Part shown: positions 1 through 64,000 of the stretch, in pieces
Position numbering within the stretch: position 1 is the stretch's first letter
Layout of the letters: each line of letters starts with the position of its first letter
Assembly: GCA_041167585.1 (NCBI GenBank)
Contig: JBEEHV010000005.1
Coordinates: forward strand, 13,883 to 77,882
Reading direction: 5' to 3'
Source of the DNA: Verrucomicrobiota bacterium
GTDB taxonomy: Bacteria; Verrucomicrobiota; Verrucomicrobiia; Chthoniobacterales; UBA10450
Length of the DNA stretch: 64,000 nucleotides
Notes under the pieces: generated by a model
Told to the model about the DNA's origin: nothing
Database searches by the model: none
What the model saw: only the letters and a program-made list of their open reading frames with translations
Program-made: the position numbers and the translations under genes

Positions 1-1143
1 GAGGAGAAACTTGATCCGACGTGCGGCTGTCCGACCTGCGCGCGTTATTCCCGCGCCTATCTGCACCACCTGACGAAGACGAGCGAGACGCTGGGCTGGC
101 AGTTGCTCGGGAAGCACAACATCCATTTCTATCACCAGCTCATGCGCGAGATCCGCGAAAGTATCCTGGCCGATAGCTTTCTCGATCTTTACCGCGAGAA
201 GCGCGCGTTCCTGCATGAATCCGATCTCGATAATCCGATCCGCGCGCAGAAGCCGAAACGAACCAAACCGCGGGCGTTGGGAAATTACGAAGTGCACATG
301 GCGTGGGAGGGCTTTGCCAGCATCCGCCAGATTTCATCCGGCGAGATCATGCATTCGCGGACTCCGCCCATGGAAGAAGCGAGACGGCTTTATATCGAGC
401 AATCAAATCTGGCGGAACGCGTGCGGATTTCGGGCGAGGAAAATTCCGAGAGCGCAGCGCCGTTGGTCGTCTGGGATGTCGGACTCGGCGCCGCCGCGAA
501 CGCGATGGCAGCGATCCTTTGCTACGAAGAGCAGGCGGCAAAGGGCCCGGTGCGTCCGATGCAAATCATCAGCTTCGAAAACGATCTCGATTCGCTCCGG
601 CTGGCCTTCCGGCACAGCCGCGATTTTCCCTATCTGCGTCATGGCGGTCCGGCCGGGATCCTGAAAGACGGGACATGGCAGTCGCGGCAGCACGCGGGAC
701 TGAGCTGGTTGCTCCTGGCGGGAGATTTCCTCGAAACGATGCCGGCCGCTCCTTCACCGCCGGACCTGATTTTCTACGACATGTTTTCAACTAAGACGTC
801 GGGCGATCAATGGACATTGAATGCGTTCCAAAAATTGTTCAAAGCGTGCGCCGGACGGGCGGCCGAACTCTTCACCTACACCTGCTCAACTGCGAATCGC
901 GCCGCGCTGCTCGCGGCCGGGTTCTACGTCGCCCGGGGCCGAAGCGCGGGCGAGAAACTCGAGACCACTATCGCACTCACACCTGCCGCGCGTCGCGCCT
1001 CATCATCCAGCCGGCACGAACTGCTCACCGCGGATTGGCTGGAAAAATGGAATCGTTCCGGCGCGAAATTTCCCGGTGAAATTCAGGAGCACCAATATCC
1101 CTCCTTCGAGCAAGTGATCCGCGAGCACGCGCAATTCCGGTAA
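1..1143 (+). CDS. tgt: tRNA-guanine transglycosylase (Tgt) C-terminal part, 5' end cut by the window edge, fused in frame to an MnmC-type SAM methyltransferase domain (DUF752/Methyltransf_30-like)
   Basis: Frame 1 is open from nt 1. EEKLDPTCGCPTCARYSRAYLHHL...HNIHFYHQLMREIR matches the Tgt zinc site CxCxxC..H plus the C-terminal helix. The ORF continues about 300 aa with VVWDVGLGAAANAMA, ISFENDLDSL, DLIFYDMFSTKTSGDQWT and FTYTCSTANRAALLAAGFYV, as in the MnmC methyltransferase half. Confidence 0.8.
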   Translation, partial: EEKLDPTCGCPTCARYSRAYLHHLTKTSETLGWQLLGKHNIHFYHQLMREIRESILADSFLDLYREKRAFLHESDLDNPIRAQKPKRTKPRALGNYEVHMAWEGFASIRQISSGEIMHSRTPPMEEARRLYIEQSNLAERVRISGEENSESAAPLVVWDVGLGAAANAMAAILCYEEQAAKGPVRPMQIISFENDLDSLRLAFRHSRDFPYLRHGGPAGILKDGTWQSRQHAGLSWLLLAGDFLETMPAAPSPPDLIFYDMFSTKTSGDQWTLNAFQKLFKACAGRAAELFTYTCSTANRAALLAAGFYVARGRSAGEKLETTIALTPAARRASSSSRHELLTADWLEKWNRSGAKFPGEIQEHQYPSFEQVIREHAQFR

Positions 1144-1171
1144 GGATAGAAGGCACCTCATAAATAGACCT

Positions 1172-1270
1172 GTCATTCTGAGCGCAGCGAAGAATCTCTG
1201 ATCATTTCTCGCGAAACGTGGCGCGATGGCGGGGAAATAGTCAGAGATCCTTCGCTGCGCTCAGGATGAC
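1172..1270. repeat. about 100-bp REP-like long hairpin element, copy 1 (arms GTCATTCTGAGCGCAGCGAAGAATCTCTGA / TCAGAGATCCTTCGCTGCGCTCAGGATGAC)
   Basis: 30-nt inverted arms surround a roughly 40-nt centre. A second copy lies at 13690-13789. On the + strand it is followed directly by TTGTTTTTTCG, so it could also terminate tgt transcription. Confidence 0.8.
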
Positions 1271-1317
1271 AACGTTGTTTTTTCGTTCGGCGGTTTGTAA
1301 ACCGCCGTCCTCCGTTT

Positions 1318-4300
1318 TTACTTTCTCGCTTCCGGCGTGACCATGATCTTTACGCGCTGCCCGTCGCGCATGACCACAATCTCCACGGGCTGGCCGATCT
1401 TCGCCGCGTCGAGCGCGTAAGTGTAATCGTAGATGTTCGAGACCTTCTGCCCGCCGAACTCCACGATGACGTCGCCGGCCTTCAAGCCTGCTTTTTCCGC
1501 GGGGCTGGCGCTGCGCACGCCCGCCAGTTTTACCCCGGCAACTTCCGTAGCGTAATCCGGAATCGTGCCGAGAAAGACGCGCAAATTTTCGCGGCTCGCG
1601 GGACTTTGGCTTTGCTCAACCTTGACGTAATCCGGACGCGTTTCCTCGTTCACGAGGTCCACCACCAGGCCGCGCGCGAACTTCGTGATCCGCTCCAGCC
1701 CGTCGTAGTCGAGTTTGTCGGCAGTGTCCGTGGGCCGGTGGTAATCATCGTGGCCGCCGGTGAAAAAATTCAGCACGGGAACGCCCTTCGGATAGAACGC
1801 GGTTACGTCCGTGGGCAAATAGGGATCGTCCTGGAGCGAAAGGTTGAAACCGGCGGCGACGTTGCGCTTCTCGGCCAGGCGGCGCCACGCCTTCGACGAT
1901 CCTACGCCTTGCAGGCTGAGCTTGTTTTCGCGCAGCCGCCCCGCCATATCGAAATTCACGTAGGCGGCAACATTCGAGAGCAGAAAGGGCGGATGCTCGA
2001 CGAAGTAGCTCGATCCGATCATTCCAATTTCTTCGCCTGACCAAAACGCAAACACGATTCCGCGATGAAATTGGTTCGGGTTCGCTTTGCGTTCCTCCGC
2101 GAGCGAGGCGGCCAGTTCCAAAATAGCGGCGGAACCGGAGGCGTTGTCATCCGCGCCCGGGTGAATTTTTCTCTCCTCGCCCGGCCGCTGCATCGCTCCG
2201 GTTTCGCCAAAACCGAGGTGATCGTAATGCGCGCCGATGACGACGTATTCCGCCTTCTCGGGCGGTCCGGACGGCGGGATAAGAGCGAGGACATTCCGGT
2301 CGTCCTTCCTGATTCGCTCAACCGCGGCGGTGAGGTGAGCGGTCACGTTGGGAAAGGTGAAACTCTTTTCAGCGTGGGGATTTTCCTGGTCGAGCGCCGT
2401 CTGGAGCGACTTCAAATCTTTGCCGGTCCCCTGAAAAAGCGCGTCGGCTGCTTTGCCCGTGATGCTCGCAGCGACGATGCCGGAATTGGCCATGTTCGCG
2501 TCGAACGAAGCCGCCACCAGCTCCGCGCGATTCGGTGAGTTTGGTCCAGTGACGAACAGGACAGCTTTCGCGCCATGCTCACGCGCGAGCATTGCCTTGT
2601 AACGCAGCCCGGCGTAGCGATTCAACTCCTGCCGCCGCTTCGGATCCACTCCCTCCGGCACATAGCGCAAGACCACTGCGATCTTGCCTTTCACGTCCAC
2701 GCCCGCATAGGAATCGTAGCCCTCGGCTCCCTTGCCCGGCACGGCGAGCCCGTACCCAACAAACACGACTTCCCCTTCCACGGTCTGGTTTTCGGTGAAC
2801 GATAGCGGCGCGAAATCTTTCTCGGCCTGGAATGCAACAGGCGCGCGCTCATCTTTCCCGCGCAGGACGAGCTCGTTTTTACTGGTCAGGATTTGCACAC
2901 CGGCGTTGAACTCAAATTTCTGGAAGAAGGTGCTGTTGTCGCCGGCCGGTTTGAGCTGCGCCTCCTGCAAACGCGCCGCGATGTAATCCGCCGCCTGCCG
3001 CGCGCCGTTGCTTCCAGTCATCCGGCCTTCCCGTTCCTCGGAGGCGAGGAAACCAACTTCATCCCGGAGATCAGCCGCGGTGATTTGCGGTGTGAGCGAG
3101 CTCTTGGTGCCAGAAGCGGCGGGCGTTTGCGCCGGCGCGATCGCCGGTGCGATTGTTGGCGCGGAACTTTGGGCAGGTGGCGACTGAGCGAGCGCCTGGA
3201 GCGCCGCGTCATGATTCCAATTAGCCAGGAAAAGCTGCGACTTTCCGTCGGCCGTTCGCCCGGCGGTCCAGCAAAGCTGTTTCCCATCAGGTGAAAAAAC
3301 CGGGAGGCCATCGAAGCCGTCGGTGAACGTCACCCGCACCGGTTCGCGCTCACCCGCCGCATCGACCAGGTAGAGCTCGAAGTTTGAAAACCCGAGCTTG
3401 TTCGAAGTGAAGATGACATATTTTCCCGAAGGGTGAAACATCGGCGCCCACGACATCGCCTTGAAATCCGTCAGCCGGCGCTCATCCGTGCCGTCCAATT
3501 TCATCGTGTAGACGTCCGCGATCGCGCCGCTCTTATCGAACCGCCGCCAGATGATGCGCTGGCCATCGGGCGAAAAGAACGGCCCGCCGTCATAGCCCGG
3601 CGTGGAAGTCAGACGGCGCTGATTCGAACCGTCCGCGTCCATGAGATAGATGTCGCCGAAATACGCCGGATCCGTTTCATAGCGCTTGCGATCTTCCGCG
3701 GAAAGTTTCTCGAGCGGATAGGCATCGCGGAGCGAGCAGAAGACGATCTTGCTTCCGTCCGGCGAGTAGCTTCCTTCCGCGTCGTAACCGTTCGCCTTCG
3801 TTAGCTGGCGCAGATTCGAGCCGTCGCGACGGGCCGCGAAAATATCCATCGTCTCGTCATAGTCCCAGGAATAGCGGCGCTCTTTCCCCGAAGCCCGAAA
3901 ATCCAGTTCCGCTTTTTGTTTCTCCCGCGCTTTTGGATCCAGATGCGTGGACGCGAAAAGGACTTCATCGGTGCCCGACCGGAAAAATCCGCACGTCGTT
4001 TTGCCTGTTCCCGGAGAGACGCGGTGGATGTCGCCCGACGTGAGATCCAGCGTGTAAATCTGGTAAAACGGATTGTCGGCTTCGCGTTCGCTTTGAAAGA
4101 TGAGGGCTTTTCCGTCCGGCGAAAAATACCCTTCTCCGCTGCGTTTCCCCTCGAAGATCAGTTGCCTCGTGTTCTTGAGGAATCGCGCTTCGTCCTTATT
4201 TTCCTCCGCGCCGGCATCGCAGCGCAGGAAGCTTCCCAAAAGTGCTACCGCGAAAATTCTTACGAGCTTGAACGTCATTCGATGATTTCCGGCCCGGCGC

Positions 4301-4329
4301 TTCCTGAGCCGCGCGTTCCGGCTAAACAT
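1318..4329 (-). CDS. secreted multidomain peptidase: TolB-like PD40 beta-propeller + PA/M28 aminopeptidase + C-terminal PDZ
   Basis: PD40 repeats: FSPDGKALIF, YSPDGSKIVF, FFSPDGQRIIW, FHPSGKYVIF, FSPDGKQLCW. M28 motifs: IGAHYDHLG, GADDNASGSAAILE, FWSGEEIGMIGS, NFDMAG. PDZ: GLKAGDVIVEFGG. The ORF is open up to 4614, but that part overlaps the Fic gene. I took the start at ATG 4329 (MFSRNARLRKRR..LVRIFAVALLGSFL, signal-like); ATG 4278 is equally possible. Confidence 0.85.
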   Translation of the reverse strand: MFSRNARLRKRRAGNHRMTFKLVRIFAVALLGSFLRCDAGAEENKDEARFLKNTRQLIFEGKRSGEGYFSPDGKALIFQSEREADNPFYQIYTLDLTSGDIHRVSPGTGKTTCGFFRSGTDEVLFASTHLDPKAREKQKAELDFRASGKERRYSWDYDETMDIFAARRDGSNLRQLTKANGYDAEGSYSPDGSKIVFCSLRDAYPLEKLSAEDRKRYETDPAYFGDIYLMDADGSNQRRLTSTPGYDGGPFFSPDGQRIIWRRFDKSGAIADVYTMKLDGTDERRLTDFKAMSWAPMFHPSGKYVIFTSNKLGFSNFELYLVDAAGEREPVRVTFTDGFDGLPVFSPDGKQLCWTAGRTADGKSQLFLANWNHDAALQALAQSPPAQSSAPTIAPAIAPAQTPAASGTKSSLTPQITAADLRDEVGFLASEEREGRMTGSNGARQAADYIAARLQEAQLKPAGDNSTFFQKFEFNAGVQILTSKNELVLRGKDERAPVAFQAEKDFAPLSFTENQTVEGEVVFVGYGLAVPGKGAEGYDSYAGVDVKGKIAVVLRYVPEGVDPKRRQELNRYAGLRYKAMLAREHGAKAVLFVTGPNSPNRAELVAASFDANMANSGIVAASITGKAADALFQGTGKDLKSLQTALDQENPHAEKSFTFPNVTAHLTAAVERIRKDDRNVLALIPPSGPPEKAEYVVIGAHYDHLGFGETGAMQRPGEERKIHPGADDNASGSAAILELAASLAEERKANPNQFHRGIVFAFWSGEEIGMIGSSYFVEHPPFLLSNVAAYVNFDMAGRLRENKLSLQGVGSSKAWRRLAEKRNVAAGFNLSLQDDPYLPTDVTAFYPKGVPVLNFFTGGHDDYHRPTDTADKLDYDGLERITKFARGLVVDLVNEETRPDYVKVEQSQSPASRENLRVFLGTIPDYATEVAGVKLAGVRSASPAEKAGLKAGDVIVEFGGQKVSNIYDYTYALDAAKIGQPVEIVVMRDGQRVKIMVTPEARK

Positions 4330-4376
4330 GTAGCGCTTGAGGCTTGCCTCTGATATGATCAAGATCATTTCGCGCC

Positions 4377-5390
4377 CTACCTTAAGACATAACGACCAAG
4401 TTTCTTGGTTCCGATCCTTCGCACCAGCCGGGCTTTGATGAGGGGGTTTAGCAAGTCCAGAGCGCCTTGTTTCGATACGCCAATGGCGTCCCAAATTTCG
4501 CGTGGCTTCAACGCCCGGTGCTCGCGCAACAGATGAAGCAATTGCTCCTGTTTCGGCCGCAGAACCAGCTTCGACTTCCCGGCCCGTGCCGTCAGCTTTT
4601 GGATCCGGCTCCAAACTCGCTCCAGCGTCACGCGTAATCCGTCCGCGCTGTACTCGAGCCAGCTCGTCAGGGAGCCATCATCCTCCAGCACTTTCTCGAG
4701 CGCCGCATAATAACGCGGGCGATCCTCCCAATAAAATTCGTCGATCGAGAAAATGTGATGATTGTCGAATCCGCGCCGATAAAGCTCCCACAAGCTGAGC
4801 ATGCGCCCGGTGCGTCCGTTCCCGTCGGCAAACGGATGAATCGTTTCGAACTGATGATGGACGATGGCCGAGCTCAGGATCGGAGAAATCTGTTCGTGCT
4901 TGTTCCACCACTCCAGTAAATCCGACATCATCGGCCGCACTCGCTCCGGTGCCGGCGGCACATAACTTCCCACGCGCACGCGGATCGTCCGATATTGGCC
5001 CGCCGTTCCCTGGTCCATCACCTCGCCGGCCATGATCCGGTGCAGCTTCAACACCTTCGTATGAGTGATCGCAGTGAGCTGGGCGTTTTTTTCCACGAAA
5101 CGCAAGCCCGCGAAATAATTTGCCACTTCCCGGCGCGACCGCGCCGCGGTCGCCGGAATTTCCCGCCCTTCCTCGATCGCGCGCACCTGTTCCAGGGTAA
5201 GCGGATTGCCTTCGATCGCCGTTGAAGAGTGGGCATTGCGGATGCGAGTGTCTTTTTGCAGCGCGGGAATCCAGGGCACCTGCACGGAGGCCGCCAGAAT
5301 GCGCTCGCGCAGCGCCGCGACCTGCTCCACTTGCGAAAGCAGTTTGGGCGTTATGTTGAAAAGAGGTTCGTAGCCCACACCATTAGTCAA
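4377..5390 (-). CDS. Fic family protein (AMPylase-type) with C-terminal winged-helix-like tail
   Basis: Canonical Fic motif HPFADGNGRTGRML. The only in-frame start at the ORF head is TTG (5388-5390). Confidence 0.9.
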   Translation of the reverse strand: MTNGVGYEPLFNITPKLLSQVEQVAALRERILAASVQVPWIPALQKDTRIRNAHSSTAIEGNPLTLEQVRAIEEGREIPATAARSRREVANYFAGLRFVEKNAQLTAITHTKVLKLHRIMAGEVMDQGTAGQYRTIRVRVGSYVPPAPERVRPMMSDLLEWWNKHEQISPILSSAIVHHQFETIHPFADGNGRTGRMLSLWELYRRGFDNHHIFSIDEFYWEDRPRYYAALEKVLEDDGSLTSWLEYSADGLRVTLERVWSRIQKLTARAGKSKLVLRPKQEQLLHLLREHRALKPREIWDAIGVSKQGALDLLNPLIKARLVRRIGTKKLGRYVLR

Positions 5391-5459
5391 GCGTAAGTCC
5401 AGTTATGGGTCAAGTTCTTCCAACCCAGTTAGTCCAGCGTAAGTCCAGTTATAAGTCCA
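5390..5459. repeat. direct repeats AGCGTAAGTCCAGTTAT x2 plus extra TAAGTCCA / TTAGTCCAG copies in the Fic/kinase divergent promoter region
   Basis: 17-mer at 5390-5406 and 5436-5452. TAAGTCCA recurs at 5452-5459 and TTAGTCCAG at 5429-5437. Confidence 0.5.
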
Positions 5460-5513
5460 CCTCTCTTCGCGACTGAAGTGCCCTGAGCCGACCCAGACTT
5501 TACGAAGTAGCGC

Positions 5514-8500
5514 TTGAGCGCAGGCGGCGGAATGATCACACTTCATTTCGACGTGCCGCCGGACCTAAACACTCCAGATCCCTCTGCGCCAGCGCCGAAA
5601 GTGGGCCGCCCGATCTTCGGCGATTACCAGGTCGAGGGCGAGTTGGGGCGTGGCGGGATGGGAGTCGTTTTTCGCGCGCGGCAGAAAGGATTGAACCGGC
5701 TCGTCGCGCTCAAGATGCTAACCGGCCGTTACGGGCCGGACGAGCTGGCGCGATTCAAGGCGGAAGCAGAGACCGCGGCGAGCCTGCATCACACGAACAT
5801 CGTCCAGATTTATGAAGTGGGTGAGGACGAGGGCGCGCCGTTTTTCTCGATGGAATATATCGAGACCGGTTCGCTGGCCGATCGGCTCCGCGGCCGCGTG
5901 ATGCCGGCACGGGAAGGCGCGCAGCTGTTGATCAGCGTGGCGCGCGCGCTGCACTTCGCGCATCAGAACGGCGTGGTCCATCGCGACATGAAACCGGCCA
6001 ACGTGCTTCTGGATCCGGAGGGCGTGCCGAAGGTGACCGACTTCGGGATTGCCAAGCGCCTGAGCGGAGAGAGCTCCCTTACGCAATCGGGCGCGGTCAT
6101 CGGCACGCCGACTTACATGGCGCCGGAGCAAGCCAAGGGGACCAGCCGCGACGTCGGCGCAGCGGCGGATGTGTACTCGTTAGGCGCAATTCTTTACGAA
6201 ATTCTCGCGGGCCGCCCCCCTTTTCTGCCGGAAGACAGCGAGACCGCGTTGACCGTGCGCGTGATCACGGAAGATCCGGTGTCGCCGGCCTGGCACCGGC
6301 CTGGCACTCCGCGCGATCTCGAGACGATCTGCATGAAGTGCCTCGAGAAACAACCCCGCGACCGTTATGCGAGCGCGGCGGCGTTCGCGGAAGATTTGCG
6401 CCGTTATCTCGAAGACGAATCCATCATGGCCCGGCCGCCCACAACGGTGGCGCGCGCGATTAAATGGACGAAGCGGCATCCGTGGCGAACATCATTCGCG
6501 ATCGCAGCGCTGGTCTTCCTCGGGATTGGGCTCGAACGGCTTTGGCGTTGGGAATTTTACGAGCGCCCGCACGTGGAATGGGCGGAAACCATCGACATGG
6601 TGCAGGGAGTTGCGCAGCCCATAGTGCGATGCAACGCGGAAGAGGCCGCCCGGCGCGGCATCACTTTTCGGCTGACCCGCCGGGGACGCGCGGGCGCGGT
6701 CACCAGCCTGGAAATCCTAAATCCTCGAGGACGGCCCGCGCTCGTCCGCGAGGTATTCGGCTCTGACATTTTCTCCAATTGGGTCGAGGGCGCGATGGGC
6801 GCGCAAAAAACCAACGATCGCTCGCGCGAAGCTGTCCGGATCAATTTCATCTACACCGGCGGAGAATTGGCGGAGACGACGGCGCTCGACCGCAACGGCC
6901 ACGTGACCTGGCGTCTGCTTTGGAATCGCGTGGCCGAGGAGGAGAAAAATCACCACATTGTGCGTGCCCGTTTTGTCGACCTGCGCGGCTTCGATTTTTC
7001 TTCGACGCAGGGAGCGTCGCACGTCCAATTTCTCCGCGACGCCGCCGGGCTGGACATCGAAGTTCGTTTCTTCAACGGCTCGGGCAAGCCCGCCCCAAAC
7101 AATGAAGAGGTCTACGGGTTTCGCGTCGGCCGCGATGCGGCAGGGCGCGTCACGCAATTGACGAATCTGGATCAAAATGGCCAGCCGATGGAGAACCGGA
7201 TTGGCATGATCAGTCAGGGATTGTCCTACGATTCGCGAGGGTACCCCGTCCGATATGAGTTTCGGGACGGGGAGGGAAAACCTGCGCCGTGGAAAAACGT
7301 GGCCGTAACCACGTTCGATTACGACACTGCTGGGAACATCACGGCGATCCGCCGCCTCAATGCCGAAAACAAACCGGTAAATGGCGAGTGGGGCGATTGG
7401 GCAGTACTCGAATACAAGCGCAACGCTCTGGGAGAACTGATCGATCGGGTTTACCAAAAGGTGGCCGCGGATGGGAGCCTAAGCCAAATCTTGCGGACGC
7501 AATTCGAATACGATGGTGCGGGTTATCTCGCGGACTCGAAGGTGATCGGTCCTGAGAGCGTGCGCACTCAATGGGTGCGCGATCCGCTGGGAAATGTCCT
7601 GGAGAAACGAGTGGTGGACCTCGACGGCCACCCGAAAACCGTCAGCGAAGGCTGGTCGATCATTCGCTACGCCTACAGTGATATGGCTTCGCCTCCGGGC
7701 TGGCGCGAAGAGTTCAGCCTTTTCGATACTAAAGGAGAGAAGGCCTGGATGCTGAACGGCGGTTTCCACCGATCGATCACGGAGTTTCATTCTACGGGGG
7801 ACGTCTACCGCGTCATCACCGAAGACCAGAACCCAGCGCCGGGAGGTTTCTTTCGCAGCATCACAGAGCCGGAATTCGATACGCAACAGCGCATGCGCAA
7901 ATTCGTTCTGCGGAAGGAGGACAAGGAGGGCAAACTCATCAGCGGTCCCGGCCTCACTGGCATTCTTGAGAAGGAATTCGACGATGACGGGCGACTAGTC
8001 AGCGAATGGCTTATTGGGTCGGATACGGGAACGACCGGCGCCCCGGCCTGGCACACGACCACCGAATGGCACCGGACCGGCACGGAGAAACGGATGGCGA
8101 AGCAAGCCTGCGATCTGCAACGCAAACCGCTACCCTACATCGCCACCGGCACGGGTGCCCGGACCGAGTATTATTACGACGAGATTGGCCAGCGTGACCG
8201 CATCTACGAGACAGGCTTTGACGAGAAAGTGGTCGGTTTCAATGTGCGGGAGACGAAATTTGCCGGGGGAGAATTCCAAAGCGTCACGCACAAGCGCAGC
8301 GATGGAAGCATGGTGGATGCGGTCCACGTCTTCATCACGGAGGTGAATCCGCAGCAACCCAAGGCCGCCGAGCTCAAAGTGGGCGACCAGCTTCTGGCTG
8401 CGAATGATCACCCGGTGCATAGCGCTTACGAGTGGGTCTTCACGAAATTTCCCGGCGGCTGGATTGAAGTGGTGCGCGATGGCAAAACCGTCCGAATCGA

Positions 8501-8564
8501 AGGCTTCGAGGCCGGGTCGACGGGCATCACGCTGGTTGACCGGGCCGCGCCGGCCAAGCAGTAG
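5514..8564 (+). CDS. Ser/Thr protein kinase with TM segment, YD/RHS-type repeat ectodomain and C-terminal PDZ-like domain
   Basis: Hanks kinase motifs: GRGGMGVVFRARQ, VALKML, HRDMKPANVLL, DFGIAKR, GTPTYMAPEQ. TM segment: SFAIAALVFLGIGL. YD-like repeats: LSYDSRGYPVRYEF, FDYDTAGNITAIRRL, FEYDGAGYLADSKV, RDPLGNVLEKRVVD. PDZ-like end: LKVGDQLLAAND...IEVVRDGKTVRIEG. The start is TTG 5514 or ATG 5532. Confidence 0.9.
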   Translation: MSAGGGMITLHFDVPPDLNTPDPSAPAPKVGRPIFGDYQVEGELGRGGMGVVFRARQKGLNRLVALKMLTGRYGPDELARFKAEAETAASLHHTNIVQIYEVGEDEGAPFFSMEYIETGSLADRLRGRVMPAREGAQLLISVARALHFAHQNGVVHRDMKPANVLLDPEGVPKVTDFGIAKRLSGESSLTQSGAVIGTPTYMAPEQAKGTSRDVGAAADVYSLGAILYEILAGRPPFLPEDSETALTVRVITEDPVSPAWHRPGTPRDLETICMKCLEKQPRDRYASAAAFAEDLRRYLEDESIMARPPTTVARAIKWTKRHPWRTSFAIAALVFLGIGLERLWRWEFYERPHVEWAETIDMVQGVAQPIVRCNAEEAARRGITFRLTRRGRAGAVTSLEILNPRGRPALVREVFGSDIFSNWVEGAMGAQKTNDRSREAVRINFIYTGGELAETTALDRNGHVTWRLLWNRVAEEEKNHHIVRARFVDLRGFDFSSTQGASHVQFLRDAAGLDIEVRFFNGSGKPAPNNEEVYGFRVGRDAAGRVTQLTNLDQNGQPMENRIGMISQGLSYDSRGYPVRYEFRDGEGKPAPWKNVAVTTFDYDTAGNITAIRRLNAENKPVNGEWGDWAVLEYKRNALGELIDRVYQKVAADGSLSQILRTQFEYDGAGYLADSKVIGPESVRTQWVRDPLGNVLEKRVVDLDGHPKTVSEGWSIIRYAYSDMASPPGWREEFSLFDTKGEKAWMLNGGFHRSITEFHSTGDVYRVITEDQNPAPGGFFRSITEPEFDTQQRMRKFVLRKEDKEGKLISGPGLTGILEKEFDDDGRLVSEWLIGSDTGTTGAPAWHTTTEWHRTGTEKRMAKQACDLQRKPLPYIATGTGARTEYYYDEIGQRDRIYETGFDEKVVGFNVRETKFAGGEFQSVTHKRSDGSMVDAVHVFITEVNPQQPKAAELKVGDQLLAANDHPVHSAYEWVFTKFPGGWIEVVRDGKTVRIEGFEAGSTGITLVDRAAPAKQ

Positions 8565-8634
8565 CTGGATCTCGCGGGAGAGCTTGACGGCTCTGGCGCA
8601 ATTTGCCACTGATGCTCGAAGTCGAAGGGCACCC

Positions 8635-9270
8635 ATGGCTGAAACATCCACTCCCAACGCCGGCGGAACGGCGCCGCCGAAGGACGAAGTCGAATTACTC
8701 GAGATCCTCCGGCTCCTGATTGACTCGAGGAAAGCGCGGACCACCGCCGACCTTCTTAAGTACGCTTCGCAGTACGGTGCGCCCGAAGCGGAAGAGCGTC
8801 TCCGAATGCTGGAGGCCGAAAACGTGCCGCTGGACCTCGCGTTCGATGCCATCAGCGTGCAGCTCCGCATTATTGCCCACAAACGTAGCAGCGCACTCCT
8901 GGCCGAATGCCGCGGACAGAAAGTGGGACTGATCCTTCCGCTCCCACCGGACCTGACAAAGCTCTTCGCGCCTACGGCCGAAGTAGCGTTCCTCCTCCCG
9001 GAAGAAGCGGCGATGCATGGGCCACTCCACGGATTTTCCAGCTCACCGATTAAGGGCGCTCGCGCCTGCCGCGCGGCCGCGCAGGAAATGAAGGCGCTCG
9101 TGTTCGAGGCCTTTCGAGAGGGCGGCGAATTCTTCGTGGATGTAGCCGTGGCCGACGTGCTCGAGCCCAAATTGCTGCCCGCAGGTATCCGCTTGATTGC
9201 GCATCTCCGGCCGCATCGCAATCCCCGCGATGTGGCCTTTCAGCCCGGTTCCGCGGTTTCGTTCATATGA
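8635..9270 (+). CDS. hypothetical protein (211 aa)
   Basis: ATG at 8635 in the frame of ORF 8404..9270. Its stop overlaps the next start as ATGA (9267-9270), indicating translational coupling. Composition is more protein-like than the 363-aa antisense ORF. Confidence 0.55.
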   Translation: MAETSTPNAGGTAPPKDEVELLEILRLLIDSRKARTTADLLKYASQYGAPEAEERLRMLEAENVPLDLAFDAISVQLRIIAHKRSSALLAECRGQKVGLILPLPPDLTKLFAPTAEVAFLLPEEAAMHGPLHGFSSSPIKGARACRAAAQEMKALVFEAFREGGEFFVDVAVADVLEPKLLPAGIRLIAHLRPHRNPRDVAFQPGSAVSFI

Positions 9271-10709
9271 GATTCGCGCCGCGCTTCATCTTCCTCTTCC
9301 TTTTCGTCTTCCTCTTCGGAATCACTGAAGCATTCGCGGCGGGCGCACAGCCCGCTGACGCCGTTCTCATCGACCCGAACTCCTGGCAGGCGAGCTGGAG
9401 CGCCGGCGCGCTGATGTTGCTCCTGCTTTTCACTGCCTTCTACGCGATGACGCGCTACGAAGTGCCGCTCCCGCTGGCCATGAGTCTGGTTAGTTGTTCG
9501 TTCCTCGTCATCCAATGGGAAAACGCCCCCACGATTTTACGCACCGGATTCGAGCACTACGCTAACATCACGGTCCTTTTCACCGCCGTTGCCATCCCGG
9601 CGCATATGATCGAGCGGTCGCAGGGATTCAAATGGGTCGCCTCGTGGCTCGGCCATCAGCTCGGCAAAGTTCGCCTCCGGCATCCGCGCATGACCACGCC
9701 GCTTCTGGTCGTCATTCTCCTGGTCGCCACCTATGTCACCGCCGGATTGATGCACAACGTTACTTCAATCCTGATCATGACGCCGGTCATCATTAGGCTT
9801 TGCGCCTCGTATAACATACCTTCGCGTTGGATCCTGAGTGCCGCGCTCGTGGCCAGCAACCTCGGCGGATTTTCCACGCGCTGGGGTGACACGCCCAACA
9901 TCATCGAAGCGAAGACCTGGGGTCTGCAAGCCGGTGACTTTATGCGCGAAGTCCTGCCGGCTAATCTTCTTGTTCTCGCCGCGCTCATCCTTCTCGCGAC
10001 GGTTCTGACCCAACGCGGTATCACCAGCCGGAGCCGCGCGGTCGGTGCGGTCGCAGTACCGTTTTACACGCTGCAAGTCGCGCAGACCGCAGCGGATTGG
10101 AAGAAGGCGAAATCAGATCTGGCTATCGATATGCGGTTGCTCGGCATCGGCGTAGGTCTGTTGTTATTTTTCATTGTCCTCCACGTCATCTACCCAAAGC
10201 TCGATATCACCATCGGCGCGGCCACGATCGTTATCGCCATTTTGCTCGAGCGAAAAACCGAGCGTTACCATTCTCTCACCTCCCTGGGGTTTGACGTGTA
10301 TCTCACTTTCGCTGCCATCTTCGTGCTCGCCGGTTGTGTCTCCCATTCGTGGATCGGCGACACCCTGCATCACCTGCTCGCCTCGCAAACCAAGCCGTGG
10401 ATGATCGCGCTGACCGGCTATTTCGGCACGACCTTCACCGAAGCCGCCTCATGGGCAACGGCGGTTTCGGATCCTATCCATCAGCTCGACCCGTCCCATG
10501 CGGCGGCCTGGGCCCTGGGCGGAGGCATCTGCGCTGGAAGTAGCTCTTTGGTCACGGCGGCGTCGGCCGGAATTATCCTGGCGGAGGAGAGCCAGCGTTT
10601 CAACGAACCCGACCATGCCATTACTTTTCGCCGCTACCTCGCGTTTGGCCTGCCGTTCTCCTTTTTCATGCTTCTCTTCTACGCCATCTACTTCTCAGTG
10701 GGGCATTGA
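9267..10709 (+). CDS. polytopic membrane transporter, ArsB/NhaD (CitMHS-like) permease superfamily
   Basis: 480 aa with about 11-12 hydrophobic helices and two-lobed symmetry. Family assignment rests on overall pattern only (HNVTSILIMTPVIIRL, SNLGGFSTRWGDTPN). Confidence 0.7.
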   Translation: MRFAPRFIFLFLFVFLFGITEAFAAGAQPADAVLIDPNSWQASWSAGALMLLLLFTAFYAMTRYEVPLPLAMSLVSCSFLVIQWENAPTILRTGFEHYANITVLFTAVAIPAHMIERSQGFKWVASWLGHQLGKVRLRHPRMTTPLLVVILLVATYVTAGLMHNVTSILIMTPVIIRLCASYNIPSRWILSAALVASNLGGFSTRWGDTPNIIEAKTWGLQAGDFMREVLPANLLVLAALILLATVLTQRGITSRSRAVGAVAVPFYTLQVAQTAADWKKAKSDLAIDMRLLGIGVGLLLFFIVLHVIYPKLDITIGAATIVIAILLERKTERYHSLTSLGFDVYLTFAAIFVLAGCVSHSWIGDTLHHLLASQTKPWMIALTGYFGTTFTEAASWATAVSDPIHQLDPSHAAAWALGGGICAGSSSLVTAASAGIILAEESQRFNEPDHAITFRRYLAFGLPFSFFMLLFYAIYFSVGH

Positions 10710-10720
10710 TTCGTTAGGTC

Positions 10721-12526
10721 ATGCCTGAACAAGAGAAGTCCTTGCTCGGCGATGTCGGTTCCGTCTGGTCTCGGCGTAAACAAGTTTGGGGGCTGATCAC
10801 CCGAGCCGATAAGCTCGGGTTCCTCGGCGGGGTTGCCATCATGGCCCTCGCGGCCTACCTCGAAACCAGGATCGCGGTCCTGATCGGGCATTTTCTCAAC
10901 GATGTCCTTCGATTTGCCGGACGCCCCTTTCCCGAGTGGCAGCGCGTGGTCGTACGCGGCCTCCTCATCGTCATCGCCATCTACCTCATCAAGGAGTCCC
11001 TCGTGCTCCTGCGCCGTTGGCTCCTGACTCGCACTACCACCCGCATCGAACGCAACATGATGGTGCGCCTGGTGGGTCACCTCCTCAAGGTCGATCTCGG
11101 CGCCCTCGCCCGGGAACGGATCGGTTCGCTGCACGGCCGAATTTCCCGCAGCATCGAAGGCTTCGTAAAATTCCTTCGAGTGACCTTCAGCGATTTCCTG
11201 CCGGCCATTCTGCTGGCGGGCTTTGCGGTCGGCACCGCCGTTCAGGAAGAATGGCGCATTGGTTTAATCATGCTGGCCGTGGTGCCGATTTCGATCTTGA
11301 TCACGATCTGGCAGGTCACTTCCCAAAAGGGAATCCGGGCGGCGCTGCTCCATGCAAAGGAAGGTCTCGACGGCACCATCGTCGAGCAGCTCGGCGGACT
11401 CGAATATATCCGGGCCGCTAACACTTACCCGCTCGAAGTAGCACGGGTCGAGAGTGCCGCCGCATCGCGGCAAATGCGCGAGAAGAAGCATAGCATCGCG
11501 ATGGCTGGCTTCGATTGGTTGAAAGCGGTCAACGAAGGCTTGTTCCAGGTTATCGTGATTGGTTACGCCATTCTACTCGCCGCGCGTGGGGACATTCAGT
11601 TCGGCGCCATCCTCACCTTCTACAATCTTTTCGTGAAGGTGATGCAGCCGTTGAAGGAAGTGCACCGCATCCTTGATGAGACCTACGACAGCAGCATCCA
11701 GGTAAGTGTGCTTCTCCACATGCTCAATCAGCCCGTCGACCAGTCCTATGGAGTCGTGACTCTCCGCCCGCCCCGGCTGGACGGCAGCGTTCCTTTGTTG
11801 GAATGTCAGGACCTTGTCGTCAACTACGACAGTCCGAACGGGCCGCGCCGCGCCCTGGATGGTGTGACCCTTGCGATCCGCCAGGGTGAGACGATCGGCA
11901 TTGCCGGTCGCTCCGGTTCCGGCAAGTCTACCTGGCTCCGCTGCGTTTTGCGCCTGCTTCATCCCACGTCGGGCCAAGTGCTGCTTGGTGGAGTGCCCAT
12001 AGGTGTCCTCTCACGCGAAGACATCGGCCGGAGCATCGGCTACGTTAGCCAAACTCCCTTCGTTTTCTCGGGAAGCGTGCGTGAGAACATAGCTTACGGG
12101 TGTGGCGAGGTTACCCTCGAACAAGTCACGCAGGCAGCGCAACAGGCGCACATTCATGACGAGATTCTCGAGATGCCGAAGGGCTATGACAGCCCTTTGA
12201 ACGAGCGCGGCGGAAACCTCTCCGGCGGACAACGTCAACGCCTGGCCCTGGCCCGGATGTTCCTGAAGAACCCGCCTATCCTGATTCTCGACGAAGGAAC
12301 TTCCGCGCTCGATAACATCAGCGAGCGCCGCGTCCGGGCTGCGATCGACCACGCCCGGCATACTCATACGGTCATAATGGTCGCGCATCGCCTGACTACC
12401 CTCAACGAGACCGACTGCATCTTTGTTTTCGATCAAGGCCGTGTCGTCGAGCATGGAAGCTTCACCGATCTGGTGGCGAACGACGGCGTCTTTGCCGAGC
12501 TCGCTCGCAGTGCCGAGACCACCTGA
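10721..12526 (+). CDS. ABC exporter, fused permease + ATPase (MsbA/type-1 exporter-like)
   Basis: Six-helix TMD followed by Walker A GRSGSGKST, signature LSGGQRQRLALAR, Walker B ILILDEGTSALD and H-loop VAHRL. Confidence 0.9.
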   Translation: MPEQEKSLLGDVGSVWSRRKQVWGLITRADKLGFLGGVAIMALAAYLETRIAVLIGHFLNDVLRFAGRPFPEWQRVVVRGLLIVIAIYLIKESLVLLRRWLLTRTTTRIERNMMVRLVGHLLKVDLGALARERIGSLHGRISRSIEGFVKFLRVTFSDFLPAILLAGFAVGTAVQEEWRIGLIMLAVVPISILITIWQVTSQKGIRAALLHAKEGLDGTIVEQLGGLEYIRAANTYPLEVARVESAAASRQMREKKHSIAMAGFDWLKAVNEGLFQVIVIGYAILLAARGDIQFGAILTFYNLFVKVMQPLKEVHRILDETYDSSIQVSVLLHMLNQPVDQSYGVVTLRPPRLDGSVPLLECQDLVVNYDSPNGPRRALDGVTLAIRQGETIGIAGRSGSGKSTWLRCVLRLLHPTSGQVLLGGVPIGVLSREDIGRSIGYVSQTPFVFSGSVRENIAYGCGEVTLEQVTQAAQQAHIHDEILEMPKGYDSPLNERGGNLSGGQRQRLALARMFLKNPPILILDEGTSALDNISERRVRAAIDHARHTHTVIMVAHRLTTLNETDCIFVFDQGRVVEHGSFTDLVANDGVFAELARSAETT

Positions 12527-12557
12527 CAATTGGATAACCACTAACCGAAACAACCTG

Positions 12558-13613
12558 ATGAGCTCACGCCCTGTTATTTTCGTCTGGCCCGGAGACCTGC
12601 ACCTGGAATCAGCCGACCGCCCCAACTACAAGACGGCGCTCTGGATGGCGGATGAAGTTAACAACCTTATCCAGCCGGATTTCGTCCAGTTCGCAGGCGA
12701 CAACGTCCAACATGCCCGCGAGACCGAATGGGCGTTATTCAAGAACGTTACCGACAAGCTTCAGGTGCCTTTCCACGCCCTTGTGGGCGATCACGACGCC
12801 CACCACGATCCCGGTTGCCACAGCTACCAGGCACATATGGGTGCGACCTATCATGCCTACACGGTCGAGGGCTATCGCTTCATTTGTTTGAACACGATGC
12901 AGTATCGGCCGCTGGGCCTGAGCGATGAGCAAGTCCTCTGGTTTCGTTACGAAGTGGATGCCGCTCTGGTTCGCGGAGAGAAGATCGTCGTGTTCCAGCA
13001 TCATTATCCATTTCAGGTCTGGGAGGACTTTGCCGGTCCGGGCATCGTCGGATGGCGCGAAATCGTGCAAACCAGGCCGATTGTCGGACTCTTTGCCGGC
13101 CACACCCATTACGGCCAGATCGCTAATGACGGCCATCATGTTTATGTCGCAACGCGTTCCATCGGCGATCCAGAAGGCGGCCCGGCCGGTTACGCCATCG
13201 TCTATCTCGACGGCGAAGACCTCGCTCTTACTTATCGAAGTATGGAGGAGACCGGTCCCATTGCGCTGATTACTCACCCGCGTCGTCTTATTCTGGCGAC
13301 AAAGCCCGCTCACGTCCTGGCCGGCCCAATCGAAGCGCGCGTCCGCGGATGGTCCGCCGAGAAGATCGTCTCGGCCGAAGCTCGAATCGACGACGGCGCC
13401 TGGTCTTCGATGGAGGAGAGCGACGAGATGAACTGGAGCTTTCCTATCCCGGGGAATACCCTGGCGAAGGGCGAGCACACGCTCGAGGTCCGGCTGACGG
13501 ATGCCAACAAGGTCGAAGGGAAGGATCGCATCACTTTCCTTTGCGATCTGTCAGCCCGCTACAATCCTTATCCGATCGTCGAGCCAATCGTGCGGGAAAC
13601 CAAGTTCTGCTAA
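12558..13613 (+). CDS. calcineurin-like metallophosphoesterase
   Basis: Motifs: WPGDLHLE, FAGDNVQH, VGDHDAHHD, GHTHYG. ATG 12558 is in frame with ORF 12423..13613; the upstream part overlaps the ABC gene. Confidence 0.85.
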   Translation: MSSRPVIFVWPGDLHLESADRPNYKTALWMADEVNNLIQPDFVQFAGDNVQHARETEWALFKNVTDKLQVPFHALVGDHDAHHDPGCHSYQAHMGATYHAYTVEGYRFICLNTMQYRPLGLSDEQVLWFRYEVDAALVRGEKIVVFQHHYPFQVWEDFAGPGIVGWREIVQTRPIVGLFAGHTHYGQIANDGHHVYVATRSIGDPEGGPAGYAIVYLDGEDLALTYRSMEETGPIALITHPRRLILATKPAHVLAGPIEARVRGWSAEKIVSAEARIDDGAWSSMEESDEMNWSFPIPGNTLAKGEHTLEVRLTDANKVEGKDRITFLCDLSARYNPYPIVEPIVRETKFC

Positions 13614-13689
13614 GGCCGTTTACCCTGTTACTCTTCCGCGTCCCTCCCCTGTTTTCTTGCCAGTTACAAGCCATCTCATAACTAGCGCT

Positions 13690-13789
13690 GTCATTCTGAG
13701 CGAAGCGAAGAATCTCTGATCATTTCCAGGTTTCGTGCGATATGGAGCGGAGAAATCGTCAGAGATCCTTCGCGTTCGCTCAGGATGAC
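13690..13789. repeat. REP-like long hairpin element, copy 2
   Basis: GTCATTCTGAGCGAAGCGAAGAATCTCTGA ... TCAGAGATCCTTCGCGTTCGCTCAGGATGAC. It has the same architecture and the same two arm asymmetries as copy 1, with compensating changes in the arm centre. Confidence 0.8.
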
Positions 13790-13852
13790 AACCTTTAGGA
13801 TCATGAGATGGCTTGCAGTAACCGCCCGGACAACTGACGAGCCTCTTCAACA

Positions 13853-14794
13853 ATGACAAACGAACCGCCAAATGCCGCGGCTAAATCCCCGGTTCCTATT
13901 CTAATTCTCGGAATGGTGGCGGCAAATTTGATGGGAGGCGCAATGCTATTTGGAGTAACGCTTCTTCGATCGCGAGGTAGCGTTATTGAAGCCATCCTGT
14001 TTCCGAGCTTTATCCTCCTTCCCTTACTGATGGGGTTTGTAGCGGCCTGGTTCTGGCGGCGACTGGGGCGCAGTCTTTTGATCACGCTCCTCGATACACT
14101 CTGGACTTGCCTGCTCGGACTCGTGGTCGCTGCTTTTGTTCTGAAAGAAGGTCCGGTCTGTCTTATGATCGGCTTGCCTATTCATTACATTCTTGTCCTG
14201 ACCGGGGTCTTGTTGGGACGTCTCTGCTTCAGGTCCAGCTATACAAAGCTGCAGGTGTCCATTCTCCCTCTTCTCGTGTTGTTAACTTTCGCCGACGCTG
14301 TCTACATAGCTGACCGCCAGGCGATGGTATCCGACGAAATCCTTATCCGAGCCACCCCCGACAAGGTCTGGCCGCATGTTCTTTCCTTCCCTGAAATCCC
14401 GGACCGACCCGACTACTGGATCTTTCGCCTGGGTCTTCCTTATCCGACTCAAACTACCAATGGAGGGAACTTTGTCGGTGCGGATCGGCAATGCACCTTC
14501 AGCGATGGCATCGTGCTCAAGGAAAAGGTCGCTGAATTTATTCCGAACGAGAGGCTCACGTTCGATATCGTGGAGCAACCTACTCATCCAGAGGCTTACG
14601 GTCACATCACTTTGCATCGCGGACGATTCGAACTCCGAGATAACAAGGATGGAACCACAACCCTGGTAGGTTCGAGCTGGTACACCTTGCACGTCCATCC
14701 ATCCTGGTATTTCGATCTCTGGACGCGAGACATGACCCGCGCCGTGCATCTCCGGGTCATGAATCACGTCCGGCGCCTGGCGGAGAAGCAGTAG
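13853..14794 (+). CDS. membrane-anchored SRPBCC (START/polyketide-cyclase-like) domain protein
   Basis: Four to five N-terminal TM helices, then ATPDKVWPHVLSFPEIPDRPDYWIFRLGLPYP...ERLTFDIVEQP, typical of SRPBCC ligand-binding folds. Confidence 0.7.
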   Translation: MTNEPPNAAAKSPVPILILGMVAANLMGGAMLFGVTLLRSRGSVIEAILFPSFILLPLLMGFVAAWFWRRLGRSLLITLLDTLWTCLLGLVVAAFVLKEGPVCLMIGLPIHYILVLTGVLLGRLCFRSSYTKLQVSILPLLVLLTFADAVYIADRQAMVSDEILIRATPDKVWPHVLSFPEIPDRPDYWIFRLGLPYPTQTTNGGNFVGADRQCTFSDGIVLKEKVAEFIPNERLTFDIVEQPTHPEAYGHITLHRGRFELRDNKDGTTTLVGSSWYTLHVHPSWYFDLWTRDMTRAVHLRVMNHVRRLAEKQ

Positions 14795-14840
14795 TTTTGA
14801 CTGGCGGTACACGCCGCTTCGGAGTAAATGCGGGGTCCGC

Positions 14841-15776
14841 ATGAAAACGAACCCCATCATCGTCGAACGAGTCACCACCGATTCGAGACTCTTTGCCCAG
14901 ACGCGGTGGGACGCCATTCCGGTCGCGGCCGGCCTTCTGCACTGCGCCTATTTTTTCGGGATGTTTTACCTTTTCCCGCGAGCGCCGCTCTGGGTGATGA
15001 TCATCCTGGGCCTGATCTATTCGATCAGCATCTCGTGGAACATCAATGGCATCTCCCACAACTTCATTCACAACCCCTACTTCCGTTCTCCCGCCTTAAA
15101 TCGATTATTCAGCATCCTGGAGTCGATCACCGTCGGCTTCAGCCAGATCTTTTACGGGTGCATCCACATGCAGCACCACAAGGGTAATGCGGACCTGCCC
15201 GATGAGCATGGTGATACAGTGGACTGGATCTCCATTTACAAACACGGCCACGACGGGGCCCCGGAGCATCCGTTCAAGTACGCTTTTCTCAGCTTCTTCC
15301 GGGAAGATCCCAAGACGGTTTTCCTGGAACTGAAACGCAAGGACCCGCGCGAGGCTTTCTGGGGCGTCCTGGAGCTCACCTTGTTTGTCTCCACCTTCTT
15401 CATTCTCGGCTTCCTGAACTGGCGCTACATTTGTTTCCTTCTGCCGTTTTATTATTTCGGGCACAGCTTGTCTTACTTGAACGGGTTCTACCGGCATTAC
15501 GGCGGGAATCCGAACGAGCCGTTGGCCTGGGGCGTGAGCAGCTACGACAAGCTCTATAACTGGACCTGGTTCTATAATGGTTACCACGCCGAACATCATT
15601 TCCGGCCAAAGGTCCATTGGACGAGGATGCAGGCCTTTCGCGATCAGATTGTGGAGCAACAGCGCGCCGCTGGCGTGCGCGTCATCAAGCCTCCCCACGC
15701 GCTAGGTTTCCTCGATCCCGATCTGCCCCCTCACCCGCGCTCCGGCCGGATGCACGGAGAACCGCGACCGACTTAA
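14841..15776 (+). CDS. membrane fatty-acid desaturase family protein
   Basis: Three histidine boxes (HNFIHN, HMQHHKGN, HAEHHFRP) plus TM segments. Confidence 0.85.
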   Translation: MKTNPIIVERVTTDSRLFAQTRWDAIPVAAGLLHCAYFFGMFYLFPRAPLWVMIILGLIYSISISWNINGISHNFIHNPYFRSPALNRLFSILESITVGFSQIFYGCIHMQHHKGNADLPDEHGDTVDWISIYKHGHDGAPEHPFKYAFLSFFREDPKTVFLELKRKDPREAFWGVLELTLFVSTFFILGFLNWRYICFLLPFYYFGHSLSYLNGFYRHYGGNPNEPLAWGVSSYDKLYNWTWFYNGYHAEHHFRPKVHWTRMQAFRDQIVEQQRAAGVRVIKPPHALGFLDPDLPPHPRSGRMHGEPRPT

Positions 15777-15830
15777 AGCTTCGCGCGGAGCAGCGGGGAC
15801 CGCCGCAAGCGCCGTATTCATCGGCGCTGA

Positions 15831-17111
15831 TTACCTTATTGAAGTCTTACTAGTGCTGTCTCGTTGCTCTTTACCAGCTTCCAAAGGGCTGGAAGTAGCT
15901 TGATGAGCGGGCGGGCAAGCTGGGAGACGCAGACGGATGGTGGTACCTTTGCCAGGTTCACTCTGGATTTCCAGAGCTCCTTGGTGGCGCTTGATGATGC
16001 CGAAGACCATGGCTAGTCCCAGGCCGGTCCCACGATCTCCCTTGGTGGTGAAAAAAGGTTCGAGACAGCGCTCTCTCACTTCCCGAGTCATGCCTGTTCC
16101 CGTGTCGGTTACTGCCAGGGTTACGTAACCATCGGTCCGCTCTGTGCGCAACGTCACCACCCCTTCTTCTGGAATTGCATCCAACGCGTTAAAAATCAAA
16201 TTCGTCAGGACCTCGCGCAGTTCCGCGCCGATTCCCGCAACCATTACTCCTGCCTCGAAATCGGTCTGGAAAGAAACCGCTCTGTCGCTCGCCCGCTCGA
16301 CGCATCGCGGTCTGGCCAAGGCGATCGATTGGGTGATGATATCGCGTAGGTCGAGCGGCTCAAATACATCGGCCGCGCCGCGCGGGCGGTAAAAATCGCG
16401 CAACCGACTAACGACATGGGCGCCGTCTCGGCCCGCGGTGTTAATGATGCGCAAGTATTCGAGCGCGGTCGCTTCATCGGCGCGCGCGGCGGGATTTGAC
16501 AACAACATCTCGCTGTAGCCGATGACGGACATCAGGGCGTTGCTGAAATCGTGCACGACGCCGCCCGCCATTTCGCCGAAGGCGCTCAGGCGCTCCTGCT
16601 GCACGAGCTGGGTTTGGGCCGAGCGCAGCTCCGCCAGCGCGGTTTCGAGCTGGCAGGTGCGTTCACGCACGCGCGCTTCCAGGAATTGATTCTGCTCCCG
16701 AATCTCGAGCCGGAGGAATCGAGCCTGAACAAGATTTCGAATCCGCATGTTTACCTCGGAGGGATCGAACGGCTTGGTCAATAAATCGGTGGCGCCGGCC
16801 GCCAAGGCGCGACGTTTGTTTTCAACCGTTGGATCGCCGGTAAGAACGAGGATCGGAATCTGGTCTTCGCTTTGCCGATTGGCCCGCAAACTTTCGAGCA
16901 CTTGGAAACCGCTGACGTTGGGCATGGCCAGATCCAGGAGAATAAGATCCGGCTTGAAGCGTTCGATGGTCTGGAAAGTCAGCGCCGAATTGTTAATGCT
17001 TTCAAGGCGCGAGTAGCCGATGCGATGAAGAAAGTTCGTCATCAGGCAGGTGCTGGCGACTTCGTCATCCACCATCAGGATGTGGGCTTCCTTTAGCGTC
17101 GCTTCGTTCAT
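15831..17111 (-). CDS. hybrid response regulator-histidine kinase (REC + DHp + HATPase_c)
   Basis: REC: ILMVDDE..LILLDLAMPNVSG..TKP. H-box: VVHDFSNALMSV. N box: NLIFNALDA. G boxes: DTGTGM, GTGLGLAMV. Confidence 0.9.
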   Translation of the reverse strand: MNEATLKEAHILMVDDEVASTCLMTNFLHRIGYSRLESINNSALTFQTIERFKPDLILLDLAMPNVSGFQVLESLRANRQSEDQIPILVLTGDPTVENKRRALAAGATDLLTKPFDPSEVNMRIRNLVQARFLRLEIREQNQFLEARVRERTCQLETALAELRSAQTQLVQQERLSAFGEMAGGVVHDFSNALMSVIGYSEMLLSNPAARADEATALEYLRIINTAGRDGAHVVSRLRDFYRPRGAADVFEPLDLRDIITQSIALARPRCVERASDRAVSFQTDFEAGVMVAGIGAELREVLTNLIFNALDAIPEEGVVTLRTERTDGYVTLAVTDTGTGMTREVRERCLEPFFTTKGDRGTGLGLAMVFGIIKRHQGALEIQSEPGKGTTIRLRLPACPPAHQATSSPLEAGKEQRDSTSKTSIR

Positions 17112-17141
17112 AGAGAGCGGCTTTTCCGTGGGACAGAAAGC

Positions 17142-17531
17142 CTAGGCGGCTAAGAGTGGAGGAGTGAGACTGGCTATGGTAGCGAGGAGGAGCGACGGTT
17201 CCACGGGCTTGGCGAGAAATTTCATTCCTCCGCTCTCCATCGGACTGGTTCCCGCTTCCGCGTGGCTCACGAGTCCGGTCAGAAAAAGAACCGGAATATC
17301 GCGGAGCCGCGAATCCGTGGCTGCCTCGCGCGCGAGATCGCCGCCACACTTACCAGGCATGTCGACGTCCAGGAGCATGACGTCCGCGTGAAACTGAATC
17401 GCCGCGGCCAAAGCGCGCCGCGATTCGTTCACGATCATCACTTCGTATTTGCCGGAGTTTTCCAGGATCATCCCAGCCAGCCGAGAAAGATTTACGTCGT
17501 CATCCACAATCAGAACCCGTCTCTTGCTCAT
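17142..17531 (-). CDS. single-domain response regulator (REC)
   Basis: VLIVDDDVNLSRL, MLLDVDMPGKCG, FLTG, AKP. It lies 30 nt upstream of the hybrid kinase on the same strand. Confidence 0.9.
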   Translation of the reverse strand: MSKRRVLIVDDDVNLSRLAGMILENSGKYEVMIVNESRRALAAAIQFHADVMLLDVDMPGKCGGDLAREAATDSRLRDIPVLFLTGLVSHAEAGTSPMESGGMKFLAKPVEPSLLLATIASLTPPLLAA

Positions 17532-17709
17532 CCCGGTGATGGAGCAGGGTGCATGCGGGTAACGCTTGCGGGAATTACGGATGGAATCGCGGGGAGCTTC
17601 CTTTCTTTCCTCTTTTCTTCAGAGTCGATACAGTTGCCCGGACAAGGAGCGATCCTTGCGCCTGGCACTTCCAGATGAAGTCGATACCCAAACAATGTAG
17701 TCCGACCCG

Positions 17710-18363
17710 ATGAATCCGATCCGGGTGTTGCTCGTGGACGACCACGCGCTGGTCCGTGCTGGCATTCGTTCGCTCCTTGAAAAGATACCGGGAGTGGAAG
17801 TGGCGGGAGAGGCGAGTAACGGACGCGAGGCGCTAGAACTCGTTAGGTTGCATTTGCCGAATCTTGTCCTGATGGACATTGCCATGCGTGAGCTGGGCGG
17901 CTTGGAAACGCTGCCGCGAATCATCCGGGATTTCCCCAGTGTAAAAGTAGTGGTCCTTTCGGCGCACGCGAATGAGGAGTACGTAATTCGGGCATTACGC
18001 TCCGGCGCCTCGGGTTACATGCTCAAGGATGCGGCGACGGCCGAGCTGGAGCTGGTGATCAAATCCGTCGCCGAGGGCAAGACCTATCTGAGCCCATCGA
18101 TTTCCCGGCCGGTAATCGACAGTTATCTCCTGCGCGTAAGGGGCGAGGTCAGTCTTCTGGAACAACTCACCGCGCGGCAACGTGAAATTCTGCAAATGAT
18201 TGCCGAAGGAAAAAACACCAAGGAAATCGCGGGCGAGCTTGAGGTCAGCGTCAAGACCGTGGAGGCGCATCGCCTGCAACTCATGGCGCGATTGAATATC
18301 CACGACGTGCCCGGCCTGGTCCGGTACGCCATCAGATCCGGCCTGGTCTCGTCGGACACTTAG
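17710..18363 (+). CDS. NarL/LuxR-family response regulator
   Basis: REC: VLLVDDHALVRAGI, LVLMDIAMRELGG. LuxR HTH: LTARQREILQMIAEGKNTKEIAGELEVSVKTVEAHR. Confidence 0.9.
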   Translation: MNPIRVLLVDDHALVRAGIRSLLEKIPGVEVAGEASNGREALELVRLHLPNLVLMDIAMRELGGLETLPRIIRDFPSVKVVVLSAHANEEYVIRALRSGASGYMLKDAATAELELVIKSVAEGKTYLSPSISRPVIDSYLLRVRGEVSLLEQLTARQREILQMIAEGKNTKEIAGELEVSVKTVEAHRLQLMARLNIHDVPGLVRYAIRSGLVSSDT

Positions 18364-18389
18364 CAAGGCGCGAGAATGAAGGCATTACC

Positions 18390-21314
18390 ATGAACACTGC
18401 AGCAAAGACGAGCGAGCTGAGAAAAACAGGCATCAACATTATTGGGGACCTTCCCTGGGGGACCCACTTCTGTTACTTCTACGAGACGAAGCGGGATCTC
18501 CTCGAAACGCTGGTGCTGTATTTCAAAGAAGGCCTCGAGAGCAAAGAGTTTTGCGTCTGGATAGTTTCACCGGCTCTTAGCTTGGAAGAAGCAAAACACG
18601 CTCTGAGGCAGACAGTCCCCGAGCTGGAGCGGCATATCGAGGAGGGACACCTCGAAATCCATAGTCACGATGAATGGTATCTCCGCAACGGACGGTGGGA
18701 TTCGCAACGAGTCCTTCAGTCCTGGCGCGAAAGACTTAGCCAGATTTCTGCGGACGGCTACGCGGGCTTGAGAGCGGCTGGCGACGGGGGCTGGGTCCGA
18801 AGGGACGACTGGATGGCGTTTCGTGAATACGAAGAGGAGGTCAATGCGCTGATTGCGGATCAACAGAGCATCATCTTGTGCACCTACCCTATCTCCACGA
18901 GTCCAGGCGATCAGGTTTTCGATGTGGCGCACATCCATGGTGTCGCGGTGGCCCGGCGCCACGGAAATTGGGAGGTGGTCGAGACGCCAGAGTTAAGGGA
19001 GGCCAAGGCTAAGATAGAAAGGCTCAACGAAGAGCTGGAACGGAAAGTCGAGGAACGAACCAGAGAGTTAGCCGCCGCGAATGAAGCGCTCAAAGCTGAA
19101 ATCGCCGAGCGGAAGCTGGCAGAGCAGGCGGTGAAACGGGCCGAAGATCGCATTCGGCGGGTGATCGATACAACTCCTGCGCTGATACACACCGGCCGCC
19201 CTGACGGATACCTCGATTACTTTAATCAACGTTGGCTCGAATATGTTGGAATCTCTTTAGACAAGATAAAGGGCTGGGCTTGGACGAACGTCATTCATCC
19301 CGAAGACGTCGAAGGAATGGTGAATGAGTGGCGCGCGGTGATAGCCAGCGGAGAGCCGTTCCGGTACGAAGCGCGGGTGCGACGGGCGGACGGAGAGTAT
19401 CGCTGGATGCTCCACCACAAAGTCCCCCTCCGTGATGAACAAGGAAATATTGTTAAATGGTATGGATCGAGTATCGATATCGAGGATCGCAAGCGGGCGG
19501 AGATGGAAACGCGGGTGCTGATCGATGCAATCCCCCATCAAATCTGGAGCGGCCCGGTGGATGGCACCCTCGATTATTGCAACGAACGATGGCGCTCTTA
19601 CATGGGATTGGAACAGGCAGACCTGTGCGGCGCTGGCTGGCAGAGTATGCTTCACCCCGGAGATCGGGATCGGGTGCTCGCAGCCTGGCACGAGGCGGTG
19701 GTCAAGGGCACGCCATACGAACAAGAAGAACGCCACCGGGGTGCCGACGGCACGTATCGTTGGTTTCTGTCCCTTGGCGTTCCGTTGCGCGACGCGGATG
19801 GCCGCATTGTAAGGTGGTACGGGACAAACACGGATATTGAAGATCGCAAAAGGGCCGAGGAAGCGTTGAACGCGCAAGCCCTTCGTTACAAAACGCTGAT
19901 GGAAACGTCGACGGATTCGATCTATGTCCTGGACGAAAAGGGTGATCTCCAGGAAGCGAACGCGGCCTTTCTCCACCGGCGCGGCTACACCGCGGCGGAG
20001 GTGAAAGGGTTGAACGTAGCCGATTGGGACGCGCGGTTGAGTCGCGAACAATTGCAGGCAAGAATACGCAAGCTGGCTGGCCGCAGTGCCGTGTTTGAAA
20101 CGCGGCACCGTTGCAAAGACGGCTCCGTCTTCGAGGTCGAAGTAAGCGCGACGAGCGTCCGGATCGCGGGAGAACAATTATTCTTTTGTGTGACGCGCGA
20201 CATTACCGAACGCAAACAAGCGGAAGACCGGCTGCGGCGGAGCGAGGAAAAATTCAAAACCCTTTTCGGGATCGCGCCGGTCGGCATCTCGGTTTTGGAT
20301 CAGCGACTCGACGTGATCGACGCGAATCCGGCGCTCGAACGAATCCTGCGCCTCACCAGGGAGGAATTGTTAGGCGGAACCTGGCGACGGCGCACTTATC
20401 TCGACCCGACTGGCACACGCAAGCCGCGAGAGGAAATGACGAGCGTGCGCGCCGTCGCGGAGAAACGATCCTTCGATGATGTTGAAACGGGCATTGTCAC
20501 AGAAAGCGGCGAAATCATCTGGACGCAGGTGAGCGCCGCGCCACTCGATCTGCCGAATGGGAGCGTAGTGGTGATCACGCAGGACATCACGGAGCGCAAG
20601 CGGGCGGCGAAAGAATTGGAAGAGGCCAATCAACAACTGCGAACTCTTTCGCGCCAGCTCTTCCACCTTCAGGAAGAGGAACGGCGTCACCTCGCCCGGG
20701 AGTTACACGACGAGATCGGTCAGAACCTCACTGCGGCCAAGATCAATTTGAATATCATCGCGCGCGATGTTCCTGCACACGCCACTGGCCGGCTCGACGA
20801 TAGCATTCAGCTTCTCGATGCCCTCCTCCTGCAAGTCAGGCAAATTTCGCTCGGTTTGCGCCCGCCCTTGCTCGACGAACTGGGACTCGTGCCCACGCTT
20901 CGCTGGCTGGTCGACCAGCAAGCGCAGCGCGCGGGATTGCGGATGACCTTTACCGCGACGGTGGATGACCTCGAGCTCGATCCTGCCATTCAGACCTCCT
21001 GTTTCCGGGTCGCACAGGAAGCGATTACCAACATTATCCGGCACTCGGGCGCGAAGAATGTCGCCGTCGAGTTGCGGCATGATGCCGAGCGCCTCTGGCT
21101 GAGCGTGCGCGACGACGGCGCCGGGTTCGATCCCGCGGCGATACAGCATAGTGCTACGCAGCATTCGACTCTAGGCCTGGTTAGTATGAAGGAACGTGCG
21201 CTGCTCGTGCACGGCGGCCTGGAAGTCCACACGGCGCCAGGCCAGGGCGCGGAAATCCGCGCGTGGTTTCCCCTGGTATTGCCGGAGCAGGATTCGTCCC
21301 CCCAGACTCCGTGA
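18390..21314 (+). CDS. sensor histidine kinase: N-terminal MEDS domain, about 4 PAS/PAC units, HisKA_3 + HATPase_c (NarL-partner type)
   Basis: MEDS: WGTHFCYFYETKRDLLETLVLYFKEGL. Repeated PAC ends: YRWMLHHKVPLRDEQGNIVKWYGSSIDIEDRKRAE and YRWFLSLGVPLRDADGRIVRWYGTNTDIEDRKRAE. HisKA_3 H-box: ELHDEIGQNL. G box: RDDGAGFD. Confidence 0.9.
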   Translation: MNTAAKTSELRKTGINIIGDLPWGTHFCYFYETKRDLLETLVLYFKEGLESKEFCVWIVSPALSLEEAKHALRQTVPELERHIEEGHLEIHSHDEWYLRNGRWDSQRVLQSWRERLSQISADGYAGLRAAGDGGWVRRDDWMAFREYEEEVNALIADQQSIILCTYPISTSPGDQVFDVAHIHGVAVARRHGNWEVVETPELREAKAKIERLNEELERKVEERTRELAAANEALKAEIAERKLAEQAVKRAEDRIRRVIDTTPALIHTGRPDGYLDYFNQRWLEYVGISLDKIKGWAWTNVIHPEDVEGMVNEWRAVIASGEPFRYEARVRRADGEYRWMLHHKVPLRDEQGNIVKWYGSSIDIEDRKRAEMETRVLIDAIPHQIWSGPVDGTLDYCNERWRSYMGLEQADLCGAGWQSMLHPGDRDRVLAAWHEAVVKGTPYEQEERHRGADGTYRWFLSLGVPLRDADGRIVRWYGTNTDIEDRKRAEEALNAQALRYKTLMETSTDSIYVLDEKGDLQEANAAFLHRRGYTAAEVKGLNVADWDARLSREQLQARIRKLAGRSAVFETRHRCKDGSVFEVEVSATSVRIAGEQLFFCVTRDITERKQAEDRLRRSEEKFKTLFGIAPVGISVLDQRLDVIDANPALERILRLTREELLGGTWRRRTYLDPTGTRKPREEMTSVRAVAEKRSFDDVETGIVTESGEIIWTQVSAAPLDLPNGSVVVITQDITERKRAAKELEEANQQLRTLSRQLFHLQEEERRHLARELHDEIGQNLTAAKINLNIIARDVPAHATGRLDDSIQLLDALLLQVRQISLGLRPPLLDELGLVPTLRWLVDQQAQRAGLRMTFTATVDDLELDPAIQTSCFRVAQEAITNIIRHSGAKNVAVELRHDAERLWLSVRDDGAGFDPAAIQHSATQHSTLGLVSMKERALLVHGGLEVHTAPGQGAEIRAWFPLVLPEQDSSPQTP

Positions 21315-21565
21315 ACACAGCCGCAGGGATGGTGTGCAGACGACTAACCAACTCTTCCGCGCGCATTTGCTCGTGGAGCTAAGTAGTCTCCGTTCCATTT
21401 TTGTAAGGGTTTTCCGAGGGGTTTCTAAGGTTACTCCCAATGGCGCGCCGCTCCGGCCCCGCGAAGGTAGGCGATGGACGCCACTATCCCTTCCCAGCAA
21501 ATTGTAGCCAATAGTCTGCGTTACTCATCGTCTGTGGAACGAAATGGCGATCCATCCTACAAGTA

Positions 21566-22285
21566 ATGGCGGCTAACTTGAAAGCCCTTCTGGGCGTCGC
21601 CATCAAGATGGAAAGGTGTGGACAGGGAATTTCACAGGAAGAGCTGGCTGAACGCTCAGGTCTGCACCGGACCTATGTCTCGGACTTGGAACGCGGGGCC
21701 AGGAATCCTTCGATCACTAGTATCGAAAAGCTCGCACAAGCCCTCAGGCTTTCTGTGCCAGCGCTTTTCCAGCGCGCGGGGCATCAGGGCGGAGCGGCTG
21801 AGCTGGTTGAAATCCTCCTCGTGGAAGATAACCCGCGAGACGTGCAGCTAACGATCCGCGCGTTCGAGCGGGCGCGAATCGTCAATCCGCTTCACATCGT
21901 AAGGGATGGAGTCCAGGCGCTCGATTTCCTCTTCGCGACCGGCCCCTATCTGCATCGCTCGTACGCTGCACTTCCCCAAGTCATCCTGCTGGATCTGGAT
22001 CTTCCCAAAAAAAGCGGCTTGGAGGTTCTCGAAAGGATCAAGGCGGACGAGCTGACCAAGGACATTGCCGTCATTGTGCTGACTGTGTCGGATGGCAAGA
22101 GCGATATGGCGGCGTGCCGGCGGCTGGGGGTCGGGAGTTACATTGTCAAACCAGTCGGCTTTCAAAATTTCAGCAAGGTGGCGGCTAACCTGAGCCTCGC
22201 CTGGACTCTGGTGAGGCCGGCGTCGAACGAAGGCAGCAAAATCTCGGGTCGCCGCGCGGAACACCAAATAAAGGCCCCTGCATGA
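21566..22285 (+). CDS. XRE-family HTH domain fused to a receiver (REC) domain
   Basis: N-terminal HTH_XRE: ERCGQGISQEELAERSGLHRTYVSDLERGARNPSITSIEKLAQAL. This is followed by a complete REC: ILLVEDNPRDVQL, ILLDLDLPKKSGLEVL, VIVLTVS, YIVKP. Confidence 0.85.
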   Translation: MAANLKALLGVAIKMERCGQGISQEELAERSGLHRTYVSDLERGARNPSITSIEKLAQALRLSVPALFQRAGHQGGAAELVEILLVEDNPRDVQLTIRAFERARIVNPLHIVRDGVQALDFLFATGPYLHRSYAALPQVILLDLDLPKKSGLEVLERIKADELTKDIAVIVLTVSDGKSDMAACRRLGVGSYIVKPVGFQNFSKVAANLSLAWTLVRPASNEGSKISGRRAEHQIKAPA

Positions 22286-22307
22286 ATTATGTCCCCTCCA
22301 GCCATGT

Positions 22308-22946
22308 GTGACTGACGACACGCTCAGCTTCCTTATTATAAGTGGCTTTCCGATTTTCGCGGTCGGCTTGGAGAAGGTCATCTCGCAGAACTTCAAGTCG
22401 CATATTCGTCGTGTGGAAAAGGTCCGCGCCGGGCTGGAGCTTTGCGGGACTGAGAGCTTTGACCTTATCCTGCTTGGTGTAACTAAACCGGAACGTAGCG
22501 GCCTGGACCTGTTGCCTGATTTCAACAAGCGCTGCCCGAAGGGTCCCGTTCTCATTGTGAGTCTCTTAGCCGAAGAGGATTTTGCGGCCCGCGCTCTCAA
22601 GGCTGGGGCCGCTGGCTACATCCTGAAATCCACCTCGGTGGATGAACTGGTTCGCGCGATGAACGTCATCCTGAAAGGAAGAAAGTATGTTAGCCAGGCA
22701 TTCGCGGGACGATTCGCCGAGTCCTTCGGCGTGACAAATCCGAAGCTGCACGAATCGCTCTCGCCGCGCGAGTTTGAAGTTTTCCTTCGAATCGCCAAAG
22801 GCAGCTCCGCGAAAGAGATTGCCGGACAGCTTTCGCTGAGTGTGAAGACAATCAGCACCTACCACATTCATATCATCGACAAGCTCCATGTCCGGAATGA
22901 TGCGGAGTTGGGGGAATATGCGCTTCGCCATGGGCTCATCGCTTAG
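22308..22946 (+). CDS. LuxR-family regulator with degenerate (pseudo-)receiver domain
   Basis: LuxR HTH: LSPREFEVFLRIAKGSSAKEIAGQLSLSVKTISTYH. In the receiver the acidic pair is replaced (FLIISGFP in place of ..DDHP) and the phospho-acceptor position reads LILLGVTKP instead of LLD.xMP. GTG start. Confidence 0.8.
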   Translation: MTDDTLSFLIISGFPIFAVGLEKVISQNFKSHIRRVEKVRAGLELCGTESFDLILLGVTKPERSGLDLLPDFNKRCPKGPVLIVSLLAEEDFAARALKAGAAGYILKSTSVDELVRAMNVILKGRKYVSQAFAGRFAESFGVTNPKLHESLSPREFEVFLRIAKGSSAKEIAGQLSLSVKTISTYHIHIIDKLHVRNDAELGEYALRHGLIA

Positions 22947-23080
22947 CGATGCTATCCTTAAGTAATCGACATCAAGTCAGGGCATATTCCGTAGCATTGC
23001 CAAGCAAGCAGACAATCGTCATCAGGGTTTTTCCTAAGTACTATTCGGATTTTGTGAAGGGGCGGTGGTGACTTGCGTGT

Positions 23081-24952
23081 GTGAGTGTCCGAACCGTGAC
23101 ACAAGTAATCACTGAGCGTGGGCCGACGAAAGGGCTCGATGCAGCAAGCGCATTCCCCAGGAAAGATGAAGAACTGGAACAACAACCACCAGGCGGTGAT
23201 TCGGCCAGCCCGGAGACCCGAATAGAGCAGGCTGAGGCGCGCACGGAGCAGGCGGAAACGCGTACCCAACAGGCCAGGGTGCGAACCGAGCAGGCGGAGG
23301 TACGCACCGAACAAGCCGAAACGCGCACCGAACATGCCAGAGTGCGAACGGAGCTCGCCGAGGTGCGCATCGAACAGGCCGAAACCCGCACCGAACAGGC
23401 TAAGACGCGGACGGAGCGAGCAGAGGCGCGGGCCGAACAAGCGGAGGCACGAAGCGAGCAAGAGGTCCAAGCCTCCCAGCTTGATTATCGCCGCCTATTT
23501 CAAGCAGCGAAGGAAGGCATCCTCATTCTGGACGCCGATACGGGGCAAATCGCAGATGCTAATCGTTCCCTGACCGAGATGCTGGGCTTTTCTCTCGCCG
23601 AACTGCTTAACATGCCCATTTGGGAAGTGACCGCCTTCAAGGACGCTGCCGCGAACAAGGCGAAGTTTGAGCAGCTCCACGCGCAAGGATATGCCCCTTA
23701 CGAAAACATTCCGTTGGAAACGCGGGATGGCCGGAAAATCACCATGGAGTTTGTCAGCAGCGTCTATCTCGCCGCAGACCGTAACGTTATCCAGTGCAAT
23801 GTCCGCGATGTAACGGAGCGCGAGCGGGCCGAGGAAACTGCCGTTCGTCTGGCAGCTATCGTTAATTCATCTGAGGACGCCATCATCGGCAAAACGCGCG
23901 AGGGAATCATCACCAGTTGGAATCCTGGAGCGGAAAAAGTATTCGGCTATTCCGCCAAAGAGGCGGTGGGCCAATCGATGTTGATGCTTTTCCCGTCCGA
24001 ATGCGTAGGTGAAGAAGCGGAGATTTTGGCGCGAATCGCACGCGGCGAGAATATCGAGCATTTTGAAGCGGTCCGCGTGGGCAAAAATGGGAAGAGGATC
24101 GACGTGTCTGTAACCGTCTCCCGCGTCGTCGATCGCGATCATAAGACCATTGGCCTATCCAAGATCGCGCGGGACATCACTGCGCGGAAGAGGGCGGAAC
24201 GTGAAGTCCATCGCCTGAACGCCGAATTGGAGCAGCGCGTGATCGAGCGTACGGCACAGCTTCAAGCGGCGAACAAGGAATTAGAGTCATTCAGCTATTC
24301 GGTCTCACACGATTTGCGCGCGCCGCTCCGGGCCATCGATGGTTTTTCGCAGGCGGTGCAGCAGGATTACGCCGCGCTTTTACCCGAGGAAGGCCAACGC
24401 TACCTCAAGACCATCCGTGAAGGCGCGCAGCGGATGGGCGTGCTGATCGACGACCTCCTCACGTTCTCCCGCCTGAGCCGCCTTCCGCTCACTCGCGGCA
24501 CCATCAACACGAACGAGCTTGTCAGGGCACTCGTGAAGGAGATGAATCCGCCTGGAAAAGACTGTCATGCCGCAGTTGAGCTCATCGATTTACCGCAATC
24601 CTACGGTGACGCAGCGCTGCTCAAACAAGTTTGGATCAATCTGCTTTCCAATGCCCTCAAATACACGCGCCACCGGCAAGGCGCACGCATCGAAATCGGC
24701 GCCGAGACGAAGCAAGGGGTGACGACCTGGTTCGTGCGGGACAATGGGACCGGCTTCGACATGTGTTATGCCGACAAGTTGTTCGGTGTTTTTCAACGGT
24801 TGCACCGGGCCGAAGACTTTGAAGGGACCGGGGTTGGTCTTGCCATCGTGCAGCGCATCGTGCAACGCCATGGGGGTAGGATCTGGGCCGACGCAGCGCC
24901 GGATCGTGGCGCCACCTTCTTTTTCACGCTCGGGGATGGCACCGAAGAATGA
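23081..24952 (+). CDS. cytoplasmic sensor histidine kinase: heptad-repeat N-terminus + 2 PAS + HisKA + HATPase_c (module A)
   Basis: About 12 repeats of (T/R)EQAE.R, then PAS-PAS. H-box: FSYSVSHDLRAPLRAI. N box: LLSNALKYT. G boxes: DNGTGFD, GTGVGLAIV. The GTG start at 23081 is uncertain. Confidence 0.85.
   Translation: MSVRTVTQVITERGPTKGLDAASAFPRKDEELEQQPPGGDSASPETRIEQAEARTEQAETRTQQARVRTEQAEVRTEQAETRTEHARVRTELAEVRIEQAETRTEQAKTRTERAEARAEQAEARSEQEVQASQLDYRRLFQAAKEGILILDADTGQIADANRSLTEMLGFSLAELLNMPIWEVTAFKDAAANKAKFEQLHAQGYAPYENIPLETRDGRKITMEFVSSVYLAADRNVIQCNVRDVTERERAEETAVRLAAIVNSSEDAIIGKTREGIITSWNPGAEKVFGYSAKEAVGQSMLMLFPSECVGEEAEILARIARGENIEHFEAVRVGKNGKRIDVSVTVSRVVDRDHKTIGLSKIARDITARKRAEREVHRLNAELEQRVIERTAQLQAANKELESFSYSVSHDLRAPLRAIDGFSQAVQQDYAALLPEEGQRYLKTIREGAQRMGVLIDDLLTFSRLSRLPLTRGTINTNELVRALVKEMNPPGKDCHAAVELIDLPQSYGDAALLKQVWINLLSNALKYTRHRQGARIEIGAETKQGVTTWFVRDNGTGFDMCYADKLFGVFQRLHRAEDFEGTGVGLAIVQRIVQRHGGRIWADAAPDRGATFFFTLGDGTEE
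23213..23458 (+). repeat. 21-bp tandem repeat (about 11.7 units) encoding the heptad TEQAE(A/T/V)R
   Basis: Protein residues 45-126 read ETRIEQAEARTEQAETRTQQARVRTEQAEVRTEQAETRTEHARVRTELAEVRIEQAETRTEQAKTRTERAEARAEQAEARSE. Repeat-shaped ORFs also appear on the opposite strand. Confidence 0.85.
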
Positions 24953-25392
24953 CCGAGCCCACAGCCATGGAGATTTTGCTCGTAGAAGATAACTCTCAGG
25001 ATGCGGAATTGGCTTTACGCGTCTTACGCCAGGCTAACATAGCAAATCACATTACCCTCGCCCGCGACGGGGCCGAGGCACTTGAAATTCTTTTTGGTAA
25101 TGCCAGCCCCAGCCCCGAGGTGGCGCCCAAAGTCATCCTGCTCGATCTAAAACTTCCGAAGATTAACGGGCTGGAAGTGCTCAAGCGCGTGAAGAGCGAT
25201 CCGCGGACGAAACTGATTCCCGTGGTCGTCCTTACCTCTTCGCGGGAACAGAGTGACGTCGTCCAGAGTTATCGGCTGGGAGTGAACAGCTACATCGTCA
25301 AGCCGGTGGACTTCGAGCGCTTTGCCGACGCGGTCCAGAAAGTGGGCATGTATTGGCTCCTCCTCAATCAACCCCCGCACGTGGACGAGTAA
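24949..25392 (+). CDS. single-domain response regulator (module A)
   Basis: ILLVEDNSQDAEL, ILLDLKLPKINGLEVL, VVVLTSS, YIVKP. ATGA overlap with the upstream kinase. Confidence 0.9.
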   Translation: MTEPTAMEILLVEDNSQDAELALRVLRQANIANHITLARDGAEALEILFGNASPSPEVAPKVILLDLKLPKINGLEVLKRVKSDPRTKLIPVVVLTSSREQSDVVQSYRLGVNSYIVKPVDFERFADAVQKVGMYWLLLNQPPHVDE

Positions 25393-25393
25393 A

Positions 25394-27700
25394 ATGAACC
25401 GGCCCGTACGAATCCTCATGGCCGAAGACAACCCGCGGGACGCGGAGATGATCCTGCGTGAACTGTGCGCGGGCGGTTTTAATCCGCAGTGCGAGCGAGT
25501 GGATACGGAAGATGGATTTCGCAAAGGGCTTGAAACTGAGGTCGACATAATTCTCTCCGACTATGCCATGCCGCAATTCGGAGGAATGCGGGCGCTGGAG
25601 ATTGTGAAGCAGAGCGGTCTCGAGACGCCTTTCATTCTTATCTCGGGAACTATCGGCGAGGAGATCGCCGTAACGGCCATGAAGAAAGGTGCGAGCGATT
25701 ACCTCTTGAAAGACCGGCTCGTCCGGTTAGGCCCGGCGGTCACGCAGGCTCTGGAGCAAAGCCGTTACCGGAAAGGACGGGAGCGGGCCGAAGAGGCTTT
25801 GCGGGAAAGCGAGGAGCGCTTTCGTCAACTGGCCGAGAACATCCAGGAAGTCTTCTGGATTACCGATCCGGCGAAAAACGCGATGATCTATATCAGCCCG
25901 GCCTACGAAAAGATTTGGGGACGGTCCAGGACCGCTGTTTACAACCTGGCCTTGAGCTGGCTCGATCATGTCCATCCCGACGACCGGGAAGCGGTTCGCC
26001 AGGCCGCTCTGACCAAGCAAGGTGCCGGCACCTACAACGAGGAATACCGCATTTGTCGCCCGGATGGCGAGATGCGCTGGATCAGCGATCGCGCTTTCCC
26101 GCTCCGGGGGAGCGACGGGGAAATCTACCGCATCCTGGGGGTAGCGCGCGATATTACAGAGAGCAAACAAGCGGAAGAACGCTTGCGCGAACAGGCGGAC
26201 ATCATCAACCGCGCTCATGATGCGATCATCGTGCGTGATTTCGCTACCGGACAAATCACCTTTTGGAACCTGGGAGCGCAGAGGCTCTACGGCTGGACCG
26301 CCGAGGAAGCGCTGGGGCGCCCCATTGCAGAGATGATTTTCGCGAACGCGAGCCACCTTGAGCCGCTAACGAAAAGACTTGTTTCCACGGGAGAATTTCA
26401 TGAGGAGATCCGGCAAATCGGGAAAGACAAACAGGAATTGATGGTGGACAGCCGCGCTACCCTCGTCAGCGATACGGAAGGCTTGCCGAGCTCCGTCCTC
26501 ATCATCAACACGGATGTCACCGAGCAAAAGAAACTCGAGACGCAGTTGCTCCGGGCCCAGCGCCTTGAGAGCATAGGCACGCTGGCCAGCGGCGTTGCCC
26601 ATGATTTGAACAACATTCTCGCGCCCATCCTCATGGGTGCCGCGGTCTTGCGCCGGTCCGAAATGCGAGCCAACGATGAGGCCATTCTTTCCACCATTGA
26701 AATTTGCGCGCAACGCGGCGCGGATATAGTCAAACAGGTCCTGACCTTCGCGCGCGGCGCCGAAGGGGAACGAATCCAGATCCAGGCTTCGGTTCTCCTC
26801 AAAGACGTAGCCAAGATCGCCCAGGAGACTTTCCCAAAAAAGATCACGGTTCGTTCCGGCTTCTCCGATGCGGTCTGGTGCGTGCAAGGCGATCCCACCC
26901 AACTCCACCAGGTTCTCCTCAACCTCTGCGTAAATGCGCGCGACGCGATGCCCGCGGGCGGGACGCTATCCCTTTCCGCGGAAAACTACCCGGTCGACGA
27001 GCACTACGCCAGCATGACCCCCGGGGCCAAGGCTGGACCGCATGTGCGTTTCGAGGTTGCCGACACCGGCATGGGAATCCCGCCTGAAAACATGGTAAAG
27101 ATTTTCGACCCTTTTTTTACGACCAAGGAACTGGGTCACGGGACGGGACTGGGACTCTCAAGTGTCATCGGCATCGTAAAGAGTCACGGCGGATTCATGA
27201 GCGTCGATAGCGAGATTGGGCGCGGGACGACCTTTAAGATTTATTTGCCGGCGATAGTAGGAGAGCTGGAAGAGCCGCAGGAAAAGGCGTGCACCGATTC
27301 GCCGCGAGCCACCGGCGAGTTACTCCTCATCGTGGATGACGAGAAGTCAATCCTGCAGGTAGCCAAGGCTCTTCTTGAAGGACATGGCTATCGAGTGTTG
27401 ACGGCTCAGGAGGGCACGGACGCCCTGGCCATTTTCGCGATGCAAAAGGATGAGATAAAACTGGTCCTTACTGATCTCGCGATGCCGCTGATGGATGGGA
27501 TCGCGCTCATTCGCACTTTGCAAAAAATGAAATCGGACGTGTGCGTGATTGCCTCCACTGGCCGTGGCGGCCAGGAGCAGCATGCGCACGAACTCGAAGA
27601 TCTGCACGTCGGGCCATGCCTGACGAAGCCCTACACCAAAGACAAGCTCCTCAAGACACTTCACCAAGCCCTCCACCACCACTGCAATGGCACATCATGA
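25394..27700 (+). CDS. hybrid histidine kinase REC + 2 PAS + HisKA + HATPase_c + REC (module A)
   Basis: ATG 25394 (MNRPVRILMAEDNPRDAEM) lies 2 nt after the upstream stop. H-box: GVAHDLNNIL. G boxes: DTGMGIP, GTGLGLSSV. C-terminal REC: LLIVDDEKSI..LVLTDLAMPLMDG. Confidence 0.9.
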   Translation: MNRPVRILMAEDNPRDAEMILRELCAGGFNPQCERVDTEDGFRKGLETEVDIILSDYAMPQFGGMRALEIVKQSGLETPFILISGTIGEEIAVTAMKKGASDYLLKDRLVRLGPAVTQALEQSRYRKGRERAEEALRESEERFRQLAENIQEVFWITDPAKNAMIYISPAYEKIWGRSRTAVYNLALSWLDHVHPDDREAVRQAALTKQGAGTYNEEYRICRPDGEMRWISDRAFPLRGSDGEIYRILGVARDITESKQAEERLREQADIINRAHDAIIVRDFATGQITFWNLGAQRLYGWTAEEALGRPIAEMIFANASHLEPLTKRLVSTGEFHEEIRQIGKDKQELMVDSRATLVSDTEGLPSSVLIINTDVTEQKKLETQLLRAQRLESIGTLASGVAHDLNNILAPILMGAAVLRRSEMRANDEAILSTIEICAQRGADIVKQVLTFARGAEGERIQIQASVLLKDVAKIAQETFPKKITVRSGFSDAVWCVQGDPTQLHQVLLNLCVNARDAMPAGGTLSLSAENYPVDEHYASMTPGAKAGPHVRFEVADTGMGIPPENMVKIFDPFFTTKELGHGTGLGLSSVIGIVKSHGGFMSVDSEIGRGTTFKIYLPAIVGELEEPQEKACTDSPRATGELLLIVDDEKSILQVAKALLEGHGYRVLTAQEGTDALAIFAMQKDEIKLVLTDLAMPLMDGIALIRTLQKMKSDVCVIASTGRGGQEQHAHELEDLHVGPCLTKPYTKDKLLKTLHQALHHHCNGTS

Positions 27701-28380
27701 AATCCGAACTACACCTGCTTGCCCCGTCTACCCTTCGCATTCTTATCGCCGACGATCATGATGTGATGCGCCAGGGAACGCGCGCGGTGATTGAGCGCCA
27801 GCCGGGCTGGGAAGTCTGCGGCATTGCCTGCACCGGCCGCGAAGCGGTGGCCCAGGCAATCGAACTGGAACCGGACATCGTCATCATGGATATGAGCATG
27901 CCGGAACTAAACGGCCTCGACGCGGCAATCCAGATCCGGCGACGCCTTCCTCGCACGGAAATTCTCATCTTCACCGCGCATGAAACGGATGAATTGATCC
28001 GCGAAGTTTTCGAGGCCGGCGCAAAAAGCTTCATCTTCAAAGCCGAGGCGCACATCTATCTGGTCGAAGCAATTCAATCGTTGGCGCAGCATAAGCCTTA
28101 CTTCACCAGCAAGGTCTCCGAGATTCTGTTTGCCGACATGCTGCATCGCTCGGAACGCGATGCCAGCGGATCCCAGCCCGGACAGCGACTCAGCCCGCGC
28201 GAGCGCGAAATCGTGCAGCTTTTATCCGAAGGTGGAAGCAACAAGGAAGTGGCGCGCTCGCTCGGCATTAGTGTTCGCACGGCGGAAACGCATCGTGCGA
28301 GCATTCTGCGCAAGCTCGGCCTTGAATCGATCGCCAGCCTGGTGCGCTACGCGATCCGCAACAAGATCATCGAAGCATGA
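27697..28380 (+). CDS. NarL/LuxR-family response regulator
   Basis: ATGA overlap with the upstream gene. REC: ILIADDHDVMRQG, IVIMDMSMPELNG. HTH: LSPREREIVQLLSEGGSNKEVARSLGISVRTAETHR. Confidence 0.9.
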   Translation: MKSELHLLAPSTLRILIADDHDVMRQGTRAVIERQPGWEVCGIACTGREAVAQAIELEPDIVIMDMSMPELNGLDAAIQIRRRLPRTEILIFTAHETDELIREVFEAGAKSFIFKAEAHIYLVEAIQSLAQHKPYFTSKVSEILFADMLHRSERDASGSQPGQRLSPREREIVQLLSEGGSNKEVARSLGISVRTAETHRASILRKLGLESIASLVRYAIRNKIIEA

Positions 28381-28787
28381 CCGTTAGCCCACCCGTGATT
28401 CCTGTGCAGGCCACTCCGGCGACGATCCTGGTGATCGACGACGACCTGGCGATGCGCACGATCCTCGGCATTACTCTCACGGCCCTGGGCTACGTGATCT
28501 TGGCGGCGGCAGACGGCGAGAAGGCGTTGGAAATTGCGCGCGTCCATCCGGAGATCCGGCTGATCATTCTCGATGTCGTGATGCCCGGATTTTCCGGGAA
28601 GAAGCTGGAGGAACAATTGAGGATCAACCTTCCGGGCTGTTCGGTCTTGTACTGTTCCGGGCATCCCGCTTCCGTCTTGCCTCGCTATGGGATCGATCCC
28701 GGGGCCCAGAATTTTTTGCAGAAACCCTGCCGCCCGCCCGAGCTCGAACGAAAAATCGAGGAATTACTAGCGCTTGGTCAAGGATGA
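28377..28787 (+). CDS. single-domain response regulator
   Basis: ILVIDDDLAMRTI, LIILDVVMPGFSG, QKP. ATGA overlap with the upstream gene. Confidence 0.85.
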   Translation: MTVSPPVIPVQATPATILVIDDDLAMRTILGITLTALGYVILAAADGEKALEIARVHPEIRLIILDVVMPGFSGKKLEEQLRINLPGCSVLYCSGHPASVLPRYGIDPGAQNFLQKPCRPPELERKIEELLALGQG

Positions 28788-28961
28788 CCCCACCTGATTT
28801 TCATCACTTCAAATGAGCCGGGCTCTGCCACGCTTCAGTGTCGTTAGGCAAATCCCGAGTCCGGGTGTAGTTTGGACGCGCAGTAATTGTCGCAGCGTCA
28901 ATCGACCGCGGGTGCGGGCCCTTCCCTCTGCACCTGAAAGCGATCACATCGCTCCAACGTT

Positions 28962-29744
28962 ATGATGCACGAATTCCTGACAGAGAACCGGGGCGAATTA
29001 ATCGAGCGCTGCCGGATGAAAGTCGCGCAAAGGCCGGCTCCGCGCGGCACAGCCGAGGAACTGGACCATGGGATCACCCTGTTCCTCGATCAAATCATCA
29101 AGACCCTCAAGGCGGAGGAACTATCGCACGGCGCGGAAAGCAACCGGCTCTCAGGTCCCGCGAGTGGAGTGGATGCCGTTCTTTCCGAGATGGGGATCGG
29201 AGCGAAGGAGCATGGCCGCGAGTTGTTGCAGAACGGTTTCACGATCGAACAGGTCGTGCACGATTACGGTGACCTCTGCCAGGCCGTGACCGATCTCGCC
29301 GTCGAACTGAACGTACCGATCTCGAACGACGAATTTCGCACGCTGAACCGCTGCCTCGATAACGCCATCGCCGTCGCGGCCACGGAGTTCAACGTGCAGC
29401 GCGATAATGTTTTTGCGGACAAGGACGCGCGCGAGAACGAGCGGCTGGGATTTTTCGCCCATGAACTGCGCAACCATCTCAACAGCGCAACCCTCGCGCT
29501 TACCGCGATCAAAGCGGGCTCGGTGGGACTGACCGGCGCCACCGGCGCTGTCCTCGACCGAAGCCTGGTCGGATTAAAACGCCTGATCCCGACGGACCTG
29601 ACGTCAATGCCAGGCCGGATCGCGACTGTCGTGAGTTATCCGAGAGCTAGAATACGTTTTTCAAGGACTTGGAGTTCGCCTGGCGGAACCACTGGTTCGT
29701 CGAGCAATTCTCTAACCTTGCGAGCCAGCGTCGCGGGCGTGTGA
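28962..29744 (+). pseudogene. 3'-truncated sensor histidine kinase (RsbRD_N-like N-terminus + DHp H-box, no HATPase_c)
   Basis: MMHEFLTENRGELIERCRMKVAQRP... up to FFAHELRNHLNSATLALTAIKAGSVGLTGATGAVLDRSLVGLKRLI looks kinase-like. Beyond about nt 29590 the frame reads antisense through the 3' end of the convergent gene 29636..31243, and no ATP-binding domain follows. Confidence 0.55.
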
Positions 29745-31243
29745 GGCTTAAGTAACAGGTGGACCTCTGGGTCGAGCGCGCCCTCGGGCGCAATGGCGTC
29801 GTCCGTGTAACCCGACGTAAAGAGAATCTTGAGGCCGGGATGGTCCACGAGCATTTTGTTCGCCATCACTCTGCCGTTCATTCCGGGCATGATCACATCA
29901 GTGATTACCAGACTGATCGGTGTTCCCTGGTGCTCGCGCACGGCGCGCAACCCATCGAGGCCGTCCGAAGCTAATAGCACCTTGTAACCGCGCTTCTCCA
30001 ACACAGTGCGCGCCAGATTCCTCAGCGACGCCTCATCTTCCACGATCAACAATGTTTCCGTGCCGCCTTTCGCTGCCTCGATTTGGTTTACGCTGGCGGG
30101 AGCGTCAACGCCCGGTTTGTCGACCCGCGGGAAATAAACATTAAAAACGGTGCCGTGGCCCAGTTTGCTGGATACGTCGATGTGCCCCCCAGATTGCCGG
30201 ACAATGCTTTGGCAGGTCGCGAGACCAAGGCCGGTGCCTTTGCCTATTGGCTTGGTGGTGAAAAAGGCTTCAAACAGATGCGCTTTAATATCGTCGGTCA
30301 TGCCCGTGCCGGTGTCGCTCACGCTCAACCTGACAAAATCGCCGGGCTTCTCGCCTGGGTGGGCGTCAGCGTAATCTTGATCCAGGGTGACGTTGGCGGT
30401 TGCGATAGTCAGGTTGCCGCCGTCAGGCATGGCATCGCGGGCATTGACTACCAAATTCATGAGGACCTGCCCGATATAGCCATTGTCAGCGCAAATACGC
30501 CCGCCGGAATTGTCACCAGTAATCGTCATTCCAATGTTCGCGCCAATAAGCCGGCCGAGCATGCTCTCGAGTTTTTGAACCGAGTTCTGGAGGTCGAGGA
30601 CGACGGGCTGCACGGTTTGCTTGCGGCTAAAGACCAGCAATTGTTTAGTTAACCCCGCCGCTCTCTCCGAGGCGTCCCGGATTTCCACCGCGCATTGGTA
30701 GAGGTTGCCGTTCGGGTTCACCTCGCTCAACATCACTTCGTTGTAGCCCATGATAACGGCCAGAATATTATTGAAGTCGTGGGCTACACCGCCCGCGAGC
30801 CGGCCGATTACCTCCATCTTTTGAGCCTCGATGAAGCGCTCCTCGAGGCGTTGCCGTTCGAGTCGTGCATTGACTTCCTCCATGGCCCGCTTCACCGCGG
30901 GAGCCAGCCGTGCCAGGCTGCCTTTCAGGATGTAATCCGTGGCCCCGTTCTTGAGCGAATCGACGGCCTTTTCTTCGCCCAGGGTCCCGGAAACGAAAAT
31001 GACGGGCACATCAGGGCACCTGGTGTGCGCGATTTCCAAGGCCGAAATACCATCAAACCCTGGCATCGAGTAATCCGAGAGGATTAAGTCAATCTCACCG
31101 GCATCGAGGGCGGTTTCAAATGCGTCACGAGTGTGAACGCGGCGGGTAGTGGAGAAGATGGCGCCGGCTCCGAGACTGGCCTGAACGAGCGCCGCATCGT
31201 TCTCATCATCTTCCAAGTGCAGAATTCTAAGAGCTGGCTTCAT
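29636..31243 (-). CDS. hybrid histidine kinase REC + HisKA + HATPase_c + REC (module B)
   Basis: REC: ILHLEDDENDAAL, LILSDYSMPGFDG. H-box: GVAHDFNNILAV. G boxes: DTGTGMT, GTGLGLATC. C-terminal REC: LLIVEDEASL..LVITDVIMPGMNG. Confidence 0.9.
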   Translation of the reverse strand: MKPALRILHLEDDENDAALVQASLGAGAIFSTTRRVHTRDAFETALDAGEIDLILSDYSMPGFDGISALEIAHTRCPDVPVIFVSGTLGEEKAVDSLKNGATDYILKGSLARLAPAVKRAMEEVNARLERQRLEERFIEAQKMEVIGRLAGGVAHDFNNILAVIMGYNEVMLSEVNPNGNLYQCAVEIRDASERAAGLTKQLLVFSRKQTVQPVVLDLQNSVQKLESMLGRLIGANIGMTITGDNSGGRICADNGYIGQVLMNLVVNARDAMPDGGNLTIATANVTLDQDYADAHPGEKPGDFVRLSVSDTGTGMTDDIKAHLFEAFFTTKPIGKGTGLGLATCQSIVRQSGGHIDVSSKLGHGTVFNVYFPRVDKPGVDAPASVNQIEAAKGGTETLLIVEDEASLRNLARTVLEKRGYKVLLASDGLDGLRAVREHQGTPISLVITDVIMPGMNGRVMANKMLVDHPGLKILFTSGYTDDAIAPEGALDPEVHLLLKPHTPATLARKVRELLDEPVVPPGELQVLEKRILALG

Positions 31244-31737
31244 GCAGCCTCCCTTATCGTTCGCGGCATCACTTCAGCATTGCCCGTGAGGATTTCTTCT
31301 CGCGGCAACGGCCGCGGAGGTTCATTGATCGCCGCCCAGAAAATACCGAGCCGCTTTACCGCTTTGATAAACTCGGAAAAATCAACCGGCTTCACCACGT
31401 AGGCGTTGACTCCGTACTTATAGCTCTCGATCAAATCCGGCTCTTCGCGAGAGGAAGTCAGGACCACTACCGGAGTCGTTTTCAAATTCGCGTCGCCCTT
31501 GATGATCTTTAACACTTCCAGTCCTGAGACCTTCGGCATCTTGAGATCCAGCAGGACCACCACGGGAGGACCGCTGGTCCGTGTTTTGAACTTCTCGCGG
31601 CAGTAAAGATAATCCAGGCCCTGCGCACCGTCGCTTACCACGACAACGCCATTGGCCAGGTTATGTTCGGCGAGCGCCGCCAGCGTGAGTTCCACGTCAT
31701 GGGGATCGTCTTCTACCAGTAGAATATGTTTGACCAT
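31240..31737 (-). CDS. single-domain response regulator (module B, paralog of 24949..25392)
   Basis: ATG at 31737 (MVKHILLVEDDPHDVEL). VVLLDLKMPKVSGLEVL, VVVLTSS, YVVKP. ATGA overlap with the downstream hybrid kinase. The longer ORF extending to 31935 overlaps the upstream kinase. Confidence 0.9.
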   Translation of the reverse strand: MVKHILLVEDDPHDVELTLAALAEHNLANGVVVVSDGAQGLDYLYCREKFKTRTSGPPVVVLLDLKMPKVSGLEVLKIIKGDANLKTTPVVVLTSSREEPDLIESYKYGVNAYVVKPVDFSEFIKAVKRLGIFWAAINEPPRPLPREEILTGNAEVMPRTIREAA

Positions 31738-31738
31738 T

Positions 31739-33466
31739 TTAGGAGTTTGTTTGTGCTGGAATCGAAAAATAGAATGTTGCGCCGGCGCCCACCACGCCTT
31801 CGGCCCAGACCCGGCCCCCGTGGCGGTGAATGATGCGCTGGACGCTGGCCAGGCCGATGCCGGTGCCTTCAAACTCGGCGACGGTGTGTAACCGTTGGAA
31901 GACTCCAAACAGTTTGCTGACATACCGCTGGTCAAAGCCCGCGCCGTTGTCGCGAACGAAGATCACCGTTTCATTATCGCCATTAGGAACGGAGCCGATC
32001 TCAATCCTGGTCTCGGGGTTATGGGAGGTAAACTTGATCGCGTTGGAAATCAGATTGCCTAACACCAGGCGCAACAAGGCCCGATCGCATTCGATCACGG
32101 GCAGCGGGGTGATCTCCCAATCGACATCGCGCCCTTCCAGGTCGCCCTTGAAATCGCCCAGCGTCTCCCGAACCAGGCCATCGAGATTGACCCGGCTCTT
32201 TATCATTTCCGAACGTCCGATCTGTGAGAACGACAGCAGGTCGTCAATCAAACTTCCCATCCGTTTGGCCGACCTGGAAATGGTGGCCAGATGGCCCAGG
32301 CCTTTTTCCGAAAGTGAAGACCCCGCCTCTCGCTGGAGCAGTTCCACAAAACCAATCACGTGGCGCAAAGGCGCACGCAGATCGTGGGAGACCGAGTAAC
32401 TGAAAGCTTCCAGTTCGGCGTTCAGCTCGATGATCCGCTTCTCTACCCGCTTTCGGTCCATGATGTCTCGCGCCACCTTCGACGCTCCCACGATCCTGCC
32501 AGCCGAATCCTTGATGGCAGAAATAGTGATGGAGACGTCTATTTGCTGGCCGTTCTTTGCCACCCGCACCGTATCAAAGGGCCGTACGCTCTCGTCCCGC
32601 TTGATCTTTTCGAGAATTTCCTTCTCTTCATCAAGCCGTCCCACGGGAATCAAAGGCGCAATCGGGCGGCCTACCATTTCGGCTGCGGTATACCCAAAAA
32701 TTTTCTCGGCGCCGCCGTTCCAGGTTTGGATGATGCCCTCCAGATCCTTCCCGATAATCGCGTCTTCCGAGGATTCCACGATTGCCGCCAGCCGGAGGGC
32801 CGTTTTCTCGGCCTGCCTGCGTTCGGTTGTGTCGCGGATGTTGCACTGGATAAGGCGTTTTTCGCCCTCAAGGTAGGCGTTGCTGATGAATTCAACTTCG
32901 ACCCGCTGCCCATCCTTGGTTTCCAACGGCAAACCTTCATAGCGAAGACGGTCATTGAGCTGGAGTTCGGCGAAGGCGACTTTGGAAGCAGCCTCGCCTT
33001 TGAAGGGGCCGATGTCCCACAGCTTGCGCCCGAGAAACTCCTCCTGCGAATAACCTAGCAGAGCTTTCATGAACGGATTGGCGTCCACCACCTGCCCCGT
33101 TCCCGCATCGAGAATGAGAATGCCGTCCTGCGCCGTTTCAAACAGCCGCCGGTAGCTGATTCCGGAGTCGAGGAGGGCTTGGACGCTGCGCGCCTCGGCG
33201 TGTTCGGTCCGGGTATTAGCTTCGTTCGTCCGGAGATTTGCCTGGTCCGTCCGAGTGTTGGCTTGCTCCGTTCGATTGTTGGCTTGCTCTGTCCGAGTGT
33301 TGGCTTGCTCCGTTCGCGCCTCGGCCTGTCTCGCTCGAGTATTTGCCTGATCCACCAGGATCTCCGCCCGCTCCTCGCGAGGCAAACCGGGGCCTGAGTT
33401 TTCCGCTAATCCTGTGGAAGCTCCGGCTTTTTCGTTCGTTGTTACCACGCTACCCCTGCGTAGCAC
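31739..33466 (-). CDS. cytoplasmic sensor histidine kinase: heptad-repeat N-terminus + 2 PAS + HisKA + HATPase_c (module B, paralog of 23081..24952)
   Basis: QANTRARQAEARTEQANTRTEQANNRTEQANTRTDQANLRTNEANTRTEHAEARS, then the same SYRRLFE..GILILDA PAS start as module A. H-box: FSYSVSHDLRAPLRHV. Confidence 0.9.
   Translation of the reverse strand: MLRRGSVVTTNEKAGASTGLAENSGPGLPREERAEILVDQANTRARQAEARTEQANTRTEQANNRTEQANTRTDQANLRTNEANTRTEHAEARSVQALLDSGISYRRLFETAQDGILILDAGTGQVVDANPFMKALLGYSQEEFLGRKLWDIGPFKGEAASKVAFAELQLNDRLRYEGLPLETKDGQRVEVEFISNAYLEGEKRLIQCNIRDTTERRQAEKTALRLAAIVESSEDAIIGKDLEGIIQTWNGGAEKIFGYTAAEMVGRPIAPLIPVGRLDEEKEILEKIKRDESVRPFDTVRVAKNGQQIDVSITISAIKDSAGRIVGASKVARDIMDRKRVEKRIIELNAELEAFSYSVSHDLRAPLRHVIGFVELLQREAGSSLSEKGLGHLATISRSAKRMGSLIDDLLSFSQIGRSEMIKSRVNLDGLVRETLGDFKGDLEGRDVDWEITPLPVIECDRALLRLVLGNLISNAIKFTSHNPETRIEIGSVPNGDNETVIFVRDNGAGFDQRYVSKLFGVFQRLHTVAEFEGTGIGLASVQRIIHRHGGRVWAEGVVGAGATFYFSIPAQTNS
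33188..33361 (-). repeat. 21-bp tandem repeat (about 8 units) encoding the heptad TEQAN(T/N)R
   Basis: Residues 36-93 of the 31739..33466 protein. Repeat-shaped ORFs on the + strand (33179..33397, 33238..33630) mirror it. Confidence 0.85.
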
Positions 33467-33552
33467 CCGATGAGCCCTTGAAACTGTTTCGTCCGAAGGG
33501 AACTACGTATTTGTGGATGGTACAATCTGGAGGACTCCTGAAAATTTCTCCC

Positions 33553-33628
33553 TCTCAACAGGCGATGATGCACGCTCAGATTGCCACGATCCGAAAGGAG
33601 ATCCCTCTCAGCATCGATACCGTTAGGT
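33553..33628 (+). repeat. solitary attC-like imperfect palindrome (plus orientation), weak member of the family seen at 36.2-47.8 kb
   Basis: TCTCAAC-AGGCGATGATGCACGC...CTCAGCATCGATACC-GTTAGGT. It shares AGGCGATG, CTCA.CATC and the terminal CGTTAGGT with the array consensus. The 5' box is imperfect. Confidence 0.3.
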
Positions 33629-33725
33629 AAAAGAGATTCGCGGCTGTAGATTCCGCTTCCAACAATCCCACCGTTGATCGACCGCGTGGGGCGGCTTCTC
33701 CCCTCCGCGGTTAGTCCTTTTGATT

Positions 33726-33875
33726 ATGCCAAAACAACCCGCATCCAAAACCGCCGACAAGCGGCAAGCGCAGAAACGAAAAACGAGAAAGCCGCAGATG
33801 GTTTCTCCGAAAGATCGCAAGCAACTGGCCCACAACGCGCCGGTCCGGCGCGCTGCGAGTAAAGCCCGCGAATAG
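33726..33875 (+). CDS. possible small basic protein (49 aa)
   Basis: ATG..TAG ORF below the track threshold: MPKQPASKTADKRQAQKRKTRKPQMVSPKDRKQLAHNAPVRRAASKARE. It ends 11 nt before the next start. There is no other support. Confidence 0.3.
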   Translation: MPKQPASKTADKRQAQKRKTRKPQMVSPKDRKQLAHNAPVRRAASKARE

Positions 33876-33886
33876 TCCCGAGCCAT

Positions 33887-34369
33887 ATGGGAACTCGCGA
33901 AGATCTTAATGCGGATATTGCCGCGCACCCCTTCCTGCTGGGGCTGAATGAGCACCACGTGCGGCTCCTCGCCGATTGCGCTACGCGCGTGGGGTTCCAA
34001 CCCAATCACGTAGTTTTCCGGGAGGGCGAAACGGCTAACCGGTTTTATCTGATTGAACGCGGTGAAGTGGTCCTCGAAACGAACACCGCCGCCGGTAAGA
34101 CCGTGCTGATCGACCGGATCGGAAATGGCGACCTGCTCGGTTGGTCGTGGCTTTTCCCACCGCACGTGTGGCATTTCACGGCGCGAGCGAGCGAGGCTAC
34201 CACGGCGATTTTCTTCTACGGCACAATCCTGCGCGAATATTGCGAGAAAGATCACACTCTCGGATACGCGCTCCTCAAGCGGATGAGCGAAGTGATGACC
34301 CGTCGCCTGCAACGGGCCCGGGCGAAACTCGCAGAGGAGCAAGGAGCAGCCGCCTCGACCGCGACGTGA
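33887..34369 (+). CDS. cyclic-nucleotide-binding domain protein (no DNA-binding domain)
   Basis: FREGETANRFYLIERGEVVLE ... GDLLGWSWL, a cNMP-binding beta-barrel pattern. Only 160 aa. Confidence 0.8.
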   Translation: MGTREDLNADIAAHPFLLGLNEHHVRLLADCATRVGFQPNHVVFREGETANRFYLIERGEVVLETNTAAGKTVLIDRIGNGDLLGWSWLFPPHVWHFTARASEATTAIFFYGTILREYCEKDHTLGYALLKRMSEVMTRRLQRARAKLAEEQGAAASTAT

Positions 34370-34409
34370 GCCGCACCATCGGATGTTTTAAACCGGACCG
34401 AGCTTCCTT

Positions 34410-35093
34410 ATGTTACAAAGCATTCAACATCGCTTCGGAGAGAAACTACGCGCGTCGGACGGCGAAATCGGGCACGTCAGGGACTATTACTTCGACGACA
34501 AGACCTGGAACATTCGCTATCTGGTCGCCGATACCGGTCATTGGCTCGCAGGTCGGCTGGTGCTTATTTCTCCTCAGGCCTTTGGTCATCTTTACCCGGA
34601 AGGGAAGGTCCTTCTCGTCAACTTGACCCGACAGCAGATCGAGCACAGTCCTTCAATCGACCGGCACAAGCCAGTGTCTCGCCAGCATGAGGAGGATTAC
34701 CATCAATACTTCGGGTACAATTACTACGCGGAAGCGATGCCGTCGTGGGGCCGAGCCGGCTTCCCCGTGATAGTTCCTGCTCCGCCAGCGAGCATGAGTG
34801 AACAGAGCGTAGGCGATCCGCACCTGCGCAGCGCGAAGGAACTCATTGGATACAGCGTGGAGGCAAATGACGGAACAGTCGGGGGAGTGACCGACTTTCT
34901 GATCGACGGGAGGACATGGGTGATCCGCGAGGTCGTGGTGGAATGCGGACCTTCCTTCGCGGGCAAGAAGGTAACCGTGCCGACGGAGAAGATTTCGCGG
35001 ATCAACTACAAACTCCGCACGGTTCACGCAGATTCTACTAAGCGGGCGTCCGCCACGGCTTCGGAACATCATCATCACATCCACACCGCGTGA
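34410..35093 (+). CDS. tandem PRC-barrel domain protein
   Basis: Two PRC-barrel-like units: SDGEIGHVRDYYFDDKTWNIRYLVADTG and EANDGTVGGVTDFLIDGRTWVIREVVVE. Confidence 0.75.
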   Translation: MLQSIQHRFGEKLRASDGEIGHVRDYYFDDKTWNIRYLVADTGHWLAGRLVLISPQAFGHLYPEGKVLLVNLTRQQIEHSPSIDRHKPVSRQHEEDYHQYFGYNYYAEAMPSWGRAGFPVIVPAPPASMSEQSVGDPHLRSAKELIGYSVEANDGTVGGVTDFLIDGRTWVIREVVVECGPSFAGKKVTVPTEKISRINYKLRTVHADSTKRASATASEHHHHIHTA

Positions 35094-35121
35094 AGACGAG
35101 AACGGGTGTGATACTGGCGGG

Positions 35122-36162
35122 ATGAAGGCGCTAACCTATCTCGGCCCGGGCCGCCGCGCCTTGGAAGAAAGGCCGAAGCCTTTCATCAAGGCGGCGACCG
35201 ATGCCATTGTCCGCGTCACCGCTACGACCATCTGTGGAACCGATCTCCATATTCTGAAAGGAGATGTGCCTTCGGTTACCGCGGGGCGAATCCTGGGACA
35301 CGAGGGAGTAGGCATCATCGAGGAAGTAGGCGCGAGCGTATCGAACTTCCAGGTCGGGACCCATGTTCTTATCTCCTGCATCACTTCTTGTGGGAAGTGC
35401 ACCAACTGCAGGAAAGGTATGTTCTCCCACTGCGAAAACGGCGGAGGTTGGATCCTGGGTAACACCATTGATGGGACCCAGGCGGAATACGTTCGAATTC
35501 CTCACGCCGATAATAGCTTGCATCCGATTCCCGCCGGCGCCGATGAGGAAGCGCTCGTGATGTTGAGCGACATTCTGCCGACTGGCTACGAGTGCGGTGT
35601 CCTGAATGGCAGGGTCAAACCCGGCGACACGGTAGCTATTGTTGGAGCGGGCCCGATAGGTTTGGCCGCCCTTCTCACCGCGCAATTCTACGCGCCGGCG
35701 GCGCTCATCATGATCGACGCGGACAAGAATCGCCTGGAACTTTCCACCAGCTTTGGAGCGACCAATGTCGTAAGCAACATTGGCAACGCGGTCCCGGAAG
35801 TGATGGCGCTCACGGACAATAGAGGCGTGGATGTCGCCATCGAAGCTGTCGGAGTGCCGGAGAGTTTTGACACCTGTCAACGGATCGTGGCTGCCGGTGG
35901 ACATATCGCGAACATCGGCGTCCACGGAAAGCCGGTGCAACTAAACCTGGACAAGCTTTGGTCGCACAATGTCACAATAACGACAGGCCTGGTTGATACC
36001 GTGACGACGCCTTTGCTCTTGAAGACTGTGATTGCTCGGAAGCTCCAGCCAGAACAGCTCATCACTCATCATTTCCCCTTCAGCGAAGCGATGAAGGCCT
36101 ACGACACTTTTTCCGATGCTATCAATCAGCGTGCCCTCAAGGTAATAATCACTAACGCATAA
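35122..36162 (+). CDS. zinc-dependent NAD(P) alcohol dehydrogenase (MDR family)
   Basis: GHEGVGIIEEVG; structural-zinc cysteines CITSCGKCTNCRKGMFSHC; Rossmann VGAGPIGL. Confidence 0.9.
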   Translation: MKALTYLGPGRRALEERPKPFIKAATDAIVRVTATTICGTDLHILKGDVPSVTAGRILGHEGVGIIEEVGASVSNFQVGTHVLISCITSCGKCTNCRKGMFSHCENGGGWILGNTIDGTQAEYVRIPHADNSLHPIPAGADEEALVMLSDILPTGYECGVLNGRVKPGDTVAIVGAGPIGLAALLTAQFYAPAALIMIDADKNRLELSTSFGATNVVSNIGNAVPEVMALTDNRGVDVAIEAVGVPESFDTCQRIVAAGGHIANIGVHGKPVQLNLDKLWSHNVTITTGLVDTVTTPLLLKTVIARKLQPEQLITHHFPFSEAMKAYDTFSDAINQRALKVIITNA

Positions 36163-36234
36163 GCACGCCGGGAACGCTGGTCTACCTCCAAACTTTCCAA
36201 GAGATCCAGGGGCTTTAACAACTGTTAGTTTACA

Positions 36235-36351
36235 GTTAGCGAGCGCTACGACCTTGCCGCGTCACGCGCGTGTGGCTGCAAGTGGAAGGTCGTAGCTACT
36301 CTCAGCGGGGAAACAGAGCGGGGCGCGGTTAGCTGCATCGCTTGGTTAGAT
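36235..36351 (-). repeat. distal, atypical attC-like site of array A
   Basis: Minus-strand read: ATCTAAC-CAAGCGATGCAGC... central 11-bp stem (36245-36255 / 36286-36296) ...GCGCTCGCTAAC. The R'' arm is typical, but the R' end reads CTCGCTAAC in place of CTCGTTAGG. Confidence 0.45.
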
Positions 36352-36369
36352 GGTTGGTCGTGAGACAAA

Positions 36370-37005
36370 CTACTTCTCCGGGTTTTCTAGTGCGCTCGGC
36401 CCGCGCTTTGCGACCGCCACGCCAAGGCCGGCTAGCCCAACGCTGAAGATCCCGTTGGCGATGATGGCCCCCCACGCATGAAGCGGACTCGCCTGAAGAA
36501 GCGGGATTAAGACCAACCCGGCCGCGGCTGCGATTGCAGCCCACCGCGGAAGAATCCCGGTTCGCCAGACACTGATCGCCAGCAGCAGCCATCCCAGCGC
36601 AAACACTCCGGCGGCCGAAGCGAAACCGATACTGGTCAACGGGTGCTTATCGATCGCACTGAGTGCCGCGAGGTTAATCCCAGCGAGCGGGTAAAAAACA
36701 AAAACATCGGTGAATTCCACTGCAAAGAGGAGGCAGCTTCCGATAAAAGCAAAAACAAATGAGACGGCACCAAACCGGCCAGCGCGATCCCTCTGCATTA
36801 GGTGCACTCCGAGCGACCCGAAGATCAACATCAACGCGGCCAGGCCCGAGAGTGACTGCCGAAACAAAAATAGACCCGTTGTCTCAGGAGGAATGCCTAA
36901 GCTGCGACTGTGAAACATCAGCGGCGCGATGATAGCATTGACGGCTAGCGTCAAAAGGGCGCCACACAACAACCCGATGCCGCAAGGTCGTAGAAAGGTC
37001 TTCAT
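36370..37005 (-). CDS. cassette ORF: polytopic membrane protein, function unknown
   Basis: About 6 hydrophobic helices. ATG at 37005 (MKTFLRPCGIGLLCGALL). The ORF is open up to 37089. Confidence 0.65.
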   Translation of the reverse strand: MKTFLRPCGIGLLCGALLTLAVNAIIAPLMFHSRSLGIPPETTGLFLFRQSLSGLAALMLIFGSLGVHLMQRDRAGRFGAVSFVFAFIGSCLLFAVEFTDVFVFYPLAGINLAALSAIDKHPLTSIGFASAAGVFALGWLLLAISVWRTGILPRWAAIAAAAGLVLIPLLQASPLHAWGAIIANGIFSVGLAGLGVAVAKRGPSALENPEK

Positions 37006-37143
37006 GATCGCCAGTTTGGGTGTGAGCTGGCGCGGGCGGCCCGTTTCAGCATGCATCATCACCACCACTGAGATGCAGCCATCGGCCAATCCGGATTCAA
37101 GTAAATGAGCAGAAGCGCGCCTCGTGCAGACGGGGCTTTGAGC

Positions 37144-37210
37144 ATCTAACGAGACACAAGATGAGCGACTCCGAAAGCTTTCGGAGTTCGCTGCATCGCC
37201 TGGTTAGGCC
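37144..37210 (-). repeat. attC site (67 bp, short form)
   Basis: Minus-strand read: GCCTAAC-CAGGCGATGCAGCGAACTCCGAAAGC/GCTTTCGGAGTCGCTCATCTTGTGTCTC-GTTAGAT. It is a near-perfect hairpin with a single unpaired A in GCGA[A]CTCC. Confidence 0.75.
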
Positions 37211-37311
37211 TTGTTGTCGCCATCATCTGCTCGACCCCAGCGCCACGTTGCGGTTGCCTTCGTCCGAGTGGTTGGCCGCGCTCCTCCGCCAGCGGCATGC
37301 GGACCTTCATG

Positions 37312-37722
37312 TCACGGCGAGGCCGGCGGCAGGAACTTGTTCATCTTCTGCGCCACCTCCATCGACCCGCCGACCTTGAGCTTACGGGTCAGGAACGCCT
37401 TGGCGCCGTTGAGATCGCCGTTGGCGAGTTGGACGAAGTCGGCCCCCTTCATCTTGTACGTCACCGTCGGAGCCGCCGCGGCGCCCGGCTGGACGGCGAT
37501 GTTGCCGTCGGCGATCGTCACCGTCCAGGTGCCGGCGCCTTCCAGGTCGTACACGACGGTCGCGTGCACGCCTCTCGCCTGTGCCGGGATGAAGCGGGCC
37601 TTGATCGTATCGAAGTATTCCTGGCAGCTCTCGATGCGTCGCATCTTCGGACTAGCGGCACAGCAAAGGCTGGCCACGGCGACGGAGATGAGCAGTGCGA
37701 GTAGGGTTGTTGTTCTTGTCAT
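37312..37722 (-). CDS. cassette ORF: secreted SCP2 sterol/lipid-binding domain protein
   Basis: Signal peptide: MTRTTTLLALLISVAVASLCCAAS. SCP2 C-terminal pattern: ADFVQLANGDLNGAKAFLTRKLKVGGSMEVAQKMNKF. Confidence 0.8.
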   Translation of the reverse strand: MTRTTTLLALLISVAVASLCCAASPKMRRIESCQEYFDTIKARFIPAQARGVHATVVYDLEGAGTWTVTIADGNIAVQPGAAAAPTVTYKMKGADFVQLANGDLNGAKAFLTRKLKVGGSMEVAQKMNKFLPPASP

Positions 37723-37805
37723 GACGAGTATCCAGCGCCTGGGATTACGAGCCGGTCAAGTCGCGAAAACACGTAAATTCCTGATCGTGCGACATCTGGC
37801 TATCG

Positions 37806-37941
37806 ACCTAACGAGAATGGAACGGACTGGCAAGCCGTGACATAGACTTCAAGCCCGCAGGGTAAACGAGTCGCGCGAGTGCATCAACAAGATCAGCGAC
37901 TCAGAAAGCTTTGGGAGTTCGCTGCATCGCCTGGTTAGGTC
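37806..37941 (-). repeat. attC site (long form, about 136 bp, with an internal degenerate R'-like box at about 37862)
   Basis: Minus-strand read: ACCTAAC-CAGGCGATGCAGCGAACTCCCAAAGCTTTCTGAGTCGCTGATCTTGTTGATG...CTCGTTTACC...GTCCGTTCCATTCTC-GTTAGGT. Confidence 0.65.
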
Positions 37942-38566
37942 TTTGTGGCTCTACGCGATGTGTCAACCACATGAACAACTCGCGAGGCTCGTAGCTAAAT
38001 CGTATCGAAATAGATGGTGCTGTCCATTCACGCACAATGTGCGGCGAGCGACCAGTCTCGGTGTACGTCGGCTTGATTCTGTGATCCGCAAACCAGTCAT
38101 TCACTCGTTGCGTAAGTTCTGGGTGATCTTTGCTCGCGGTGTAAACGATCTCTTCAGATACGAGCCGATCGCGGCGCAGCCACTGTTCGTACTCTATGCT
38201 CCTCGGGCGTGCGAGGACTGGATACGAGACAAGAAGTGGTGTGAACGGCTGCCGAAAGCTTCGCATATCCGAAGATCGCCTGCTCCATGTCGCGCTGTCG
38301 CTGTGATATCGAAAGCGACAGGTGGTGCACGTGGGTAGAACTGTCGGAGAGCCCGGTTCGATTTCGCAGCCGCCGAGAATGAAATCAAGATTCTTAACGT
38401 GGCGCTCGATCTCTTTGGGATCCATCACGGACAAGCCGTAGTGAATCGGAACGTCTTTGAGAGTGGCATGCCCGTTCGGGCATCGTTTGAGGTCGGCGCT
38501 CTTGACCTCAGCCGAGGCAATAATCGGAAGGAGCAGGAGTAATGGGGCAAGTGCGCTGCGCATCAT
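37901..38566 (-). CDS. cassette ORF: secreted hypothetical protein (221 aa); last 12 codons lie inside the attC
   Basis: Signal peptide: MMRSALAPLLLLLPIIASA. The C-terminal ...RPNQAMQRTPKAF is the translation of CCTAACCAGGCGATGCAGCGAACTCCCAAAGCTTTCTGA. Confidence 0.7.
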   Translation of the reverse strand: MMRSALAPLLLLLPIIASAEVKSADLKRCPNGHATLKDVPIHYGLSVMDPKEIERHVKNLDFILGGCEIEPGSPTVLPTCTTCRFRYHSDSATWSRRSSDMRSFRQPFTPLLVSYPVLARPRSIEYEQWLRRDRLVSEEIVYTASKDHPELTQRVNDWFADHRIKPTYTETGRSPHIVREWTAPSISIRFSYEPRELFMWLTHRVEPQRPNQAMQRTPKAF

Positions 38567-38568
38567 AG

Positions 38569-38601
38569 ACCTAACGATAATAAGATGAGCATGGTTAGAC
38601 C
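38569..38601 (-). repeat. attC remnant (33 bp; both core boxes, centre deleted)
   Basis: Plus-strand read: ACCTAACGATAATAAGATGAGC|ATGGTTAGACC. It sits between the stop of 38604..38942 and the start of 37901..38566. Confidence 0.5.
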
Positions 38602-38603
38602 TC

Positions 38604-38942
38604 TCACCTAAAATTTTCCAAAAAGCCGTCGATGCCGCCGGAGATCAGAAACCAAACTTTGATGACTTTGCCGTTGCGGAGGCGAACTTCATATACGTCA
38701 TATCTCTTCTTGCCGGGCGGAACTACTAGCGCTTGGCTGAGAACCTTCGACTTCGGATATTTCTGCGCGATCCAAGCGTAGGCGGATTGCTCGACCCCAA
38801 CGACTAGAACTGCCTTTTCAGGGGAGCTGCCGTCACCACCATAGTAGCCCGGTTTAGTGTTGCTATAGTCGGGTCCGCTGTCAGCCCTTGCGCAGCCGAT
38901 CGCGGAGCAACAAATCAACGCAAGAATGAGTAGTGTGCGCAT
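38604..38942 (-). CDS. cassette ORF: small lipoprotein (112 aa)
   Basis: ATG at 38942 gives MRTLLILALICCSAIGCA, a lipobox-type signal. The upstream TTG-extended part of the ORF is the translated attC. Confidence 0.7.
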   Translation of the reverse strand: MRTLLILALICCSAIGCARADSGPDYSNTKPGYYGGDGSSPEKAVLVVGVEQSAYAWIAQKYPKSKVLSQALVVPPGKKRYDVYEVRLRNGKVIKVWFLISGGIDGFLENFR

Positions 38943-38944
38943 AG

Positions 38945-39105
38945 GTCTAACGAGACCAAGACGAGCGACGGCTGGCGGGGGCGTGCTTTCGCTTCGGTTT
39001 TCTACTTTCAATTTTCACATTTCGCCTTCCACTGATGCCAGTCCTTTGCTGTCCTTTGGCCCGCTCAGGACCTTGAGCAATCGAAACGGCATCGCTTGGT
39101 CGGTC
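38945..39105 (-). repeat. attC-like site, long and degenerate at the R'' end
   Basis: The R' end GTCTAACGAGACCAAGACGAGCGACGGC (plus-strand read) is typical. The other end reads GCATCGCTTGGTCGGTC instead of GCATCGCCTGGTTAGGTC. Confidence 0.45.
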
Positions 39106-39120
39106 CCTTTCGCGCAGCCG

Positions 39121-39576
39121 TTATCTGTCGCGAAACCCCATGATGCTAGGGCCAGCCTTCTCCATCCCGTTGTCGTTGCCTAGCGTGGACCCTCGGCCAG
39201 TGAAATTGATCGGTATGTTGTAAAAAGGTCCTGGTCGGCCTGGTCTTGCGCGCCATTCTCGTAAGGCCTCGACGCTGGCATGATCAAGTATCTTGCTGCC
39301 CGAAGTGTCTGCCAGCTCGACTCGAGCGACCGTCCCGTCCGCGTTTAGAGTCACACGGCAGACGGCCCGCCCTTCGATGCGCCTCGACCCGGTGCTCGTG
39401 CGCACCCAAGCGTCTATAGGGTAGCGGGGCGGCGGCATGTAGGTAAACACATCGCTAAGGCGCTTCAAGGTATCAGCTGGAGCGGTTGCCACGATAATGA
39501 GCAGCATGAGAGAGATGACGGCCCGCTGCAAATGGCCCCATTTGGAATGTATCGCGTGTTTGGTGGCGTCTTGCAT
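39121..39576 (-). CDS. cassette ORF: TonB C-terminal-domain-like protein with N-terminal anchor
   Basis: ATG 39576 (MQDATKHAIH..AVISLMLLIIVA). C-terminal YPIDAWVRT..GRAVCRVTLNADGTVARVELADTSGSKILDHASVEALREWRARP resembles TonB_C. Confidence 0.65.
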   Translation of the reverse strand: MQDATKHAIHSKWGHLQRAVISLMLLIIVATAPADTLKRLSDVFTYMPPPRYPIDAWVRTSTGSRRIEGRAVCRVTLNADGTVARVELADTSGSKILDHASVEALREWRARPGRPGPFYNIPINFTGRGSTLGNDNGMEKAGPSIMGFRDR

Positions 39577-39578
39577 AA

Positions 39579-39628
39579 GCCTAACTACAATTAGACGAAA
39601 CGAAGTTTCGTCTACTTCGGCGTTGTTC
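39579..39628 (-). repeat. proximal short attC-like site / R' box of the first cassette of array A
   Basis: Plus-strand read: GCCTAAC-TACAAT-TAGACGAAAC-GAA-GTTTCGTCTA-CTTCGGC-GTTGTTC. The R' box and a 10-bp stem are clear; the partner box GTTGTTC is poor. Confidence 0.4.
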
Positions 39629-39747
39629 GACGGAAGTGCTCTGGTAAAGCGAAAGGGGAACCATTGCCCATTCGTAACCGCAGCTCTCCAGGGTCGGCAA
39701 GCCCAAACTCCTCGATCGGGTGCGCGCACGATTAGCAGCCGCGACCC

Positions 39748-40398
39748 TCACAGCTCGATAAGATGGTGGCGGATGGCGTACCGAACCAGGCCCGCCATCG
39801 ACTTCGCGCCTAGCTTGCGCATGAGCGTGGCCCGATGAGTTTCCACTGTGCGAATTTTCAGGCGAAGCGCCGCGGCCACCTCTTTGTTGCTGCTGCCTTG
39901 AGCGAGCAGGCGCACGATTTCCCGTTCGCGCGTGGTCAGCCTTAGGTCAGCCCGGCTCTGTTGTTTTCGGGCGGGCTGCAGGAATTTTGTGAAAAGCACG
40001 TCTGATGCTTCGGCGGTGAAGAAAGGCTTGTGTTCCGCTAACGACTTGATGGCAGTAATCAGATGCCGGTTGGCGTCAGTCTTTTCAATGTAGCTCTTGG
40101 CGCCTGCTTCAAATACTTCCTCGACCAGGTCCTTCGCGCTATGGCCGCTGAACGCCAGGACTTCCGTGTTCGGGAGCTCTTTTCTGATCTGGCCGATCGC
40201 GGCTAGTCCATCCAGTCCCGGCATCGTGAGATCAAACACCACCACATCGGGCTTCGTTTTGAGGGCGCGCTCGACTGCTTCATGTCCGTTCGTGGCCACA
40301 CCGCAAACTTCGAGATCGGGTTGACGTGCGATCAAGGCGCGGACTCCCTCCACCACCACATCATGATCGTCCGCGATTAATACTCTTACTGCCCGCAT
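39748..40398 (-). CDS. NarL/LuxR-family response regulator (orphan; paralog of 27697..28380)
   Basis: REC: VLIADDHDVVVEGV, VVVFDLTMPGLDG. HTH: LTTREREIVRLLAQGSSNKEVAAALRLKIRTVETHR. Confidence 0.9.
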   Translation of the reverse strand: MRAVRVLIADDHDVVVEGVRALIARQPDLEVCGVATNGHEAVERALKTKPDVVVFDLTMPGLDGLAAIGQIRKELPNTEVLAFSGHSAKDLVEEVFEAGAKSYIEKTDANRHLITAIKSLAEHKPFFTAEASDVLFTKFLQPARKQQSRADLRLTTREREIVRLLAQGSSNKEVAAALRLKIRTVETHRATLMRKLGAKSMAGLVRYAIRHHLIEL

Positions 40399-40506
40399 CT
40401 TGAAAATTGAATCTACCTGAGTCCATGCTGGCTAAGGGTTGGGGTGAAATTCTGGATTCCTGCCAGGTGCTGCGGACGTTCTTGGTTCGCCATTAACTTG
40501 AAGCGG

Positions 40507-40773
40507 TCATCCCTGAGCATGAGCCAGGCGCAGGGCCATAAGAGGTGAGGTTACGGGCGGCAATTCCAGCATGGTCACTCTCGCTTCTACCCCTTCGAGC
40601 CACGCATAGCAGCGCCGGGCCGCGACGAAGCCGAAGAGGTCGAACACTTCGACCACGCCCTCCCACAACTCCTCGCCGAAAATCTCGCACACCGCCGCCG
40701 AGCGGATGTGCTCGGCGCGACATTGGTAATTGAGTTCGACGGCCTCTTTAAGATCTTCCAAGGGCTGATTCAT
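40507..40773 (-). CDS. small conserved-looking hypothetical protein (88 aa)
   Basis: ATG start with balanced composition. It lies between the FN3 gene and the LuxR regulator on the same strand. No motif was recognised. Confidence 0.55.
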   Translation of the reverse strand: MNQPLEDLKEAVELNYQCRAEHIRSAAVCEIFGEELWEGVVEVFDLFGFVAARRCYAWLEGVEARVTMLELPPVTSPLMALRLAHAQG

Positions 40774-40847
40774 CAGGTCCGGTTTCGGAGAGGGAGAGGA
40801 CGGCGGCTTACCCCAGAATTCTGGCCGCCGTCCCCGTTTTTTCGCAG

Positions 40848-41789
40848 CTACGCAGTGAAAGTCGATTTGTTGCTCGCCGGGCCTTCGCCGCGCGAGTTAA
40901 CGCCCACCACCCACACCATGTAAGTCACCCCAGGCGTGAGCGGAGCAAGACCCACCACCGAGACTGTGGTCGTGGTGGAGACACCGGCGTCCGTCTCGGG
41001 CCCGCCGGCCGGTTGACGCTTGGCGCGAAGGAAAGTGGCGTGCGCGGGCATGGCCGGAATGGTCAGCTCTCGCGTCCCGGCATTGAAGGGTGCGGCGCCA
41101 GGCGCATCGGGCAGCGGCTGCGGTTGCGCGTCGCCCGGGGCGCGTTTCGGTTGCATGTTGATCTTGGCCAGTTCCAGGGTCCGCTCGCCGTCGTCACTGG
41201 CGCTGCAATAGAACAGCCGCACCCGTGAGTTGGCGTCCTCCAGCTTCTCGCGCGAATCGTCCCGAGCCTGGATGAGCGTCTGTCGACTTCCGCCGGTGGC
41301 CAGCAGCGAGGCGGCGTCGAATACGGCCAGCCAGTTCGCGATCCGCCCGGCCAATGAGGCCGGATACTTGCCGGCAGTGGGAACACTCGGGTCGGCCGTG
41401 GCGCTGGCGGCGAGATTCGCGAGCGATTCCGTGCGGGTAATATCGAGATCGCCGATCTTGCCGCCCGTCCAGCCGTAGGCCGTGTAAGCCTGAAGGCGCT
41501 CGGCGTCGGTGATATCGTCGCTGGCTACGGCGCCGATGGCGTTGAACCCGTTGCGGAGGAGCTCGCCCAGCCGCTCGAGCGCTTGCTTGCGTTGCTCCGA
41601 CGCGCCCACGGTAGCGCCCTCCATAATGGTCGCGGCCGCGTTTTTGCCTTTGGTATCGGCCAGCCGGGTCGTGACCAGCGGGTTGAGGGTGGCGCTGAGT
41701 TTGAAGGGATCAGCGGCCGTGCGGGCCGTGTCTACCTGGAGAATGAGTTCTGCCGTTTCGATAGCTTCGAGGGTTCTGCGATCTGCCAT
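40848..41789 (-). CDS. hypothetical protein with helical N-terminal region and C-terminal fibronectin type III-like domain
   Basis: The last roughly 90 aa (LTIPAMPAHATFLRAKRQ...VSVVGLAPLTPGVTYMVWVVGVNSRGEGPAS) fit an FN3 beta-sandwich. There is no signal peptide. Confidence 0.7.
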   Translation of the reverse strand: MADRRTLEAIETAELILQVDTARTAADPFKLSATLNPLVTTRLADTKGKNAAATIMEGATVGASEQRKQALERLGELLRNGFNAIGAVASDDITDAERLQAYTAYGWTGGKIGDLDITRTESLANLAASATADPSVPTAGKYPASLAGRIANWLAVFDAASLLATGGSRQTLIQARDDSREKLEDANSRVRLFYCSASDDGERTLELAKINMQPKRAPGDAQPQPLPDAPGAAPFNAGTRELTIPAMPAHATFLRAKRQPAGGPETDAGVSTTTTVSVVGLAPLTPGVTYMVWVVGVNSRGEGPASNKSTFTA

Positions 41790-42057
41790 GTGATAATCCT
41801 TTCTGGGATTGTTTGGGGTTAGGGGTGCGTTGAGGGGCTCTACTGGTAACTACGATGTCTGCCCGGCTAAGTTGGGAAATTTTTTCGCGGCCACTCTTGA
41901 GCCCCACGGATGCCGACGCGATCGGCGCCGCTGCTGGAATGATGACGCAGCTGCTTTTTCCCCAATCCGCTGCTGCTGGAAAAAGAAAACAACTGGCGTG
42001 AACCCTTCCTCGTTCCACTCCCGCCAGCCCCGCGCTGCGGCGCTACGTTGGGCGCGT

Positions 42058-42483
42058 TCCTGGAACGATCTGCGCGCTCCAGTTTCGCGCGATGCTCTTT
42101 CCTGACGCGAGACCAGGGGTCGCGCAGGGAGTCGTCCGCGCTCCTGCAATTACGTCCCAGCTTCGTCAAGACGCGCGGGTTGCTGCACTCCGGACATCCG
42201 GGAATGCGTCCGACGATTTACCGCGCCGATTCTGGATGTCAGGAAAGGAGCAAAACCTTTTCCCCGGCCGAGTCTGGACGTCCGGAAACCGGCCGGGAAA
42301 CTTCCCGCGGCGACTCCAGACGTGCCGACAGGAGTACCGGATTTTCGTTTCCGCGTTCCTGATATCGATACAGGAGCAAAACTTTCCCCCGCGCCAGTCT
42401 CGGACGTCAGTGCAGGAGCACGGAACGTTGTCTGGCGACCATCCACGAGGGAAAACCGCCTTTTTACGTTAGACGTTACCTAT
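42058..42483. repeat. array of about 10 degenerate tandem units with 42-bp phasing, each headed by a TCYGGA-YR-TCMGGA box
   Basis: Box starts: 42058, 42100, 42142, 42189, 42231, 42273, 42315, 42357, 42398, 42442. Spacings: 42, 42, 47, 42, 42, 42, 42, 41, 44. Best boxes: TCCGGACATCCGGG, TCTGGATGTCAGGA, TCTGGACGTCCGGA. An inner AGGAGCAAAAC..TTTCCCC motif recurs. Confidence 0.75.
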
Positions 42484-42813
42484 TTATCGCCTCGCGCTGG
42501 CTCCCATCAAACGTTCCCAGTCCCCGAGGTCGCCGCCATATCCGAGATCGCAGGCTTTCTGCCACGTAAAACGAGCCTCGCGCTCGTGTCGTTTTCCACT
42601 TTTGGTGTCGGGCATGTTCCGGTATTGCCGGCGGGCGATGAAGATATGGACTGCCAGCGGGTCGTGCTCCGCTCGCATTTCCTCGACCACTCGTTCCACC
42701 TCGTTGATCGCCGCGGTAAGCCGGTCCAGGGCGTTTTCGAGCTGATTGGAACGCATTGTGTTCAGTTGAACATCTGCTAGTTTGGAAGTCAATTTGGTCT
42801 GCGCATTGCCCAT
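42484..42813 (-). CDS. hypothetical protein (109 aa; alternative start 42756)
   Basis: ATG 42813 (MGNAQTKLTS...) or ATG 42756 (MRSNQLENALDRL...). It has a coiled N-terminus and then RFTWQKACDLGYGGDLGDWERLM. It is divergent from the 42840 operon. The upstream part of the ORF is Cys/Leu-rich and was rejected. Confidence 0.5.
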   Translation of the reverse strand: MGNAQTKLTSKLADVQLNTMRSNQLENALDRLTAAINEVERVVEEMRAEHDPLAVHIFIARRQYRNMPDTKSGKRHEREARFTWQKACDLGYGGDLGDWERLMGASARR

Positions 42814-42839
42814 CACCGGAGATGGGCATACAGAAACAT

Positions 42840-43037
42840 ATGGCAAAAGACACAGGCAAAGGATCACGCAAAGGGGCGGTGAAAGCCCGCACGCAATCGA
42901 ACAACCCGAAGACAAAAGACTGGACCAAACGGAACGAAACGCCCGGCAGCAAAAAGCGCGGCGAGTTCATGAACGTGAAGAAAGACGGCAAGCCCTTCAA
43001 AGGCGTCGCTAAAGAGCCGGATAAACGGAGAAAATGA
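42840..43037 (+). CDS. small basic protein (65 aa), first gene of the TIR-like operon
   Basis: MAKDTGKGSRKGAVKARTQSNNPKTKDWTKRNETPGSKKRGEFMNVKKDGKPFKGVAKEPDKRRK. The stop is 1 nt before the next ATG. It resembles a widespread small K/G-rich protein type, from memory and unverified. Confidence 0.55.
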   Translation: MAKDTGKGSRKGAVKARTQSNNPKTKDWTKRNETPGSKKRGEFMNVKKDGKPFKGVAKEPDKRRK

Positions 43038-43038
43038 T

Positions 43039-44151
43039 ATGGCGAAGAAACCCGAAAAAGAACCCTCAAAACGTCGTAACTTTCCGTTCCACACACTGGA
43101 AGACGCGTTACCCGTCGCGCAAAAGGTCGCCGACGAAAGGGGTGGTCAACCATTCAAACGCCTTTTGCTTTCCGATGCTCTCGGAATCAAGCCAAGCAGC
43201 AGCAACTATCGCGATTTGCTAAGTTCCTCTTTCAAATACGGTCTGACCGACGGTACTGAAAAAGCCTCAGAGATTCTTCTTACTGAGCTTGGCGCACGAG
43301 CGACGCAAACAACATCGCCGACCGACCGGATGAAGGCTTTACGTGAGGCCGCAATAAAGCCCGACGTCTTCAAACGGTTCTATACCGCATATCGAGAGCG
43401 GAAGTTGCCCTCGACGGAAATGTTCCCGAAGATCCTCAACGCCGATTTTGGAGTGCCGTTGGAGCATGCAGGCGAGTGCGCCCGTTTCATAGAGCAGAAC
43501 GGTAGATTCGTTCAGATCGTCCGCGATATCGGCGGGTCTCCCCATGTCCTGTTAGATTTGGAAGCCGTTACAGACACCACTACTCAATCAAACGGGAAAG
43601 AAGACGAGCCGGAGGTGATGCCGGATACGCCTCCCCTTGATGCTGATGTTCCGCACCCCCCAGCCCCAGGCGCGTCACCATCCACACCGCCCCCACCGGA
43701 AAATGACAGTGCTCCGAAGCCGATTTTCATTGGACACGGGAAAGACAAGGTGCCCCTCCAAAAGCTTCAGGCGATTCTCACCACCTTCCGCATTCCGCAC
43801 CGAGTGACTGTAGATGAAGCGAACCTCGGCCGGCCTATCTCGCAGAAGGTGAAAGACACGATGATGCAATGCGGGTCGGCCATACTCATTTTCACCCGCG
43901 ATGAGAGATTTTTTGACGAGAATCAGCAAGAAATCTGGCGTCCCTCAGAGAATGTTGTCCACGAGCTTGGAGCGGCTTCATTCGCTTACGGAGATCGGAT
44001 AATGATTTTCAAAGAGAAGGGGCTGCATTTTCCCACGAACTTCCAGAACATCGGTTACATCGAATTCGAAGGACAAAACCTCGAGTCAAAGACCGCAGAC
44101 CTGTTGAAAGAGCTTATTGGTTTCGGCCTTGTAAAAATCACACCGGCTTAA
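43039..44151 (+). CDS. two-domain protein: uncharacterised helical (wHTH-like) N-domain, Pro-rich linker, C-terminal TIR-like nucleotide-binding domain (CAP12/Pycsar-effector, COG4271-type)
   Basis: The C-terminal 140 aa are PIFIGHGKDKVPLQKLQAILTTF...GSAILIFTRDE...RPSENVVHELGAASFAYGDRIMIFKEKGLHFPTNFQNIGYIEFE. This follows the FIxHGxD / hydrophobic-T.DD / R.NVxxELG / G..Y pattern of bacterial TIR-like effector domains. GGAG lies 9 nt upstream of the ATG. Confidence 0.8.
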   Translation: MAKKPEKEPSKRRNFPFHTLEDALPVAQKVADERGGQPFKRLLLSDALGIKPSSSNYRDLLSSSFKYGLTDGTEKASEILLTELGARATQTTSPTDRMKALREAAIKPDVFKRFYTAYRERKLPSTEMFPKILNADFGVPLEHAGECARFIEQNGRFVQIVRDIGGSPHVLLDLEAVTDTTTQSNGKEDEPEVMPDTPPLDADVPHPPAPGASPSTPPPPENDSAPKPIFIGHGKDKVPLQKLQAILTTFRIPHRVTVDEANLGRPISQKVKDTMMQCGSAILIFTRDERFFDENQQEIWRPSENVVHELGAASFAYGDRIMIFKEKGLHFPTNFQNIGYIEFEGQNLESKTADLLKELIGFGLVKITPA

Positions 44152-44177
44152 CCCGGTCTCCTCAATAGCCCCGCCCA

Positions 44178-45014
44178 GTGATGAGACGCCGCGAGTATCA
44201 TGATGGTGATGCGGTCGTGAACTTCATGGATTGCAGGTTCGAGAGTGACCTGCGAAAAGCAAAACTTCCAACCTTCCCTGACCAGCGGAAGCTAAAGACA
44301 TCGCAAGACGCGGCTCTTTGGATGTTGTGGGTGATGAGAGATTACTTCGGACATCACTCTCCAATGTACGCATCAGAATTGGCTCATTTGCTGGAACTAC
44401 GGGGGATAGCGGTCCGGGAAGATCAGCTTGAGCAGCTGCTAATGCGTGCAGGTAAGAAGATAATGAGAAAACGGTATGATGAAACGTCGACCGAGCTTGC
44501 ATATATGATCGCCGAAAAAGGGGTCGCATTTCTACAAGCGAAGTACTCGGCGACGGGAGTGCGAGCAATTATTATCGATGGCACACAGCCGTGGCGCGAC
44601 CGGCATGTTACCCTACCAACAATCGCTGAGCAGCTTTCCGGTCGGATCTGTGTCGTCGATAAGTATTACGGCCGCGGAACACTTGCGGTGTTATACCACT
44701 TCAGGCATGGGTCGCCGCTTCAGTTCCTCACCGCCCGAACGAGCGAGACGGCAGGCGCATTCGCGCGAGAACTAAGGGATTTCAAAAGAGAGAGTCCTAC
44801 GTTGGAGGTGCGCATTTTTCCGGACTCCGGCGAGTTACACGACCGCTATATCATCTCCGAGCACGCTTTGATTATCGTTGGCCATGGAATCAAAGACATC
44901 GGAACGAAAGAATCATTCCTGATTTTTCTCGAAGGCGACAGCACTTCGGAGTTGCGACAAACACTTCTCGAGAAGTTCAACCATCGATGGTCACAGTCGT
45001 ACGTTCCAACATAA
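44178..45014 (+). CDS. hypothetical protein with C-terminal PLD-like (MIT_C-type HDR...GxGxKD) module
   Basis: 278 aa (GTG 44178 or ATG 44181), 26 nt after the TIR-like gene. The C-terminus is LEVRIFPDSGELHDRYIISEHALIIVGHGIKDIGTKESFLIFL. The N-terminal half is wHTH-like (ASELAHLLELRGIAVREDQLEQLL). The domain call is tentative. Confidence 0.75.
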   Translation: MMRRREYHDGDAVVNFMDCRFESDLRKAKLPTFPDQRKLKTSQDAALWMLWVMRDYFGHHSPMYASELAHLLELRGIAVREDQLEQLLMRAGKKIMRKRYDETSTELAYMIAEKGVAFLQAKYSATGVRAIIIDGTQPWRDRHVTLPTIAEQLSGRICVVDKYYGRGTLAVLYHFRHGSPLQFLTARTSETAGAFARELRDFKRESPTLEVRIFPDSGELHDRYIISEHALIIVGHGIKDIGTKESFLIFLEGDSTSELRQTLLEKFNHRWSQSYVPT

Positions 45015-45188
45015 GTGAAACCCGCCAATTCTTGCAGCTGGGTCTGCGAAGCTCGTCACTCGCTGATCATTAAGTCCAGTGGGATTCGCCTCGGCTTATT
45101 TCCGCGGAGAATTGCATCCCTCTAGCTTTGTGATGAGCATGCTCGTGGAGGGCTTGCATTCAGACCTCGGCGGCAGCACCATGGCCGA

Positions 45189-45968
45189 ATGAAAACGTCC
45201 CCCCGCCTCGCTGGGATCATCCCCTTCACCTGCATTTTATTCCTCATCGCGCTCGCCCTGACAACGCCTTGCGTAACGGCAGGTGTCCCACAACCGAAGC
45301 TCTACGCGGCGCTCCTGGCCAAGGCCCGCGCGGGAACGCTCCGCGTCGTGCCCGGTGAAGCCCCGGCACCGCGCCCGTTGGCGATGGCTGCGGGAAAGCG
45401 CGCCGGTTCCGGCTCTGAGATTTTTCCGCCCACTTCTTATCGCGCGGCGGCGAAGACTTCGTTCGAATCGGGGCCGGTCGAAACGTTCGCCACACTCGAC
45501 GCGTTGTTCACGCCGCTCCCTGCGGATAGCAAGATGTCGAAGGATTTCCCGAAGCTGGTGGTGAAGAAAGGGAATGTAAGTCCCCGGGTCCCGTTGGAAA
45601 AACGGAACGTGAAGATACCGGCTTTCATCTATTGGGTCGCGCCAGAAAGCGATCACGATTTCCACGTGATCCTGGGGAGCACGTCGGAATTGACCTCGAC
45701 CACCAGATTCATGAACAGCGAGATTTCGGGCCTGCCTTCGGCCAACCCAACCAAGAGTCCCTTCCCGCAACGCCGCAGCGATATCCGGGCGATGCTCAAG
45801 AAGCACGAGAACGTTGACGGTCTTTTTGTGAAGCCGGTTCCCGTTAGCGTGACCGGCACGCTTCTGTGGGACGGCGAGCATCGCGCGCCCCACAACGTCG
45901 GCCCCGAGGGACTAAGGCCGACCAAGGCCTGGGAGATTCACCCGATCAAGCTTTTGGCGGAACGTTAG
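45189..45968 (+). CDS. secreted hypothetical protein (259 aa)
   Basis: Signal or anchor: MKTSPRLAGIIPFTCILFLIALALTTPCVTA. Its TAG stop lies inside the GTTAGCGAGC end of the distal attC remnant of array B. Confidence 0.7.
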   Translation: MKTSPRLAGIIPFTCILFLIALALTTPCVTAGVPQPKLYAALLAKARAGTLRVVPGEAPAPRPLAMAAGKRAGSGSEIFPPTSYRAAAKTSFESGPVETFATLDALFTPLPADSKMSKDFPKLVVKKGNVSPRVPLEKRNVKIPAFIYWVAPESDHDFHVILGSTSELTSTTRFMNSEISGLPSANPTKSPFPQRRSDIRAMLKKHENVDGLFVKPVPVSVTGTLLWDGEHRAPHNVGPEGLRPTKAWEIHPIKLLAER

Positions 45969-45998
45969 CGAGCCGTTCGCTGCATCGCCTGGTTAGAC
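45964..45998 (-). repeat. distal truncated attC (R''-L'' arm only), ends in GTTAGCGAGC like the distal site of array A
   Basis: Minus-strand read: GTCTAAC-CAGGCGATGCAGCGAACGGCTCGCTAAC. Confidence 0.5.
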
Positions 45999-46463
45999 GT
46001 TCCGCTGAGTCCACCATGAAACGATCTCGTGATCTGCGGCCATTTCTCTGCCGTGCTCCGCCCACCAATCCACGAGAAGCCATCGCACAGCATCGCCCAT
46101 CGAACACTGCGGGTGCGGAAACAAGGTCGTGCTAGCGGTCGTGAGCGTGTGAATGAACCAAGCAGCAGTCTCGGCTCGCTTGCGTAAGACTGAGAGGGCT
46201 TCCAGGCTGAAACCGTCCAAATCCACCTCGCCAGAAAGCGCGATGAGCGCGATGGCCGCCTCGACCTCCGGCAGGTAAGGCTTCTCTGCCTCCTCGATGC
46301 GCGAGATCAGGTCGTCGGAATCATCAACGTCTGATTCGTCGAACGTGTAGACACTAGGCGCTTCTCGCTTCTTCAGGTTGAAGATAAGAATGCCGTCGAA
46401 GTAGTGTTCGAGATCATACCACTGCCGAATCTGTTCGGACATGTTGTAGAAGGACTCGGACAT
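45993..46463 (-). CDS. cassette ORF: acidic hypothetical protein (156 aa)
   Basis: ATG 46463 (MSESFYNMSEQIRQWYDLEHYF...). It has a D/E-rich stretch, FDESDVDDSDDLISRIEEAE. The TAA stop is the TAA of the GTCTAAC box. Confidence 0.65.
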   Translation of the reverse strand: MSESFYNMSEQIRQWYDLEHYFDGILIFNLKKREAPSVYTFDESDVDDSDDLISRIEEAEKPYLPEVEAAIALIALSGEVDLDGFSLEALSVLRKRAETAAWFIHTLTTASTTLFPHPQCSMGDAVRWLLVDWWAEHGREMAADHEIVSWWTQRNV

Positions 46464-46478
46464 GCGCGTGGCTGTTAC

Positions 46479-46601
46479 GTCTAACGAGAACAAGATGGGT
46501 GACGGCGGACGAGACCGCCTGTCGCTCGGAGTGGATGTGAGGGAGTCATCTCAATAGCGGGCGCTCAACGGTCCGCCGTTCGCTCCATCGCCTGGTTAGG
46601 T
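46479..46601 (-). repeat. attC site (123 bp)
   Basis: Minus-strand read: ACCTAAC-CAGGCGATGGAGCGAACGGCGGACCG...CGTCCGCCGTCACCCATCTTGTTCTC-GTTAGAC. Confidence 0.8.
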
Positions 46602-47114
46602 CTGGTTGATCGGAGTGCCATTTACGTCGTAGATGCGCAGACGTGTCGGGATGCGCGCAGCTACTTCCGGCTGGCTGCCCACCTCAACAACCCACCGCTC
46701 GCCGCCAGCGACGATCTGCGCACAAAAGATGTCGACCTGGAGCTGGAGTTTCGACCCGAGTTGGTTGCAGTGAACTGTCGAAGTAGGTGGTGCCACTGTG
46801 AACTGAAAGCGCTCGAGTGCCTCGCGGGCGCTCTGCGAAACAATTTCCTCGCGACCCTCGTGCAAGAACGCACATCGCAATGCGTAGCAATCACGCCCAC
46901 TCAGGAAGACGTGGCGCTCACGATCTGGACCGATCTCGCGGATGTACTGAGGGCCGACGAAGCGATCAAACCACGCGACGTAACGATTCTGCGAGCCTGC
47001 CGCGGAATCTTCGAGCCAGCCGCAAATGTCCGGAACCACTAGAGCCGTGCTGAGAGCCGCGTACCAGTTCTGCTGCGCGACGGCTGCCGTTACTGATTGG
47101 AGTAGGTGTTGCAT
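46596..47114 (-). CDS. cassette ORF: hypothetical protein with Rx4H (HEPN-like) motif (172 aa)
   Basis: NWYAALSTALVVPDICGWLE ... LSGRDCYALRCAFLHEG, where RCAFLH is an R-x4-H motif. Predicted helical. The TAA stop is inside the ACCTAAC box. Confidence 0.7.
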   Translation of the reverse strand: MQHLLQSVTAAVAQQNWYAALSTALVVPDICGWLEDSAAGSQNRYVAWFDRFVGPQYIREIGPDRERHVFLSGRDCYALRCAFLHEGREEIVSQSAREALERFQFTVAPPTSTVHCNQLGSKLQLQVDIFCAQIVAGGERWVVEVGSQPEVAARIPTRLRIYDVNGTPINQT

Positions 47115-47121
47115 GTGAAAG

Positions 47122-47245
47122 CCCTAACGAGAACAAGATGAGCGACGGCGCACGAGAGCGCGTGTCGCTCGGAGTGAAAGTGTGGAAGCCATCTCAAAAG
47201 TTGAGCGCACAGCGGTCCGCCGTTCGCTCCATCGCATGGTTAGGC
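47122..47245 (-). repeat. attC site (124 bp)
   Basis: Minus-strand read: GCCTAAC-CATGCGATGGAGCGAACGGCGGACCG...GTGCGCCGTCGCTCATCTTGTTCTC-GTTAGGG. The arms GAGCGA[A]CGGCG and CGCCGTCGCTC pair with one bulged A. Confidence 0.8.
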
Positions 47246-47728
47246 CTTGTTGGGTGGAAGAGCAAAGCGTTGAGGCGCACTGCCGTCTTTGAAGTGGAGC
47301 AAGACAAAATGGTCAGACTCATGCCACTCCCACGTAAACTCGCCCTGGTAGTAAAGCGGGCTTGTGGTGAGGCGAATAGCTTTCTGGTCCGCGGCGCGAA
47401 AGAGAAAAACATGGAAGCCGTACTGATCCTTGCGCCACTCGGACTGGAAGTCGATATCCGCGTAGGCGGCGAGATCCTTGCTCGGCGACAGTGAAGAGGA
47501 CACGTAATACGAAACGCGTTGGTCGCGAAAATATAAGTAGTCGCCATGATAGACACTCTCAAATCCGCCGGTCATATACTCTGCGAGTCCGACGCGGCGA
47601 AAGCCGCCACCGAGGTCTTTGGTGTCCTCGACGACCGGGTGACCTGCGGTTGGTATGCGCGAGCTGTCCGTGCACTGCGCTAATAACAGAGCTGCAGAGA
47701 TCAGTGACATCGGGAGCGACGGCAGCAT
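47240..47728 (-). CDS. cassette ORF: probable lipoprotein (162 aa)
   Basis: ATG 47728 gives MLPSLPMSLISAALLLAQC. The TAA stop is inside the GCCTAAC box. The ORF is open up to 47776 through the R' half-site. Confidence 0.65.
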   Translation of the reverse strand: MLPSLPMSLISAALLLAQCTDSSRIPTAGHPVVEDTKDLGGGFRRVGLAEYMTGGFESVYHGDYLYFRDQRVSYYVSSSLSPSKDLAAYADIDFQSEWRKDQYGFHVFLFRAADQKAIRLTTSPLYYQGEFTWEWHESDHFVLLHFKDGSAPQRFALPPNKA

Positions 47729-47730
47729 GG

Positions 47731-47755
47731 GCCTAACGAGAAATGGACGTCCTAG
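47731..47755 (-). repeat. proximal R' half-site of array B (first recombination point; no recognisable R'' partner or attI/intI upstream)
   Basis: Minus-strand read: GGACGTCCATTTCTC-GTTAGGC, then CC-ATG. It closely resembles the R' end of the 37806 site (GTCCGTTCCATTCTC-GTTAGGT). Confidence 0.5.
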
Positions 47756-47904
47756 TGACGGGAAAAAAGGCGTCATTCGGCCGCCTATTTCTGGGCTTTG
47801 GTGGGGAGAATGCCTGAAAAGGCTTCACGATTCAGTGATAACCTCCGCGTCAGACCCGGACAAGCTGAAACTCGGTCCCGGCGTGATCCGCGGAGCGCTA
47901 GAAC

Positions 47905-48873
47905 TCAGCGGTTCCGGGTAGAGGCAGGCGCTTCGGCTTGCGAAGGTTCACTCCCGCCGAACAACATGGAAAAGACGACGAACACGGAGGCGTGAGGCGC
48001 GTCATCCGTTACCCCAAAGAGGGGAGAGACATCGAGCCGGGTATTTCGCGAAGGCTTCCACGCTACGGTCGGTCCGATCACGACCCGGGCAGAGTTGGTT
48101 CCCTCCTCCCGGAGGCCGGCGTCGGTGAAGTTAATGTATTGCATTTCCGCGCCGACTTTCAGGCGCTCGTTCGAAAGCAGGATGGGGAACATGATGCTTT
48201 GCGAGAATCCAACTTCGCGGCCGCGGTCGCCGCCGACCTCCTGTTCGAAAAACAAATTGGCGGCCCACTCCACCTTGTTGCTGAAATCCTGGGCGAGGAG
48301 CAGTCGCACTTCGAACGAATCGGGCAGCGGCAGGTGCTCTTCGAGGAACGCCCGGCCTTCGCCTTTCGGAACTTCCTCCGGCGGCCCCTCATCATGGAGG
48401 ATGTCGCCGACGCCGAATTTGTATTCCACGAAGAGCGTCGGGTTGAGCAGGATCTTGTTCCAATCGGCCAGGGCATAGCGGCCTTCGATGCTGAACGTGC
48501 GCTCCTGGGTGCGGCCGCGATGATTTTCGACCGAGTTTTCAAATGCCAAACCGAATCGGTTGGGCAACCCGATCTCGATTTCCTGCGTCAACATGTGATC
48601 GGGTCGATTGAACTTGAGCGAATCGCCCTGGTAGATAAGCCCGGCGAAGACGGCCCCGGGCGGCAGCACATAAGACTGGGTAAGGTTTGAAAAACGGCTT
48701 CGGGAGAAACCGGGCGTCGCTCCATAAGAACTCGGCACTTCTTCTCCGGAGACGGTGACCCTCTGCGTGGTGACGGCCTCCTGGCCGTGAAGCGACTGGC
48801 TGCCGGCGATACCGAGAATGGCCGCCGCCCCGGCGAAAAGGGCGATAGCGCGAGAGTGAAGGCGAAAAAGCAT
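47905..48873 (-). CDS. outer-membrane beta-barrel-like protein, function unknown
   Basis: Signal peptide: MLFRLHSRAIALFAGAAAILGIAGSQSLHG. Alternating amphipathic strands and an aromatic-rich C-terminus (VFVVFSMLF). Confidence 0.7.
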   Translation of the reverse strand: MLFRLHSRAIALFAGAAAILGIAGSQSLHGQEAVTTQRVTVSGEEVPSSYGATPGFSRSRFSNLTQSYVLPPGAVFAGLIYQGDSLKFNRPDHMLTQEIEIGLPNRFGLAFENSVENHRGRTQERTFSIEGRYALADWNKILLNPTLFVEYKFGVGDILHDEGPPEEVPKGEGRAFLEEHLPLPDSFEVRLLLAQDFSNKVEWAANLFFEQEVGGDRGREVGFSQSIMFPILLSNERLKVGAEMQYINFTDAGLREEGTNSARVVIGPTVAWKPSRNTRLDVSPLFGVTDDAPHASVFVVFSMLFGGSEPSQAEAPASTRNR

Positions 48874-48988
48874 GGGGCTGGATTACAGATTCGTAATGCC
48901 GCCAGCAAGCCTTTTCTTTACATCTTCTGGGGTTGCGAACGATTTCCGCAATGGCGAGGGACGCGTCCGATCTAGCGGAGCGTCTCGC

Positions 48989-50062
48989 TCAAAACCGGAC
49001 CGCGAAACTCGCCCGCAGACGGTAGTCGGGCACGACTTGGAGCGCGGTGTTGTCGATTAAGACGGGGAACTCGGCGGCCAGTTCACCGCTCAGTTTACCG
49101 TAAGACACGAGCAGGCGTGGTCCGAGAAAGACAGAGGTGATACCGGAATCCTCCATCGGCATGCCGGCCATGCGGTCAAGGCCCTTCTGTTCACCGGAAC
49201 AAACGCATTGCACGCCGACAAGGACTTTGCGGCTTCGGATAAGGTAGTAGCCGGGACCTCCACTCCACGAAATATCATTGGCGGGTTCGAACTGGTGGGC
49301 GCCCTCGCCCCGGAGCGCGAATTGGGTGTCGGCCTGGAAAAAGAAAGCCCGATAAAGAAGCGAAACCTGTCCACCTACGAGCGCGTCATAGGAGCCGGTG
49401 CCGAGGGTGAGATCATGGCCGTGGATGCCGCTTTCGGGCGCGCCCGGAACCTCCATCTCTTCAAACTCTTCCTTGAGGCGACCGGTGGCGCCGGTAGGAA
49501 ATTTCACACCGCCAAGGAGCAGGGCCGAGACGGTGAAGGTGGGCGCGTGCAGCTCCGTGCGCGGACTCTTGGAATCCTCAAAGGTGACTTCGCGGCTGCG
49601 GCCGGTCTCGTGGTGGAACACGACAAACTTTCCGAGAAGCGAAGCGTCGCCGAAACCGGATTCCGTCCCGCGATCGATTCCGAATCCTTCGGGGCGCTCG
49701 AACGAGCGATAGATCACCGGCAGGTTGACCTGTAACGCGAAGCGCGAAGTGAAGCTGTAGCCCGCCACGAGTTGCGTGATCGAACTATCGAGATACTGCC
49801 CAGTCGGGTTGGCGACTTCGTCCCCGTCGATCTGGATGGTGCCGAAGTGGGTGAATTGTTCGGCGAGCGCGACGTAGACGCGGTCCCATCCATCGACTTG
49901 CGCCCCGCCCGGCTGCAACGACGGGCCAAAAGAGGATGCCTCCGCCAGTTGCGGCATCGTCTCGATTTGCGGGGTGTAGCAGCCGCAAAGATCGCATCCG
50001 CTCGCGGCCGGGCGGAACCAAAGGAGAACCATGAGAATGCAGCCGATCCGCTGAAGAAGCAC
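48989..50062 (-). CDS. outer-membrane beta-barrel transporter-like protein (MetA-pathway/phenol-degradation-like family) with N-terminal CDLCGC motif
   Basis: Signal peptide, then GCDLCGCYTPQ. Beta-strand periodicity and a terminal ...RLRASFAVRF. The family call is from pattern only. Confidence 0.65.
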   Translation of the reverse strand: MLLQRIGCILMVLLWFRPAASGCDLCGCYTPQIETMPQLAEASSFGPSLQPGGAQVDGWDRVYVALAEQFTHFGTIQIDGDEVANPTGQYLDSSITQLVAGYSFTSRFALQVNLPVIYRSFERPEGFGIDRGTESGFGDASLLGKFVVFHHETGRSREVTFEDSKSPRTELHAPTFTVSALLLGGVKFPTGATGRLKEEFEEMEVPGAPESGIHGHDLTLGTGSYDALVGGQVSLLYRAFFFQADTQFALRGEGAHQFEPANDISWSGGPGYYLIRSRKVLVGVQCVCSGEQKGLDRMAGMPMEDSGITSVFLGPRLLVSYGKLSGELAAEFPVLIDNTALQVVPDYRLRASFAVRF

Positions 50063-50370
50063 ACGCGCAGTAATGTCGTGTTCGCCCTGTTAATCAAGTC
50101 GCTCCGGGCGAGAAGTTCGCGCGCGTGCAGTTGCTGACAATCGGTGGCGTCCTGAGTTGGACTCAACGCGCCGAGTATCCAGACTACGAACCGCATCTAA
50201 ACTTCGCGAAAGCCAAAGCCGAAAGCGGACCGGAGCAGCAGATCTTGATTTTGCCTGTTGCGGTGCCGGCATGATAGACGCCGTACCGCTCGGCCACGCG
50301 GCCTCCCCAAAAATGTGAGGACGCGAACTTCGATTTGCAGGATATTATTGGGGGGCCGAGTTAGCGAGCG

Positions 50371-51021
50371 CTACGAGGTTCCGCTCGCGCTCTGGAGCTG
50401 TTTCACTTCCTGCTCGAAACATTCCGGACATGCGCCATGACTGAACCGGGTCCCGGTCTCTTTTTGAATGTAATTCTCGACCTGGTCCCAGCAGTCATGC
50501 TCATCCCGCACTTTCCGGCAATAGATGCAGATCGGGATTAACTCTTTCAATTTCCGGATCTCCGCGGTGTATTTCAGGATTCTTTCCGCCACCGCCAGCC
50601 GCATCCGAATCGCTTCGCGATCCAGCGGCTTGGTCAGGAAGTCATCAATTCCTGCCGCGCTCGCGAGTTTATAGTTAGCGGCGCTGGTGCGGTTCGCGGT
50701 GAGAAGGATGAAGTAGGTATAAGGCGTCTGCTCGCGGGCCCGCACTTTTTCGCAGAGGCCCAGGCCATCTAGTTTCGGCATCATCCAGTCACTCACGATC
50801 AAGCGCGCCGGTTCCTGGTCGAATTTATCCCAGGCCTCCCCGCCATCGCGAGCCAGCACCGGTTCGTAGCCAAACTTTGAAAGCGTAGCTTCCAGGATTC
50901 TCGCGCTGACCGGATCATCCTCGACAATGAGGATTCGGCTTCGCTCGGGCGCCAAGGCGGCCTGAAGCCGGCTCGGCAGCGCCAGGAAGCGTCCGCCGAA
51001 CTTATCGTCAGGGCCGGACAT
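50371..51021 (-). CDS. response regulator with Cys-rich C-terminal output motif (IPICxYCxKVRD...W...FSHGxCPEC)
   Basis: REC: ILIVEDDPVSARIL, LIVSDWMMPKLDG, TKP. Tail: LIPICIYCRKVRDEHDCWDQVENYIQKETGTRFSHGACPECF. Confidence 0.85.
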   Translation of the reverse strand: MSGPDDKFGGRFLALPSRLQAALAPERSRILIVEDDPVSARILEATLSKFGYEPVLARDGGEAWDKFDQEPARLIVSDWMMPKLDGLGLCEKVRAREQTPYTYFILLTANRTSAANYKLASAAGIDDFLTKPLDREAIRMRLAVAERILKYTAEIRKLKELIPICIYCRKVRDEHDCWDQVENYIQKETGTRFSHGACPECFEQEVKQLQSASGTS

Positions 51022-51169
51022 GGGTTAGCCTGTTCAATTCACCAAACGGATCCTGAGGATCGTCGCGGGTTTCGGGGGCGGTCCACTGCTGCTCAGTTGG
51101 AAGCCGGGGACGCTCTTTTTTCGCCTCGGATGCGAAGTTGAAAAGCCCCCAAAGGGTATCGTTAGACAT
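51008..51169 (-). CDS. possible small ORF (53 aa)
   Basis: ATG 51169 (MSNDTLWGLFNFASEAKKERPRL...), with GGGGGA about 13 nt upstream. It overlaps the next start by 14 nt. There is no other support. Confidence 0.25.
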   Translation of the reverse strand: MSNDTLWGLFNFASEAKKERPRLPTEQQWTAPETRDDPQDPFGELNRLTHVRP

Positions 51170-51295
51170 GTTTTTCTTTTCCCCCGGATGCGTCGGTCTG
51201 ATGCGTGAGTCTCTGGCCCGAATCAAAGTGGATGCGCAGTTTGAGCGATCCTAATTCCAAGCTGTCAGTGGGCGTCGAAAGAAAAAGGGGATCAG

Positions 51296-51865
51296 TTAAA
51301 GAGGTATTTGAAATCGCAGCAGACCGACTTCAGCGACAGTGCTTTCCAAAGCCCGGACGCGCTGGACCAGCGCCTCCTGAGTTTTCATGACCCGCAGCCC
51401 CACTCTTACCCGGGCCAGCAGTTCGTTAGGATCGAATGGCTTCACCAGGTAATCGTCTGCGCCATAATCGATGCCTTCGATCGTGTCTATCTTCGTGCCC
51501 CGCGCGCTGACCATGATGATATAAACGCGCCGGCCACTCTCTCGAATGCGGCGGCAGATTTCCGCGCCGTCGATCCCCGGCATCATCCAGTCGATTACGG
51601 CAATGCACGCGCCCTCCTGGGCGCGAAGTGCAGTCATCGCCTCGTTGCCATCGTTGGCAACGATAGTGCGGAAACCGCCGGCCTCGATCACGGCGGTAAC
51701 AAGCCGGCGCGAGACGGGATCATCCTCAGCGATAACGATAGGAATGCTTTCCTCGTCCAAGGGCCGCACGATCTGAAGTGATACGGGCGCCTTGGGCGCG
51801 GCCACCGGGGCCCAATCAGGGTCAAAATGGATTCCGTTCATGTTGTGCGCGGTAGCCGGATTCAT
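51296..51865 (-). CDS. response regulator (REC) with about 60-aa N-terminal extension
   Basis: IVIAEDDPVSRRLV, AVIDWMMPGIDG, VKP, then a short C-terminal helix. Its start overlaps the KaiC-like ORF stop. Confidence 0.85.
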   Translation of the reverse strand: MNPATAHNMNGIHFDPDWAPVAAPKAPVSLQIVRPLDEESIPIVIAEDDPVSRRLVTAVIEAGGFRTIVANDGNEAMTALRAQEGACIAVIDWMMPGIDGAEICRRIRESGRRVYIIMVSARGTKIDTIEGIDYGADDYLVKPFDPNELLARVRVGLRVMKTQEALVQRVRALESTVAEVGLLRFQIPL

Positions 51866-52191
51866 CCGGAGGTATTTGCGTAATCAAGCAAGAGCTTCTT
51901 GCGTGCGACCAGCGCCCTTAGATCGAACCCCAGCGAAGCGACGTTTTCGGTCAGTTCCTCGCTCGTTTCTTCGAACGCCATGAAGATTCCCGGCTCGTTG
52001 TATTCGGTCGCGCCGCGAACGAGAAATTCCATTGCCAGAAGAGTCTTGCCGCAGCCCGCTCCCCCGCAGACTAACGTCGGTCGCCCCGCCGGCAGTCCTC
52101 CTTCGGTGATTTCATCCAGACCGCGGATGCCCGTAGGCGATTTCGACAGGGTCTTGCGAGTGAGTTTCGAGTTGGGCTTTTTCATGATCAA
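51862..52191 (-). CDS. KaiC/RecA-superfamily ATPase fragment (109 aa; Walker A only, truncated)
   Basis: PTGIRGLDEITEGGLPAGRPTLVCGGAGCGKTLLAMEFL...IFMAFEETSEEL is the start of a KaiC-type domain. The ORF stops about 110-120 aa short of one full domain, at ...KKLLLDYANTSG. Confidence 0.7.
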   Translation of the reverse strand: MIMKKPNSKLTRKTLSKSPTGIRGLDEITEGGLPAGRPTLVCGGAGCGKTLLAMEFLVRGATEYNEPGIFMAFEETSEELTENVASLGFDLRALVARKKLLLDYANTSG

Positions 52192-52341
52192 GCCTTACTC
52201 AAAGCGCCCCTTAGACCCGACGCGAAGCGGCTGACTACGCGGTTCCAAACAAACTACTACGTAGGACTTCGGAACGGGATCAAAGGTCCCGGTCTCCGGG
52301 TGGAAATTTCAGCACCCAGCGCGTCCCTCAGGATCAGCCTT

Positions 52342-55300
52342 TCACGCAAGCGCGGCGTAAACTTTGTCGATTTCTCGCTCGAGCTCCGCGAATGCTTCCT
52401 TTGTTCCGCGGAGATCATTCGTTCGGCCGCGCGTTTCCAGGCTCAGCGCGCAGGCGTGCGCGGCTGCCGCACCGAAACATCCCAATGAGCTGAGCAGCTT
52501 ATGCGCGCTAGTGCTGAGAGCAGCTCCGTCTCCCTTCTCGACGGCGTCGCGGATCGCCCCGACGAGCAACGGGGCGCTGTCGCGAAAAATCGCGACCAGT
52601 TCGGCGGCCAATTCTTCATCGCCGTCGCACTGTTCCACCAACTTCCCAGGTGCGTGGATGACCTGCTCCATGCTTTCAGGATCGGGCTCTGCGGTTTGAG
52701 CACCGCGGAGCGAGCGAAGTAGATCTTCCTTCAGCAGCGGCTTGGAAACATAATCGTCCATTCCCGCAGCGAGGCAACGCTCCCGGTCCCCTGCCATCGC
52801 GTGCGCGGTCATTGCCACGATCCGGATATGGCCGCCGGTCGTCTCTTCGATTTCGCGAATGCAGCGCGTCGCTTCGAATCCGTCCATCAGTGGCATCTGC
52901 ATGTCCATCAAAATGAGATCGAAGGCTCCGTCGGAAAAAGCGTCGACTGCCTCACGGCCGGTGGAGGCGTGGACAAGGACGTGGCCTTGTTTTTCCAAAA
53001 TGCCCGTGGCGACGGCGCGATTAACAAGATTGTCTTCCGCCACCAGGATGCGCAGAGCCGACGCGGGAAGCGCATCGAGTGGAGCCGGCATTTCCGGAGC
53101 GCGAACTATCAGTTTTTCCGAATTATGACTGACGGCACCGAGTATGGCGTCGAGCAATTCGGATTGCGTGACCGGTTTCGTCAGATAGCTCGCGATGCCT
53201 AACGAGCGGCAACGTGCGGCTGTGCCGGCCGGCATCGCAGATGACAGCATCATTACCGTCGCGCCCGCGAGCTCCAGTCGATGTTGGATTCTCTCCGCCA
53301 GGGCGAAACCATCCATTTCCGGCATGACGGCATCGAGGAGGACGAGCTGATAAGCGAAGCCGCCCTCGGCCGCGCGCAACATTTCTTCGAAGGCCGCCTC
53401 GCCCGACGCCACCACCGTCGGAGACATCCGCCAGTTCGACAACATCTCCTGGAGGATGCGGCCGTGCACGGCGTTATCGTCCACGACCAGCGCGCGCATT
53501 GCGACCAGATCATCGAGTTCGCCACATTCCGGGACTAGCACCTGCCTGTCCTGGACTTTCAAAACCGTCGTGAAATGGAACGTCGTGCCTTCACCCACGG
53601 TGCTTTCGAGCCAGATCCGGCCCCGCATTTTTTGGATCAACTGCGAAGCGATGGAAAGCCCGAGCCCGGTGCCGCCATGCGTCCGCGTCGTCGAACCGTC
53701 CCCTTGCGAAAATGGTTCGAAAATCGTGTTACGCTTTTCAACGGGGATGCCAATGCCCGTGTCGGTGACGGAAAACTGCAGTTCGGTTTCCCCGTTGGTC
53801 CCGGGCCGATTGGTCACGTTTATGACCACCTCGCCCCGCTCGGTGAACTTGATCGCGTTGGCCGTGAGATTGATCAGGATCTGGCGCAGCCGCAACGGAT
53901 CGCCGACGAAGTGATCGGGCACGTCGGAGGAAATATCCGCGACGAGTTCAAGACCTTTTTGGTCGGCGCGCAATCCGAGCGGCTTGAGGACGGCGCTGAT
54001 GCATTCGCGCAAACTGAAGTCAATCGCCTCGAGCTGCAGCATGCCCGCCTCGATCTTGGAAAAATCGAGGATGTCGTTAATCAAAACGAGCAACGAGTGC
54101 GCCGAGCTTTTCACCATCCCGAGGTATTCGCGCTGATCGCGATTCAGCTCGGTTTCAAGGGCGAGATCGGTCATGCCAATGATGCCGTTCATCGGCGTGC
54201 GAATTTCGTGGCTCATGTTCGCTAGAAACTCGCTCTTGGCCCGGTTGGCGGCTTCCGCGGCTTCCTTTGCCGCGGCCAGCTCCAAGTTGGTTCGGGAGAT
54301 CTCGAGTTCTGACAACTTCAGGTCATGGATATCCGTGCAGGTGCCGAACCATTTCAGGATGTGGCCGGTGGCATCCGTCTGGGGAACGCCGCGGATTAAC
54401 CACCAGCGGTATTCTCCATCCGCGCGGCGCAGGCGGCATTCGAGTGAGTAAGTTCCGGCGGTCGCCGTCGCGTGCTGCCAGGCGTCCCAGGCGCGCTGTC
54501 GGTCATTGGGATGGAAAGGCTTGTTCCACCCGTGACCCAGGCTTTCTTCGAGGGAAAGCCCGGTGTAATCCATCCACTGCTGGCTGAAATACGTGTTCCA
54601 GCCATCGGGTCGGGTGATCCAGACGATTTGCGGCATTGCTTCGGCCAGAGTGCGGAATTCGGCTTCGCTTTTCCGCAATGCTTCTTCCGCGCGCTTGCGT
54701 TCGGTGATGTCCACGCAAGCGCCAGTCATGTAGAGCGACTGGCCGGCGTCGTCGAAAAAAGTTTTCCCTTTGTCATCCAGCCAGCGAAGGCTCCCGTCGG
54801 GCCGCAGAATGCGAAACTCCATGTCGAAATCCGCCCCTTCCTGTGCGCAGCGCTGGCAGCGTTCGATCACTTTAGGGCGATCATCGGGATGCACCGCGGC
54901 GATGAACGTCTCAAGCGAACATATCGTCTGTCCAGGAGGCAGGCCGAACAAAGCATCCAGCGAATCATCCCAACTCAACTCATTGGAGCGGATATCCCAC
55001 CGGAAAGTGCCGGTGCCGGAGGCCGAGAGTGCGACTCGCAACCGTTCGTCGCTCACCCGCAGCGCTTTCTCCACCCGTTTGCGCTCGGTGATGTCGCGGG
55101 CGATTTTCGACACTCCGATGAGCCGGCCCGCAGCATCGCGTACCGGTGAAACGCTGAGTGACACCTCAATCCGCCGCCCGTCTTTTGCGACGCGCACGGT
55201 TTCGAAGTGCTCGATGCGTTCCTCCCGGCGCAGGCGCTCCAGGAATTCCGCCTCCTCCCCCCGATGATCGGGCGGAATGATCATCGCGCTCGGCTGGCCA

Positions 55301-58300
55301 ATGATTTCCTCGCCCCGATAGCCAAACAAGCGCTCGGCCGCGGCATTCCAGCTGGTAAAGATTCCCTCAAGCGTCTTCCCTACGATGGCATCGCTGGAGG
55401 AGTCCACGATGGCCGCGAGCCTCGCCCGTGTCTCGTCGGCCTGCTTGCGCTCGGTGATGTCCTGCGCCATGACCACGATGCCAATGACCTTTCCGTCCTT
55501 GTCGCGATAGGGGACCTTATCGGTCTGCACCGAGAGTTCTCGTCCCCCCGGACCTGTTAGCGTTTCGACAAATCCCAGTTTGGGCGCTCCCGAATGGATC
55601 ACCTTAAGATCGTCCGCGTAAAACTTAGAAGCCTCGTTTGGATAGATTTCGAGCGACGGTTTCCCTTCGATCTCCCCGACGGACTTCCCCACCGCTTCAG
55701 CCGCCATTTTGTTGACTCGCAGGATGCCGTTGTTCGTGTCCTTGAACCAGATCATCGCGGGCATCAGATCGAAGAGGGCTCGCAACTCGCTTTGTTGCCG
55801 CTGCAGCTCCTTTTCGATCTCCTTTCGTTCCGTGATGTTCATCATCGCTCCGACCATGCGGAGCGGTTTGCCCCCCACATCGCGCACCACGTATCCGCGG
55901 TCGTAGACAAACGCATACGACCCGTCAGCGCAGCGGAAGCGGTACTCGCTCGTCCACGATTCCTCCTCACTCGCGAAGGCGCGGTAGACACTCTCCATCA
56001 CCTGATCGTGGTCATCCGGATGGATTCCGTGGATCCAAAACTCCATGGTCGATTCGAATTCGCCGGGTCGGTAACCGAACAGCGTCCCGAACGATTCGCT
56101 GAATGAGATCGAGTTGGCGATGACGTCCCAATCCCAGATGGCATCGTTCGTAGCGCGAGAGACGAGCTGAAAGCGTTCCTCGCTCTCGCCCAGGGCGCGC
56201 TCGGCCTTTTCCCGCTCGGTGACGTCTTGTGAAGTGCCGACTACCCGGATCACGTTACCCGTTTCGTCCAGCACCACATCGGCCCAACAGTTCAGGATGC
56301 GCTCCTGGCCGTCGGGCCGCACGATAAGCATATCCATGCGCGATGATTTTTTCATCGCCCGGACAGCGTTGAACCACCTCAGGGCGTCCTTCCGTGAGTC
56401 CGGATGAACCAGGGAAAGATAAAAACGCCAGGTGGTTTCGCACGCGCCCGGTTCCAACCCAAAGAGCCGATATTCTTCATCGGACCAGACTACTTTGTTC
56501 GTGGTCACATCCCATTCCCAGCTGCCGACATGGGCCATTTTCTGGGCGTCGGCGAGGCGGACTTCGCTTCGTTTTAATGCTTCCTCGGCCTGCTTTCGCT
56601 CGATCGCGAGCGCGATTTGATCGCCGACGGATGAGAGGAACTCCAGGTCGCGCTCGCTGTAAGCGCCTTCCTTTTCGTAATGCTGGACAGCCAGGACGCC
56701 GATGGTGCGGGCGGGGGTCCTCAGCGGCACACCCAGCCAAGAGGCAGAATCGGAGCCGCTCTGCGCAACCTTGCCTTCGTTAAACAGCTGTCTCTTAAGT
56801 TCCGTGGTAAGAAGAAGCGGTTTAGCTGAACGCAAGACGTAGCTGCTTCGGGTAAAGCCGTTGGAAATGGGTTGCGGCGGAGGAACGGAATCAAGCTTGT
56901 CGATCCAAAACTCGAAATGGATCAAATCCGTTTTGGCGTCATGGAGTCCGACAAAGCAGTTCTCCGCGTAGAGGACCTTGCTGATGGAACGATGGGCCAG
57001 CTGAAGCAACTCGCCCAGGTTATTCGTCGTGATGACGCCTTGGACGATTTCGGAAATCACCTGGCGCTCCGCTTCGGCCCGCTTCCGCATCGTAACGTCT
57101 TGCACGCTGCCTTCGTAATAGGCCGCGCCGCCGGCGGAATCCCGAACGATGCGCGTGTATTCGGAGACCCAGATGGGAGTTCCGTCCTTGCGTCTGACTT
57201 CATATTCGAAATCGCTGAGAGATCCTTTTTCCTCAAGCAGGCGCACAAATCTTTCCCGTAATTCCGGGTCAACGAAGCTGTCCTGCTCGATGTCGGTTCT
57301 TTCGCGGATCAACTCCTCGGGCGAGTCATATCCTAGCATGCGCGCGAGGGCCGGATTGGCAGAGATCATCCGGCCGTCGGGTGTGTTCTGAAAGATTCCC
57401 TCGTTCGAGTTCTCGAAGATCGAGCGGTATTTTTCTTCAGCCGCTCCGTGAGCCTGCTCCGCCAGTTTCCGTTTCGTGATGTCGAAAGCGCAGACCAGTT
57501 CCGCGCGCCGCCCACCATAATCGAGGACGTGAGATGTGATCTCAACGTCGATCATTGAGCCGTCCTTCTTTCGATGCTTCCAGACACCCGCCTTGTCTAC
57601 GGCCTGGCCGGCGACCTGGGCGACATGCGCGAGCAACAATGGCCTGTCGTCGATGGGCCGAATGTCGGCGATGGTCATGGAGAGGAACTCCTCGCGCCGA
57701 TAGCCGTAATGAGCTATGGCGGCGTCATTGATTTCGATAAACGCAAGCGTCTCGAGATCGTAGATCCACATGGGCAACGGGTTCGACGCGAAAAGGGCGC
57801 GATATTGTTCCTCGCCCTTTTTAAGTGCGTCCTCGTTTCGTTTCTGCTCCGTGATGTCCTCGCCAATGCTGGCCGTCCCGATCACGCCCCCGGTGGCGGA
57901 ACGCAGGACGGAGTTGTTCCACCGAATGAGCCGTCGGCTTCCGGAGCGCGTCACGATTTCGTTCTCGTGATGCCACGCGATGGGCTGGTCGGCGAGTAAC
58001 GCCGTGTAAACGCCTCGCATCTCATGAACAATCTCGGCGGGCACAAGGAGTTCGAAGCAGTCCGCGCCCAGCACCTCGGCTCGCTGCCAACCCGTCAGTT
58101 GTAGCAGGTGATCGTTGCAATAGGTGATCCGTCCGGTCTGGTCCATCATCATCGAGATCAACTCGAGATTCCCAAGCATGTCGCTGAAACGCCGGTTACT
58201 CTCGCGCAGTTCGTCCGCGGCTTGCGCCAGTTCCGCGGTGCGGTCTTTGACTCGTACCTCAAGTTCTGCATGCGCCGTGCGGAGATTTCCCTCCGCTTCT

Positions 58301-59031
58301 GCCTCTTGGTGGAAGCTCTCCAACAATTGGGCGCGCCATCGTCGCATGCCGCGCGCTGCCCCGAACCACGCCAAAAGCGATATCCCGCTGGCCACTAGAC
58401 CGGCGATGGTTACGAGCCAATCACTGCGGTGGTCGTCCTGCAGCCTTTCATCAAACTCGCGCCTGAGTTGCTTGACCAGCGAGGTTATTCCTTCAACGAA
58501 GATCTCTTTCTGCGTTTCGTACTCGGCGCTGAACAATGCGGCTTGCGCCTCCTCCTTGTGGCCGGCGCGAACCAAAGTAAAAGCGCGATTTTCCATCTCC
58601 ACCAACTTGAGGTTTGCCTCATCCGTTTTTGTCGCGGCTTGGACGTCGGAGGGGCCGGTGCCCATTCTTCTTGTTTCCTTGATTGCGGCATCCAGTTGCG
58701 GTTCGACACGGCGATACCGCTCTTCCCACTGTAAATCTCCCGTTGCCGCCGCCATCCGGGCGGACATGCTCAACACCTCGTCCAGATGGATGATGATGCC
58801 TCGGAGTTCCTCGATTCGCGAGAGCCGGTCTGTGAAGCTTTTGGCATCGCGGATATCGTCGAAAATAATCCAGCCAAACCCGGCGAAAGCTACGATCGTA
58901 AACAGACAGGCGATGGTGAGAAGCCGGATCGGAAAACGCACGGCGGTTATCGCTTTGTCCTCCGCGATATTCTTTTGGGTTGGCACGTTCTTTTGCGCTG
59001 ATCTGCCGGGCCACTCAGGAGCTTGTTGCAC
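52342..59031 (-). CDS. 2229-aa hybrid sensor histidine kinase: 2 TM + periplasmic sensor, about 9 PAS/PAC, 1 GAF, HisKA, HATPase_c, 2 REC, HPt
   Basis: TM helices: [21 protein letters not shown] and [21 protein letters not shown]. Repeated PAS-PAC units end in ..DITERK(R/Q)AE. GAF: [21 protein letters not shown]-box: [15 protein letters not shown] boxes: [19 protein letters not shown]: [13 protein letters not shown] and [13 protein letters not shown]. HPt: [13 protein letters not shown]. Confidence 0.9.
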
Positions 59032-59232
59032 GAGAGTCCACGGCTACTTTATGCTATAGCCACGCGCATGCGGGGCCTCTCGCGGTCACTGCGTAAATCC
59101 CGATACGGCTTTTACCGAGCTGTCTTTTAAAAATTCAGGAGCGGCACTCGCAATAACCTTTGCTGCGCGAACCGGCCGCTCCAGCGAGCGCCTTGCGATA
59201 AATGTGGGAAGCCCGGTGCGGATGCTATTGCA

Positions 59233-59946
59233 CTACCCGACAATCGCGTGCGCATCTGCGGGCCGAAAAAGTTTACCGGAATAATGAAATACGTTCTCTT
59301 GTTTCGTGAACGGCTTTCCGGCCAGGAGAAGATCGATCAGTCGAAGCAATCGCTGACCGCTAGTCATGATTTGCTGCACGCTTGCGGTCTGGGCGCCGGT
59401 CAGCGCTTGTCTTTCCAGGATCTGCGCAAAGCCCAGGACGTGGCTCAGCGGTGTTCGGAGCTCGTGGCTGACCCGCGAGAGAAATTCATCCTTGGCTTGA
59501 AGAGCCGTTTCCAGTTCCGCCGTCCGTTCACAGACCCGGCGCTCGAGGTCCGTGTTCGCGGTGGTTAGTTTCGCTTGCAGCTCCAGGATGCGCTCGGCCA
59601 CGCGAATGCGCGCGGAGAGCTCCTGTCTCTCGAACGGCTTGGTGATAAAGTCGTCCGCGCCGGCGGTCATCGCTTCCAGGTAATTCGTCTTCCCGGTTCG
59701 CGCCGTGAGCAGGATGATGTAGGTGTAGTCGATCCGCCCGGCGGCCCGAACGCGTCGGCAGAATTCCAATCCGTCGAGATCCGGCATCATCCAGTCAGAG
59801 ATAACAAACTGAAACTGGTTGTTCCGCCACGCGTCCCAGGCCTCGGCTCCATTCGCCGCCTGGTGCACCTCATGTCCGAGCTTCGCCAGGGCGGCGCTCA
59901 AAAGAAGCCGGCTGATGTCGTCGTCCTCGGCGATCAGGATTTTCAT
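59233..59946 (-). CDS. REC + coiled coil + DHp (HisKA) protein lacking an ATPase domain
   Basis: REC: ILIAEDDDISRLLL, FVISDWMMPDLDG, TKP. H-box: FLSRVSHELRTPLSHVLGFAQIL. The ORF ends about 40 aa later with no N/G boxes. Confidence 0.8.
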   Translation of the reverse strand: MKILIAEDDDISRLLLSAALAKLGHEVHQAANGAEAWDAWRNNQFQFVISDWMMPDLDGLEFCRRVRAAGRIDYTYIILLTARTGKTNYLEAMTAGADDFITKPFERQELSARIRVAERILELQAKLTTANTDLERRVCERTAELETALQAKDEFLSRVSHELRTPLSHVLGFAQILERQALTGAQTASVQQIMTSGQRLLRLIDLLLAGKPFTKQENVFHYSGKLFRPADAHAIVG

Positions 59947-59968
59947 TTCGGCATCTCGCCCCGGACGT

Positions 59969-60373
59969 CTACGGATTCATGAACAAACTGCCCACGGTGT
60001 AGCTCACCGGTTCGCCGCTGGGATTGAGGGCATTCTCGATCCGCTGTTTCCAGCCATATCGACCAAACGAATCCACTTGGACTGGCGCGGTGACATTATC
60101 CTGATACCACCAGCCATCGGCGGCCTTAAAGAAGACCCCGAGATGGTTGACCGTTTCGCCATGCTGGCTCCAGGTGTAACCCACCAGCGCGGTTTCGATG
60201 TGCTGCGCTTTTAGTTTGGCATTGAAGGATCGCGCCCACGGTTCGCATTGATTATATTGGTGGTATCCGGGACAGGAGGCCGCGACGCTTTGAGCGTAGT
60301 CATGTTCTGGCGACGCGCACGAAGACAAGCCGAGCGCGACCAAGGCGAAGGAGATTTTGAGTATATGATTCAT
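59969..60373 (-). CDS. small lipoprotein (134 aa), function unknown
   Basis: ATG 60373 gives MNHILKISFALVALGLSSCA (lipobox). The upstream ORF extension to 60493 has poor composition. Confidence 0.6.
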   Translation of the reverse strand: MNHILKISFALVALGLSSCASPEHDYAQSVAASCPGYHQYNQCEPWARSFNAKLKAQHIETALVGYTWSQHGETVNHLGVFFKAADGWWYQDNVTAPVQVDSFGRYGWKQRIENALNPSGEPVSYTVGSLFMNP

Positions 60374-60973
60374 ACCTCCATGCTCTAGCCGGGGGCATGC
60401 GCGTCGCGCGGCGGCGACTGTGTGAATCCGTCTGCGGAAGTTACTGAGCGAGAGCCAGGGAAGACGAGAGTGCGTAATTATCTGCCCCCCCAACGCGGCA
60501 CGAGTTCACGCGTCGGCTTTGCCAAAAGAGGCAAGAAGATTTTACCGGCCAGCGAGACGCGGATCAGGAGTGGGACTCGAGACCTCGCTCCGGATATCTT
60601 CGTAGAAATAGGTCATGTCTCGAGCAGCGCGCGCGGAGCGTTTCGCCTCCAGATTCGAGGTCGTGACTAGGAAACAAGTTCCCAGGAGTAACAAGACCGA
60701 GGCAGAGGCGGAAATCGGTTTGACGTAATCGCGATGAGTCATGCCCGCCTTTGGAGCGAGGCGTATGCGCGGCTAATCTCGGACGATCGGTAATTTCGCC
60801 TGCGGAAATTACGGATAGGTCAGGAAGACCGCGCGAAAACGCCAGGTCTCTTCTCGACCTACCAGCCTGGCACTCTTCCATTGCGGGAATCCCGTGCCGG
60901 AATAAGCTGTGCGCAAAGAGCGGGCAGAGAAAAGAAATTTTCCAGCTTGCAATTTCCTCTCGTAAAACAGTGA

Positions 60974-61055
60974 GCCAGGGTGGCGAAATTGGCAGACGCG
61001 CCAGACTTAGGATCTGGTGGAGCAATCCTTAGGGGTTCGAGTCCCCTCCCTGGTA
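60974..61055 (+). tRNA. tRNA-Leu (anticodon UAG), class II with long variable arm
   Basis: Hand fold: acceptor GCCAGGG/CCCTGGT (G1-U72 wobble); D arm GCG-AAATTGGCAGA-CGC; anticodon stem CCAGA/TCTGG with loop CTTAGGA; variable arm GGAGCAATCC; T arm AGGGG-TTCGAGT-CCCCT; discriminator A. CCA is not encoded. Confidence 0.85.
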
Positions 61056-61130
61056 CTAACTGTTCTTCCGGACGCGCATAGCTCCGACCTCTTCTGCGCG
61101 GCGCGGCCCGATGGAGGACGCGCCGAGCGC

Positions 61131-62516
61131 TTATCTGGAACTCGCGGAAGGAAGCTTTAGACTCTGAAGGCAAGCTTCAAACATCCCTCGCTCTTCCGGC
61201 CCCATTTCTCGCGGCGCGACGCAGTCGACCACTGTTATGGCGCCGGAGTTCGGACCTTTGCCGGAAAATGCGAAAACCACATGCAGTTGAAAGTCACCTT
61301 CGACCTGCCTCCGTAGCTCAAAAACAGTGGCCGTCCCAGAAGCACCCTTTAAGGTCGCGTACGGACAAGAGCTGCGCTCGCGAAACGTTTTGCTCACTGC
61401 TATCGGCTTGTAGATATCCACATACTCCGGCAGAGAACCCGCGAGACGCCCGTAAACCACGATGGTCGCCATCCCATCCGGCCGGTTTAACAGGATACGA
61501 TCCTTGGCCGAAGCGGTGTCTCGAACCCAGCCTGCGGGAAAACGAATCGAGGCGTCGGTGCCCGGCATCGTCGTCGGCGAACCTAGTTTCGCCGTTGCCA
61601 CCGCGGAGCGCGTGTCATGGTCGAGCACACAGGGCCAGATCGGATTGGCGGCGGCCGGCGGTGCGTCCTCCGTTTTTTTCGAAGGCTCGTTAGCGGATTC
61701 AGTTTGCTTGATCAACCGGCTGCCCTCCGGGGTAACCAACGCCTCCCCCTCGAACTTGAGCCTGAAGGTCTCACCGTTGCTATCTTTGAATCTGAGCGTC
61801 GTACCGTCGCGGGTGTAGGTACCGGTAAGCGACTTCCCGCGGTCTTGGGCGACAAATGTCCCGTCTGCTTTCAACAGCATGGAGAGTTTGTCACTGGCGT
61901 ATGTCCCGGCGATGTTGGAATTCTCGCCGCTGGTTGATTTCGAATCTCCCTTCGACTCTGCCGGCTTGGTCAGCCAGGTGTCTTCGGCCCCACTCGCGGC
62001 GGTCGGCTTGATGGAATTGAAGATCGCCTGGATGTCGCTCCTGGCTGTCTTCATCGACTCCGCCGGCATACGAACGACCAGCATCACTACCTCCTTCGGG
62101 GTCAGGCGAAGGGTGTATGCCACGCCGACGATCTGTCCTTCGGTTCCCAACTGGAAACGCGATAACTGCGCTTTGCTTCCGCTGCTGTGCTTAACGATCC
62201 CACGCTCAATCACCTTGTAGCCGGCCTCGCTATTCATGCCGATAATCTCGTCCGCGTTGACCTCCTCAACCGGTTTGTCCGTCTCAAAAATACCAGCCCA
62301 CAACTCTGCTTTGCCGGGTCCTTTGCCTTCCAATTCTGTTTTGGATTCTATTGGGGCTGTCCAACCGTCGGGCAGTTCCAACGAGTACTTGCCGGCGAGA
62401 GTTACCTCTGCGGCGAAACAGCTTTCGACAGGAGACAGAACGACAAGAGCCAGCAGTGTCGTCGCAACAACGCGAAGCGAAGAACGAACAGCAGAAGAGA
62501 GGAGAGAAAAAATCAT
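61131..62516 (-). CDS. secreted protein, member 1 of a tandem paralog family (461 aa)
   Basis: Signal or anchor: LRVVATTLLALVVLSPVESCFA. Shared N-module: EVTLAGKYSLELPDGWT. Shared module: IAGTYASDKLSMLLKADGTFVAQDRGKSLTGTYTRDGTTLRFKDSNGETFRLKFEGEALVTPEGSRL. Confidence 0.8.
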   Translation of the reverse strand: MIFSLLSSAVRSSLRVVATTLLALVVLSPVESCFAAEVTLAGKYSLELPDGWTAPIESKTELEGKGPGKAELWAGIFETDKPVEEVNADEIIGMNSEAGYKVIERGIVKHSSGSKAQLSRFQLGTEGQIVGVAYTLRLTPKEVVMLVVRMPAESMKTARSDIQAIFNSIKPTAASGAEDTWLTKPAESKGDSKSTSGENSNIAGTYASDKLSMLLKADGTFVAQDRGKSLTGTYTRDGTTLRFKDSNGETFRLKFEGEALVTPEGSRLIKQTESANEPSKKTEDAPPAAANPIWPCVLDHDTRSAVATAKLGSPTTMPGTDASIRFPAGWVRDTASAKDRILLNRPDGMATIVVYGRLAGSLPEYVDIYKPIAVSKTFRERSSCPYATLKGASGTATVFELRRQVEGDFQLHVVFAFSGKGPNSGAITVVDCVAPREMGPEERGMFEACLQSLKLPSASSR

Positions 62517-62524
62517 AGAGCGGC

Positions 62525-63367
62525 TTACGGTTTCTTCACCCAGCGAGATCCATCTTTCCCAATCAAGACATCTTTATCGAGCTTGGCATCGTCGGTATCT
62601 GTATCAGTGAATTTCAATGTGATCGTCGCACCGTTGCGAACGTAGGTGCCAGTCCCCGATTCACCGCGCATCTGAAAGGAGAAGGTTCCGTCGGCCTTCA
62701 ACTCCATGTAGTCCCCGCCGCCGCCGGCGAGGACGTATTTCCCGGCTATTTTGGAATCATCGCTACTGGGGGCCTTCGAATCTCCCTTCGACTTTTCTGC
62801 CGGCTTGGTCAGCCATGAGTCGTCGTCACTCGCCGCGCTGGCTGATTTAACGGAGTTGACGATGGCTTCGATGTCGCTTCTATACGACTTCGAAGGTCCG
62901 CTGCCGGGCGGCAGCATAAAGACGAAGATGGCGATGTGCTTGTCCGCAAGTTGAAGGTAGTAGTTAGCGGTCGTCTCCGGCACGTTGTTGCGGTCCGTTT
63001 GATAACGCAGCAATTGCGCCTTGAGGCCGGCCTTGGTAGTAAGCGATCCCTTATCAAGCACCTTAAAGCCGGGCTTCTTTTCGAAAACGCTGAGGTTCTG
63101 TGCCAGCATTTCTTCGAGCGAGTAGGTACTCTCGCCGGACTTCACAAGCAAACGGACTCCACCAGGTCCTTCTGCGAGGAATGATGATTTATCCTCCCGC
63201 GATTTTTGCGTCCAGCCGGGAGGGAGTTCGAAAGAGCAATTACCGCCGAAAGTCACCTCGGTAGCCGAGCAAATTTCCGCCGCGGATACGAGCAGCAGTA
63301 AGACTACGGCACCCACAATAGTTCGCCCGAAAGGACGGGACACTCCGAAGAAAAAAGGAAAAGACAT
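62525..63367 (-). CDS. secreted protein, member 2 of the paralog family (280 aa)
   Basis: TIVGAVVLLLLVSAAEICSA, then EVTFGGNCSFELPPGWT... and IAGKYVLAGGGGDYMELKADGTFSFQMRGESGTGTYVRNGATITLKF. Confidence 0.8.
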   Translation of the reverse strand: MSFPFFFGVSRPFGRTIVGAVVLLLLVSAAEICSATEVTFGGNCSFELPPGWTQKSREDKSSFLAEGPGGVRLLVKSGESTYSLEEMLAQNLSVFEKKPGFKVLDKGSLTTKAGLKAQLLRYQTDRNNVPETTANYYLQLADKHIAIFVFMLPPGSGPSKSYRSDIEAIVNSVKSASAASDDDSWLTKPAEKSKGDSKAPSSDDSKIAGKYVLAGGGGDYMELKADGTFSFQMRGESGTGTYVRNGATITLKFTDTDTDDAKLDKDVLIGKDGSRWVKKP

Positions 63368-63415
63368 GCCGCCGTTGTAGGGGGTTTTTCCTTAACGACA
63401 AGAAAATTTTCGGCC

Positions 63416-63486
63416 GCGAATTGGCAGAACTCCAGACTTAGGACCTGGTGGAGCAATCCTTAGGGGTTCGAGTCCCCTCCATGGTA
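63416..63486 (+). pseudogene. decayed partial copy of tRNA-Leu(UAG), lacking the 5' acceptor strand and with a broken D stem
   Basis: GCGAATTGGCAGAACTCCAGACTTAGGACCTGGTGGAGCAATCCTTAGGGGTTCGAGTCCCCTCCATGGTA is near-identical to nt 60983-61055. The upstream TTTTCGGCC cannot pair with CCATGGT. The anticodon stem has an A-C mismatch. Confidence 0.6.
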
Positions 63487-63543
63487 TCTTGCCGCGAGCT
63501 CGGAGAAGTTGACGATGTGGGCGTTTCACGGCCCCGCTTGCGG

Positions 63544-64000
63544 TCAGCGCTTCTTGCGCAAACGTTCGCCATCCGGAGTAACTAAAGCATCCTTTTCCCG
63601 CTTGAGGCTAAAGGTTTCACCCTGGCTGTCTTTGAATCTAAGTGTGCCGCTGTCACTGGTGTATGTTCCGGTAAAGGACTTCCCGCCCTCTTTTGCCTCA
63701 AACCTCCCGTCAGCTCCTAATGTCATCGACCGCTTGTCGCTGACGTATGTCCCGGCCAGGTTAATCGAGTCCAGGATCTGATAGGCGCGCTCCTCGTCGG
63801 TTTTCGGATCTAGTTTCGGCTTTTGTGCCGGCGTATCCCTCGGCGCGGCGTTGGGACGAGTGGCGGCCGTCCCGCTGATCTTTAATGACGAAAAGATCGC
63901 GTCTACCGCGTGGTGGAATTTCTCGTCCAGCTTCTTCGGTGTGAGAAACCGCAGCGTGACGAGTTGATTTTTCGCAACTTCAACGATTACCCCCACCTCT
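63544..64000 (-). CDS. secreted protein, member 3 of the paralog family (N-terminus beyond the window)
   Basis: LAGTYVSDKRSMTLGADGRFEAKEGGKSFTGTYTSDSGTLRFKDSQGETFSLKREKDALVTPDGERL. The frame is open to the window end. Confidence 0.75.
   Translation of the reverse strand, partial: EVGVIVEVAKNQLVTLRFLTPKKLDEKFHHAVDAIFSSLKISGTAATRPNAAPRDTPAQKPKLDPKTDEERAYQILDSINLAGTYVSDKRSMTLGADGRFEAKEGGKSFTGTYTSDSGTLRFKDSQGETFSLKREKDALVTPDGERLRKKR

Follow-up and report, generated by a model that had tools for sequence, protein, structure and literature searches.

The window analysed here, i.e., the whole stretch of 64,000 nucleotides, contains a run of five minus-strand ORFs separated by palindromic repeats of variable length, which raises the question of whether these ORFs form a cassette array and, if so, whether that array is still maintained. 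The original prediction was an integron cassette array with length-variable sites of one attC family that is no longer maintained, and both parts of it hold. The first part is supported by integrase linkage in other loci, covarying stems, attC folds and the strand of the ORFs, and the second by the upstream end, where an attI-like end and 29 nt of intI are left and the rest of intI is gone. Very probably, the region 36234-39727 (array A) is what remains of a chromosomal integron in a soil bacterium of the Chthoniobacterales (Verrucomicrobiota), with intI lost and the sites decaying. Array A comprises five cassettes and six sites of one attC family that separate them, with one site per ORF; the sites all lie on the plus strand, opposite to the ORFs, which are all on the minus strand. 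The extent predicted earlier was correct for the cassettes but too short at the upstream end, since the array reaches 39727 with an attI-like site and an intI stub.

The arms of the repeats were found where they had been predicted. The 3' arm GCATCGCYTGGTTAG is present with 0-2 mismatches at 36335, 37193, 37924, 45982, 46585, and 47229 and in a decayed form at 39089 (12 matches vs 3.1 expected, a count reached in 0 of 100 shuffles), and the 5' arm CTAACGAGANCAAGATGAGCGAC has three matches vs 0 expected. The same arms were recovered as repeat families D1-D6. Run unfiltered on both strands of the 64 kb, R1, a covariance model built from related arrays and hence from this attC family itself, so that it tests family membership and not attC in general, gave exactly eight significant matches, all on the plus strand and only at the sites of array A and of a second array (array B): 47122-47245 (121 bits), 46479-46601 (110.5 bits), 37144-37209 (67.2 bits), 36234-36351 (47.1 bits), 38945-39060 (33.8 bits), 37883-37940 (32.4 bits), 38569-38600 (26.7 bits), and 45952-45998 (16.8 bits).

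Among 108 family members CTAAC and GGTTAG are invariant, and the top (minus) strand reads RYCTAAC ... GTTAGRY. The core boxes R'' (RYYYAAC) and R' (GTTRRRY) are present in array A at 37144-37209, 37806-37940, and 38569-38600, and are mutated at 36234-36351 (R') and 38945-39105 (R''). Compensatory, double-sided changes occur in 12 of the 20 consensus pairs (e.g., CG in 56 and GC in 41 sequences at column pair 21/122; CG in 48 and GC in 46 at column pair 28/114), and the loop columns are variable. The sites were aligned and folded, as had been proposed, and in the intact ones an R stem and an L stem formed, with two bulges on one arm. In the folds of 46479-46603, 47122-47247, 37144-37210, and the restored 37806-37940 (see below) both single-base bulges are confined to the 3' arm of the plus strand, which identifies the minus strand as the top strand and agrees with the direction of the ORFs; such one-arm bulges are absent in 38569-38601 and 38945-39105. 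The plus strand is then the attC bottom strand, and its single-stranded form would fold into a hairpin in which an unpaired spacer separates the R stem (YCTAAC/GTTAGR) from the L stem (GATSAGCGAC/GTTCGCTSCATC), the latter having two bulged bases in its 3' arm, and in which the loop is variable. By analogy with known integrons, an integron integrase would bind this hairpin and cut within the R' box.

The repeat is the lineage-wide attC of Chthoniobacterales soil genomes. An exact-pattern scan of species-representative genomes recovered at least 119 stretches, nearly all in Chthoniobacterales/Verrucomicrobiota MAGs, with up to 12 sites per 8 kb. In six related loci (L021, L044, L072, L090, L099, and L115) the arrays adjoin full-length homologues of IntI, which share 52-55% identity with IntI1, and intI pseudogenes are located beside the arrays in four more. 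The proteins of L021 and L072 scored 489 and 478 bits, respectively, against TIGR02249 'integron integrase' (cutoff 265 bits). The identity of the attC family follows from the fact that the same repeat adjoins bona fide integron integrases in these six loci. Homology and structure together suggest that the repeats of the Chthoniobacterales family function as attC sites. The canonical length of the family is about 120 nt (123-124 nt with flanks in 154 of 233 sites), and length subfamilies of about 65, 103, 108, 129, and 193 nt recur; the canonical form is present in array B and absent from array A.

The ORF list agrees with the predicted five minus-strand ORFs between the sites. Their predicted identities were also borne out, two by Pfam and three by the hydrophobic windows, signal peptide and lipobox seen in the translations. 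The ORF at 36370-37089 encodes a polytopic membrane protein with seven hydrophobic windows and no Pfam match, and its translation probably begins at the ATG that yields a protein of about 211 aa. It is followed by an SCP2-domain protein with a signal peptide (37312-37722; PF02036, 63.6 bits) and by a secreted protein with an N-terminal signal peptide (37901-38566), which has no Pfam match and whose stop codon falls within the attC at 37806-37940. The small lipoprotein at 38604-38942 (lipobox AIGC) has a homologue, 37% identical, in the array locus L039. The first cassette ORF (39121-39576) encodes a TonB_C-domain protein with an N-terminal anchor (PF03544, 41.3 bits). Relatives of this cassette are present in eight other array loci, indicating that cassettes are drawn from a shared pool. 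The closest one, in L003, shares 87.5% nucleotide and 82% amino acid identity with it and is located between different attCs; its ORF is homologous and its downstream attC is not, contrary to a simple model in which cassette and attC move together. In the intergenic sites, no sigma-70-like promoter was detected. The array would be composed of five promoterless cassettes on the minus strand, each with an attC of the lineage's own family behind it.

The sites of array A differ in their state of preservation, and the original prediction had read them as a deletion/expansion series. They do not form one such series that arose in situ. The clean hairpin at 37144-37210, correctly recognized as such, represents an intact short form. 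Its 66-nt version (37144-37209; fold z = -5.3), the only structurally intact attC of array A, has an L stem with two single-base bulges in its 3' arm and belongs to a recurrent subfamily of 64-66 nt found in four other genomes (L010, L013, L030, and L040). The most distal, terminal attC (36234-36351) is of full length, with the R' box changed from CTAAC to TTAGC and the 5' third diverged; the 85 nt at its 3' end align with the canonical site 47122-47245, and its first 34 nt resemble 50359-50391. The 136-bp form had been thought to contain an internal degenerate second R' box. However, this box belongs to a 70-nt insertion, and the site (37806-37940) is a 65-nt short form split between CTAACGAGAA and CAAGATC. 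Excision of 37818-37887 restores a 65-nt site that is identical to 37144-37209 at 60 of 65 positions and folds into a 7-bp R stem and an L stem with two bulges, and R1 matches only the inner part of the split site, 37883-37940.

The 33-bp stump had been described as retaining both core boxes. At 38569-38600 (32 nt) the R' box and the 3' core are indeed kept, with R' box, spacer and the start of L' fused to (GC)ATGGTTAG, but the L stem and loop are deleted, 93 model positions are skipped in the R1 match, and only a 5-bp R stem folds (-1.4 kcal/mol, z = -1.25). The R'' box of the 161-bp form (38945-39105) is decayed as predicted, but the site is not a simple one: its 5' arm is intact, its 3' arm is degenerated at 39030-39060, and a 45-nt remnant ending in GCATCGCTTGGTCGG follows. 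It looks like a decayed 116-nt site joined to a 45-nt remnant of another 3' arm, and no attC-like fold was obtained from it as DNA (z = 0.01). The drop in model scores from 110-121 bits in array B to 67, 47, 34, 32, and 27 bits in array A, together with the stump and the 161-nt site lacking an attC fold, shows that the sites of array A are decaying. After the loss of a resident integrase, this decay would have left one site intact and four damaged, and any residual mobility would need IntI in trans and be confined to the region of the SCP2 cassette.

In the attI-like sequence at the upstream end (39580-39640, plus strand), the R box GCCTAAC precedes a 10-bp inverted repeat TAGACGAAAC/GTTTCGTCTA (fold z = -3.3), the same layout as in the attI regions adjoining intI of L105 and L115. 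A 29-nt stub of the 5' end of intI (39696-39724, plus strand) lies on the divergent strand at a distance of 115 nt from the first R box. It could be aligned with related intI genes, encodes GKPKLLDRVR, is divergent from the cassettes and ends before a response-regulator gene (39748-40398, minus strand). It has one mismatch to GGCAAGCCNAAACTCCTCGAYCARGTSCG, a pattern from related intI genes, and is the sole match in the window, with 0 expected. A tblastn search of the 64 kb with IntI1, XerC and six IntI sequences from Chthoniobacterales revealed no tyrosine recombinase. From this lack of a recombinase and the unique match to the intI 5' end, it is concluded that intI was lost. Of a divergently oriented intI, the upstream end would have kept the first ~29 nt beside the attI-like site, the remainder of the gene having been deleted.

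A second integrase-less array of the same attC family, array B (45952-47790, plus strand), is located 6 kb from array A and is better preserved. Its three cassette ORFs are on the minus strand, and its four sites are a truncated terminal one (45952-45998), two canonical attCs at 46479-46601 and 47122-47245, which are 90-95% identical to sites of many Chthoniobacterales loci, and an attI-like end recognized by sequence (47730-47790). The candidate intI remnant of array B is weak, and part of it is the flank of a neighbouring gene.

Other origins of array A could be considered. Repeats that are intergenic, palindromic and lineage-specific and that fit no Rfam family (no match was obtained for them, and Rfam holds no attC family) might be generic palindromes of the REP/BIME or MITE-like type, or terminators, merely resembling attC. 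This is hardly credible in view of the RYYYAAC/GTTRRRY boxes, the asymmetric bulges, the occurrence of exactly one site per ORF in one orientation, the arrays beginning at integron integrase genes in six loci, the lack of T tails and the absence of further R1 copies elsewhere in the 64 kb. Array A could also never have possessed its own integrase, a remote one having placed the cassettes at a secondary chromosomal site. Such de novo formation is a recognized route to CALINs (PMC4889954), but it is very improbable here, as the upstream end carries an attI-like R box and inverted repeat, unlike a random secondary site, and the 29-nt match to an intI start has the spacing and strand of complete integrons.

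A more serious, though still rather unlikely, explanation is that array A is only locally integrase-less and remains active, with an IntI encoded elsewhere in the same genome acting in trans and the site variants being tolerated forms. Related genomes do hold an intact intI plus many arrays of the same repeat, two sites of array B are among the best of the family (110-121 bits), and half of the CALINs share their replicon with an IntI gene (Cury et al. 2016, PMC4889954). However, no such IntI was found in the 64 kb read, and four of the six sites of array A are without a needed attC element: 38569-38600 lacks the L stem, 38945-39105 the L'' arm and R'' box, 36234-36351 the R' box, and 37806-37940 the normal R-to-L spacing.

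As the remnant of an integron that lost intI, array A is therefore a CALIN, a cluster of attC sites lacking an integron integrase (Cury et al. 2016, PMC4889954), with six sites and no recombinase detected by tblastn in the 64 kb. A complete integron has intI next to attI and at least one attC, and here 29 nt of the intI 5' end are left. As in the published CALINs (PMC4889954), at least two attC sites lie on one strand, no intI occurs within 4 kb, and the few cassettes are of unknown function and include no resistance genes. In contrast to these, the origin of array A can be read directly from the surviving attI-like site and intI stub. Cury et al. (PMC4889954) required >50% profile coverage to call an intI pseudogene, by which a 29-nt stub would have been missed, and found such pseudogenes near only 5% of CALINs.

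Sedentary chromosomal integrons are defined by a large array (>19 attC sites) or by their occurrence in every genome of the species, with homogeneous attC sites; the present family is homogeneous across genomes and related loci have 11-12 sites per 8 kb, with only 6 + 4 in this window. The Vibrio cholerae repeats (VCR/VXR) are repeats of sedentary chromosomal integrons in the Gammaproteobacteria. The family shares with them a lineage-specific, highly conserved attC of about 120 nt tiled between small ORFs of unknown function, but the host here belongs to Chthoniobacterales, the two arrays in the window are short (five and three cassettes) and without integrase, and length subfamilies recur within the family. 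Verrucomicrobia are not among the groups covered by the 11 taxon-specific attC models of Ghaly et al. 2021 (PMC8352920). Xanthomonas and Treponema integrons with inactivated or lost intI (PMC12444791, PMC3607928) are likewise reported to have arrays that outlive the integrase and erode, whereas the intI of array A is almost wholly deleted rather than point-mutated and two such arrays lie 6 kb apart.

Array A is thus an ordinary kind of element, and its only unusual part is the 70-nt structured insert within one attC (37818-37887, plus strand, TGGAACGGACTGGCAAGCCGTGACATAGAC...GAGTGCATCAA). Copies of this element were found in genome loci (17) and in soil metagenome contigs (94), every one on the attC bottom strand. 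The insertions are precise and occur at at least five positions inside attC sites, including the spacer after the R' box, a stem extension and the loop. The element is inserted 3' of GAA or CAA and ends in TCAA, with a left flank ending in AA (GAGAA in 39 and GCGAA in 20 of 94) and a right end ATCAA in 51 of 94, so that the ends fit either no duplication or a 2-nt AA duplication. Tandem copies have a 70-nt period, and both hairpins covary, the 5' hairpin among them, with no clear 3' hairpin. It has no ORF, intron domains, terminal inverted repeats or Rfam match, and no longer element with the same ends or autonomous partner was found. PATEs of the IS200/IS605 type insert strand-specifically on the 3' side of a short target, have subterminal hairpins and a Y1 transposase as partner, and lack terminal inverted repeats and target duplication. 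The insertion pattern of the 70-nt element is as expected from such single-strand transposition on the strand extruded for the integrase. Group IIC-attC introns (PMC3001079) and IS1111-attC elements (PMC11187229) also lie inside attC in a fixed orientation relative to the bottom strand, but the 70-nt element is tiny, without an ORF and present at several positions of the site rather than one. We tentatively suggest, as a possibility that is less than likely, that it represents an undescribed miniature, ORF-less mobile family that is specific to the unpaired regions of the attC bottom strand in its folded state, namely the loop and the spacer after the R' box. If so, integron recombination sites would be a niche for a second single-strand-specific mobile element, which could inactivate or modulate attC or give an outward signal to silent distal cassettes.

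The short elements between the five minus-strand ORFs of array A (36234-39727) belong to the attC family of a Verrucomicrobiota chromosomal integron lineage, as follows from the integron integrases (IntI) that adjoin the same repeat in related genomes, from covarying stems and from site lengths and array arrangement. Read along the minus strand, on which the ORFs lie, the site is RYCTAAC ... GTTAGRY, i.e., R'' box, imperfect internal palindrome and R' box, the layout of an attC. Folded on the plus strand, intact copies have CTAAC and GTTAG paired as the R stem, followed by an internal loop and then by a long stem in which GATSAGCGAC pairs with GTTCGCTSCATC; the terminal part is variable. The long stem contains two single-base bulges, both on its 3' arm. 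When one arm of an attC carries bulged bases, these identify its bottom (recombined) strand, a point reportedly due to Bouvier and colleagues in 2009; the plus strand is therefore the bottom one and the minus strand the top one, consistent with the direction of the ORFs. In a consensus structure alignment of 108 diverse canonical copies, compensatory double changes occurred in 12 of the 20 consensus pairs and the loop was free to vary. Among the loci listed, 154 of the 233 two-armed sites were 123-124 nt long, counting two flanking bases per side, with minor length classes of 64-66, 103, 108-110, 129 and about 193 nt. A search of 35500-48500 against Rfam returned no family at E ≤ 1.

When one genome per species was scanned for exact matches to the pattern TCGCTSCATCGCNTGGTTAG, at least 119 stretches were found. 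Among the matches listed, nearly all came from soil MAGs of Chthoniobacterales/Verrucomicrobiota, including Candidatus Udaeobacter, with a few bins labelled Acidobacteria, Dormibacterota or Limnocylindria, and array density reached 12 sites per 8 kb. In tblastn searches of the listed loci, full-length IntI1 homologues (52-55% identity over ~315 residues) were present in six array-bearing loci (L021, L044, L072, L090, L099 and L115) and fragments in four more (L017, L023, L073 and L105), and the distance from intI to the array start was 60-150 nt. The proteins of L021 and L072 scored 489 and 478 bits, respectively, against the NCBIfam model TIGR02249 'integron integrase' (cutoff 265). In two loci (L099, 3231-4223; L044, 3240-4205) intI points in the same direction as the cassettes and abuts the array with its 3' end; the usual divergent arrangement is found in the other complete loci (L021, L072, L090 and L115).

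The family is thus lineage-wide and VCR-like; the Vibrio repeats form a comparable attC family, but the present one differs in belonging to Verrucomicrobiota. Integrons had already been recorded in Verrucomicrobia (Cury et al. 2016, PMC4889954), and none of the 11 attC models that Ghaly et al. (2021, PMC8352920) made for particular taxa covers Verrucomicrobia. Our literature search found no published description of this attC family. As Chthoniobacterales are common in soil metagenomes, a model of the family, for which the present sites are a potential seed, would allow soil gene cassettes to be assigned to that lineage.

Array A has lost its integrase gene. Beyond the first cassette the plus strand reads GCCTAAC, followed by a 10-bp inverted repeat (39593-39615), and GGCAAGCCCAAACTCCTCGATCGGGTGCG lies ~115 nt from the R box. 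This sequence codes for the IntI N-terminal residues GKPKLLDQVR in complete integrons of the family, at equal distance and in equal orientation. A 29-nt degenerate pattern derived from related intI genes matched a single place in the window, at 1 mismatch, vs 0 matches expected. The frame of this stub ends ~24 nt further on, where a LuxR-type response-regulator gene (39748-40398) ends. Searches of the window by tblastn with IntI1, XerC and six Chthoniobacterales IntI gave only short, scattered matches (best E = 0.02) and no integrase fragment other than the stub. Since an attI-like site and an intI stub are present and any other integrase is lacking, array A is an integron with a deleted integrase gene. 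Such an element is now termed a CALIN, a cluster of attC sites lacking an integron integrase (cf. PMC4889954), and in array A its origin by intI loss is still visible. The window is a clear example of this route, with the attI-like site and the 29-nt stub as evidence, and it leaves the understanding of integrons unchanged.

Most sites of array A are defective. R1, a covariance model of the family built from related arrays, was run unfiltered over all 64 kb, and its matches were confined to array sites, on the plus strand throughout. Two canonical sites in array B, at 47122-47245 and 46479-46601, scored 121 and 110.5 bits. In array A the highest score, 67.2 bits, belonged to 37144-37209, a complete short form with the loop shrunk to a GAAAGCTTTC hairpin, which is also found in L010, L013, L030 and L040. 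The site at 37806-37940 (32.4 bits over 37883-37940) is the same short form split by 70 nt (37818-37887) lying between CTAACGAGAA and CAAGATC; removing them in silico gave a 65-nt site that is identical to 37144-37209 at 60 of 65 positions and has the canonical fold. At 38569-38600 (26.7 bits) the R' box, spacer and GATGAGC are retained and joined to ATGGTTAG, with pairing of 5 bp only, i.e., the entire L stem is deleted. The composite at 38945-39105 (33.8 bits over 38945-39060) has an intact 5' arm and a degenerate 3' arm (~39030-39060), followed by 45 further bases ending in GCATCGCTTGGTCGG. The terminal site, 36234-36351 (47.1 bits), is of full length, with its R' box changed to TTAGC and its 5' third diverged. 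The original prediction of a decaying attC cassette array was essentially right, given that the same repeat adjoins IntI elsewhere, that intI is lost and that most sites are damaged. Of the sites folded, the intact copies gave the attC structure; no attC-like fold was obtained for the stump at 38569-38600 or for 38945-39105. Together, the intact short form, the insertion-split form, the stump, the site that has lost its L'' arm and the one with a mutated R' box are naturally damaged variants on which the requirements of an attC could be studied.

The distal sites of both arrays share an altered R' region, with GTTAGCGAGC replacing CTAACGAGA (36234-36267 and 45963-45973), which recurs at 50359-50391 across the stop codon of a response-regulator gene (50371-51021); this last stretch is ~82% identical to the first 34 nt of 36234-36351. 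In the window there are three occurrences of the altered 9-mer, all on one strand; the other listed loci together have only two.

The sites and ORFs had been described accurately. The 3' arm pattern GCATCGCYTGGTTAG had 12 matches in the window at ≤3 mismatches vs 3.1 expected, and no shuffle reached 12; good matches lie at 36335, 37193, 37924 and 39089 in array A and at 45982, 46585 and 47229 in array B. The 5' arm pattern had 3 matches vs 0 expected, and the same copies were grouped by a repeat finder. Direct reading and the ORF list gave five minus-strand ORFs in array A with short common-ended elements in between. Pfam identified the SCP2 (37312-37722) and TonB_C (39121-39729) ORFs on the minus strand and no domain in the remaining three, in which several hydrophobic segments, a signal peptide and a lipobox were recognised on translation, in agreement with the membrane, secreted and lipoprotein labels given to them. 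Neither GC content nor GC skew distinguishes the arrays. Cassette start codons follow the R' box at a distance of only 2-9 nt (38943-38951, 38564-38575, 39575-39586, 47112-47128 and 47726-47736; e.g., GTTAGGCTTATG and GTTAGACCTATG), which leaves no space for a Shine-Dalgarno sequence outside the attC.

The TonB_C ORF is 87.5% identical at the DNA level to one in L003, a related array-bearing locus, and the homology is confined to the ORF, ending at its ends. As the L003 copy lies between different attCs, ORF and attC do not always move together. TonB_C relatives occur in eight array-bearing listed loci in all, and the lipoprotein cassette has distant relatives in two; these comparisons support a common pool of cassettes.

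The 70-nt sequence within 37806-37940, part of which (TAAACGAG) had been taken for a degenerate second R' box, has the form TGGAACGGACTGGCAAGCCGTGACATAGAC-N16-GAACGAGTCGCGCGAGTKMATCAA and recurs widely (L037, L039, L060, L066, L084, L094 and L124-L214), with 17 copies in the listed genome loci plus the window and 94 copies in 91 soil metagenome contigs, 62 of which also carry attC matches. Wherever an insert copy and an attC match overlapped, they were always on the same strand, the attC bottom strand. Comparison with empty sites indicated precise insertion at several attC positions, after CTAACGAGAA in the spacer and after GCTCGGAA, GCGCGAA or CGGAA in the loop or stem extension. Almost every copy has AA at the end of its left flank, ATCAA closes the insert in 51 of the 94 metagenome copies, and tandem copies with a 70-nt period occur. 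Both hairpins covary: hairpin 1 was found in six different fully complementary stem versions and hairpin 2 in three. We regard the insert as a candidate for a miniature mobile element that specialises in single-stranded attC DNA. Terminal inverted repeats, an ORF and an Rfam match are all absent from it; no copy had its ends more than ~150 nt apart except for unrelated pairings, and neither an autonomous parent, a longer relative with the same ends nor a transposase partner was found.

Because attI sites also start with CTAACGAGAAWTGG, the left part of the 136-nt site had been considered an internal attI, which would make the site an attI × attC hybrid. This reading was dropped since the same 70 nt occur in the loops and stem extensions of other attCs. 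A hand-read promoter on the cassette strand of the insert (TTGATG-17-TACCCT) was also rejected, and a consensus scan did not flag it. Integrase-less chromosomal cassette arrays are already known as a kind, and this array is a further one; the insert lodged in attC is its unexpected and perhaps new component, and would, if it proves mobile, connect integrons with a further class of small mobile DNA. Some sites elsewhere (L003 6056-6438, also L152, L178 and L203) are enlarged to 200-380 nt by insert-family copies that are composite or degenerate, with repeated GACATAGAC ... GCCGCGAGGGT units.

From established integron biology, the folded plus strand would formerly have been the substrate of IntI, cassettes would have entered at the attI-like site, and selection on the sites would have relaxed once no integrase was resident. 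At most the SCP2 cassette (the segment from 37806-37940 to 37144-37209) could still be excised, and only by IntI supplied in trans. Exact-protein look-ups for near-identical strains gave no cassette presence/absence variant; they matched only the source contig (JGI 3300044722, Ga0467039_0000002, 674 kb) and short Logan contigs, which have the same gene order and ends falling inside attC.

Array B (45952-47790) is likewise integrase-less, with the same attC family and three cassettes. Its two canonical attCs of 123-124 nt share 90-95% identity with sites in dozens of other genomes, its terminal site is truncated, and its start is an attI-like sequence (CCTAACGAGAAATGG...). An intI remnant proposed at this start (47860-47912) was rejected as unproven, as only ~15 nt match and, from 47873 onward, the sequence has its homologue in L038, another Verrucomicrobiota bin, in the flank of the neighbouring 322-aa gene. 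This 322-aa ORF (47873-48926) has 87% DNA identity to L038 182-1229, where the neighbours are different and an attC lies ~1.3 kb away. Between the two arrays, 43039-44151 encodes a 370-aa protein with a TIR domain of the CAP12/Pycsar-effector type (PF10137, 54.7 bits); unannotated ORFs lie on both sides, and the surroundings may be a defence gene neighbourhood.

Follow-up and report, generated by a model that had tools for sequence, protein, structure and literature searches.

A non-coding 42-bp array of dyad boxes tied to one family of helical-FN3 protein genes in Verrucomicrobiota and Armatimonadota

A gap between genes in the window, by which we mean the whole 64-kb stretch of verrucomicrobial DNA that was analysed, contains short dyad boxes repeated at intervals of 42 bp. 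A sequence-only reading had noted ten such boxes and offered several uses for them, among them an iteron-like or partition-site-like array and a regulator array for the flanking genes. The locus raises the question of what kind of element this is, which gene it belongs to and what it could do for that gene. No description of such an array was found in the literature searched.

Periodicity, anatomy and non-coding nature of the array

The 42-bp-spaced array is confirmed as real. Recounting the ten box starts returned the coordinates as first given, with spacings of 42, 42, 47, 42, 42, 42, 42, 41 and 44 bp, six of the nine being exactly 42 bp. The periodicity also survives formal testing. The array region 42058-42483 matches itself with an identity of 0.414 for lag 42 and 0.421 for lag 84. 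Mononucleotide shuffles give 0.256±0.021, and their best value across all lags has a 99th percentile of 0.348; the lag-42 identity of the array corresponds to a z of ~7. Tandem Repeats Finder at default settings reported no repeat in the array, because the units are only ~60% alike, and with looser penalties it returned periods of 42, 84 and 126. A 42-nt unit profile used with nhmmer was too insensitive for gathering units across loci. Further peaks at lag 42, near positions 23100 and 33000 of the window, have nothing to do with the array and stem from histidine-kinase genes with 21-bp heptad repeats; the PAS histidine kinases at 23081-24952 (plus strand) and 31739-33466 (minus strand) begin with long heptad runs, RTEQAEA/NTRTEQA.

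The array does occupy the span first assigned to it, 42058-42483, but that span starts too late. Sliding lag-42 identity is 0.37-0.63 over 41894-42356 and falls to background level outside, and the periodic signal extends from ~41900 to ~42420, its onset lying ~160 bp before the start originally proposed. Wrap-around alignment to the unit consensus recovers six good units (42166-42420), followed by ~6 decayed ones down to ~41900, the proximal half being almost unrecognisable as repeat units. We read the array in the orientation of its downstream gene, that is, on the minus strand of the window, where the core units start at 42420, 42378, 42336, 42294, 42252 and 42210. Every core unit has a positional orthologue in alignments with four related loci (L002, L003, L005 and L088; WIN denotes the copy in the window). 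The features of the array are as follows.

41900-42480, minus strand: whole 42-bp periodic non-coding array, ~12-13 units (sliding lag-42 identity; wrap-around alignment)
42166-42420, minus strand: array core, six well-preserved units, sense consensus TGCTCCTGTCCGGACGTCCAGAATCGGCCGGGGAAAAGTTTT (wrap-around alignment)
42123-42165, minus strand: unit 7, with the motif pair in inverted order, GGGACGTAATTGCAGGAGC (inverted repeat I1; orthologue alignment)
42189-42202, no strand assigned: dyad box P1, TCCGGACATCCGGG, two mismatches to TCCGGACGTCCGGA (palindrome scan)
42231-42244, no strand assigned: dyad box P1, TCTGGATGTCAGGA, three mismatches to TCCGGACGTCCGGA (palindrome scan)
42273-42286, no strand assigned: dyad box P1, TCTGGACGTCCGGA, one mismatch to TCCGGACGTCCGGA (palindrome scan and orthologue alignment)
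42315-42328, no strand assigned: dyad box P1, TCCAGACGTGCCGA, three mismatches to TCCGGACGTCCGGA (palindrome scan)
42294-42307, no strand assigned: second dyad P2, CGGGAA-AC-TTCCCG (read from the sequence; inverted repeats I3 and I7)

The three dyads quoted in the sequence-only reading, and the conserved patch AGGAGCAAAAC..TTTCCCC that accompanies them, are present in the sequence. The boxes had been described as TCCGGA dyads separated by 2 bp; the dyads are there, but the box, which we call P1 and which has the 14-bp palindromic consensus TCCGGACGTCCGGA, is more accurately a 7-0-7 palindrome centred on YR (GAYRTC). At three or fewer mismatches, TCCGGACGTCCGGA has 12 matches in the 64-kb window against 5.7 expected, and four of these, at 42189, 42231, 42273 and 42315, stand exactly 42 bp apart. 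The box at 42273 is the most conserved among orthologues (GGACGTCCAGA). A second, weaker dyad, P2 (GGGAA-N2-4-TTCCC), is centred 19-21 bp from the P1 centre, and in the copy at 42294-42307 exactly 21 bp from the P1 centres on either side; it is homologous to the CCGGAA-N2-4-TTCCGG of L010, L013 and L093. Each 42-bp unit thus holds two dyads about two helical turns apart. The proposal that the dyad-symmetric boxes are helically phased on one face of the DNA fits the arithmetic, with 42 equal to 4 x 10.5 bp and the dyads ~21 bp apart.

Unit 7 matches unit 1 in reverse complement at 85% (I1, 42135-42160 against 42399-42424) and is the most conserved stretch of the array among orthologues. An architecture of two halves arranged head to head was considered and set aside, as clear inversion is confined to unit 7 and decay has obscured the proximal half. 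Long-range pairing of unit 1 with unit 7 was likewise dropped, covariation in L003 giving it no support.

The array is non-coding. In three orthologue comparisons, substitutions within it are distributed over the codon phases as 13/11/16, 22/23/29 and 20/14/10, whereas the adjacent gene gives 4/3/34, 25/20/150 and 27/22/93 in the same comparisons; array indels between orthologues are 1-2 nt long and not multiples of three. The flat phase profile and the frame-shifting indels uphold the original view that this is not a coding repeat, although the observation then attached to it, that all three plus frames are open, was mistaken: within 42058-42483 each plus frame has one stop, at 42103, 42360 and 42470. 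We consider a coding role, in which the array would specify a peptide or protein of tandem 14-residue repeats (xPDVxxGxKxxPxx), extremely improbable. Long stop-poor frames do cross it on both strands, with PDV or PDI every 14 codons, and gene callers sometimes predict ORFs over it. But it is solely the palindromic nature of CCGGACGTC that puts PDV on both strands, the repeat frame lacks a start codon, and the stops, the lack of codon-phase bias and the shifts of frame, including a 1-nt indel inside the array between L003 and L005, all speak against translation. A CRISPR array was also rejected, the units being ~60% alike throughout and the parts between boxes themselves homologous; Pfam scans of the ORFs flanking the array found no cas domains.

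A two-part module and its distribution

Similarity between loci starts abruptly at AAGTCTnnCGTAAAAAGGCGsTTTTTCCCTCGTG (42443-42476), with complete divergence upstream, continues unit by unit through the array and through the gene at 40848-41789, and stops past a hairpin at 40798-40833, which in L003 is followed by a T-run. Judged from these alignments, array and gene are the two halves of one module, the array being the conserved upstream one. The parts of the module outside the array are listed here.

42443-42476, minus strand: conserved 5' boundary of the module, sense ACGTCTAACGTAAAAAGGCGGTTTTCCCTCGTGG, with an A5-N5-T5 motif inside (orthologue alignments)
41847-41874, minus strand: candidate sigma-70-like promoter CAACTT-N16-TAGTTA, between array and gene (inferred)
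40848-41789, minus strand: module gene, 313-aa protein (weak Pfam fn3 match, homologues, AlphaFold2, Foldseek)
40798-40833, minus strand: conserved terminator-like hairpin GGACGGCGG...CCGCCGTCC at the 3' end of the module (alignment)

Of the flanking genes that the array had been suggested to serve, the FN3 gene is co-conserved with it in every close homologue and in some distant ones, but the ORF at 42484 is not. Sequence similarity ends at ~42480, before this 91-aa ORF (42484-42759) begins. The further suggestion of a link to the LuxR regulator at 39748-40398 or to the 42484 ORF finds no backing, as neither adjoins the module in any other locus. We accordingly discarded both as module partners: the LuxR-type response regulator lies outside the module and is not conserved beside it, and the 91-aa ORF is not conserved beside it either. 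Across 23 array-bearing loci, no conserved neighbour gene of the module was found. At the 5' edge itself, the A5-N5-T5 motif (AAAAAGGCGGTTTT, 42443-42465) has a variable centre flanked by runs of A and T that are preserved in nearly all five orthologues; its possible roles include those of a bend, a weak hairpin or a promoter component.

Between array and gene, a sAAyTT-N16-TAkTnA pattern is weakly conserved, being kept in WIN, L002, L003 and L005. A simple sigma-70 consensus scan of the same interval found no canonical promoter. A sigma-54 promoter was rejected after the proximal regions were read and yielded no consistent GG-N10-GC element. ECF promoters usually have a spacing of 21-22 nt, and an ECF-type promoter in each unit (GGAAC...CGT) was rejected because its spacing would be 17-18 or 25 nt.

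In the 313-aa module protein, an acidic, all-helical domain at the N terminus is joined through a Pro-rich linker to an FN3 domain at the C terminus. The protein has more than 166 homologues of ~312-314 aa, found in soil and freshwater Verrucomicrobiota, Planctomycetota and Armatimonadota. AlphaFold2 predicts the full protein with a pLDDT of 88.7 and the N-domain alone, as eight helices, with a pLDDT of 91.4. Pfam returns only a weak, sub-threshold fn3 match, the NCBIfam, PHROG and PADLOC collections gave no match, and no relatives were found among IMG/VR viral contigs. Foldseek matches cover the FN3 part only, the N-domain having no match in the PDB at E<0.3; as modelled, this domain appears to be a new helical fold with no structural match. 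Its acidity (pI 4.6-5.4) makes it no obvious nucleic-acid binder.

Relatives had been put forward as a place to look for the array, and it is present upstream of every close homologue of the module gene. Within the clade (56-98% amino-acid identity) it lies directly upstream of the gene in 15 of 15 loci, set in unrelated neighbourhoods; the homologue loci compared are 98, 87, 86, 79, 72, 71, 69, 69, 68, 67, 67, 66, 65 and 56% identical. In the five loci scanned window by window it occupies approximately -690 to -180 relative to the start codon. Arrays with a period of 42 (43 in L041) also precede distant members of the family at 36-51% identity (L016, L017, L023, L035, L038-L041, L075 and L076, some labelled Chthoniobacter or Armatimonas). 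These distant array-bearing members belong to Verrucomicrobiota and Armatimonadota, and in them the box sequence has changed and the period has been kept: boxes read GCCGACAATTGTCGGC plus TTCCGA-N3-TCGGGGAA in L076, TTCCGGTTGCGG in the Armatimonas loci and ACACACGTCGCCG in L041. The arrays of L010 and L076 are homogenised, with lag-42 identities of 0.74 and 0.69 and Tandem Repeats Finder unit identities of ~75% and 66%, respectively, which points to ongoing turnover rather than simple decay. Orientation is kept even where array and gene are separated, by a PEP-CTERM gene in L024, where the array is still upstream, and by 3 kb in L013. In the genomes compared, the array is demonstrably and strictly tied to one gene family in both position and orientation.

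In two Chthoniobacterales/Spartobacteria genomes the array sits amid PEP-CTERM protein genes (L024, 2561-3113; L030, 3187-3727), and the PEP-CTERM gene between array and family gene in L024 hints at a cell-surface role of the family. In L047, which carries a 56%-identical homologue, purine-rich 7-bp microsatellites (GGCGGAG and GATGAAA, at 2520-2880) replace the array upstream of the promoter.

A large sister clade (~43-55% identity; Planctomycetota- and Verrucomicrobiota-labelled genomes) has no array; in its stead, an ordinary cTTGCc-N17-TAnnnT promoter stands 40-90 bp from the ATG. Expression as such can therefore do without the array. Between WIN and L003, the core array has diverged by 30%, against 48% at third codon positions; between WIN and L002, the closest pair, the array evolves no slower than synonymous sites. 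We take the array to be under some constraint.

The surroundings of the module in the window are those of an integron. Positions 36230-47750 form a minus-strand cassette array with at least nine attC sites of one family (CTAACCAGGCGATGsAGCGAAC...CATCTTGTTCTCGTTAG), each 60-125 bp long. No integrase was detected in the ORFs adjacent to this cassette array, which looks like either an integrase-lacking attC cluster or a section of a large chromosomal integron with its integrase beyond the window. The L005 module is bounded on both sides by attC sites of this same family, making it a 2.1-kb cassette (4802-7062) that consists of ~375 bp of unrelated sequence followed by the 42-bp array, the gene, the terminator and an attC; to our knowledge, few cassettes have so long a non-coding 5' part. 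An attC also follows the module in L003, L067 and L069, and none was found at the array-bearing loci L002, L007, L009 and L010. The attC sites flanking or following the module in L005, L003, L067 and L069 indicate that the module is mobile integron-cassette cargo in this lineage.

Other parts of the window hold features of their own. At 43039-45014, on the plus strand and thus opposite to the cassettes, a gene for a TIR-domain protein (Pfam CAP12/Pycsar-type TIR; PADLOC candidate PDC-S35) precedes one for a PDC-S05-like protein, a possible anti-phage defence pair within the cassette region. A tRNA-Leu gene (60974-61056) is matched 2.4 kb downstream by a 55-nt, 96% identical copy of its 3' half (63432-63486), and the two bracket a pair of paralogous minus-strand ORFs (61131-62516 and 62525-63367), a layout such as a small element integrated at a tRNA would leave. 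A 2229-aa ORF on the minus strand (52342-59031) has internal repeats at ~370-1250 bp spacing and is flanked by stand-alone response-regulator genes that share DNA blocks (50371-51021, 51296-51865 and ~59700).

That the array is itself an integron recombination element, an attC- or attI-like site or its remnant, is very improbable. The array shares with the local attC sites a genomic setting, within a cassette array and, in L005, within a cassette bounded by attC sites, as well as imperfect palindromy. In addition, the string ACGTTAGACGTTAC at 42466-42479, which had been likened to the R' end of a nearby attC, holds a GTTRRRY-type core. However, that core (GTTAGAC, 42468-42474) reads on the plus strand and every local attC site on the minus strand. 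The string is part of the conserved 5' sequence of the module, AAGTCTnnCGTAAAAAGG, and differs in orthologues, which read CGCCAGAC, CGCGAGAC or CCGCATAA. The true attC sites belong to a different and well-conserved sequence family and are single sites of 60-125 bp, not a tandem array, and the array also occurs at loci without any attC (L002, L007 and L010). The resemblance of ACGTTAGACGTTAC to an attC end is coincidental.

Possible functions of the array

Our leading reading, which we hold tentatively and with somewhat less than even confidence, is that the array serves as a docking platform for a dimeric DNA-binding regulator that controls the module promoter. In this model, the module would be ordered as array, promoter region, helical-FN3 gene and terminator, with the array acting in cis as a set of double-stranded-DNA sites. 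Two dyads in each 42-bp unit would present ~12-24 sites on one helix face over ~0.5 kb, onto which a dimeric, trans-acting DNA-binding protein could load cooperatively. The bound protein would then activate or silence the module's own promoter, which we infer to lie between array and ATG, and expression of the gene would be regulated wherever the module lands, even deep within integron cassette arrays.

Several observations are consistent with this operator model. The sites are dyad-symmetric and stand at whole-turn spacing (21 bp from P1 to P2, 42 bp from unit to unit), a conserved promoter-like element lies between array and ATG, and a terminator follows the gene. Multi-operator and upstream-activating-site promoters (for example, ARG-box and NarL 7-2-7) likewise have short dyads at whole-turn spacing upstream of a promoter, with half-sites suited to a dimeric helix-turn-helix protein. 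By contrast, known cases have 2-6 sites within <150 bp, whereas this array would have ~12-24 over ~500 bp and is a true tandem repeat. Such a length is very large for a bacterial promoter and counts against the model, as do the lack of a conserved neighbour gene, the acidic module protein with no recognisable DNA-binding fold, the array-free sister clade, and the WIN-L002 comparison, in which the array changes no more slowly than synonymous sites.

Alternatively, the array could be transcribed as a ~0.7-kb 5' leader of the FN3-like mRNA, its repeated hairpins or GGA motifs acting as RNA, perhaps by capturing an RNA-binding protein or through control of stability or translation, as CsrB-type sponges or leaders do. 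We regard this as unlikely, although it is a serious contender. The sharply conserved boundary motif just upstream of unit 1 could be a promoter, and the scan's failure to find a canonical sigma-70 promoter between array and gene means that the array could lie inside the transcript. The arrays fold more stably than shuffled sequence on either strand, with z-scores of -8.3/-7.4 in L010 and -5.7/-3.7 in L005, values for which composition confounds the comparison of strands, and the P1 box of L010 can be drawn as UUUCC-GGACGU-GGAAA, with GGA in the loop. Other evidence points to DNA. The dyad symmetry passes through the centre of the boxes (ACGT, AATT, AACGTT), which favours double-stranded DNA because an RNA hairpin loop would not require it, and orthologous boxes show a symmetric double change from GACGTC to GATATC (CG to TA) with GAYRTC intermediates. 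P1 boxes have a mean of 3.05 Watson-Crick pairs of 7, compared with 1.0-1.75 when the partner columns are slid, and their mismatches have no strand bias (G:T 30, A:C 37), so that there is no excess of G:U over A:C. With the five alignable orthologues, RNAalifold returned an unfavourable covariation term for each strand (+6.7 and +5.7), giving support on neither. Many dyad centres, at 0-2 nt, are unable to form RNA loops, and one unit is inverted in the window and one in L075/L038. No Rfam family covers the array: with Rfam 15, only tRNA passes the gathering threshold in the window, and the best sub-threshold match over 41700-42600 (E=0.14) is irrelevant. Symmetry through the centre, the absence of a G:U bias relative to A:C and the absence of covariation favour an array of double-stranded-DNA sites over an RNA element.

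The array might instead have no function, being a decaying minisatellite that had a single origin upstream of the gene and is simply carried along with it; we think this distinctly unlikely. The ~60% likeness of the units, the nearly unrecognisable proximal half, the lack of extra conservation relative to synonymous sites between WIN and L002, and the absence of the array from the entire sister clade would all suit such a relic. It would not explain why the period and the dyad character persist across phyla, down to 36-40% protein identity, with the box sequence replaced, why the L010 and L076 arrays continue to turn over, why individual boxes are conserved among orthologues, or why at greater distances the core array diverges more slowly than synonymous sites. 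An architectural site of the centromere or iteron kind, on which a nucleoprotein complex would form for partition, replication or DNA organisation with the module protein as a possible partner, is improbable in our view. The closest parallel is sopC of the F plasmid, in which a 43-bp unit is directly repeated 12 times and SopB binds a 16-bp inverted repeat in every unit (PMC3177203). The geometry of the array is almost the same (~12 tandem units of 42-43 bp, each with a 14-16-bp inverted repeat with 7-bp arms; period 42 and a 14-bp palindrome in the best units here), and in both cases the repeats adjoin a gene and travel together with it. The array departs from sopC, however, in its chromosomal (on a 674-kb Verrucomicrobiota-like metagenome contig) or integron-cassette location, in its second dyad per unit, in its position upstream rather than downstream of the associated gene, and in its degenerate units, the sopC repeats being near-identical. 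The earlier suggestion of an iteron or partition-like site also lacks support: Pfam scans of the flanking ORFs found no parA or parB (sopA/sopB), no ParA/ParB or Rep gene occurs in the window region or at any locus, the module has no conserved neighbour, and its protein is acidic and lacks a DNA-binding fold. The iterons of theta-replicating plasmids are 17-22-bp repeats at ~22-bp spacing next to a rep gene. Like them, the array consists of helically phased direct repeats beside a gene for a ~300-aa protein, and its repeat sequence varies by lineage as if co-evolving with a binder; unlike them, it has a period of 42 rather than ~22 bp, dyad sites and a chromosomal context, with no AT-rich unwinding element or DnaA boxes noted. 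Plasmid iterons were rejected on the adjacent protein, which in the AlphaFold2 model is a helical bundle plus FN3 and not a winged-helix Rep fold. REP/BIME elements offer a further likeness, with up to ~12 imperfect intergenic palindromes clustered in both orientations, but REPs are dispersed genome-wide, usually 3' of genes, whereas the box here is not above chance elsewhere in the 64-kb window and is tied to one gene family.

We also give a small chance to a more integrated arrangement, in which array and helical-FN3 protein would form a hitherto undescribed two-part mobile module. The repeats, as DNA or RNA, would be the site at which the protein assembles, either by itself or via a host adaptor. 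The outcome would be a large nucleoprotein structure, such as a scaffold, a decoy, or a centromere-like or packaging complex, and the module would spread among Verrucomicrobiota, Planctomycetota and Armatimonadota, partly as integron cassettes.

Implications for the family and for integron cassettes

If the array is a platform for a regulator, it would count as an operator region of unusual size built from tandem repeats, and the module would be a case of an integron cassette equipped with an elaborate control region of its own rather than dependent on the integron promoter. More broadly, the array provides a handle on a widespread, uncharacterised protein family that combines a helical fold with an FN3 domain. 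The replacement of its boxes from lineage to lineage, with the 42-bp period kept, may amount to a natural experiment in which an array of sites co-evolves with its binder.

Follow-up and report, generated by a model that had tools for sequence, protein, structure and literature searches.

Do three closely packed genes that lie between arrays of attC-type repeats in a Verrucomicrobiota genome form a new defence system, or are they separate genes that came to share a site? The question is raised by genes 1 to 3 (Table 1) of a 64,000-nucleotide stretch of DNA, referred to here as the window, for which an initial annotation had proposed a single new three-gene defence module whose combination matches no named system.

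Table 1. Features of the locus, with positions counted from the first nucleotide of the window
Feature	Position	Strand	Remarks
Left attC-like array	36309-39100	none	R' ends 36351, 37209, 37940; degenerate site 38947-39100
Divergent upstream ORF	42484-42813	-	109 aa; no Pfam or PADLOC match; G+C 0.57, flank-like
Low-G+C patch	42800-45150	none	G+C 0.47-0.55 inside against 0.57-0.69 in both flanks
Gene 1	42840-43037	+	65 aa, Lys/Arg-rich; PADLOC PDC-S38, phrog_12550
Gene 2	43039-44151	+	370-aa ORF
Gene 2 N-domain, aa 1-178	43039-43572	+	two winged-helix-like units (AlphaFold)
Gene 2 Pro-rich linker, aa 182-223	43582-43707	+	disordered, pLDDT <50
Gene 2 TIR-like domain, aa 224-370	43708-44151	+	PF10137; predicted NAD+ hydrolase, Glu309
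Gene 3	44178-45014	+	278 aa from GTG at 44178; the 277-aa database protein starts from ATG at 44181
Gene 3 winged-helix half, aa 1-122	44178-44546	+	AlphaFold pLDDT 91.8; whole-length TrmBL2 alignment
Gene 3 MIT_C-type PLD domain, aa 123-277	44547-45014	+	predicted phosphodiesterase or DNA nuclease
Right attC-like array	45955-47250	none	sites 45955-46002, 46476-46606, 47119-47250
Right-array cassette ORFs	45993-46493, 46596-47114, 47240-47776	-	from the ORF list

A low-G+C block between attC-like arrays

All three genes are read from the forward strand, and the ORF coordinates agree with the tight packing first described, with 1 nt between genes 1 and 2 and 26 nt between genes 2 and 3; gene 2 has a GGAG motif 10 nt ahead of its start. 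The motifs initially quoted from the encoded proteins (IFIGHGKD, ILIFTRDE, RPSENVVHELG, NIGYIEFE and ELHDRYIISEHALIIVGHGIKDIG) were all located in the translations. A promoter scan returned no promoter-like site, terminator-like sites occurred only at the chance rate, and an Rfam search of 36-48 kb matched no RNA family. The G+C content of the three genes is 0.524, compared with a mean of 0.581 for the window, and is the lowest among stretches of 2175 nt (0.24% reach this value or fall below it; about 3.5 sd under the mean). The low G+C reported by the initial annotation is therefore right in direction, although its hand counts (0.43-0.45 versus 0.65) exaggerated the contrast. Because the low-G+C patch, at about 42.8-45.15 kb, coincides with genes 1-3, they were probably acquired as one block, and the 109-aa divergent ORF upstream probably lies outside it. 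The 1- and 26-nt spacing and the uniform composition would equally fit a functional unit, and in this respect they count against the reading that we favor below.

An attC-type repeat is present in six strong copies (ends at 36351, 37209, 37940, 45998, 46601 and 47245; nhmmer E 1e-10 to 1e-12) where none is expected by chance, and a seventh, degenerate copy completes a set of four attC-like sites to the left of genes 1-3 and three to the right. Each site of the right array overlaps the stop of one minus-strand cassette ORF. When folding was compared with that of shuffled controls, three of the seven attC stretches were clearly better, namely 47119-47250 (z -3.5, with its CTAAC and GTTAG ends paired), 46476-46606 (z -3.1) and 37095-37214 (z -3.0); 36240-36356 folds more weakly (z -2.2), and 37835-37945, 38940-39080 and 45885-46003 show no advantage over shuffled sequence. 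The attC context that had been claimed is thus upheld by the repeat search, by nhmmer and, for part of the sites, by folding.

No attC-type site is present in 39100-45955, and hence none directly 3' of gene 3. Genes 1-3 occupy a 6.85-kb attC-bounded segment that holds at least eight ORFs on both strands and does not look like a standard one-gene cassette. Pfam matched no integrase among ten flanking ORFs, a set drawn from outside the cassette ORFs at 45993-47776. Since no PADLOC match came from the other ORFs of the array and its surroundings (20 ORFs, about 31.7-59 kb), the locus is not a dense defence island.

The three proteins and their predicted activities

Gene 1 is a full-length match to PDC-S38 (E 1.5e-21; residues 1-59 on profile positions 1-56 of 57) and also hits phrog_12550 (8e-12). 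Its family comprises 229 clusters, and its relatives are mostly solitary, with 28 of them on viral contigs; most have no tightly linked downstream gene. Mean column identity in an alignment of 34 members is 75%, a degree of conservation that would suit a housekeeping or stress protein better than a rapidly evolving defence gene. The settings of its relatives differ: in one locus (L101) a relative heads a tight operon, followed by DUF4238 and then a methyltransferase-endonuclease fusion, and in another (L108) it stands among stress-type genes (DUF892, DUF3175). In the reading that we favor, gene 1 is a conserved small basic protein that is usually solitary and also found on phage and prophage contigs.

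Gene 2 encodes a TIR-like protein, as had been suggested. PF10137 matches residues 229-344 (E 1.3e-14; 54.7 bits against a cut-off of 24.7) and is found in all 42 homologs; the best Foldseek match is TIR-STING 9lmq (6.5e-5), followed by SARM1, PdTIR and SpbK, with a probability of 1.0 for TIR-STING, SARM1 and PdTIR; and E309, the Glu of ELG, is invariant across the 42 homologs. In a profile search of solved structures, used for this purpose only and yielding a weak Cap12 hit (E 0.1), the segment PSENVVHELG aligns with PRDNVVFEFG of SfSTING, which places E309 opposite the Glu of NVVFEFG, a residue that we take to be catalytic. NADase activity is predicted for gene 2.

The N-domain of gene 2 is modeled with a pLDDT of 92-98 over aa 11-170 as two helix-helix-helix-hairpin units. 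It is winged-helix-like and not STING, SAVED or SLOG, according to the AlphaFold model and to Pfam searches of 42 homologs, which gave only weak matches (DUF7226 in 15 of 42, AAA_assoc_C in 5 of 42), and it is presumed to be the sensor or DNA-binding part of the protein. The linker that follows varies in length and sequence among the homologs. The N-domain is found in 1476 representative clusters (50% identity). Four of ten representatives checked have a Pfam match to PF10137, and the other six are mostly fragments or carry divergent TIR-like C-termini, as far as can be read from their sequences by eye; one (P0393) has a different, short C-terminus. Judged by these sequences, N-domain and TIR-like domain form a coherent single-protein architecture. 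Five PDC-S35 models match gene 2 at residues 221-363 only, in the C-terminal part of the profile, and since the N-terminal 220 residues are unmatched the resemblance to that family is one of domain and not of full length. We propose that gene 2 would be a stand-alone effector, with a double winged-helix N-domain for sensing a trigger or binding nucleic acid and a flexible Pro-rich linker behind it; the TIR-like domain would then be activated, probably by oligomerisation as in other TIR effectors, and Glu309 would hydrolyse NAD+, leading to arrest of the infected cell.

For gene 3, the combination of a winged helix with an MIT_C-type PLD domain that had been read from its sequence is substantiated by the AlphaFold model (pLDDT 91.8), by Foldseek and by weak Pfam matches within the family. 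Over the whole length, the Foldseek match is to TrmBL2, which has a winged helix and a PLD-like domain (E 3e-9); the PLD domain matches MITD1 (2ymb, 8.5e-6), Zucchini (9e-6), NucT (1.2e-5), Nuc (2.6e-5) and also FAM83. Across 46 homologs D160, Y163-G164, H220-D221-R222-Y223 and G234-H-G-I-K-D239 are invariant. In the model D160 follows strand 156-159 and H220-D221-R222 precedes strand 223-225, in agreement with the definition of MIT_C-type PLD domains by an Asp/Glu after strand 2 and HDR before strand 5 (PMC12065111). Pfam MIT_C (PF16565) does not match gene 3 itself at E up to 1 and weakly matches 20 of the 46 family members (best E 1.3e-3); Pfam TrmB (PF01978) matches neither gene 3 nor its relatives, so that the resemblance to TrmB is structural only. 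Two PDC-S05 models match residues 141-260 (E 4.5e-11; profile positions 182-297 of 306), and the match is likewise confined to the domain in a homolog (P0010), short of full-length membership. A profile search of solved structures with the gene 3 family gave chance hits only. An IS630 transposase was considered and rejected, as the NCBIfam score is 23.8 bits against a cut-off of 100 and the fold is PLD and not RNase H.

The MITD1-like PLD domains of DruE, from Druantia type III, have an active nuclease site, and mutation of the Asp, or of the Asp-Arg of DRY, abolishes defence (bioRxiv 10.64898/2026.05.13.724313). Because Asp160 and His220-Asp-Arg-Tyr make up the same kind of site, gene 3 is predicted by analogy to be a DNA-directed phosphodiesterase or nuclease. 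Among the MIT_C-type PLD domains compared, activity has been shown for DruE only (bioRxiv 10.64898/2026.05.13.724313); the same Asp + HDR site has been proposed also for Menshen NsnC and BrxL (PMC12065111), and no catalytic activity is known for MITD1, the protein on which MIT_C was founded (as cited there).

This last point belongs to an unlikely reading in which the block has no role in immunity: gene 3 would be a TrmB-like regulator or chromatin protein with a ligand-binding PLD-like domain, gene 2 a nucleotide-binding regulator, and gene 1 a stress or nucleoid-associated protein. It is consistent with the archaeal chromatin protein TrmBL2 ranking first among the whole-length structural matches of gene 3, with the high conservation of the gene 1 family and the DUF892 and DUF3175 neighbors at L108, and with the ordinary genes, for example those for a sigma factor and ClpB, that often adjoin gene 3 relatives. 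However, the invariant Asp, HDRY and GHGIKD match the DruE catalytic site, the catalytic Glu is kept in the TIR-like domain, and all three genes match PDC models, which derive from genes located inside BREX, DISARM and type I restriction-modification systems (Payne et al., bioRxiv 10.1101/2024.01.29.577857). The foreign composition, the cassette-array setting and the toxin-antitoxin genes near relatives also argue against it.

Distribution of the relatives and the case for three separate genes

A survey of the neighborhoods of related genes had been named beforehand as a test that could refute the proposal of a single new three-gene defence module. The families of genes 1, 2 and 3 number at least 229, 1187 and 78 clusters, respectively. 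With tblastn (E 1e-2 to 1e-3) and flanks of 3-5 kb, a second member of the trio was found in none of 16 gene 2 loci (14 from genomes and 2 from metagenomes, with homologs of 50-70% identity matched over their full length), 86 gene 3 loci and 35 gene 1 loci. As no pair co-occurs in these approximately 137 loci, the reading of the three genes as one module is not supported.

Gene 2 relatives stand alone and complete in six phyla, and their neighbors vary, including a second TIR-like ORF and genes that, from their ORF translations, read as MazF- and HicB-like. The closest homolog has a 59-aa DUF3606 gene exactly 1 nt upstream and no gene 3 relative. No relatives of gene 2 or gene 3 were found on viral contigs. 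The possibility that gene 1 neutralises gene 2 as a TIR-like toxin, in the manner of a toxin-antitoxin pair, with gene 3 as unrelated cargo, is very improbable: genes 1 and 2 are translationally coupled across their 1-nt gap, and the DUF3606 gene of the closest homolog likewise lies 1 nt upstream, but gene 1 and the DUF3606 gene have no relation to each other, no small ORF ends near the gene 2 start in nine other loci (L007-L011, L015-L018), and most gene 1 relatives lack a closely linked gene downstream.

The relatives of gene 3 have company of another kind. They are almost always preceded by one to three small genes of winged-helix type; of the 71 loci whose upstream DNA was long enough, at least 58 have them, and most of the remaining 13 have similar small ORFs. 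Among these partner families the two main ones, u1 and u2, are related (98%), as are u2 and a third family (98.5%); a fourth (u2b) is not. Homology of the gene 2 N-domain to the partners was considered and rejected (hhalign probabilities at most 18%). None of the small partner genes was found anywhere in the window. Gene 3 is thus an orphan here, nearly unique in its family in missing the upstream winged-helix genes, and without its usual partners it may be non-functional alone or dependent on gene 2.

In a composite, lineage-specific system, gene 2 would replace the small winged-helix partners, the TIR-like protein and the PLD nuclease would act jointly, perhaps as sensor and effector or as two effectors with a common trigger, and gene 1 would serve as regulator or adaptor. 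This is unlikely in our view. The two short gaps and the GGAG motif, the single low-G+C patch spanning exactly genes 1-3, the near-uniqueness of gene 3, the fact that gene 2, in the place of the partners, also starts with winged-helix units, and the tight defence-type operon likewise headed by a gene 1 relative at L101 are all in keeping with it. It is made less likely by the absence of co-occurrence in about 137 loci, by the low profile-profile probabilities between the gene 2 N-domain and the partner families, by the complete and solitary gene 2 relatives in six phyla, and by the closest gene 2 homolog, with its different small upstream gene. Quite improbable, too, is a wider form of this idea, by which the gene 3 family and its one to three small upstream winged-helix genes would be an undescribed multi-gene immune system with a MIT_C-type PLD nuclease at its center; here a winged-helix-TIR fusion would have taken the partner position and would couple NAD+ depletion (or a TIR-made signal) to DNA cleavage under one sensor, with gene 1 as adaptor.

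The reading that we prefer, at somewhat better than even odds (a probability of roughly 0.55), is that of a co-acquired patch of three independent candidate defence genes and not a new three-gene system. A block of about 2.3 kb, lying inside a large attC-bounded segment of a chromosomal cassette array in this Verrucomicrobiota genome, would have been horizontally acquired. Its genes, elsewhere independently distributed, would here probably be co-transcribed yet work separately, and gene 3, a predicted DNA-directed phosphodiesterase or nuclease, would be cut off from the small winged-helix partners of its family. Gene structure, folds, conserved residues, the lack of co-occurrence, the attC context and the composition are what the data show; that the genes serve in defence, are transcribed together and act independently is inferred, as are the NADase and nuclease activities.

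Should the predicted activities be borne out, gene 2 would stand for a very large family of TIR-like candidate effectors of soil bacteria that each consist of a single protein, with 1476 clusters and a sensor domain of a kind not seen in CBASS, Pycsar or Thoeris, and gene 3 would be a pared-down form, guided by a winged helix, of the MIT_C-type PLD nuclease that was recently shown to be the cutting module of Druantia. Close packing in a cassette array does not amount to a system, and here it would come from separate modules gathering at one site. A better lead toward a new multi-gene system than this trio is the operon that the gene 3 family conserves in other genomes.

Comparison with known defence systems

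Defence genes are documented to be stored in the cassettes of chromosomal integrons (Darracq et al., bioRxiv 10.1101/2024.07.02.601686). The block resembles such genes in lying between attC-type arrays with single-ORF cassettes as neighbors. It differs in being part of a multi-gene, two-strand segment with no attC right after gene 3, in the lack of an integrase among the ORFs tested here, and in the orientation of its genes, which is opposite to that of the neighboring cassette ORFs.

The view that the combination matches no named system does not stand, as each gene hits a PADLOC phage-defence-candidate family (PDC), gene 1 over the full length of PDC-S38, and genes 2 and 3 at the domain level in PDC-S35 and PDC-S05, respectively. 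Only the C-terminal domains of genes 2 and 3 align with these two families, whereas their N-terminal halves differ. PDCs are single-gene candidates (Payne et al., bioRxiv 10.1101/2024.01.29.577857), and the supplements of two PADLOC-related publications contain no text on PDC-S05, S35 or S38. E. coli was protected from T7, T5 and T4 by one representative of PDC-S05 (bioRxiv 10.1101/2024.09.26.614923); this protein, the only one of PDC-S05 tested, carried a RhuM domain, and its architecture is therefore not that of gene 3.

Gene 2 belongs, above threshold, to the same PF10137 family as Cap12 (TIR-STING) of CBASS and PycTIR of Pycsar; its top structural matches are TIR-STING, and the Glu aligned with that of NVVFEFG is conserved. 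Unlike Cap12 and PycTIR, it has no STING, SAVED or cyclic-nucleotide-binding sensor domain, and in place of these it has the N-terminal double winged helix. PADLOC found no CBASS, Pycsar or Thoeris partner (CD-NTase, PycC, ThsA) among the 20 surrounding ORFs (about 31.7-59 kb), which is in line with the earlier statement that a cyclase, STING, SAVED or ThsA partner is missing. Given that it has no signal-binding domain and that no cyclase was found among these ORFs, gene 2 is not a member of CBASS or Pycsar.

Gene 3 shares its two-domain plan with TrmB and TrmBL2, the latter its best whole-length structural match, and differs from them in sequence (12-14% identity, TM-score about 0.35, no Pfam TrmB hit). 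Its PLD fold with Asp and HDR(Y) is that of DruE, of PB-PLD1 in Menshen NsnC, of the BrxL C-termini and of human MITD1; in contrast to DruE, NsnC and BrxL, where the domain is part of a helicase, AAA+ or PIN-like fusion, gene 3 is a small winged-helix protein with just one PLD domain.

Layout and surroundings of the three-gene block

The genes for a small basic protein (gene 1), a TIR-like protein (gene 2) and a PLD-type protein (gene 3) form a compact block with intergenic gaps of 1 nt and 26 nt, respectively (see table). At 0.524, its G+C content is below that of the window (0.581) and is the minimum among all 2.2-kb stretches. A finer profile shows a low-GC patch at ~42.8-45.15 kb, matching the extent of the three genes, and the block was probably acquired as a single piece. 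Our favored reading, at a probability of roughly 0.55, is that this acquired patch unites three genes distributed independently elsewhere, that the trio probably shares one transcript, and that genes 2 and 3 encode predicted single-protein effectors. Upstream of gene 1 are a weak 42-nt periodic repeat (three copies, 61-63% identity) and a 26-nt inverted repeat with 85% complementary arms; neither an ORF nor an Rfam family accounts for 42135-42424.

The initial annotation had described the trio as a candidate new defence module between attC arrays, and the motifs it cited were all found in the ORFs. Its placement was correct, as strong attC-type sites occur on either side. There are six strong copies of the repeat (nhmmer E 1e-10 to 1e-12; none expected by chance) and a seventh that is degenerate. 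No attC-type site lies between 39100 and 45955, so the trio sits in a 6.85-kb attC-bounded segment, which it shares with ORFs of both orientations, among them those for a TonB_C protein, a response regulator and an fn3 protein. On the right, every site overlaps a stop codon, in each case that of a short ORF on the minus strand, as is seen in integron cassettes. Three of the seven stretches fold better than shuffled controls (z -3.0 to -3.5), one folds more weakly (z -2.2) and three do not exceed shuffles; in the fold of 47119-47250 the CTAAC and GTTAG ends are paired. None of ten flanking ORFs matched an integrase in Pfam. The surrounding ORFs tested gave no meaningful PADLOC match and, as first noted, include no cyclase, STING, SAVED or ThsA protein. 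That the trio is an integron cassette is not established.

Elsewhere in the window, a tRNA-Leu gene and a partial copy of it, 2.4 kb apart, resemble att sites bounding a small integrated element, and internal duplications occur in the same region. A 62-nt dispersed repeat containing GTCATTCTGAGCG(C/A)AGCGAAGAATCTC could be a small extragenic repeat element. A long minus-strand ORF in which several segments recur (repeat families D3, D10 and D18) probably encodes a multi-domain sensor protein.

Features of the window and of related loci in other genomes or contigs
Feature	Position	Strand	Description
Gene 1	42840-43037	+	ORF, 65 aa
Gene 2	43039-44151	+	ORF, 370 aa
Gene 3	44178-45014	+	ORF, 278 aa from GTG; 277 aa from ATG at 44181
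attC-type, strong	36351, 37209, 37940, 45998, 46601, 47245		R' ends
attC-type, degenerate	38947-39100
Periodic repeat	42199-42320
Inverted repeat	42135-42160 / 42399-42424		arms
tRNA-Leu gene	60974-61056
tRNA-Leu partial copy	63432-63486		3' 55 nt, 96% identical
Internal duplications	61707-62042; 62734-63762
ORF with tandem array	23081-24952		array 23198-23481: nine 21-nt units (7-aa repeats)
Dispersed repeat	1147-1208 / 13665-13726		89% identity
Long ORF	52342-59031	-	2229 aa
Locus of closest gene-2 homolog	L106:3820-5176 and flanks		70% identity
Second TIR-like ORF	L015:5146-5916		Gammaproteobacteria MAG
Gene-3 relatives with small upstream genes	L001:4290-5843; L004:4145-5807; L005:200-1769; most of L021-L100

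Predicted protein architectures

The TIR-like assignment of gene 2 is borne out by a Pfam PF10137 match (CAP12/Pycsar-effector TIR domain; aa 229-344, 54.7 bits, cut-off 24.7), by fold matches in the PDB and by Glu309, invariant across 42 homologs. The AlphaFold model has an N-domain of two winged-helix-like units (pLDDT 92-98 over aa 11-170), a disordered linker (aa 182-223, pLDDT <50) and a C-terminal alpha/beta domain whose best PDB matches are TIR-STING, SARM1, PdTIR and SpbK; in a profile alignment, PSENVVHELG pairs with PRDNVVFEFG of SfSTING. The family exceeds 1187 matched clusters at 90% clustering, the best 120 being full length with 55-70% identity. The N-domain is present in 1476 representatives at 50% clustering. 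Among ten checked, four matched PF10137. Of the six others, one ends in a different, short C-terminus, and most appear from their sequence to be fragments or to have TIR-like C-termini that have diverged. Gene 2 would be a TIR-like NADase, a predicted single-protein effector with a double winged-helix sensor.

The gene 3 protein has no Pfam match, and 20 of 46 relatives match MIT_C weakly; its family comprises 78 clusters. The structure model is very confident (pLDDT 91.8). Over its whole length Foldseek finds TrmBL2, an archaeal winged-helix and PLD-like protein (E 3e-9), and for the C-terminal half FAM83, MITD1, Zucchini, NucT, Nuc and PLD3. Invariant residues are D160 (directly after a strand), Y163-G164, H220-D221-R222-Y223 (directly before a strand) and G234-H-G-I-K-D239, and together these results uphold the call of a winged helix plus MIT_C-type PLD domain. 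The same site, "Asp after strand 2 plus HDR before strand 5", has been described for MIT_C, Menshen PB-PLD1 and BrxL C-termini (PMC12065111). The nuclease site of DruE from Druantia type III is built from its MITD1-like PLD domains. Defence is lost when Asp1740, or either Asp1917 or Arg1918 (the first two residues of a DRY triplet), is replaced by alanine, and the D1740A protein no longer degrades DNA in vitro (bioRxiv 10.64898/2026.05.13.724313). Given the fold, the invariant site and the DruE precedent, gene 3 is best read as a predicted winged-helix-guided PLD-type nuclease; within the patch it would be an orphan, single-protein effector.

Gene 1 matches PDC-S38, a PADLOC phage-defence-candidate (PDC) family, over its full length (E 1.5e-21), and also phrog_12550. 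Its family (229 clusters, 65-68 aa) includes members from Verrucomicrobiota, Chthoniobacterales and Acidobacteriota, with mean column identity of 75% in an alignment of 34 members. This conservation and the TrmBL2 match of gene 3 would fit a non-immune, regulatory role for the block, which we consider unlikely. Counterparts of gene 1 with 42-60% identity were seen on 28 IMG/VR viral contigs, in several cases only a few kb from where the contig ends; gene-2 and gene-3 relatives were not found on viral contigs.

Distribution of the three genes

The proposal that the trio is one system failed the co-occurrence test that the initial annotation itself had set: no second member was found in the loci of any of the three genes. 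Relatives of the other two were absent near gene-2 homologs (0 of 14 genome and 0 of 2 metagenome loci), gene-3 homologs (0 of 86) and gene-1 homologs (0 of 35). For most gene-1 relatives no gene follows in tight linkage, and one relative heads an operon with DUF4238 and methyltransferase-endonuclease genes; a toxin-antitoxin pair of genes 1 and 2 is highly improbable.

Neighbours of gene-2 homologs vary between loci. Upstream of the closest homolog, again with a 1-nt gap, is an unrelated 59-aa DUF3606 gene, whose product shows a match to the C-terminus of PDC-M03B in PADLOC. A TrmB-family gene is found upstream in divergent orientation, and downstream, on the opposite strand, is a 213-aa ORF that has no Pfam match. 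In a Gammaproteobacteria MAG, the gene-2 homolog is directly followed by another TIR-like ORF, a distant one with 24% identity to the TIR-like domain of gene 2.

Gene-3 homologs, by comparison, are directly preceded by one to three small winged-helix-like genes (110-165 aa): of the 71 loci where the upstream sequence is long enough, at least 58 have them, as do, by eye, all but two of the 13 others; the closest relatives (57-61% identity) have such partners too. Three of four partner families compared are mutually related (hhalign 98-98.5%) and the fourth is unrelated; none belongs to a Pfam or PADLOC family. These operons may represent an undescribed multi-gene system. Such partner genes are absent from the entire window. 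The odd lack of partners, the tight spacing and the shared composition would suit a composite system with gene 2 substituting for them, a doubtful alternative. Profile comparison finds no resemblance between the partners and the N-domain of gene 2.

Comparison with known defence candidates

The domain-level reading of the initial annotation was accurate, and at that level the parts of the trio are already catalogued as candidates. PDCs were identified through "guilt by embedding" (bioRxiv 10.1101/2024.01.29.577857). PDC-S35 models cover only the TIR-like part of gene 2, and PDC-S05 models match only aa 141-260 of gene 3; the one experimentally tested PDC-S05 protein has an architecture unlike that of gene 3 (bioRxiv 10.1101/2024.09.26.614923). 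The novelty is modest: current defence models do not fully cover either the double winged helix plus TIR-like or the winged helix plus MIT_C PLD architecture, and the operon conserved among gene-3 relatives of other genomes is apparently undescribed.
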